A DNA stretch of 28,232 nucleotides from the IMG/VR virus record IMGVR_UViG_3300038674_000278, positions 1 to 28,232 of that record; one strand, given 5' to 3'. The number at the start of each line of letters is the position of its first letter. Position 1 is the first letter of the stretch. The DNA is from a virus (lineage: Duplodnaviria; Caudoviricetes). The notes below the pieces were generated by a model. The model searched no databases, had not been told where the DNA came from, and saw only the letters and a list, made by a program, of their open reading frames with translations. The position numbers were made by a program, and so were the translations under genes. This document shows positions 1 through 28,232 of this stretch, piece after piece.

Positions 1-2
1 TT

Positions 3-3000
3 GACGGTTTTGATAAGCTGTTGACGATAGGCGGGCATGAGGCCACGAAGTTTATCGCAGACGCATGGGAATGGTATGGAGCAGGTAAGGTAGGTGGTGC
101 CATTACCAGCGGTGTACGTAACAAGGCCATTAAGGGGCTGGCCACGGACCTTGTTGAAAGAGGCATCCAGGCAGATGTTGCCAAAGGTATTGCGCAGCGT
201 GTATTCGAGCAGCAAGCGCGCTCTATCGGGACCAAAGCCGCACTGGCTTCTGTTGGCGGTGCCGGTACACTTGGCGCACAAGCCGCATTTAGTTCCGGTT
301 TGCGTACCGCCACCAGCCATGTAGGTGACGTTATTGCCAGTCAGCAGCAGCGTGAGGCAGAGGGCGAAAAGTTGTCAGCTGAAGACAAACAGAAGGAGAT
401 AGCAGCTGCCGACAAAGAGCGACACAGCATTACCAATATCCTTACGACCGCTGCTACCAGTGGCCTCAGTGGTGCCGGGATGGGTGCCACCTTTGGTTTG
501 GGTAGTTACGTCGGCAGCAAATTGGGCAAGCTCGCAAGCAACTACATGGGCGATGTCAGCTCATGGGCCGTTGAGCAGGCCGGACGCCTTACTACTAATT
601 CGGCCGCTGCCGTAGCTTATGACCGAGCAGCAGGGACTATAACGGGCCAGGAGCCCGAAGAGAGTGCCGCTGACTCGTTCGCAAGCAACCTCGTTACCTT
701 TGGTCTTCTTGATCTCATTGGCGCAGGCAAGTCTACCCTGTTTAATAGTTTGAGAACCGGCAAGGGCTTTCATCCTATTGCCGATTACCGTGCCTGGAAG
801 GAGCACGAGCGACGGACCGGTATCACGGAGGAAGATCAACAGCGGATGGAAGACGCCGGTTACGGTGACATGCTCGATACCGTCAACAGCTTGGTGAGTG
901 AGCGTTTCAGACGAGGCAGTACCGACGTACCGGCAGAATGGAAACCCACCGACGACGCAAAGGCCAGCCGGGTAAATGATGGTATGATAAAGATGCTTGG
1001 TGATGACCGCCTGCCCGAAGAGCTCAAACGCAAATACTATGAGCTTGTTACTGGCGACACCGGTAAAAAACTGTCTCCCATTGTAGCTACAGAAGTAACC
1101 GAAGACGAGGAAGGTAATTCCTATTTGGTGACTTACAACAAGAACGGCGGTGTTGTGAGTGACCGCAAGTATCGCAATGCGAACGAGGCAGCCAAGGCAC
1201 AGACGGCTATTGGCCATGAGGTTGACGAAAATATGACGTCAGCCCTCCAAGATGGTGTATTGGCCAAGAACGCCGATGCACTCTTAGAGTCTGCCTATCA
1301 GCGTGCCGCCGAAGCGTACAAGAACAGTGAAGGCAATATATCGGACACGGATAAAGTGATGTTGGCACTTTACCAACACCGTGAACCGCTTGCCAACGCC
1401 ATCAAGGCTCAGGCATCAGGGGAGCCGCTTACAGCCGCCGATCAGTCTTTGTTAGACATGTATCTTCGGGTTAAGGATAGCATCTATTCGCATGATCCCG
1501 TGCTCAATGATATACGCCATACGACCGAGGATGCTTTTGGCCTTGGCCGCAATGGTCTGAGTGATGCCCGGAAGGGACATGACCGCAAAGCAGCCGAAGA
1601 CATGGCTAAGGAAGCAGGTGAGGAAGTTGTACATGTGGGTGGTGACGTGTACCGCACTGCATCAGAGCAGGCGGCAGTTGAAGACTACCGCCAGCGCCTG
1701 TGGGACTACCTTAACGACGTGAGAGACGGTGAGGCTACAGAAGTACGTGAGCCTAAACTGCTCGAAGTTAATGCCCAGGCACCTGAAGAAGCCCCAGCCA
1801 CTCCTGCCACTCCTGGGCCAACAGGCGGCAGTGGAGCACCCGAAGGAATTCAGGAAGGTGGCGAAGGAGCCTCGACACCAGGCACAGGAAGTCAACCAGC
1901 AGGCCGAAGAGCACAGGCGTATGATCGTGGTAAGCGTGTATCTGAAGACGAGGCTTCACTGGAACAGATGCAGTATGAGACCGACCTTGCCAAGAGAAGA
2001 TTTACACAAGCCTTCCCCGACGGCAACAACAGCGCCGCTAAGCAGGCCAGCGCAATCTATTCACTTGTTAATGCCGGTGAGTTCGATAAAGCCGAGGAGC
2101 TATACAATTCTCAGAAAGATAGTTTTGCCCCTGCCCAGCAGAGTGCTGTTGAGTCACTGATTGACGCAGCCTCTATGCAGGACGGGATAGAGGACAGCAT
2201 TACTGAGCAGAGCATGGAATACCAGCAGCAACGTATGCAGGAGCTTTCAGCAGTAGCTGACGAGCAGGGTAATATTACGCCTATTGTTCTCGACGAAGGT
2301 AGAACCGTCTTTTACAAAGCGGGGGATCTTAACAATGTCTATGGCGGTATCATCATCACAAATGAGAATGGGCAGCAGGAGCAGGTACCGGTACGTTCGG
2401 TAAAGCAGGTAGGTGAGACTCAAAGAGCCGCCGACATGGTTAGTGCAGAGACCGATCAGTTTGCCAATGATTTGCGTAGCCGTTACGATGATATGCGCGA
2501 CGGCAGAGTCGTTGTGCCTGGCCAGCAGCTCACCATCAGCTTTGGCAATCAGACCTTCAATGTAACCGTAGACCATGAGCAGGCGGACGGCAGCATCGTT
2601 CTCACTTCGGAAGATGGCAGCCCTATCGCTTTAACGCCAAACGATATAGCAACAGGAGTTGCTAATGCAAGAAGCCAGCGAATAGAGCAGGCTCTTGCCG
2701 AGGATAATTTAGCCATGCAGCAAAAGGCACTCGTGGATAGGTTTAACAATGGTATTGTAGGACTTAAAGAAGGGAAGCCTGATTTCTCGGCTAAGGAGTC
2801 AGATCCCAAAGTTGTAGCTGAGTATTACCATACCTATGGTGATAGCTTCAACCTCTACGAAATTACAAATACAATCTCTAACCTCAAAGCACGAGAAGAT
2901 CAGGCACGTAGAGAGCTTGACAGGCAATCAACTTGGATGGAACTCAACGGTGACAACTATGCACCAGAGGTAAAGGCACAGAAGGAACAGATCATTGCCG

Positions 3001-6000
3001 AGGCGCGCAAAACCATTGCCGATGCAGAGAGCCGCAGACGCAAATGGGGAGAGATACGTAATGCGTACATGACCGAGGAGCAACGGAAAGCGTTCCAAGC
3101 TGAGCGTACCGCAAATGTTAACAAGGCAAAGGATAAGGTAAAATCTTCTCCCCTATCATCTATAGCGGTTGACGGTATAAGCGATAAGGATTTGCTCGAC
3201 AACAATGCCACACAGAACGACGCCAGCACTTATTTGGACGATCGTGCACGTGAGATCATTAAGGATTTCGACGAGTCAACAGGGAGCGAAATGAGCAATC
3301 TACGCCGGCAGTTGTCTGACTATGTATCTGGATATACAGAATACAGTGAGTCAGAACTTACCGACATTATGAAACAGTTGCGCGAGGCCGAGGCTAAAGA
3401 AGTGCAGGTGCAAGACCAAGTTAGGCAGATCCGTAATAGAGCCAAGAGGCTACCACTCATTTACGCTGAGCGGAACAAAGAAGCCTTGGAGTCGATGTCA
3501 GCAGCCGAACGCAGACGTGCTATCATTTCGCGCGCAAAAGGTTATGACGCTCTTGTTAAGGCTGCCGACGAAGCCTACAAGGATAGCGATATGTATGGTC
3601 GCCTTCATGACACAGAGCCCGAAACCATCGAGGAATATGTAGCCAGCAGCCTGCCATACGGCCAGCTCAATTTCGAAGGTACAAAAATGGCCAGAGGCAC
3701 TATGTCTAATGGTCTACAGCAAGAGACTGGTTTGAGTCGTGGCATAGGCCGAGGTTTTGACAGCAATGGCATCAACAAATATTTAGCGCCCAAGGGTAAA
3801 GGTATCAGCGTTGCGCAAATGGCTGAAAAGATATGGGGAGATAGGCCTTCTCTGTTTGAGAATTATACCGACGCAGATATTCGTAATATCATTCTTGAGT
3901 TACTTGGTTCAGCTCAAAAAGCAACTGACATTAGTCATATGATACTTTTGCACCGTATTGCGGAGGTTGAGGCTTATGAGCGTGCCAGAGAAGAAGCAGA
4001 ACGTGCGGAGATTGAAGAAGAGGCAGCCCGTAGGCAGGCCGACCTATTGACATATCAAGACTATTTGGACAATACGGCAGAAGATATTACGTTAACAGAA
4101 GAGATTAGTGACTATATCGCCGGAGTCATAGCTGATGAGCTATATGAACGCGAACAGCAGCGCTTAACCTACATGGACGCGCTATCACAGTTGTTATCAG
4201 AAGATGAAGAACTAATTAATAGCTACACAAATGGAGAAGAAGGACTTGGAGCGCCTGGATCGGGCACAGAAATGGATCAAGAGTCTGGACGCAGAAGCGT
4301 TCAAGAAGGAACTGGCGAAGGCCAAGCGCTTGTGCCAGGAAAAGAAGCTGGTCAGCCCGATTTCAGTGGAACGTATCATGCAGAGGGTACCAGAGATTGG
4401 ACAGCAGGCGGCGAATCTAAGGATCGCCATTCTGATGCTGACGGAAGCGTACATCTGGATGGAAGAACACAAGGACTAAAGAGAGATAGACAAGAGGTAG
4501 ACCTTCACCCAACCGAAGCCCAGAAAGAAGCCGGCAACTACAAAAAAGGTCATATCAAGATAGATAGTTATGATGTAACCATTGAGAACCCTAAAGGTTC
4601 AACCAGAACAGGTAAAGACGCCAACGGTGAAGAGTGGTCGGTGCCCATGAATTATGATTATGGTTATATTCGTGGAACCAAAGGTGTAGACGGCGATCAT
4701 ATTGACGTATATCTAAGCGATGAACCCACATCGGGTAACGTCTATGTCGTAGACCAGATTGACCAGCAGACCGGTGAATTTGATGAGCACAAAGTGATGT
4801 ACGGCTTCCCATCAATGGAAGCTGCACGTGAGGCTTATGCGTCTCAATATAAAGATGGCTGGAAGATTGGGACTATCACTGAGGTGAGCCGTTGGGAGTT
4901 TAAGAAGTGGGTGGATAGCTCTACCCGCAAGACGAAGCCGTTTAGTGAGTACAAGAGTGTAAAGGCTGAGCCCCGCCATGATATGACGGGGAACGGAACC
5001 GAGGGTGCGAAGACTGACTACCAGGGTAATCCATTGAATGAAGATGGAAGCTTGAAGGTGGAAAAGCTCTTATCAGTTGACGAGATTACTGATGAAGATT
5101 TATCCAAACCTACTCGGAGTGTTGAACTACCAACTTTGCCTAAGAATGTGGATAAGGCTATAGGTGCAAATGGTAAACCGGTCATCATCAAGAAGAATAT
5201 CTTTGAGAAGAATTGGATGCACCACAAATTTCCATTTGAGGAAAGCCGCACTATTTTAAAATCAGCGTTGTATAATACTGATTTGGTAGGTCAGACTCAG
5301 CCTTCAAAAAAGCCTATGCACTGGGTTGCGATAAAACTTGATGATAAGAGTCCTATCGTAATACTGGAAGTAAATGAGGGTAAGGATAATACAGAAATTG
5401 TTGACTGGTACACTCTTGATGCCAGAAATCTTGAAAGAATAAAAAGACAAGCTGTTAAGAACGGCGGCGAACTCGTTATTTTATCCTCAAAGGATAAGGT
5501 GGGAAGCCTTTCCACTCCTCTTACTAACTTGTCTTCTGTTGGCAAAGATACGAAAGAAAACGTTGATTTGCAAGAGAATAAGGATAATTCTTATGAGACG
5601 AATCGTAATGTGTTGCAGCAGCCCCGCCATGATATGACGGGGGACGGAACCCATGAGGAAGAGCAAGAGGATGTTATCACTCATACGCCTGTCGGTCAGC
5701 CGTTACGCAAGGCCACACAGGAGGATTTAGAGACTTCTTCAAGGGTGTGGTATGACGGTAAGTTTCACCGCATCATGTTGCTCATTCATTCTGGAGAACA
5801 GGTGAATGCCATTTCATTTAGCAAGCCAGAAATAACGAGTGTAATATTTCAAGATGGCGCCGAGGTAAGTGGTAATAGCATCAACGATCTGTACGTAGTG
5901 GACGAGAAGAGAGAAGAACCATCAGAGCAAGCGCCTGTTGATTTGTCTATTCTTGGGCCCATTACTACCAAGACCATCAAGAACGGAGAGACGCGCTGGA

Positions 6001-9000
6001 TGGTAAAGCCAACTGAACGAGTTGACCATGATGTATATCTGAAGTATAACGATTGGGCAAAGAAGTTTGGAGGTTTCTATGCCAGCAAGTTCAAAGGCTA
6101 TCTGTTTAAGACCGAGGATGACGCCCGTAGCTTCAAAAGACAGACACCTTCTAAGGCAGAAGTAGAGAAGGAACCTGTTGCCGATGTCAAACCAAAGCAA
6201 GACGCAACCGACACCTTGCTCGATGTAGTAGACCAACGAAAGGGACAGGGTGAAGAACAGCCACAGCCATATTATGACTATGACCGTGAGGACGATGTAA
6301 CCAGTAAAGTCCTTGCGGAGCTTCGCGACGTGCTTGCAAAGGGCAATGGCATACCCAATATTAAGGCTATTGAAAGCCAGATACGCGACCTAAAGAAGCG
6401 CGTCAAGGTAGTAGAGGACGGTCTAAGTATAGCCAGCGGTGACACGGTGGTCAAAGGTTTTGAAACCCTTGCTACACTTAACGGCCGTCTAAATGCTTAT
6501 GAGCAATTCTTGGGTGAACTTCGCACCAGGATGAAAGAAACAGAGCGTGACGATGCTCTTGCTGCTCATGGTTTGCAATTAGGCGACAAAGTAAAGTATT
6601 ACGACGAAGAAGGTACCATCGTAGACGCCGACGAACGTCAGGTAAGACTTGACACCGGTCATGCTCCAGTGTTATATGTGGTTGCAGATTGGGATAAGAT
6701 TGAACTGCCCAAGGCTAAGCAGGAAAAGCCCGAAGACGCAACAGATGCCTTGCTTGACGAGGTGGCCAAGCGTAAGGGGCAGACTAAAGAAGGTGCAAAA
6801 AAAGCCGGTGGAAATTTGGAACCGACTTCAAAATCAACTATATTTGAGGGACAAGAAAATCAATTAGAGAACTATGGCAGCAATGACACAGCAGCAGCTG
6901 GAAGCCCTGAAGGAACAAGCCAGCAAAATAGGCCGTTGGGCGGAATATTACCTAACGGAGATAGAGTATTGGAATCCCCTTCAACTTCCGGAAATAACGG
7001 AGGAGAAACTTCGGGAGAAGGAACAGGAATGCCGGGACTGGCTCAGCGAGAACCAGGCGTATTACCCGGATTCGGGAGCGACGGAACAGCTTCGGTCGGA
7101 TCTGACGGAAGAAGTGAAGGCGAACCCGTGGGCACTGGACGACGACGTAGCGTCGGAAATGGAAAGTCACAGACTGGACGGCGCACCAATCGAAGAACTA
7201 CTGCAGGATCTGGAGTTGCAGAAGGAGGAGGGAGTGTACCCAATGAGGGAGGACAACCTGGATCTGAACGAGATCATCGAGAAGGCAATCACGGGTCAAG
7301 AACTTCTGCCAGCAGAACGCGAGTACCTGGAGAACCATCTACCGTCGGAACTCCTTCGCGGCCTGTAGACTCAGATACCCGTCTTGACAACGGGACCAAG
7401 AAAGACGCCAACGAGCGTAATACGCCGCTTAACACACGCAACTATCTGTACCCAGAGAACGGTGCAGATATTGATAATATGTCAGAGTCTGAACGTCTCA
7501 AAGCAAATGTTGAGGCTTTGGAGATCCTTGTTAAGCTCATTCGTGAACGCCGCGTAGCCACAGAAGAAGAGCGTGCTATTATAGGCATGTTCAGAGGCTG
7601 GGGCGGTATAGATATTAAGAGCTATCATAATGCTGAACAGCTAAAGGACGCCACCAGATGGAGTTCAAGACTTGGCGCTTCACCTTCAGATGATTACAAG
7701 AGAAGATTAGGTGAGGTTATACTATCGTTGGATCCTGACGGCAAGAAAGACTTGTTCAGCAGTATTAAGCAGGCTGCCCTCACTTCTTATTATACTCCAT
7801 TGCCTATTGCTGCCGCCATCAACCATTTTCTTGATGCTTCGGGCTATCATGGCGGTGGCACCATGCTTGACCCCAGTATGGGAACCGGTGTATTTGAAGG
7901 TACCATGCCCAAAGACATGCAGCAGCGCACCCGTATCTACGGCATAGAATTAGACTGGCTTACCGCACAGCTTGCCAAGCAGCTTTACCCAGATGCCAAT
8001 ATACAGAATGTTGGGTATCAAGACGCTCAGCTTGCTAAAGGTTCCTTTGATGTTGTTGAGAGCAACATCCCATTTGGGGCGTTCAAGGTGTATGACAGTT
8101 CTTGGAGGCATGACAGCAGTCCGGCCAAGAAAGCAGCCCAGGGTAAGATACATACTTATTTCGCGCTGAAGATGATGGAAAGCGCTAAGCCCGGAGGCCT
8201 CGTTACTATTATGACGAGTAACAGTATCATGGATACGAAAGGTAACGCTATCATCCGCAATGAGCTGTTGGATCAGGCTGAATTCCTTGGCGCATTACGT
8301 CTGCCGGACAACACCTTCAAGGGTGCGGGTACGAGAGTAGTTACTGATGTAATCTTCCTACGCAAGTATAAGGACGAGTCGGACCGCGAAACGACCATGC
8401 GTAACGAAGATTACCAGGCCAGGACAAAGCAATTTACTACCATCACCACGGTTAAAGCTCAAAACTCTCAGGGCAACCGTGAACTTGATGTTCCTGTAAA
8501 CGCCTATTTTAAGGAGCACCCAGAAATGATGTTGGGTAAAGTCGTTGCCGGTGGTCAGTATCGTGAGGACGATTTCGGACTTGTCAGCGACGAAAACGCC
8601 CAGGAACTTGCCAACAAGATGATCGCGAATATCGACAATTATATTGTCGGTGATCGCAAGGGCCGCCTATACGATACCCATAAGACCGAGCGCCAGATAT
8701 ATCAAGCTATTCGCGAGGCTTATGTCGGCAATGGTGATTACGCTAATAGCGGTAATATTGTAGAGCAGAATGGAAAGATAGGCGTACTTAGTAAGAACGG
8801 AAATTCGAGTGAATTGATTTTCGAAGAAGATCCCAACTTGAACAAGAATGCCGCACGTATTCGTCTTATGATACCTATCCGCACAGCGATGAAGAAACTC
8901 ATTGCTGCTCAGATTAACCGAGAAAGTGACGATACTATTGCAGGTTATCGTAAGGAGCTCAACGACGCTTATCGTGCTTTCGTGGACAAGTTTGACATTC

Positions 9001-12000
9001 TGAATGCGAAAGCGAACAACTTCATCGACAGCGATATTGATAGCTACCAGATCAAGAGCCTGGAAGATTACGATCCCGTGACCAAGAAGGTTAAGAGACT
9101 TGCTGACATCTTTACCAAAGACACCATCAAGCCGCAGCTTGATATTACCAAGATCAATGATCCGGTAGGAGCAATTACTACGAGCCTTGCCGAATATGGT
9201 GATATACGCCCCAGCTTTATGGAGAAGGCGCTTGGTGAAGACTGGGCAAACCTTTGCGGCAGTGCTTTGTTCCAGGTGCCCTTCAGCGAAAACTATGTTG
9301 TTTCTGAAGATTACCTGAGCGGGGACGTAAAGAGTAAGCTTATTGACGCCAAACGAGCCGCTGAGGCTGATCCAAAGTACAAGGTCAATGTTGAGGCTCT
9401 TGAAAAAGTACAACCGCGAGATATACCTATCAATGACATCAATATCCGCATGGGTGCACGTTGGGTTCCGGATAAGGTATATAATGACTTTATGCGGTAT
9501 GCTTTCGGTATTCCCGAGAGATATAACGCGAATAGCGGTATCAGATACGTACCTGAAGCCGACGATTATGTTATCAATGTAGATAACGTTGAGTTGAGCG
9601 GTGAGGCCGACAAGTGGCGAACCGACCGCAAGAGTGTCCGTGAGATCTTTGAGGCAGCCATGAAGGATAAGTCCCTCCAGGTATTTGACCGCGTAGACTC
9701 CGGAACGCAGGTACTACTTAACCGGGAAGAGACCCAGCTTGCGAATGATAAAGTACAGGAACTCAGAGAAACCTTTGAAACATGGGTAGCCAGCGACCCT
9801 GAACGCGGTGCCGACTTGGAGAAACTGTATAATGAGAAATTCAACAGAACCGTTCCGCGTAAGTGGAATGGTGATTTCCTGAACCCTGTAGGCCTACAGG
9901 GTAAGACATTACGCCCGCATCAGAAGGCTGCTGTTTGGATGTTAATGAACAACCAGGGAGGTATTGTAGACCATATCGTAGGTGCCGGCAAAACCCTTGT
10001 TATGCAAAGCGCTATCATGGAGATGAGGCGTACCGGCATAGCCAAGAAACCTATGATCCTTGCGCTCAAAGCAACCGTTGGTCAGATCGCCAAGGAGTTT
10101 TCGGAAGCCTATCCAGCTGCGCGACTTCTTGCACCTACCGAAAAGGACTTCTCAGAGAAGAACCGCAAGAAACTTTTGGCCAAGATTGCCAATAACGACT
10201 ATGACTGTGTTATCATCAGCCACGAGCAGTATGTTAAATTGCCCCATACGGAAGAAGTAGAGTCAATGACTTTCCGCGAGCAGTTTGATCAGCTTGAAGT
10301 TGCAATCTTGTTATTGAGGCAGAGCAATGATACCAGCCAGCTTACAAAGCGCCAGCTTAAAGGGCTTCAAAAAAGAAAGGCCAATCTTGAAGCCAATCTA
10401 AAGAAGATTTCTGACCGAGCTGTAGACCCTGAGTTTACATTTGAGAACCTTGGTATAGACTACATCTTCGTAGACGAGTGCCAGATGTTCAAGAGCCTGC
10501 CGTATGCTACAACTTACAACCAGGTTGCAGGCTTGGGCAATCCAACAGGAAGTGAGAAAGCTGTTGCATTACTTAATGGTATCAGATACTTACAGCAGTT
10601 GCACCAGGGCGATCGTGGTACGGTATTCCTTAGTGGCACAACCATCACCAATAGCCTTGTCGAAGTATATAACCTCCTGAACTATCTGCGTCCTAACATG
10701 ATGAAGAAGTTAGGTTATACCACCTTCGACGCATGGGCCGCCCAATATGCGGTAAGGACCAGTGAGCTGGAGTACGGCGTAAGCAACCAGCTTAAAGAGA
10801 AGAACCGTTTCAGATACTTCCAGAACGTTGCAGAGCTTGGCAAGTTATATTCGGAGATTGCTGATGTACGTAACGACGCCAACTTGAAACTGCCCAAGCC
10901 TGAGCCCAGGACACATCTTGTTGCCATTGAACCAAGTGACAAACTTAGTGAGATCAACAGCCAGATTACTCACATGATCCAGGCCAAAGACGCCAGCTAT
11001 TTCCCCGACGTCAAGCAAAGTGACGATCCGAAGAAAACTCCTTGGAGCCTCATGGCTTCGACACTGTCTACCAAGGCCAGTGTAAGCCCGCGTTTGATTT
11101 TCCCTGATCTTCCTGATGAAGAGCATGGTAAAATTGCAGTAGCCTGCAAAAATGTTATCGACATTTATAAGAAGTTCGACAAGGAGAAGGGCACGCAGCT
11201 TATTTTCTGTGATACAGGTGTTGCAGCAGCAGGCAAGCCGTATGACGCTTATAGTGACATCATTAACCGCTTGGTTGAGGCTGGAATACCAAGGAAAGAG
11301 ATTGTTGACATCCATGTTGCCAATACAGATGACAAGCGTAAGGCACTTTTCAAGAAGGTGCTCGAAGGAAGTGTGCGTGTCTTGATAGGTGGCACAAAAA
11401 ACATGGGTACAGGCGTGAACGTACAAACCAGACTCGTAGCACTGCATCATATTGACATACCCTGGCAACCGGCTGACGTAGAGCAGCGCAATGGCCGTGG
11501 TGTACGTCAAGGTAACGAACTGGCCAAGAACTCAAATGACAACAAGGTAGAGCTATTTTACTATGCTGTCAAGGGTAGTCTTGATATGTACCGTTATCAG
11601 CTTCAAGACATCAAGGGAAAGATGTTTACCCAGTTCAAGCTCAACACTATTGACTCAGACTCTGCCCGTGAGTTTGACGAAGGAGAGATAGATGCCGACG
11701 GCAACATTGACCCCGCTCAGATGGTAGCAATACTTAGCGGAAATCCTGTCATCTTCGAGAAGAGCAAACAAGACAAACTCGTGAAGAAGCTTATGCGTCA
11801 GCAGTCTGCAGAGCTTAGCGACTGGCAGCGCCGCAAACGCAACTATGAGCATTATGAAACCCGCAAGAGTGAAATGTCTGTATTCATCGAGAAGAACAAT
11901 GCTGACATCAAGAAGATCAAGGAGAACGGTTTTGTTGAAGACGATAAAGGTCAGTATCCATCTTCGTATAAGATTGTGATGGACGACGGAACCACATTGC

Positions 12001-15000
12001 CCTGGAAGAAGGTGAGCGAAGCAGGTGAGATCATTAACAAGCTTATCACCGAAGGCAAGAAGTTTCACCTTGAAGGTTTTGGTGTGAAAGCCCGCGTACA
12101 ACTTGGTGCCGGTCAGGACATGTTCGGCCAAAACACGTTGGTCCTTGACAATCAGACCGGATGGAACAAAGGTATCTTGTATCAAGTATCAATGTCTGGG
12201 GACTCTACCGCAGATGGCGTAGCCTTTAGGCGACTTTTGAAGAAAGTGCTTGATAACCATGATGTCTACGCCAAGAAGATGGATGACTATAACCATAAAC
12301 TTCAGGGCAAAGACACATTGGGGCAGTTTGAGTTCTCAAAGCAAGAGCAACTTGAAAAAGCTTTGCAGCGGCAAAAGGAACTCAACGCCGAATATCGTAA
12401 ACTTAGTGAAGGCGAAGATACGAAAGCGCCAGAAGCTCAACCCGATTCTGACCGTATGGCCAGCAGAGGAACGCGCCGTAAGAGTGCACGGGAAATGATG
12501 GCTAACCTTTCTAAGGCTGAGGCTTTCATCGAACAGCCATTTGACAAAAACACCAAAGGCCGATTTTATGTTGACTTGCCAGCCGAAACAGAGCAGAAGA
12601 TCAGAAAAGCAACAGGTACGAGTTACGTGAGCCATAGCATTGTTGCAGATAACATCAGGCATGCAAACAACAATCACGGTGTGGACGGAAAAAAGCTCAC
12701 AACAAAGAGCATCCCGTTAACTCACGAGGACTTCAAACTGATACCTTATATCATCACAGCACCTGACCGTGTGATAAAAGGCAGTGTAGACAATAATGGC
12801 CGTGAGTCGATACGGTTTGTAAAGTACCTATCTAATGGTTTGGTGATTGTCGTAGAGAAGGAGCATATAAAACGCCCAAGCGAAATGGAAACCATCACAG
12901 CCTGGGCAGATATGTCATCCGAGGTCTTAGATGCCCGTTCAGAAGGAACGTCCCCTGAGCTCAACGTCCGAAACGTCATCCTCGGCAGTGACGCTGCAAA
13001 GATACGAAAAGATGCAGAGAACGCTGTCAATAAAGACGAAAAAGACCGCTTGATGCAGATTGAGACTATACAGCGTGCGGCAAGACGTGCCGGTGATATG
13101 CTGGGCGGTACTGAGGTGAACTTTGCTGACGCGGATAGCCATAAAGATGCAGACGCAGACATGCGCCGCAAACGCGGTGATAAGGGTTTCTACGATCCCA
13201 AAACTGGAGAAGTAGCGTTATTCCCTGAGAATATCGTAGACGAGGTAGACGCAGCCCGGACCGTATTCCATGAGAAGGCCGGCCACGAGGGTTTGAAAGC
13301 TCTGTTGGGTTCGCAGCAAGAAGTAGACAAGTTTGGCCAGTTCATCTTTGAGAATGCAGGCAAGAAATTGCGCGCGCGTATCATTAAGCGCGCAGACGCA
13401 GAAGAATATGGCTGGGACGATGCGTTGAGATTTAGCAAGGCCGCCCAAGAGGAATTTGCCGACATCGCTTCGGAAGGCCCGGCCACCCAAGAAGAGTTCT
13501 CTTTGTGGCGCAAGATTAAACACTATCTTATCAAGGCACTTAAAAAGCTTGGCATCAGGATACCCGGTATTCTGAATGATCAAGATTTGCGCTACTATAC
13601 CATCAAGACCGCTGAGGCATTGAAAAACCCCACAGCAGTTGTAAGCGGCGAGCGAGAGCACTACGAAGGCGCAGACCGTATGGCCAGCCGTGGCAAGCCA
13701 CGCCAGCGCAAAGGCGAAACCATGAGCCAGTATATCGAACGTCTAAAAGAGTGGGAGAAATGGAAGCGAGCAGAAGAGGCCAGCCGGGCCAACGATGACC
13801 CCATGCCCGAGAAGGCTGACTATGATGCCAAGGCAGAAGAAGATTTTGCCCGCGCGCTATCTGAATGGAAGGCGCAAAACGGTATCTCAGCCGAAGAGTC
13901 GGAGTTAGGCCCCTTCCCCAAGCGTGCAGATGGTGAGAGTCCACAGGAATACGCCGTGCGTGTAGCTGACTGGGAGACACGTAAAGATGCTTGGCAAGGT
14001 GCACCTAACTACTTCGACTATATGCAGGCTGCCCAGGATCAGTATAGGGATGACTATACCGCATGGAAAACAAGATACGACCTGAACGAGGAAGCCCAAG
14101 TAGACATGAGCTTCTATGAGGGCCGTGGCAGTGAACCGCAGACAGAAGAAGAGGCAGCTGAACAGGCAGACCTGGAGCGTAGGGTTGACAGGGACCTCGG
14201 CGTAGCAGTTGGCATAGACCTGACACCGGAAGGCGCAAGACGCAAGGCCAAGTTGGCCGTTATCGAACGTCGTAAGAACCTGGAGAGTGCCAGCGCAGAG
14301 GATGCTATCTTTATACATGACATAGGAAAGGAGATCAGCAATGTTGCTAAGTCTCTTGGTATGAAAGATAAAGATTTGCGCAGCCAACTCATAGATGTGA
14401 TTGAAAATCCATTGCAGCAGCTTGAAGGAGAAATCGACATGGACCACTGGGTAGAAGTGCTTAACCGCTCTTTTGCATTCAATGATGCTCATACCTATAT
14501 CACTCCTGAAAGCGTGCAGTCTGCATACGACGAATTGCAGGATTTTTATAGCATCATTCTGAAAAACGGTGTTCGTCCCGAAAATGCTGAACAGCGCAAA
14601 GAAATCTTTGACGCTGCCGTGAAACTTGCTCACCGTCTTGGGCTATATTATGAAGGCGTAGATGACTACAATAGGCCTTTTAGCGACACCATATTACGAG
14701 TGACAAAATGGATGGGCAAACTGGCCGAGGCACAGTTGATGGCCAATCGTGCGCATACCCTTAGTGATAACCCGGAAGTACAGGGGTTGGTAAGCAAGAT
14801 CCATGACTGGTATGACGAGTTCTTCCACCTGATCGAAGATGCAGGATTTAGAGGTGACGCCGGTTATATCAGCGAAGGATATGTAAACCATATCTGGAGC
14901 AAGGAGAAGAGCGACCCCGAAGCCTACGAGCGATATGTGGAGAACTATCAACGCACCAAGAGCCCCAACATGCGTAAACGTGAGATAGCCACCTACGTTG

Positions 15001-17384
15001 ACGGTATATCAGTGGGTCTTGTTCCTAAGTATGACGATATTCTTAGCATCATGGCCTATTACAGCCGAAGCAACAATGAAGCTATCGCCAACAAAAAGTT
15101 CTTAGATGATCTGAGTTTTCTTTGCGTCGAGGAGCGAAATAAAGATGGCGAGGTTGTCAATGCGTTGCCGTTGCTTAGCAGCGTGCATCCTTCTGTCTTC
15201 AACCGGGAACGGTATGTTATGTATCATGTTCCTGGAGTAGGCGACGTTTGGGTGTTGAAAGACGTGCAGAGAAGGTTTTCAAGCATATTTGGCACCATGC
15301 GCACGCAGGACGTACCCGACTGGCTGAGCAAGGTGGGTAAGGCATACGATACAGGCGGCAGCGTGATGAAGAAGATCCAGCTTAGCTTCTCTGGTTTCCA
15401 TGCGGGAGCATTGACCGAAGTAGCAATTGCGCAGATGAGACCAGACCGAGGAATGAAGGCTTTAATGCAATACGTCATTCTTGATAGCATTAAGACTGGA
15501 ACCCTACCCGCCTACGCCCATCCAGATGATTTCAGAGAGGCCGCAAAGCATCTGGTACAACTTGGAGCCACACAAGACTACGCCGCAGCCGACGTGAACA
15601 ACATCACGGAGAAGTTTAGGGACTATGCCAAGTCACTGAGCAAAGACGAGAACTTTGTGAAAGCAACTGCCGGAAAAGGTGCATTACCTTTAGCCGTGGT
15701 GTTAGACTATATGAATAAGGGCATGGATAAAATGTTGTGGAACTACCTTCATGACGGCCTGAAGCTTGCTTGCTTCAAGATGTTTAAAGAGCACATTGAA
15801 GACCGTGTCCGGAAACAAGGTCTCAGTGATAGCCAGCGTGAGCAGCTACTTGATGAGGCCGGCCAATATGTCAACGATACATTTGGCGGTCAATACTGGG
15901 AATTGCTAAACGTGAGCCCGGCTGCACTCAAATGGATGAGGCGCGCCCTTCTGTCACCGGACTGGCTTATATCTACGCAACGTCACTTTTTGAGTATGTT
16001 TGGTTTTGGCAGCCTGTACAGTGAAGGAGGTTTCAGAACCTGGCTCCAATACAATGTAGACAACACGAAGCGAGCTTTCGGTGCTGATATACCAAGAGAC
16101 GAAAACAGAAGGTTGCGCAGCGAGTATGCCAAGAAATGCTATATTCTTGGTGTGTGCCTTTTCTTCTATACACTGATGAATGGTCTCAACGCTGCTTTCC
16201 GTGCCAAGGACGAGGCCGATGAAAAGGCCAAGGCCGACGAGATAAGGAATACGCAGCCGGACTATATGAGCCCATACGAGTTAGCTTATCCCGAAGGTAT
16301 GAAATGGTATGACTATACCATGTTAGGTAACGGGTTAGGCCAGCAGACACACCTATTCGTAGGCCGGTATAAAGACGGTTCTGAGACCTACGTAAGATGG
16401 GGTAAGCAGTTCCGCGAATTTCCCGAAATGTTTATCGGACGCAAAGGCTTAGAGTTCCCTGCCCCTATGATTGAGCGAATGATGGGCAAATCAAATCCTA
16501 TGATCAGCCTTGTTAGAGATAATTTAGGTGCGCTTGGTGTATGGGGGTATGACAACAGCAGTGATATAGCCGAGATCCAGGCCAAGTATGGCAAAACTAT
16601 CGGCGTGCTTGCTGCGAACGCAAAACACTTCTTGCCATTCTCTTTGCCGACGCAAGCCGACAAAGAGTTTAAGATGGTCGACCTGGTGATGCCGAGCCAG
16701 AAAGGCTTCAGCCGATATAAAACCGTCGACTATTTTAAAGACTTCATTAAAAGTGGCGACTCCCTTGGTGTGGCCAGGACGTATCGTGCCGCCGTTATGA
16801 ACGGCATCGACGCTGAGGCCTGCCTGAAGGCAGCCATCAGCACGCTGAAGGCTGAGCAACGCGAAGAGTTGCTGGACGGCATAACGGACCTGTCGAGTGC
16901 CTATGAGGCTTATGACAAAGCCACTACCCTAACGGAAAAGAAGCACCTAAAAAACAAGCTGCACAAATATCTAGCTGAGAGCAACTACAAACAGTTCACC
17001 CGTGAAGATGCCCTGCAGATGATAGAGGACTACCAGAATGGTGACGATGTGCCCGAGAAGGAAAGCGATCTTTACCTTATGCGGACGACGGCCGAGGACA
17101 TCAGGGATGATTATCGGTTGAGCGCTATAGGCAAGCAGGCCAAGAAGTATGTGAAGAACATCAAGGAAATCCGTGAATCGGGCGACGAGGGACGTGCAAG
17201 GCAACTTTCCGAGCGGTATCAATCCTGGATCATCATAGACCGGTTGATCAATGCAGAGCACCGTCAGACACAGCGGCTGAAAAAACAGTTCGGCAAAGGC
17301 AATGACGCAGCAATTATGCAGCAGCTGAGACAGCTGAGACAGCAAACCCAGCATGAGGTGGCCGCCGTAGAGCCACCAAGGTAG
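3..17384 (+). CDS. Giant polyvalent DarB-like protein (>5,790 aa; 5' end outside the window), probable internal/ejected virion protein
   Basis: The frame is open from position 3 (GAC GGT TTT GAT AAG CTG TTG), so TTG at 21 is probably not the true start. Methyltransferase motifs MLDPSMGTG (7863) and NIPF (8064). Helicase motifs GAGKT (9981), DECQ (10473) and QRNGR (11484). HEKAGH at 13269. The MTase+SF2 core matches the P1 DarB architecture. Confidence 0.9.
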   Translation, partial: DGFDKLLTIGGHEATKFIADAWEWYGAGKVGGAITSGVRNKAIKGLATDLVERGIQADVAKGIAQRVFEQQARSIGTKAALASVGGAGTLGAQAAFSSGLRTATSHVGDVIASQQQREAEGEKLSAEDKQKEIAAADKERHSITNILTTAATSGLSGAGMGATFGLGSYVGSKLGKLASNYMGDVSSWAVEQAGRLTTNSAAAVAYDRAAGTITGQEPEESAADSFASNLVTFGLLDLIGAGKSTLFNSLRTGKGFHPIADYRAWKEHERRTGITEEDQQRMEDAGYGDMLDTVNSLVSERFRRGSTDVPAEWKPTDDAKASRVNDGMIKMLGDDRLPEELKRKYYELVTGDTGKKLSPIVATEVTEDEEGNSYLVTYNKNGGVVSDRKYRNANEAAKAQTAIGHEVDENMTSALQDGVLAKNADALLESAYQRAAEAYKNSEGNISDTDKVMLALYQHREPLANAIKAQASGEPLTAADQSLLDMYLRVKDSIYSHDPVLNDIRHTTEDAFGLGRNGLSDARKGHDRKAAEDMAKEAGEEVVHVGGDVYRTASEQAAVEDYRQRLWDYLNDVRDGEATEVREPKLLEVNAQAPEEAPATPATPGPTGGSGAPEGIQEGGEGASTPGTGSQPAGRRAQAYDRGKRVSEDEASLEQMQYETDLAKRRFTQAFPDGNNSAAKQASAIYSLVNAGEFDKAEELYNSQKDSFAPAQQSAVESLIDAASMQDGIEDSITEQSMEYQQQRMQELSAVADEQGNITPIVLDEGRTVFYKAGDLNNVYGGIIITNENGQQEQVPVRSVKQVGETQRAADMVSAETDQFANDLRSRYDDMRDGRVVVPGQQLTISFGNQTFNVTVDHEQADGSIVLTSEDGSPIALTPNDIATGVANARSQRIEQALAEDNLAMQQKALVDRFNNGIVGLKEGKPDFSAKESDPKVVAEYYHTYGDSFNLYEITNTISNLKAREDQARRELDRQSTWMELNGDNYAPEVKAQKEQIIAEARKTIADAESRRRKWGEIRNAYMTEEQRKAFQAERTANVNKAKDKVKSSPLSSIAVDGISDKDLLDNNATQNDASTYLDDRAREIIKDFDESTGSEMSNLRRQLSDYVSGYTEYSESELTDIMKQLREAEAKEVQVQDQVRQIRNRAKRLPLIYAERNKEALESMSAAERRRAIISRAKGYDALVKAADEAYKDSDMYGRLHDTEPETIEEYVASSLPYGQLNFEGTKMARGTMSNGLQQETGLSRGIGRGFDSNGINKYLAPKGKGISVAQMAEKIWGDRPSLFENYTDADIRNIILELLGSAQKATDISHMILLHRIAEVEAYERAREEAERAEIEEEAARRQADLLTYQDYLDNTAEDITLTEEISDYIAGVIADELYEREQQRLTYMDALSQLLSEDEELINSYTNGEEGLGAPGSGTEMDQESGRRSVQEGTGEGQALVPGKEAGQPDFSGTYHAEGTRDWTAGGESKDRHSDADGSVHLDGRTQGLKRDRQEVDLHPTEAQKEAGNYKKGHIKIDSYDVTIENPKGSTRTGKDANGEEWSVPMNYDYGYIRGTKGVDGDHIDVYLSDEPTSGNVYVVDQIDQQTGEFDEHKVMYGFPSMEAAREAYASQYKDGWKIGTITEVSRWEFKKWVDSSTRKTKPFSEYKSVKAEPRHDMTGNGTEGAKTDYQGNPLNEDGSLKVEKLLSVDEITDEDLSKPTRSVELPTLPKNVDKAIGANGKPVIIKKNIFEKNWMHHKFPFEESRTILKSALYNTDLVGQTQPSKKPMHWVAIKLDDKSPIVILEVNEGKDNTEIVDWYTLDARNLERIKRQAVKNGGELVILSSKDKVGSLSTPLTNLSSVGKDTKENVDLQENKDNSYETNRNVLQQPRHDMTGDGTHEEEQEDVITHTPVGQPLRKATQEDLETSSRVWYDGKFHRIMLLIHSGEQVNAISFSKPEITSVIFQDGAEVSGNSINDLYVVDEKREEPSEQAPVDLSILGPITTKTIKNGETRWMVKPTERVDHDVYLKYNDWAKKFGGFYASKFKGYLFKTEDDARSFKRQTPSKAEVEKEPVADVKPKQDATDTLLDVVDQRKGQGEEQPQPYYDYDREDDVTSKVLAELRDVLAKGNGIPNIKAIESQIRDLKKRVKVVEDGLSIASGDTVVKGFETLATLNGRLNAYEQFLGELRTRMKETERDDALAAHGLQLGDKVKYYDEEGTIVDADERQVRLDTGHAPVLYVVADWDKIELPKAKQEKPEDATDALLDEVAKRKGQTKEGAKKAGGNLEPTSKSTIFEGQENQLENYGSNDTAAAGSPEGTSQQNRPLGGILPNGDRVLESPSTSGNNGGETSGEGTGMPGLAQREPGVLPGFGSDGTASVGSDGRSEGEPVGTGRRRSVGNGKSQTGRRTNRRTTAGSGVAEGGGSVPNEGGQPGSERDHREGNHGSRTSASRTRVPGEPSTVGTPSRPVDSDTRLDNGTKKDANERNTPLNTRNYLYPENGADIDNMSESERLKANVEALEILVKLIRERRVATEEERAIIGMFRGWGGIDIKSYHNAEQLKDATRWSSRLGASPSDDYKRRLGEVILSLDPDGKKDLFSSIKQAALTSYYTPLPIAAAINHFLDASGYHGGGTMLDPSMGTGVFEGTMPKDMQQRTRIYGIELDWLTAQLAKQLYPDANIQNVGYQDAQLAKGSFDVVESNIPFGAFKVYDSSWRHDSSPAKKAAQGKIHTYFALKMMESAKPGGLVTIMTSNSIMDTKGNAIIRNELLDQAEFLGALRLPDNTFKGAGTRVVTDVIFLRKYKDESDRETTMRNEDYQARTKQFTTITTVKAQNSQGNRELDVPVNAYFKEHPEMMLGKVVAGGQYREDDFGLVSDENAQELANKMIANIDNYIVGDRKGRLYDTHKTERQIYQAIREAYVGNGDYANSGNIVEQNGKIGVLSKNGNSSELIFEEDPNLNKNAARIRLMIPIRTAMKKLIAAQINRESDDTIAGYRKELNDAYRAFVDKFDILNAKANNFIDSDIDSYQIKSLEDYDPVTKKVKRLADIFTKDTIKPQLDITKINDPVGAITTSLAEYGDIRPSFMEKALGEDWANLCGSALFQVPFSENYVVSEDYLSGDVKSKLIDAKRAAEADPKYKVNVEALEKVQPRDIPINDINIRMGARWVPDKVYNDFMRYAFGIPERYNANSGIRYVPEADDYVINVDNVELSGEADKWRTDRKSVREIFEAAMKDKSLQVFDRVDSGTQVLLNREETQLANDKVQELRETFETWVASDPERGADLEKLYNEKFNRTVPRKWNGDFLNPVGLQGKTLRPHQKAAVWMLMNNQGGIVDHIVGAGKTLVMQSAIMEMRRTGIAKKPMILALKATVGQIAKEFSEAYPAARLLAPTEKDFSEKNRKKLLAKIANNDYDCVIISHEQYVKLPHTEEVESMTFREQFDQLEVAILLLRQSNDTSQLTKRQLKGLQKRKANLEANLKKISDRAVDPEFTFENLGIDYIFVDECQMFKSLPYATTYNQVAGLGNPTGSEKAVALLNGIRYLQQLHQGDRGTVFLSGTTITNSLVEVYNLLNYLRPNMMKKLGYTTFDAWAAQYAVRTSELEYGVSNQLKEKNRFRYFQNVAELGKLYSEIADVRNDANLKLPKPEPRTHLVAIEPSDKLSEINSQITHMIQAKDASYFPDVKQSDDPKKTPWSLMASTLSTKASVSPRLIFPDLPDEEHGKIAVACKNVIDIYKKFDKEKGTQLIFCDTGVAAAGKPYDAYSDIINRLVEAGIPRKEIVDIHVANTDDKRKALFKKVLEGSVRVLIGGTKNMGTGVNVQTRLVALHHIDIPWQPADVEQRNGRGVRQGNELAKNSNDNKVELFYYAVKGSLDMYRYQLQDIKGKMFTQFKLNTIDSDSAREFDEGEIDADGNIDPAQMVAILSGNPVIFEKSKQDKLVKKLMRQQSAELSDWQRRKRNYEHYETRKSEMSVFIEKNNADIKKIKENGFVEDDKGQYPSSYKIVMDDGTTLPWKKVSEAGEIINKLITEGKKFHLEGFGVKARVQLGAGQDMFGQNTLVLDNQTGWNKGILYQVSMSGDSTADGVAFRRLLKKVLDNHDVYAKKMDDYNHKLQGKDTLGQFEFSKQEQLEKALQRQKELNAEYRKLSEGEDTKAPEAQPDSDRMASRGTRRKSAREMMANLSKAEAFIEQPFDKNTKGRFYVDLPAETEQKIRKATGTSYVSHSIVADNIRHANNNHGVDGKKLTTKSIPLTHEDFKLIPYIITAPDRVIKGSVDNNGRESIRFVKYLSNGLVIVVEKEHIKRPSEMETITAWADMSSEVLDARSEGTSPELNVRNVILGSDAAKIRKDAENAVNKDEKDRLMQIETIQRAARRAGDMLGGTEVNFADADSHKDADADMRRKRGDKGFYDPKTGEVALFPENIVDEVDAARTVFHEKAGHEGLKALLGSQQEVDKFGQFIFENAGKKLRARIIKRADAEEYGWDDALRFSKAAQEEFADIASEGPATQEEFSLWRKIKHYLIKALKKLGIRIPGILNDQDLRYYTIKTAEALKNPTAVVSGEREHYEGADRMASRGKPRQRKGETMSQYIERLKEWEKWKRAEEASRANDDPMPEKADYDAKAEEDFARALSEWKAQNGISAEESELGPFPKRADGESPQEYAVRVADWETRKDAWQGAPNYFDYMQAAQDQYRDDYTAWKTRYDLNEEAQVDMSFYEGRGSEPQTEEEAAEQADLERRVDRDLGVAVGIDLTPEGARRKAKLAVIERRKNLESASAEDAIFIHDIGKEISNVAKSLGMKDKDLRSQLIDVIENPLQQLEGEIDMDHWVEVLNRSFAFNDAHTYITPESVQSAYDELQDFYSIILKNGVRPENAEQRKEIFDAAVKLAHRLGLYYEGVDDYNRPFSDTILRVTKWMGKLAEAQLMANRAHTLSDNPEVQGLVSKIHDWYDEFFHLIEDAGFRGDAGYISEGYVNHIWSKEKSDPEAYERYVENYQRTKSPNMRKREIATYVDGISVGLVPKYDDILSIMAYYSRSNNEAIANKKFLDDLSFLCVEERNKDGEVVNALPLLSSVHPSVFNRERYVMYHVPGVGDVWVLKDVQRRFSSIFGTMRTQDVPDWLSKVGKAYDTGGSVMKKIQLSFSGFHAGALTEVAIAQMRPDRGMKALMQYVILDSIKTGTLPAYAHPDDFREAAKHLVQLGATQDYAAADVNNITEKFRDYAKSLSKDENFVKATAGKGALPLAVVLDYMNKGMDKMLWNYLHDGLKLACFKMFKEHIEDRVRKQGLSDSQREQLLDEAGQYVNDTFGGQYWELLNVSPAALKWMRRALLSPDWLISTQRHFLSMFGFGSLYSEGGFRTWLQYNVDNTKRAFGADIPRDENRRLRSEYAKKCYILGVCLFFYTLMNGLNAAFRAKDEADEKAKADEIRNTQPDYMSPYELAYPEGMKWYDYTMLGNGLGQQTHLFVGRYKDGSETYVRWGKQFREFPEMFIGRKGLEFPAPMIERMMGKSNPMISLVRDNLGALGVWGYDNSSDIAEIQAKYGKTIGVLAANAKHFLPFSLPTQADKEFKMVDLVMPSQKGFSRYKTVDYFKDFIKSGDSLGVARTYRAAVMNGIDAEACLKAAISTLKAEQREELLDGITDLSSAYEAYDKATTLTEKKHLKNKLHKYLAESNYKQFTREDALQMIEDYQNGDDVPEKESDLYLMRTTAEDIRDDYRLSAIGKQAKKYVKNIKEIRESGDEGRARQLSERYQSWIIIDRLINAEHRQTQRLKKQFGKGNDAAIMQQLRQLRQQTQHEVAAVEPPR
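4231..4479 (+). CDS. Putative overprinted 82-aa gene (+1 frame inside the giant ORF)
   Basis: AT-rich leader (AACTAATTAATAGCTACACAA-ATG). The product looks helical, while the host frame over the same interval is G/S/E-rich and disordered. Confidence 0.5.
   Translation: MEKKDLERLDRAQKWIKSLDAEAFKKELAKAKRLCQEKKLVSPISVERIMQRVPEIGQQAANLRIAILMLTEAYIWMEEHKD
4500..4965 (+). other. Inorganic-pyrophosphatase-like domain within the giant protein
   Basis: PTEAQKEAGNYKKGH...IENPKGS.R...YGYIRGTKGVDGDHIDVY...DEHKVMYGF. The YG...DGD.ID and D.K motifs are typical of the PPase-fold domain found in phage polyvalent proteins. Confidence 0.8.
4969..5000 (+). repeat. 32-bp direct repeat, copy 1 (with internal hairpin)
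   Basis: AGCCCCGCCATGATATGACGGGGAACGGAACC, 31/32 identical to 5620-5651. Confidence 0.95.
5010..5480 (+). other. Predicted PBECR (Barnase/EndoU/ColicinE5/D/RelE-like) RNase module 1
   Basis: VIIKKNIFEKNWMHH...ILKSALYNTDLV...beta-rich IVILEV...EIVDWY pattern. AT-richer than its flanks and bounded by 32-bp direct repeats. Assigned by resemblance only. Confidence 0.55.
5542..5574 (-). promoter_or_regulatory. Antisense sigma-A promoter behind RNase module 1
   Basis: The minus strand reads CTTG-N20-TATCTTTGC, with TTTCGTATCTTTGC at 5555-5542. Confidence 0.6.
5620..5651 (+). repeat. 32-bp direct repeat, copy 2
   Basis: AGCCCCGCCATGATATGACGGGGGACGGAACC. Confidence 0.95.
6199..6782 (+). repeat. 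Degenerate ~50-bp direct repeats (6199-6248 and 6733-6782) encoding DATDxLLDxVxxRKGQ
   Basis: QDATDTLLDVVDQRKGQ versus EDATDALLDEVAKRKGQ. Confidence 0.8.
6815..6846 (+). promoter_or_regulatory. Internal Bacteroidota sigma-A promoter upstream of the nested ORF at 6874
   Basis: TTTG (6815-6818), a 20-nt spacer, then TATATTTG (6839-6846): matches the -33/-7 consensus. Confidence 0.7.
6874..7368 (+). CDS. Putative overprinted 164-aa acidic protein (+1 frame inside the giant ORF)
   Basis: Has its own consensus promoter and an A-rich leader. The sequence is E/D/L-rich and protein-like, while the host frame is low-complexity G/S/R/T across the same span. Confidence 0.68.
   Translation: MAAMTQQQLEALKEQASKIGRWAEYYLTEIEYWNPLQLPEITEEKLREKEQECRDWLSENQAYYPDSGATEQLRSDLTEEVKANPWALDDDVASEMESHRLDGAPIEELLQDLELQKEEGVYPMREDNLDLNEIIEKAITGQELLPAEREYLENHLPSELLRGL
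7430..8620 (+). other. N6-adenine DNA methyltransferase domain (DarB-like)
   Basis: RLKANVEAL...FRGWGG, YYTP, motif I LDPSMGTG, GIELD, motif IV SNIPFG, LRLPDNTF...VVTDVIFLRK. Confidence 0.9.
9900..11640 (+). other. SNF2-like superfamily 2 helicase/ATPase domains
   Basis: LRPHQ, HIVGAGKT, VDECQ (DExH variant), SGTTITNS, QLIFCD, GTGVNVQ, EQRNGRGVRQGN. Confidence 0.92.
12540..12915 (+). other. Predicted PBECR-type RNase module 2
   Basis: HSIVADNIRHANNNHG...DFKLIPYIITAPDRV...IRFVK...VIVVE...ITAW. The H..N.HG, PD and terminal (I)TAW pattern is characteristic of PBECR/MuF-C-like toxin domains. Assigned by resemblance only. Confidence 0.65.
12914..12992 (-). ncRNA. Candidate ~80-nt structured antisense small RNA
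   Basis: Begins a few nt downstream of the -7 box. The ends can pair (GTCA/TGAC, CCGAGG/CCTCGG) and enclose two hairpins (CGTTC-AGAAG-GAACG; ACGT-CCGAA-ACGT). Confidence 0.4.
12996..13009 (-). promoter_or_regulatory. Antisense sigma-A -7 element behind RNase module 2
   Basis: Minus strand TTTCGTATCTTTGC, identical to 5542-5555. The -33 box is less clear. Confidence 0.55.
13070..13620 (+). other. Zincin-like metallopeptidase (MPTase) domain
   Basis: KGFYDPKTGEVALF...RTVFHEKAGHEGL...AQEEFADIA: HExxxH plus a downstream EE, as in polyvalent-protein peptidases. Confidence 0.75.
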
Positions 17385-17393
17385 GGATACAGA

Positions 17394-17425
17394 AAAGGGG
17401 ACTGGCCTCACGGCTGGTCCCCTTT
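17394..17425. terminator. Probable bidirectional intrinsic terminator
   Basis: AAAGGGGACTGGCC-TCAC-GGCTGGTCCCCTTT hairpin between two convergent genes. Confidence 0.85.
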
Positions 17426-17465
17426 GAAATCCTCTAAATTATATGAAAAAAAAGAATGTTATCAG

Positions 17466-17891
17466 TTAACCTATACAGTGCGGAGATTTGTTTGCTTTCT
17501 GGGCCCACTTCTTGTATTCATCCCAGGAGTCATCCATCTTCTCCTGCATAGTAAGCGTTTTCTTTTCGGACTCATCATAGATCGCAGAAGCGATGCTCTC
17601 AATCGTGAACCTCCATTCTCCACGAAACAGCACTGCCCCGCGTTGTGGTATCACGGTAGCATCATACTCGCTGGTATCTGCTCCCGTCACAACACCTTTG
17701 AACGGGACGTTATTGTCCTTCAGGAACTTTTCTACGCCGTCTTTATCCTGATCGGATACACGAATATAGACGTCAATATTATTTTTGGAAAGCGTTGTCA
17801 ACGCCTCCTTTGCATTTGCAACCAGTGTGCGCTGCCCTTTGTCATCAGAGGCGACAATGCACCGTTCATCGACCTTTACTTTCTTGCTCAT
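17466..17891 (-). CDS. 141-aa protein with a degenerate HAD-like fold
   Basis: NAKEALTTLSKNNIDVYI...VEKFLKDNNVPF...RGAVLFRGEW resembles small capless HAD proteins, but the DxD and DD motifs are replaced. It has its own promoter and terminator. Confidence 0.7.
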   Translation of the reverse strand: MSKKVKVDERCIVASDDKGQRTLVANAKEALTTLSKNNIDVYIRVSDQDKDGVEKFLKDNNVPFKGVVTGADTSEYDATVIPQRGAVLFRGEWRFTIESIASAIYDESEKKTLTMQEKMDDSWDEYKKWAQKANKSPHCIG

Positions 17892-17916
17892 AGCTTTTGC
17901 GTTTGATTATGATATG

Positions 17917-17924
17917 CAAATATA
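17917..17924 (-). promoter_or_regulatory. -7 promoter element for the 141-aa gene
   Basis: Minus strand TATATTTG(C), 25 nt upstream of the ATG. Confidence 0.7.
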
Positions 17925-17949
17925 GTGTCAAGTGGATACGGGTGAGTTG

Positions 17950-17998
17950 TAAAATCTATATTTTATGACCGGCAACAACGTGCAATCAGTTATATTTG
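17950..17998 (+). promoter_or_regulatory. Portal promoter: shared 20-bp motif plus -7 element
   Basis: TAAAATCTATATTTTATGAC (17950-17969), 21 nt, then TATATTTG (17991-17998). Confidence 0.7.
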
Positions 17999-18019
17999 TG
18001 GCAAACATGAAGCGTAAAG

Positions 18020-20077
18020 ATGAAAACAAGTATCATTAACGACAACAGCGGAGGGAAGGAACGTGGCAGTAACAGCCTGTCAGGTTACGATCATGCACGT
18101 TTTTCTAACGACCGGAGATATACGGAACTTGTTAGAGAGGCTAAAGCGTATCACGACAATATGCGTGCCCTCCGTCTGAAATGGAAACGCGATATAGATT
18201 ATTACATGGGGCGCCAGCTCAATGACAAGGTAGTGTACAATGGTATGAGTATCAGTGTGCACGACTATATGGAGCTGAAAGGAATGCCTGCCATTAGTAA
18301 TGATATTATCAGCGACAAGATGATGACGCTTAAAGGTCTTGTGCGCCAACAATACATGGCCCCCACAGTGAAGAGCGTTGACAGTAACGAAGCTGATTAC
18401 GCCAACCTTTTTAATGAGTTTTTGCGGCAGAACGACAATAACAATAACAAAGCTGAGCATTGCGCAGACCAGTTCGAGGCAAGCATTTGCCTCGGTTTTA
18501 TCTGTGACAAAATAAAATGGACCTTTCGTGATGGGCGCGAAGACGTTTTCACCGACGCTGTAGACCCGTTCAAACTTGCTATACCGGTATGGGAGAAGAA
18601 AGACCTAAGCGACATAGAGTTTATTGCTGAGGCCCATGATTTGACTTGGCCGCAATTATTAAAGGCATTCTACCGCTCGCCAAGTGACGAGCATAAGCTA
18701 AGAAACATCTATCTGGCGGCCAACCAAAACAGGCCGGTGCAAGGCTATAATGATACCGGTATGGATCAAAAGGACCACACAGACGACTTTTTATACCCTG
18801 ACACGATGGGCAAATATCGCTATATCGAGATATGGAACAAGGAATACAACCGCAGTCTTTGGGTGCATGACCGTCTCAATGCGTCAGTAGGCTATCGCAG
18901 TTTGAGCGAACGCGCAGCCATCGACGCAGAAAATGAGCAGCGGCGCCAAGACAATATCATCAAGGACGAAAATGGCATACCCCTTCTTGACGCAGAAGGA
19001 AACGAACAATACTATACAGCTCCAGAAGATTTAGAGCTGATAGAATATGAGCAACAGATAGAAGAGATATGGTATTATCGTTGCATCAGCCCCAATGGTT
19101 ATTTGCTTGATGAAGGCGTTAGCCCGTACAAAGTGCTTAGGGATGGATACAGTTTCTACTATCATCCCTACGTGTTCCTGGCTTATGGCTTTATGAATGA
19201 GATCAGGAGCTTCGAGGATCGCCTAATAGACAAGCAGCGCCAGTATAATCATGATAACATTCTGATAGACTTCGTTATCATGAACTCGTCTAAAGGCGCG
19301 CTCGCCATCGATAAGGAGTCGCTTACTCCAGACATGAGCATTGAAGATATTGCAGAGAACTATGTGAAGGTAGATGGCACTATCATCTACACCAGTAAGA
19401 ACGGCGGTAATATCCCTCAGAGCATACAGAACAGGAGCCTACCTGCAGGCGTTGAAATGATCTTGCAGCGAGACCGCGAGCTTGTTACCAGTCAGAGCGG
19501 AATACAGCCCGCCCTGCAAGGTGTTCATCATAATGCGTCAGGGCGCCAATATCAGATAGAAAGGGACAGCGCAGCCACAAGCGTGACAGATTACGTTAGC
19601 GCCTTCAATAACTTCCAGCTTCGATCAGCCAAGAAACAGTTATGGACCATACAGTGGAACTATGATTCCCACCGCAGCATACTGCTCACCGGTGACGATG
19701 TAAAGAGTTATTATAATGCGGACACCATGCGAGATATTGATTTCGATTTGGCTCTTACGCTTGATGCAAACAGTACAGTAATCAGAGAGCAGCTAAAGGA
19801 TCTTGCTTTCCAGGCCTACCAAAAACAAGAGATCGAATTTGGCCAGATGCTCGATGTTGCAGACTTTGGTGACACAACCAAGCTAAAGCGTGCTTGGGAA
19901 GACTATAAAACTCGTAAGATGCAAGAAGCCCAGGCTATGCAAGAAGCCCAGGCTCAAAACGGACAGCCCGTAACACCAATAGCACAGGCTGACCCGTCAG
20001 CAGGTGCAGCACATCTTAGGCCTGCCGGTGATGCCTCTGGCAATACCCTTGCCGGTACGCCAGGCACTTCTTCATGA
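18020..20077 (+). CDS. Portal protein (P22-like podovirus type)
   Basis: 685 aa. Motifs WKRDIDYYMGRQ, G.PAISND, VDPF, LIDKQRQYN, SGIQPALQG...SGR and a Q/A-rich tail. Located near terL and the capsid gene. Confidence 0.82.
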   Translation: MKTSIINDNSGGKERGSNSLSGYDHARFSNDRRYTELVREAKAYHDNMRALRLKWKRDIDYYMGRQLNDKVVYNGMSISVHDYMELKGMPAISNDIISDKMMTLKGLVRQQYMAPTVKSVDSNEADYANLFNEFLRQNDNNNNKAEHCADQFEASICLGFICDKIKWTFRDGREDVFTDAVDPFKLAIPVWEKKDLSDIEFIAEAHDLTWPQLLKAFYRSPSDEHKLRNIYLAANQNRPVQGYNDTGMDQKDHTDDFLYPDTMGKYRYIEIWNKEYNRSLWVHDRLNASVGYRSLSERAAIDAENEQRRQDNIIKDENGIPLLDAEGNEQYYTAPEDLELIEYEQQIEEIWYYRCISPNGYLLDEGVSPYKVLRDGYSFYYHPYVFLAYGFMNEIRSFEDRLIDKQRQYNHDNILIDFVIMNSSKGALAIDKESLTPDMSIEDIAENYVKVDGTIIYTSKNGGNIPQSIQNRSLPAGVEMILQRDRELVTSQSGIQPALQGVHHNASGRQYQIERDSAATSVTDYVSAFNNFQLRSAKKQLWTIQWNYDSHRSILLTGDDVKSYYNADTMRDIDFDLALTLDANSTVIREQLKDLAFQAYQKQEIEFGQMLDVADFGDTTKLKRAWEDYKTRKMQEAQAMQEAQAQNGQPVTPIAQADPSAGAAHLRPAGDASGNTLAGTPGTSS

Positions 20078-20498
20078 TAGGCGAAACAAAGTGTAGGTAA
20101 TAGTTTACCCACTGCTTTAACTTCTGCTCGCGCACTCGATTGTCATCGTCACAACCGAGTGCGCCCCATTTAGACGGGGTATAGTAGAACGAAGACTTCT
20201 TCATGGAGTCTACATCAGAAGGGAGGTTACGCCCCCTCATCTTACCCATGACCCGCAAGCGCTTGAAAGCAGGCTTAAACAATTTGTTGTCTTCATAGGT
20301 CATCAGTGACCAAACCTGGTGCTTTGCATCAAAGAACAGATATACGCGCGGTGCACCGATCTCTTTGTACATATCCAAACATTGGCGTACCCCATCTTTC
20401 CACTGCCGCACGGCGCGGAACTTCTCTATCCGAAGAATGGCCGGATAATACAACCTAAACATGCCGTCAAGAAGGGCGGTCTTCACATTTTGCTTCAT
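20016..20498 (-). CDS. Hypothetical basic protein, last gene of the terminase operon
   Basis: 160 aa with an A-rich leader, starting 20 nt after the terL stop. Its 3' end overlaps the portal 3' end. Confidence 0.7.
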   Translation of the reverse strand: MKQNVKTALLDGMFRLYYPAILRIEKFRAVRQWKDGVRQCLDMYKEIGAPRVYLFFDAKHQVWSLMTYEDNKLFKPAFKRLRVMGKMRGRNLPSDVDSMKKSSFYYTPSKWGALGCDDDNRVREQKLKQWVNYYLHFVSPIMKKCLAYRQGYCQRHHRQA

Positions 20499-20518
20499 AA
20501 CTTTTGATTTATGGTTTA

Positions 20519-22657
20519 TTATATTCCTACGATCTCTGGAGCAAGAGGCCGTTGGCGTAACATCTTCTCTCTCTGAATTTCTTCAGGTGTTTTAGGCTCG
20601 ATAATGCGAGGAGGATCCATCTCTCGATCAACCCATAAGCCGATTGCGCGCGCCATCACCCGGTCATCGTGCTTACCTGGTGCATTGCCGTACTTATCAC
20701 CATATTGCATGTAATATGACAGTTCATTCAACGCCTCACTTTCACGCTCCATATATCCCTGCCGTCTTAATACCGCTGCCATGTACTTAATCATGGCCAC
20801 CTTAGTAGCTGTGTTGGTGTTAAATCCCCATCTTATTTCCTTCGGTTTTCTCTTTAGCGTCTTAGAGTGATTGCTATTATATACATTGCTGTAGAGTGGA
20901 ATAAGTATGGGGAAGAACAGTTCTGATACATCGCCGTCGGTATCATTCATCTTGGAGTATGCGGTATTGTTTTCTACTACCAAGAGTGCATCAACATACA
21001 AACTTGCTATTTGCGCGCATTTCATCGCCATTTGGTCAGGGTTACCATGCCCATGCCATTCAGCTACCACAACAGGCACACCTCCGTACATTTCATCGTA
21101 GCGGTCAAACACGACTATATCGTAGTAGTCAGATGTTTTGTGCGAACCGCCAATATCCATAGATACTAAATACCTGTTGACAACGTTTTCGGACCTATCA
21201 GGGTATTCCCACACCTTGAAAGGACCGCCCGCCTGTTGAACGAGGCGAATACCTTGCATACATTGTTCGTTCTCTGGCAATGTGGAGTCCCCTTCAATAT
21301 CGCCGATGAACATAGGCTGTGTACAGTCTGGTTGCAAACGGTCGATATGGTACAAGTCGAAGACAGCGCGCCCCGAATATTTGAAAGCTTCAATGTCATC
21401 AGATGGGAACTCCTGCTGCATGTCGTCAAGCGACGGATAACCATTATATGATTTAGCCTTCTTAATGTACCATTTTATGCCCTGCAGCGTAGCACCCTTC
21501 TGCCATAACCACCAATAGTACCTACCATTAAACCGTTCGTCATCACGGTTAAGCCAAAGCCACTGAACAAACTCATTTTGTTCATCGTCGGTCATTGGCG
21601 TGAAGTAGTCTTCAATCTCAAACCACGCCACGAACACCGGCGTATATTCAGACAGACTATTGCCATCATCATCTTTAGACTTGGCACGCACCCATTCGTC
21701 GTGAAATTCGTTTTCCCGGCCATTTGGTGTTGACTCGCGGACAATGAAATTGTAAGGCAGAAAGCGAATAGGTGATATTACAGCCTTAACCACTTTTGCC
21801 GGATCCCATTTTTCGGTTTGTGGGAAAAAAGCCTCTTCTGTCAGATGTACCATACCCACCGTGTCAGAACGTGCGGCCTCGGGGTTGAGGGCAGATCCAG
21901 TCTGAATGCGACAATCGCGAGGTACAAGATATTTGATATTGGGATTATGGCTATCGTTCTTTATCTTCTTGACATCTTCTGGATAGCGTTCACCTGTACC
22001 ATAGAATAACCACAGAGGTAGCGCTTTGATCAGTCGCTCATACATATTGAACACCGTAATAGAAGACGTCGACTGGTGGCCAACAATAGAACAGTTCCAA
22101 GAGCGTTTCCAGAAAAGCTGTATCCACACCATATAAATATCAGCGAGTGTTGATCCACCCCATTGACGACATTTAAGGAGGATGACGCATATCGGAACAC
22201 CAGCCAAGCGCATAGTCTCGAAGATCTGGCATAATTTGCGCTGAGCTCTTCGAAGGTAAAACGGTATGTCAGGGCCACCCGTGGCATTTTTTATCCTGGC
22301 GTAGGCATAGGCAAAGAAATAGAAATCATGCTTACAACGCTTGCGACAAAATCTGCGAATTACAGCTTCGCGTGAAGCAGCCATATTTCCACCTTCCATG
22401 TACTGGCTGATATATGCCTCTACGGAACCGCATTTTATCAGCGCCACTATGAATTTAGATTTCAGCATTGTGACGGGCAGAAATAGCTGTTGCCCACCCA
22501 AAATATCACTAATAACACATGCAAATCTTTTGCCTGGTGCTTTGTGGCCAGTCAGAGGGTTATAGCCATCCATTAGAACGGCTACACGTCTCTTATTCTC
22601 TGATAGCATTTCTTTCATCAGAGCCGATGTAATCGTCTTCTGCTTGACACTACTCAT
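20519..22657 (-). CDS. terL: Terminase large subunit
   Basis: Walker A ILLKCRQWGGST, Walker B VHLTEEAF, ESTPNG, QQEFPS, and RNase H-like nuclease motifs SMDIGG, VVENN and HDDRVMARAIG. Confidence 0.93.
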   Translation of the reverse strand: MSSVKQKTITSALMKEMLSENKRRVAVLMDGYNPLTGHKAPGKRFACVISDILGGQQLFLPVTMLKSKFIVALIKCGSVEAYISQYMEGGNMAASREAVIRRFCRKRCKHDFYFFAYAYARIKNATGGPDIPFYLRRAQRKLCQIFETMRLAGVPICVILLKCRQWGGSTLADIYMVWIQLFWKRSWNCSIVGHQSTSSITVFNMYERLIKALPLWLFYGTGERYPEDVKKIKNDSHNPNIKYLVPRDCRIQTGSALNPEAARSDTVGMVHLTEEAFFPQTEKWDPAKVVKAVISPIRFLPYNFIVRESTPNGRENEFHDEWVRAKSKDDDGNSLSEYTPVFVAWFEIEDYFTPMTDDEQNEFVQWLWLNRDDERFNGRYYWWLWQKGATLQGIKWYIKKAKSYNGYPSLDDMQQEFPSDDIEAFKYSGRAVFDLYHIDRLQPDCTQPMFIGDIEGDSTLPENEQCMQGIRLVQQAGGPFKVWEYPDRSENVVNRYLVSMDIGGSHKTSDYYDIVVFDRYDEMYGGVPVVVAEWHGHGNPDQMAMKCAQIASLYVDALLVVENNTAYSKMNDTDGDVSELFFPILIPLYSNVYNSNHSKTLKRKPKEIRWGFNTNTATKVAMIKYMAAVLRRQGYMERESEALNELSYYMQYGDKYGNAPGKHDDRVMARAIGLWVDREMDPPRIIEPKTPEEIQREKMLRQRPLAPEIVGI

Positions 22658-23141
22658 TACGAACCTCCTTTATCAGCTTGCTAACCGCTCTCTCTACGAA
22701 CCAGAAGATAACTCCACACCCAAACATAGCCAAGTGACACGCACCAGCAAATTGCGGTATGAACAACGTCAGTATAATTACTGCCAAATTGCAGAAGAAC
22801 GCTGTCCGGTTATGAGACCAATAGTATTGTGCCACATAGCCTACGAAGAATGCAACTATCGTTGATGCACCTAATACAGGTGTAGAAGAAACTATGAACC
22901 CGATGAAGGATATTATTACTGCTAAGATATACGCTGCTACGACACGGTACCATCGTACAACATTAACCAGCAACATCATTGACCAAGTATTACACATCCA
23001 ATGAAAAATATTGGCATGGGCGAACATGTAGACAAAATGAGTATAAAACGGTGTGCCATTAGACACCGACATGTCTTGCCTATATGCCACAAGTGGAAGC
23101 AAGCTGAGGCTCACCAAAATCAAGTAATATAACCTTTTCAT
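22650..23141 (-). CDS. Rhomboid-family intramembrane serine protease (minimal)
   Basis: Several hydrophobic helices; YMFAHANIFHWMCN (HxxxxHxxxN), LGAST (GxS nucleophile) and ACHLAMFGCG (catalytic His). Confidence 0.88.
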   Translation of the reverse strand: MKRLYYLILVSLSLLPLVAYRQDMSVSNGTPFYTHFVYMFAHANIFHWMCNTWSMMLLVNVVRWYRVVAAYILAVIISFIGFIVSSTPVLGASTIVAFFVGYVAQYYWSHNRTAFFCNLAVIILTLFIPQFAGACHLAMFGCGVIFWFVERAVSKLIKEVRNE

Positions 23142-23557
23142 TCGGTATCCTTTCCTTTTCTCTGATAACGTGATATTTTAAGCTGCAAAATCCAAGGAGT
23201 AAGCCCAACGCATGGGGCTGGCCTGGATAAAGCCATAAACACCGCTGACTGTACTGATAGTTGAGGCTGCATTTTGATAACATCTTTGAACTCTACCCAT
23301 AGCGCATCATATAATTTCTGCTTGTAGCAAGTACAGAACTTGCGCTTCTGGTTGTGTAATAGCCGTCTTCTGATATAGTCTAATGCCGACTCGTCAGAAA
23401 TGCAAAAAAAAGGCGTAGGAATATCTGCCGCAATAGTGCACAATTCTTTCATAGTCGTAGGATACTGTGCAATACCTTTGGCTTGATTAAAAAGCATAGG
23501 GATCACCTCCCGATCACGCTTCAAATACGTTTGAGAAATGCTGCCAAGATGTTTCAT
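23138..23557 (-). CDS. Hypothetical protein (139 aa; start revised to MKHLGS)
   Basis: The ORF-track extension to 23656 runs through the AT-rich promoter region. The ATG at 23557 follows a -7 box, and the stop overlaps the rhomboid start (ATGA). Confidence 0.7.
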   Translation of the reverse strand: MKHLGSISQTYLKRDREVIPMLFNQAKGIAQYPTTMKELCTIAADIPTPFFCISDESALDYIRRRLLHNQKRKFCTCYKQKLYDALWVEFKDVIKMQPQLSVQSAVFMALSRPAPCVGLTPWILQLKISRYQRKGKDTE

Positions 23558-23563
23558 ATAAAA

Positions 23564-23580
23564 TATATTTGGCAAATATA
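23564..23580. promoter_or_regulatory. Palindrome of two facing -7 boxes; the minus-strand copy probably drives the terminase operon
   Basis: TATATTTG-G-CAAATATA. Confidence 0.6.
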
Positions 23581-23585
23581 ACAAA

Positions 23586-23634
23586 TAGAATTTATATTTT
23601 ATGACATTGACAGAGGGAAAAGCATGTACTTTTA
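23586..23634 (+). promoter_or_regulatory. Scaffold/capsid promoter: shared 20-bp motif plus -7-like element
   Basis: TAGAATTTATATTTTATGAC (23586-23605), 21 nt, then TACTTTTA (23627-23634). Confidence 0.6.
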
Positions 23635-23654
23635 CGAAAAATATTTGAAAGCCC

Positions 23655-24455
23655 ATGGTAAAAGCAATTCAAGCACAAGCTACTACAAGTGATAAGCCGA
23701 ATATTAGCGCGCGGACTCGCCTTGTAGATCGTTTCAAGGCTAACGATCCGAATTTCAACGATACGGATGATGAGGCCGTATGGGGCGCAGCAGCTGACCA
23801 GCTGGACAAAGATGACGAAAGCGCAGCTCAGCGACAGAGATTTAACGAGGCTATCGCCAATAGCGACATAGCTCCTGAAATGATGAGCGGTATTTTGAGC
23901 GGCAAGAACGCAGATGGCACCGACTTCGACCTGGAAGAGTACTTGTTTGACAAGCACCTTGATTTCTTTGAGGACTATCTTGAAAACAAAGATGGTGCGA
24001 AAGACAAGCTTGCAGCGCGCAAAGCCCAACGGCAGAAGGAAGCCGAAGAGACAGCAGCCTTCAACGATGGCTTAGCTGACCGTATTAAGGCAGAAGATGC
24101 AGAGCTTGATGCCGCACTCAAAGAAAGTGGGTACAAAGAAGACCAAGTTAAAGATCTTATAGATTGGATCTACGATGACAAGACCGGTATTGTAGCGCGT
24201 GCCAGCCGCTTCGAGCTAACCAAAGACGATTTCCTTAACCTGTTTCGCATTAAAGATTACGATCTTAAACTGGGCGAGGCTGAAGATAAGGGCTATCGCC
24301 GCGGTAAGAACGAGAAGATCGACATGTTTGCCCGCAAACAGGATCGCCGTCGCCAGTTGCCTCCAGACCAAGGCGGTGGAGGTGGTGACCACAAGGGACC
24401 AGTTGAAAAAAATCCCACGTTGGCAGCCCTCGACAAAATGAAGGAGGTGTATTAG
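23655..24455 (+). CDS. Probable capsid scaffolding protein
   Basis: 266 aa, acidic, helical/coiled-coil, with a G/P-rich C-terminal linker. Lies immediately upstream of the capsid gene. Positional inference. Confidence 0.6.
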   Translation: MVKAIQAQATTSDKPNISARTRLVDRFKANDPNFNDTDDEAVWGAAADQLDKDDESAAQRQRFNEAIANSDIAPEMMSGILSGKNADGTDFDLEEYLFDKHLDFFEDYLENKDGAKDKLAARKAQRQKEAEETAAFNDGLADRIKAEDAELDAALKESGYKEDQVKDLIDWIYDDKTGIVARASRFELTKDDFLNLFRIKDYDLKLGEAEDKGYRRGKNEKIDMFARKQDRRRQLPPDQGGGGGDHKGPVEKNPTLAALDKMKEVY

Positions 24456-24554
24456 CACTGGAGGGCCTTCGCCATTATATTGCGAAGCACTGGCCCAAGG
24501 ACTAATTAAATGCAAGAATCAATTAGGCATCAACAATAAATTTATACGAGAACA

Positions 24555-26084
24555 ATGAAAAGATTTGGAAAATGGTTCGGATTTTTGCTGTCGGTGATGG
24601 CAATTATCTTTAGTGGTGGTTTTGCCATGGCAGCTGACACAGTGTTAGATAATCCCGTGGCAGATCTTGACGGCGGCGCCGGTGTCGAGGTGGGCGGTGC
24701 AAAGACGCGCACAAGCGCCGAAGGCGTTGTTGAGGATCAGCTTAAAGACTATGATTATTATGTCAAGCAGATCAACCGCCGCATTTGCGAAATGAAACTG
24801 GAAAGTTGCCCAGTGGATCAGATCCTTCGCAGCGCATCGCGTAGTAATCACAGTGTCAGCATGGTAGTTAAGTATTATCAGATTGGCCAGCGACCTATTA
24901 AGAGTACGCTCAATGAGAATGTAACGGCTACATCTGATGGTGTGGCTCATGTCGTTAAGCCGCTTAATAACGCCACATTCGACTCCATGGATACTATCAT
25001 CTTCCCTGAAGTGATGGGCTACAAAGAAGACGGCGAGACGCGCGAAACCCTCAAACCTCTTATGGTTCGTGTGGTAAACCGAGACGCCACCAATTATCCC
25101 ATGGTTATTGCTATCAATGGCAAGAAGAACCAGGCACAGGGTAACCGTTATGACCTGCCGAACATTCCTAAGGGTGCTGTTATGTTGAGACTGGGGCGCG
25201 CAGCAGGCGAAACAGACGTAGAGACAGCCAGCTACTACCAGTTGCCAGAAGCCAGCGAGCAGTATTGCCAGCGCTTCATTATGCAGGCAGAGGAGAGTAT
25301 CATTGAGCGAATGAGTGCCAAGGTAGTAGACTGGGACTTCTCTAAGCAGGAGCGTGTCGCTATGGACGATATGCGCGATGGTATTGAACGCTCAGGACTC
25401 TTCGGTATCAAGGGAAAGATTAACTACGGCAAGAGCGGTAACATCTACACTACAGGCGGCATCTATTGGACCGCAGCCAAGGATCTTTCTTTAGGTCACT
25501 GGGCTCCCAAGCTCGAAAAGAGCGAGGACGGAACTGAAAAGGCCGTAACGGTAAGCGTTGACGATGGCCTGGGTGGCACGACCCAGAAGGCCGTCTATGA
25601 GTACGTCATTCTAGAGAAGGAACTTACCAGCTTTGTCAATGCAGCCATTAAAGACGCCGGTAACGGTAGCCGCACAAAATTGCTCTTTGTCGACAACCTG
25701 ATCTACCAGGCACTGAGTAATCTGAAGAGCCGTCGTCGTGTCATCATGCAGACCGAGGCCAACTATCAGAATTGGGGTCTTGACTTCGAGAGCTTCAGCT
25801 CGATGGGCACCAAGATTTTGATTTATCGTCACGACGCGTTCAACTACATGGGCATGAGTGGCTGTGCCTTCTTGCTTGATCCCCGCTACTTAGAGAAGTG
25901 GATATTCGGAAACTGGAGTCGCAAAGAGTACAATCTGAAGGATCTGTTTGTACGCAACTCGAACGCCGTAGTCATGGAAGAGTTCAGTTGCTGGACGCTC
26001 TATTTCCCCAATGCACATGCCCGCGTTATGCGCCCTGAGTTTGACGAGACGAAGGGGGTAACAGACGAGGTGGTTGCGGCATAA
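24555..26084 (+). CDS. Major capsid protein (HK97-fold, DUF5309/SU10-like) with an N-terminal signal-peptide-like segment
   Basis: 509 aa. QYCQRF...FSKQERVAMDDMRDGIERSGLFG...YTTGGI and SSMGTKILIYRH...AFLLDP resemble that capsid family. It follows the scaffold and precedes a hairpin. Confidence 0.75.
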   Translation: MKRFGKWFGFLLSVMAIIFSGGFAMAADTVLDNPVADLDGGAGVEVGGAKTRTSAEGVVEDQLKDYDYYVKQINRRICEMKLESCPVDQILRSASRSNHSVSMVVKYYQIGQRPIKSTLNENVTATSDGVAHVVKPLNNATFDSMDTIIFPEVMGYKEDGETRETLKPLMVRVVNRDATNYPMVIAINGKKNQAQGNRYDLPNIPKGAVMLRLGRAAGETDVETASYYQLPEASEQYCQRFIMQAEESIIERMSAKVVDWDFSKQERVAMDDMRDGIERSGLFGIKGKINYGKSGNIYTTGGIYWTAAKDLSLGHWAPKLEKSEDGTEKAVTVSVDDGLGGTTQKAVYEYVILEKELTSFVNAAIKDAGNGSRTKLLFVDNLIYQALSNLKSRRRVIMQTEANYQNWGLDFESFSSMGTKILIYRHDAFNYMGMSGCAFLLDPRYLEKWIFGNWSRKEYNLKDLFVRNSNAVVMEEFSCWTLYFPNAHARVMRPEFDETKGVTDEVVAA

Positions 26085-26115
26085 CCATTTCGCGATAATA
26101 TAAACATTAATTGAT

Positions 26116-26144
26116 AAGGCTCGCCCCGTTTGCGGGTGGGCCTT
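26116..26144 (+). terminator. Hairpin after the capsid gene (weak terminator or mRNA stabiliser)
   Basis: AAGGCTCGCCC-CGTTTGC-GGGTGGGCCTT, with no long U tract. Confidence 0.6.
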
Positions 26145-26163
26145 CATCGTAAAAAGACACCTT

Positions 26164-26598
26164 ATGTTATACGAATTTTGTTCAGAGCGTCAATTTGTCT
26201 TCACCATAGAAGTAGACGGGAAATCTCGCCTCGTAGAGTTTTCCGAACGCAATCAGTTTGGCGCAAGTGTATATCAGACCGCAGACAGCAAGGTGGCTGA
26301 TAAGATACGCAAAACAAGTATGGTTCGTGTTGGTCAGATTGTTGAGACAACCAAGATAACAGAAGCTCCCAAAGAGCGCGCTATCCTGAAGTCGATTACT
26401 ACACCAGCCTCTGAAAACCATACAGCCAAATCAGAGACAAGCGAAGGAATTACAGAGAAGACGTTTCCGAGCATTACGCAGGCTCGTGAGTTTATTGTCT
26501 CGACTTTCGGCATCCCCAAGGCTCAACTAAAAAAGCCTGAAACACTGAGCCAGGTAGCAGAAGAGCACGGTATCAAGCTGGTCATCAAACAAGAGTAA
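26164..26598 (+). CDS. Hypothetical protein (head-gene cluster)
   Basis: 144-aa ORF with two small domains joined by a T/S/E linker; 1 nt from the next gene. Confidence 0.75.
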   Translation: MLYEFCSERQFVFTIEVDGKSRLVEFSERNQFGASVYQTADSKVADKIRKTSMVRVGQIVETTKITEAPKERAILKSITTPASENHTAKSETSEGITEKTFPSITQAREFIVSTFGIPKAQLKKPETLSQVAEEHGIKLVIKQE

Positions 26599-26599
26599 T

Positions 26600-27325
26600 A
26601 TGAAAATCGCCGTAGATACATTGCTTAACATGTGCCACATTGCATTAGACGAGGTGCGTATTGGTGCTGATGATGATTTCAGTGAAGATCTCAGGTCGGA
26701 GTTGAGCCAATGCCTGCTATTGTCGTGCGACGAGCTTGTACTTTCGGCGCCAGCTGATCGGCTCATGCCGCAACCCGTTGTTGCTGTAGTAAGTGGTCCG
26801 GAAGACTATGACGCCATCAGGACAGAATACACAGACGGACATGGCAGCTTGATTATCCCTAACGATTTCTTGCGCCTCTACGAGTTGAGGCTGCGGAGCT
26901 GGCAGGGCACAGTAAGGACGCTTCTTGATCCAGGGAGTGAACAAGCAAAGATGCAAAATAGCCGGTGGACTCGTGGCACACCTCAGAAGCCAATGGCCAT
27001 GCAGGAAACCGACGGCCAGGGCCGACGTGTTATTACCTACTGGACTGCCGGCCGATACAGCTCTCCACAGCCTGAGAATGTTCAAAGTGTATATGACCAT
27101 TGGATTGAACGGTTTACCTATCTCCCACAAACCAAGATTATTGATGAAGACGAAACATCAACAAGCGACACTGGAGAAACCACTACAACCAAGGTACAAT
27201 ATCTGGTTTGCGCCTTAACAGATGACAGCGTAAAAAACCTAATCTATCGTGCTGTTAGCAAGTTCTTAATATCGAAGAAAGAAAGCACAGTAGCAGAGCA
27301 GATGCAACAGCTTAGTACATTTTAA
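26600..27325 (+). CDS. Probable head-tail adaptor / tail tubular protein
   Basis: 241 aa. The IPNDFLRL motif (P.D.LR) and N- and C-terminal helices are typical of podovirus adaptors. Position is after the capsid gene. Confidence 0.55.
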   Translation: MKIAVDTLLNMCHIALDEVRIGADDDFSEDLRSELSQCLLLSCDELVLSAPADRLMPQPVVAVVSGPEDYDAIRTEYTDGHGSLIIPNDFLRLYELRLRSWQGTVRTLLDPGSEQAKMQNSRWTRGTPQKPMAMQETDGQGRRVITYWTAGRYSSPQPENVQSVYDHWIERFTYLPQTKIIDEDETSTSDTGETTTTKVQYLVCALTDDSVKNLIYRAVSKFLISKKESTVAEQMQQLSTF

Positions 27326-27349
27326 TAAGACATAAAAAATAATTAGTAT

Positions 27350-28232
27350 ATGAGCGTAGACACGACCTCTCCTCATTATAAGGGGAAATATAACAGTATC
27401 TATGAAGTCAACCAAGCCTATCCTAATGGTGCCAGTGATGGTGACTATGTAGATATAGACGGTTGGGCTCATTATTGGAACCCTGACCGTGGTACCTGGA
27501 GCGTTAACGAAAAACGTGATGAATACTGGGACGAGCTATTAACAAGCATCATAAGTAATGTTGATACATTCCAGTCGTTGCTTAACAGCGAAAGTAATAA
27601 TCGCATTAACGCTGACGCAGAGATCAAGGGCCTACTCACCTCTCTCCAAAACAATCTCAACGCTGCTTTATCCAGCGAGATACAGGACCGGCAAAATGCT
27701 GATACCGCACTCAGTTCGACACTGAGCGCATTACAAACTACTTTGACTTCACTTACTACAGATGGCGCCGGTAATGCCATAGGTAGTGTAAGGGAAGTTA
27801 TTAATTTTCTTGCGGGCAGCAAAGATACTGACACGCTGGTACAGTTACTGAGTCAGGTCAATAATACCATTACCGACAGTGTTAATAATCTTACCTCTAA
27901 GATTACAGAACAATCGAACAAAGAAACGCAGGATATTAGTGATCTAAACACGCGATTAGACACTATCAACACGAGAATAGGAGACCTCGAGGAGCAAGAG
28001 AGTACAGACATTGCAAATGTCAACCAGGCGATAACTACCAAGGTAGATGCTGCAAAGTCAGAAGTAAACCAAACAATATCTAACGTTAGAACTTCGTTAG
28101 AGGGTTCAATTTCTGGTGTACAGCAAACTCTGGAGGAGGAAATCGATAACACACAGACGGAGCTGGAAGGCCAAATATCTGCTGTGCAGACCTCCGTCAA
28201 TAATCTTGCTGCAAAAAGGGACCAACCTAACG
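27350..28232 (+). CDS. Tail-fibre-like coiled-coil protein (3' end outside the window; absent from the ORF track)
   Basis: Own translation: MSVDTTSPHYKGKYNSIYEVNQAYPNG...ESNNRINADAEI...EIQDRQNADTAL...AIGSVREVINFL..., with no stop seen up to the window end. A-rich leader and ExxxRxxAD heptad motifs. Confidence 0.75.
   Translation, partial: MSVDTTSPHYKGKYNSIYEVNQAYPNGASDGDYVDIDGWAHYWNPDRGTWSVNEKRDEYWDELLTSIISNVDTFQSLLNSESNNRINADAEIKGLLTSLQNNLNAALSSEIQDRQNADTALSSTLSALQTTLTSLTTDGAGNAIGSVREVINFLAGSKDTDTLVQLLSQVNNTITDSVNNLTSKITEQSNKETQDISDLNTRLDTINTRIGDLEEQESTDIANVNQAITTKVDAAKSEVNQTISNVRTSLEGSISGVQQTLEEEIDNTQTELEGQISAVQTSVNNLAAKRDQPN

Follow-up and report, generated by a model that had tools for sequence, protein, structure and literature searches.

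Membrane-anchored coat proteins whose anchor is cut by a membrane protease are familiar from hepatitis C virus, where signal peptide peptidase acts on the core protein, and from M13, where leader peptidase acts on procoat; to our knowledge neither system has a virus-encoded intramembrane protease. Among tailed phages, the heads of T4 and SPN3US are described, in the part of the account available, as assembling on the inner membrane and being freed after proteolysis and before DNA packaging, with the T4 tether made of the portal and YidC and the maturation protease gp21 lying inside the core (PMC9026906). The available part of another account gives a predicted Sec/SPI signal peptide for the capsid of Nixviridae, a P. 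gingivalis prophage (PMC10367356). With regard to rhomboid proteases, AarA of Providencia removes a short N-terminal piece from TatA, under a P4/P1/P2' substrate rule that allows Ala at P2', and Asp at P2' is deleterious in TatA (PMC2941825). The accessible portion of the rhombosortase/GlyGly-CTERM description presents a dedicated rhomboid subfamily and a Gly-Gly motif followed by a helix and a basic cluster, found by co-distribution (PMC3237569). The preliminary description of the locus considered here proposed that a phage rhomboid matures a capsid carrying a membrane leader, and knew of no description of such a pathway in tailed phages; a literature search found nothing describing a phage rhomboid paired with a capsid leader.

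The head-gene cluster and its rhomboid

The window, that is the whole stretch of 28,232 nucleotides that was analysed, covers only a portion of the ~60-kb genome of a Prevotella-type gut phage; Quimbyviridae and LoVEphage were considered as presumable family names for the group, neither being established. Its features are the following.

21..17384, + strand: 5787-aa DarB-like polyvalent protein (Pfam: methylase, SNF2 helicase, LPD13, InPase, PBECR3)
18020..20077, + strand: P22-like portal protein (PF16510, E 2.5e-24)
20016..20498, - strand: 160-aa conserved protein downstream of terL, kept in close loci
20519..22657, - strand: terminase large subunit, terL (PHROG 5989, PHROG 24361; tblastn to annotated terminases)
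22650..23141, - strand: predicted minimal six-helix rhomboid-fold intramembrane serine protease, 163 aa (PF01694, model, Foldseek)
23138..23656, - strand: small conserved protein upstream of the rhomboid (PHROG 27246, gene order; likely start near 23554)
23655..24455, + strand: acidic helical protein, encoded immediately ahead of the capsid (PHROG 22323, unknown function; conserved position)
24555..26084, + strand: major capsid protein, 509 aa, HK97 fold, SU10_MCP / DUF5309 (PF17236, E 2.9e-15)
24555..24632, + strand: capsid leader, residues 1-26, from the sequence, with a predicted cut after A26
26164..27325, + strand: pair of conserved genes that follow the capsid gene, coding for 144 and 241 aa (conserved order; the second is PHROG 22135)

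The rhomboid reading frame is intact, as first described, with its end overlapping the start of terL by 8 bp and with the motifs H42xxxxH47xxxN51, G91-A-S93 (S93 codon at 22863-22865) and H136 (codon at 22734-22736). The Pfam family PF01694 matches it with an E value of 1.6e-4 and 22.4 bits, just below the 22.6 cut-off, and homologues in three relatives (G003-G005) exceed the gathering cut-off. The AlphaFold model (pLDDT 90.7) has six membrane helices and a loop helix, and is GlpG-like: the first 14 Foldseek rows are GlpG structures at probability 1.0, with a best TM of about 0.67-0.68 and a best E of 8.8e-3, none reaching E<=0.001, and the Atlas structure rows for the enzyme name Rhomboid clusters. 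Among 236 homologues, H42 and H47 are present in all, N51 in 235 (one N-to-T), S93 in 232 and H136 in 229, the remainder of these last two being alignment gaps; the catalytic columns align with the catalytic residues of host rhomboids. The WR motif, a rhomboid feature of the first loop, is absent from the shortened first loop of the window enzyme, and the aligned host enzymes have WR or W. When the rhomboid alignment was used as a profile against solved structures there were no matches, and NCBIfam at E 0.01, rhombosortase model included, gave no family for the rhomboid or for the capsid. In a tree, the 20 phage rhomboids included fall together in a single clade that excludes the host rhomboids (nine rows, with L572 ignored as being in the wrong frame; FastTree, midpoint-rooted, long branches flagged). 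Judged from the model and the conserved residues, the window rhomboid is an intact fold with the full set of catalytic residues, and a predicted protease.

The rhomboid gene sits in the divergent terL unit, outside that of the capsid gene, with 1414 bp between the two gene starts. Given that the gene order, the rhomboid and the leader recur together in 80/80 close viral loci and in three cultured Bacteroides phages, this arrangement is not due to chance. The small protein upstream of the rhomboid has the terminase small subunit and a Mor-like activator as candidate identities, with one weak Mor match (E 0.067, eight proteins scanned) and no family named in the Atlas; in rhomboid-less phages a small ORF at this position abuts terL. 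The acidic helical protein is likely the scaffold, and the two genes after the capsid gene likely encode head completion or adaptor proteins, judging from their position; the 160-aa protein had no family match in profile searches. By hydropathy, neither the portal nor the putative scaffold (maximum 0.43) has a signal or membrane segment, and the capsid is the sole conserved head protein of the window with a membrane segment. The giant DarB-like protein has one moderately hydrophobic segment near residue 5375.

The lack of an HK97-type or ClpP-type prohead protease, to which the preliminary description had pointed, was borne out by profile searches, which found no S78 or ClpP protease in the window's head cluster. 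A conventional prohead protease elsewhere in the genome, named earlier as a case against the rhomboid, was not found either in a search for the S78 and ClpP families, PF04586 and PF00574 being absent from all five relatives of 91-100% completeness. BF1-TP2, one of the cultured phages, has no annotated prohead protease, one early gene being labelled metallo-endopeptidase with a DUF4494 structure note. Nevertheless, this absence weighs little, given that the head is of the P22-portal, scaffold type and that P22-like heads normally have no prohead protease.

The capsid leader and its distribution

The capsid matches PF17236 with 57 bits against a cut-off of 24.1, and its Foldseek matches begin with the Vibrio phage VP1 capsid (E 1e-21), followed by crAss001, SU10 and HK97. 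The model (pLDDT 89) places a helix at residues 4-20, and residues ~23-50 form an acidic Gly-rich linker of low model confidence. The leader is basic and hydrophobic and ends in GGFAMA-A, as had been reported: a basic n-region is followed by a 21-residue uncharged run, an S-G-G turn and F-A-M-A, with A24 and A26 invariant in 17/17 close relatives. Across leaders the median net charge is +3 before the helix and -3 after it, and the median uncharged run is 23 residues with the rhomboid versus 35 without. The candidate site in the window has Ala26 at P1, Phe23 at P4 and Asp at P2'. In a MAFFT alignment of 103 leaders of the rhomboid clade, P1 is Ala in 94%, P4 is Val/Tyr/Phe in 89%, P2' is Ala in 73% and P3 is Met/Leu/Ile/Phe in 64%.

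Comparison of the two features across loci supports in part the proposal that the rhomboid is the maturation protease. The rhomboid was never met without the leader, which was read in 386/387 rhomboid loci, the remaining one being unreadable (masked by N). However, 59 loci, amounting to 28/51 scorable 70%-identity clusters, have the leader and no rhomboid beside terL, and strict two-way co-occurrence was ruled out by an environmental clade of this kind. Leaders without a rhomboid, occurring at random, had been named in advance as a refuting case; they do occur, in a large basal group, but they follow clade and are not scattered. Because this basal group keeps the leader, the phage rhomboid is not required for the leader pathway in general.

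Absence of the rhomboid in long metagenome contigs was judged at the terL locus; one terminally repeated 58-kb record of the rhomboid-less set (G001), which keeps the leader, was the only one read whole; nothing in it matched a rhomboid, and none of its ORFs has as many as four hydrophobic segments. A tblastn search with the rhomboid against cultured phages gave nothing, though three carry homologues; given that sequence search is this insensitive, the gene was called absent on the strength of a broader profile and of the spacing from terL to the scaffold gene. The leader is ancestral, and the rhomboid was acquired afterwards, apparently once, by gut Bacteroidales phages, so that the large count of rhomboid loci may represent few independent events.

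Capsids that lack the leader were met solely in copies that reside in chromosomes and have no phage-type rhomboid; the start of most of them is only a few residues from the motif's Ala, close to the predicted cut. At least two losses of the leader fall inside the rhomboid clade, always in copies lacking the rhomboid: L253 and L252 with L254 are nested there as separate branches. In two of these three genomes the rhomboid is missing and the small upstream gene lies directly against terL, the third having terL without an adjoining rhomboid. These co-losses are not clean tests, because they are in domesticated and also rearranged copies. One bacterial family has the capsid gene in 142/151 genomes and a phage-type rhomboid in six, and those six have the prophage-type short leader.

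Proposed removal of the leader

It is suggested, with the considerations for and against in rough balance, that the leader holds the precursor of the capsid at the inner membrane and is cut off, in this phage by its own rhomboid and in others by a host enzyme. The cut would likely fall near Ala26, the likely cutter in the gut-phage clade being the phage rhomboid, and rhomboid-less relatives would use a host enzyme. First, the leader would insert with its basic N-terminus in the cytoplasm, which the charge difference across the helix (+3 before, -3 after) favours. Second, the capsid body would stay cytoplasmic, given that portal, scaffold and terminase have no export signal. Third, and as the weakest step, the Gly/Ser turn would let the G-hydrophobic-x-M-A site loop back to the periplasm-facing active site, following the model proposed for the type II substrate Star. 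Fourth, the cut would free subunits or proheads from the membrane before packaging. For the earlier claim that release keeps step with DNA packaging, nothing but the adjacency of the genes was found to speak.

The P1, P4 and P2' residues of the clade fit the rhomboid substrate rule, given their frequencies of 94% (Ala), 89% (V/Y/F) and 73% (Ala). Against a rhomboid cut stand the Asp at P2' in the window, the clean SPI motif formed by A24-M25-A26, and the position of the membrane helix N-terminal to the site, the opposite of classical substrates, which have it C-terminal and are N-out; the leader is predicted from its sequence to lie N-in, an orientation that the loop-back model alone would fit. 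Structure prediction for a complex of the rhomboid and capsid residues 1-50 gave a score of 0.01 and a mark of 0.32, with no controls folded alongside, and does not enter the evidence. In distant relatives the leader is kept and the protease is lacking, so that the trimming could probably also be done by a host enzyme; the phage's own rhomboid is probably a captured enzyme, made late with terL and dedicated to replacing a host protease.

Of the alternatives, the one that survives best, although unlikely, is that host signal peptidase (I, or II for lipobox copies) cuts A-x-A in all lineages, and that the rhomboid only rids the inner membrane of the leader peptides left behind, hundreds for each head, or serves as a back-up to the host enzyme. 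The window leader has the classical n-h-c anatomy, with small residues at -3 and -1 that are invariant in its subclade (A24/A26), and A-x-A follows the helix in both rhomboid-bearing and rhomboid-less groups, the leader persisting in the latter. A lipobox-like Cys in 15/24 of the chromosome-resident leaders read points to Sec/Lsp handling, and the predicted signal peptides of the Nixviridae, in the part of that source available, belong to an unrelated capsid family (PMC10367356). However, the leaders do not follow the Q-rule, a tendency by which ~71% of Bacteroidetes SPI substrates, on average, have Gln directly after the site: the +1 residue is D/A/E/N/V, Gln not being among the common residues, and a small residue followed by Gln anywhere after the helix occurs in 6/104 and 2/37 leaders of the two groups. 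Signal peptidase I is expected to have a small -3 residue, and this position, read in the same register, is bulky in 64% of the wider rhomboid clade. In rhomboid-less phages the motif, taken as a permissive pattern, is found at a median distance of 15 residues (range 5-35) beyond the hydrophobic window, a long way for SPI. Furthermore, cutting by SPI normally accompanies export, and portal, scaffold and terminase carry no export signal.

Rather less probable is that the rhomboid acts on another substrate, which could be the DarB-like segment, a lysis protein, or one of the host's membrane or defence proteins, and is placed late for timing only, while the host deals with the capsid leader on its own. 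The rhomboid gene belongs to the terL unit, which diverges from the capsid gene, and a single gain inside a leader-bearing clade would also yield one-way co-occurrence. A signal of co-adaptation is absent, leader identity at equal capsid distance being no higher in rhomboid-bearing phages; the difference in small versus bulky P3 between the groups is weak (p 0.001 with 90% clusters, 0.12 with 70%; permissive pattern, related sequences). In the window, BF1-TP2 and BKO1-TP3 a hydrophobic segment lies 330-410 residues before the end of the giant protein, but the giant protein of the rhomboid-less 58-kb record has a similar one; a second membrane ORF (17424-17906) has weak matches in a minority of loci; and in the derived leaderless copies leader and rhomboid are absent together.

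That the leader stays uncut as a membrane-binding capsid arm, or that translation starts internally at Met25 and so leaves it out, with the rhomboid an unrelated passenger, is very improbable: Met is common at position 25 (76%) and no experimental N-terminus was found for any member, but the internal start was rejected on account of non-start codons at this position in 8/10 non-Met relatives checked (GCC, CTT, GTA, GCA, TGT, CTG), the A-rich upstream context is found at the first ATG only, and the catalytic residues of the rhomboid show no change among its 236 homologues.

The wider proposal, that a large Bacteroidota phage family builds HK97-fold heads from anchored precursors and that the gut-branch rhomboid is a captured capsid maturase that cuts a reverse-polarity leader and releases the shell for packaging, is put forward tentatively, at somewhat less than even weight. 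If true, it would add a membrane-anchored precursor step to HK97-fold head assembly, and provide a natural bacterial rhomboid-substrate pair, of which few exist, with reversed polarity and a minimal enzyme of 163 aa. Should the rhomboid link fail, a signal-like leader kept on the capsid down to ~22-25% identity would still need explaining. The group is common in the gut, with 495 matching stretches for one Bacteroides variant alone, and three cultured phages carry the system, which is thus open to test at once.

Comparison with known systems

The phage enzyme resembles GlpG of E. coli and H. influenzae and AarA in its six-helix fold, HxxxxHxxxN, GxS, last-helix His and predicted periplasm-facing site, and differs in having only 163 aa, a shortened first loop and a clade of its own. 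The candidate capsid site is like that of TatA in its small P1 and hydrophobic P4, whereas the capsid helix precedes the site instead of following it and the window has Asp at P2'. Compared with rhombosortase/GlyGly-CTERM, as far as the available portion describes it, the phage signal is N-terminal and in mirror order (basic, helix, Gly-Gly, protein), its target is a capsid and the co-distribution is one-way.

BF1-TP2, BKO1-TP3 and BS-TP4 (PQ571263, PQ571269, PQ571277) share the head cluster, with a rhomboid annotated beside terL, and the leader was read in the first two; their capsids, deposited as DUF5309 or DUF2951, are 33-39% identical to that of the window, and no paper was found for BF1-TP2. 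The Nixviridae capsid is a 668-aa protein of a different family beside an S49 prohead protease, and the word rhomboid appears neither in the main text nor among the annotation rows listed in the available part of that source (PMC10367356). In T4, as the available account has it, portal and YidC hold the head and the protease is inside the core; in the present phage each capsid subunit would carry a tether, and the membrane would house the protease. Finally, the enzymes that act on hepatitis C core and M13 procoat are host enzymes of unrelated folds, and neither virus is a tailed phage.

Layout of the phage and its two features

The window is an entire virus record of 28,232 bases and represents a portion of the genome of a temperate phage of Bacteroidales; phages closely related to it measure about 57-69 kb. 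It contains a leftward unit (a small gene, the rhomboid, terL and a 160-aa gene), a rightward unit (a scaffold-like gene, the capsid and two further genes) and a P22-like portal. Features are positioned as follows.

21-17384, + strand: DarB-like polyvalent protein of 5787 aa (InPase, LPD13, N6 methylase, SNF2 helicase, PBECR3 nuclease)
17424-17906, + strand: ORF of 160 aa that separates the giant gene from the portal and encodes two hydrophobic segments
20519-22657, - strand: terL
22650-23141, - strand: rhomboid
24555-26084, + strand: capsid protein, with its leader at 24555-24632
27350-28231, + strand: start of a coiled-coil protein, probably a tail fibre, 3' of the head genes and cut by the record's end

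The ORF at 17424-17906 has no family match, and its homologues are weak and occur in a minority of close loci.

The rhomboid ORF encodes 163 aa, overlaps terL by 8 bp and scores 22.4 bits in Pfam against a cut-off of 22.6. Its predicted structure has a pLDDT of 90.7, and the first 14 Foldseek matches to the model are all GlpG; the best has TM 0.67 and E 8.8e-3, and none reaches E<=0.001. All of the 236 distinct homologues have H42 and H47, and N51 is retained in 235, while S93 and H136 are present in 232 and 229 respectively, which is every aligned row, the remainder being gaps; these catalytic columns align with the catalytic residues of host rhomboids. The 20 phage rhomboids form a single clade (SH-like 98) separate from the host rhomboids, which are present in all five Bacteroidales genomes checked. 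Given that basic residues lie at the N-terminus, in loops 2 and 4 and at the C-terminus, the usual rhomboid topology is suggested, with the active site facing the periplasm.

The capsid protein has an HK97 fold of SU10 type, and its nearest named relative, at 77% identity, comes from an uncultured Prevotella bin. Residues 1-26 of the window's capsid protein start with a basic n-region, continue as a helix and finish in a Gly turn with F-A-M-A at its end; the acidic linker that comes next is modelled with low confidence. No leader-like hydrophobic segment is found in the portal, the scaffold or the two genes downstream of the capsid in the window. The leader was read by eye on most of the best 150 representatives from a search of 1.8 billion proteins, and is kept in homologues down to about 22-25% identity. 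The rhomboid and the capsid leader are real features, and the preliminary description, which had reported an intact rhomboid beside terL and a membrane-type leader on the capsid, is borne out on both. An internal start at Met25 was rejected, as this position is not conserved as a start. The capsid ORFs of three fetched loci (L423:1834-3372, L424:5427-6977 and L422) carry a long amphipathic or polar extension N-terminal to the hydrophobic leader.

Distribution of rhomboid and leader

Eight scans gathered 508 entries, of which 483, with numerous near-duplicates among them, were scored and 25 left out (6 non-capsid fetches and 19 with a cut, short or missing capsid ORF). A rhomboid is borne by 387 of the 483 loci, and in these the leader passes the hydrophobicity cut in 382, is visible just below it in 4 and is masked by N in 1; a further 59 loci have a leader but no rhomboid between scaffold and terL, and 37 were unscorable. 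Clustering at 70% identity gave 23 clusters with both features, 28 with the leader only and 9 unscorable. The co-occurrence proposed earlier therefore holds from rhomboid to leader (386 of 387, the other being the masked locus) but not from leader to rhomboid. In leader-only loci a small ORF usually adjoins terL directly (29 loci inspected), and the leader-only record G001, which has terminal repeats and a length of 58,339 bases (CheckV 73%), contains no rhomboid match and no ORF with at least four hydrophobic segments when read whole. Leader-only loci do exist, but they are not scattered at random: in the capsid tree most of them make up an environmental clade of their own, and the rhomboid lies in gut Bacteroidales phages. 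The leader is therefore the older feature, and the rhomboid was acquired later. Two leader-only clusters, L418 and L424, fall with the chromosome-resident copies and are possibly not intact phages.

In the Bacteroidales family of genome record G008, the capsid gene is present in 142 of 151 genomes, mostly as a single copy, and a phage-type rhomboid in 6 of 151 (E<=1e-5), with a seventh, partial match at the edge of locus L519; all phage-type rhomboids in this family accompany short leaders of prophage type. The capsid copies that were read (e.g. L252-L254, L508-L510, L520-L568) lie in small scaffold/capsid/portal clusters with host-gene neighbours where read. In the three genomes checked, those of L252-L254, terL lies away from the capsid cluster, adjoined by a small gene in two and by a rhomboid in none. 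The family's capsid set looks like a domesticated, gene-transfer-agent-like one. The leaderless capsids L253, which shares 76% identity with capsids of intact Bacteroides phages, and L252 with L254 occupy separate branches within the rhomboid clade. Their chromosome-embedded clusters derive from inside that clade and branch apart from the family-wide set, possibly through repeated domestication.

Forty other copies from this family were read, chosen non-randomly (23 top-scoring, 17 mostly for short matches); a leader is present in 24 and lacking in 16 (14 by script, 2 by eye). A lipobox-like Cys occurs in 15 of the 24 leaders of these chromosome-resident copies (L520-L542, L568); it is followed by acidic residues and then a T-L-A-[MF]-A motif, a lipoprotein-like arrangement. 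Since most of the 16 leaderless copies have their start a few residues beyond the L-A-[MF]-A motif, the leader appears removable near it, and host secretion enzymes could plausibly handle it.

Candidate processing, alternatives and precedents

The most likely reading, held at about even confidence, is that the putative leader anchor would hold the precursor form of the capsid in the inner membrane, and that the leader's removal would fall to the phage rhomboid in the gut-phage clade, as here, and to a host enzyme elsewhere. Cutting of the capsid by the rhomboid would be plausible, and the link between the two is one-way. Leader conservation is no higher in rhomboid-bearing phages than in others. 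The 103 aligned rhomboid-clade leaders read G56-V68-x-M76-A94 (residue and percentage), then D/A/E/N, then A73, and the 35 leader-only sequences G86-(V/L)-(T/V)-(L/Y)-A77-x-A63; the uncharged run is shorter with a rhomboid (median 23, n=104) than without (35, n=37). Passages of Strisovsky et al. (PMC2941825) give the substrate rule as a small P1, a large hydrophobic P4 and a hydrophobic P2', with Asp deleterious. The window's candidate site agrees at P1 and P4 and departs at P2', and its membrane helix is on the wrong side for a rhomboid substrate; according to the same passages, a type II substrate may loop back.

An appreciably weaker case is that host signal peptidase cuts the leader and the phage rhomboid serves as cleaner or backup. 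The window leader has a clean A-x-A; no Gln follows the A-x-A, a residue found after 71% of Bacteroidetes signal peptidase I sites according to part of PMC5837995. Less probable again is that the rhomboid acts on another substrate: a segment of weak hydrophobicity lies towards the C-terminus of the giant protein, about 410 residues before its end in the window, and recurs in the three relatives checked, the cultured Bacteroides phages BF1-TP2 and BKO1-TP3 and the rhomboid-less G001. That the leader stays uncut is very improbable.

The reported lack of an HK97-type or ClpP-type prohead protease stood, S78 or ClpP proteases being found in none of five relatives of 91-100% completeness and none being annotated in BF1-TP2. 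This absence weighs little, because P22-type heads shed their scaffold without a protease.

Outside subscription papers, no printed description of a phage rhomboid paired with a capsid leader was found, nor any literature on a rhomboid in Bacteroides or temperate gut Bacteroidales phages or prophages together with a capsid or signal peptide; the available passages of related preprints do not contain the word 'rhomboid'. No publication on BF1-TP2 was found, and a paper on the three cultured isolates may hold virion proteomics. The records of these isolates (PQ571263, PQ571269, PQ571277) all name terL 'tail spike protein' and give the capsid only as DUF5309 or DUF2951, and the BKO1-TP3 rhomboid is deposited as 'glycoside hydrolase'. 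Earlier annotation of rhomboid genes in phages is probable, since two Stenotrophomonas phage papers mention a rhomboid (PMC5834331, PMC7326821). Signal peptides are described on an unrelated capsid family in part of Matrishin et al. (PMC10367356). Membrane-bound proheads freed by proteolysis have a precedent in T4 and SPN3US (passages of PMC9026906), and a dedicated rhomboid has one in rhombosortase (passages of PMC3237569).
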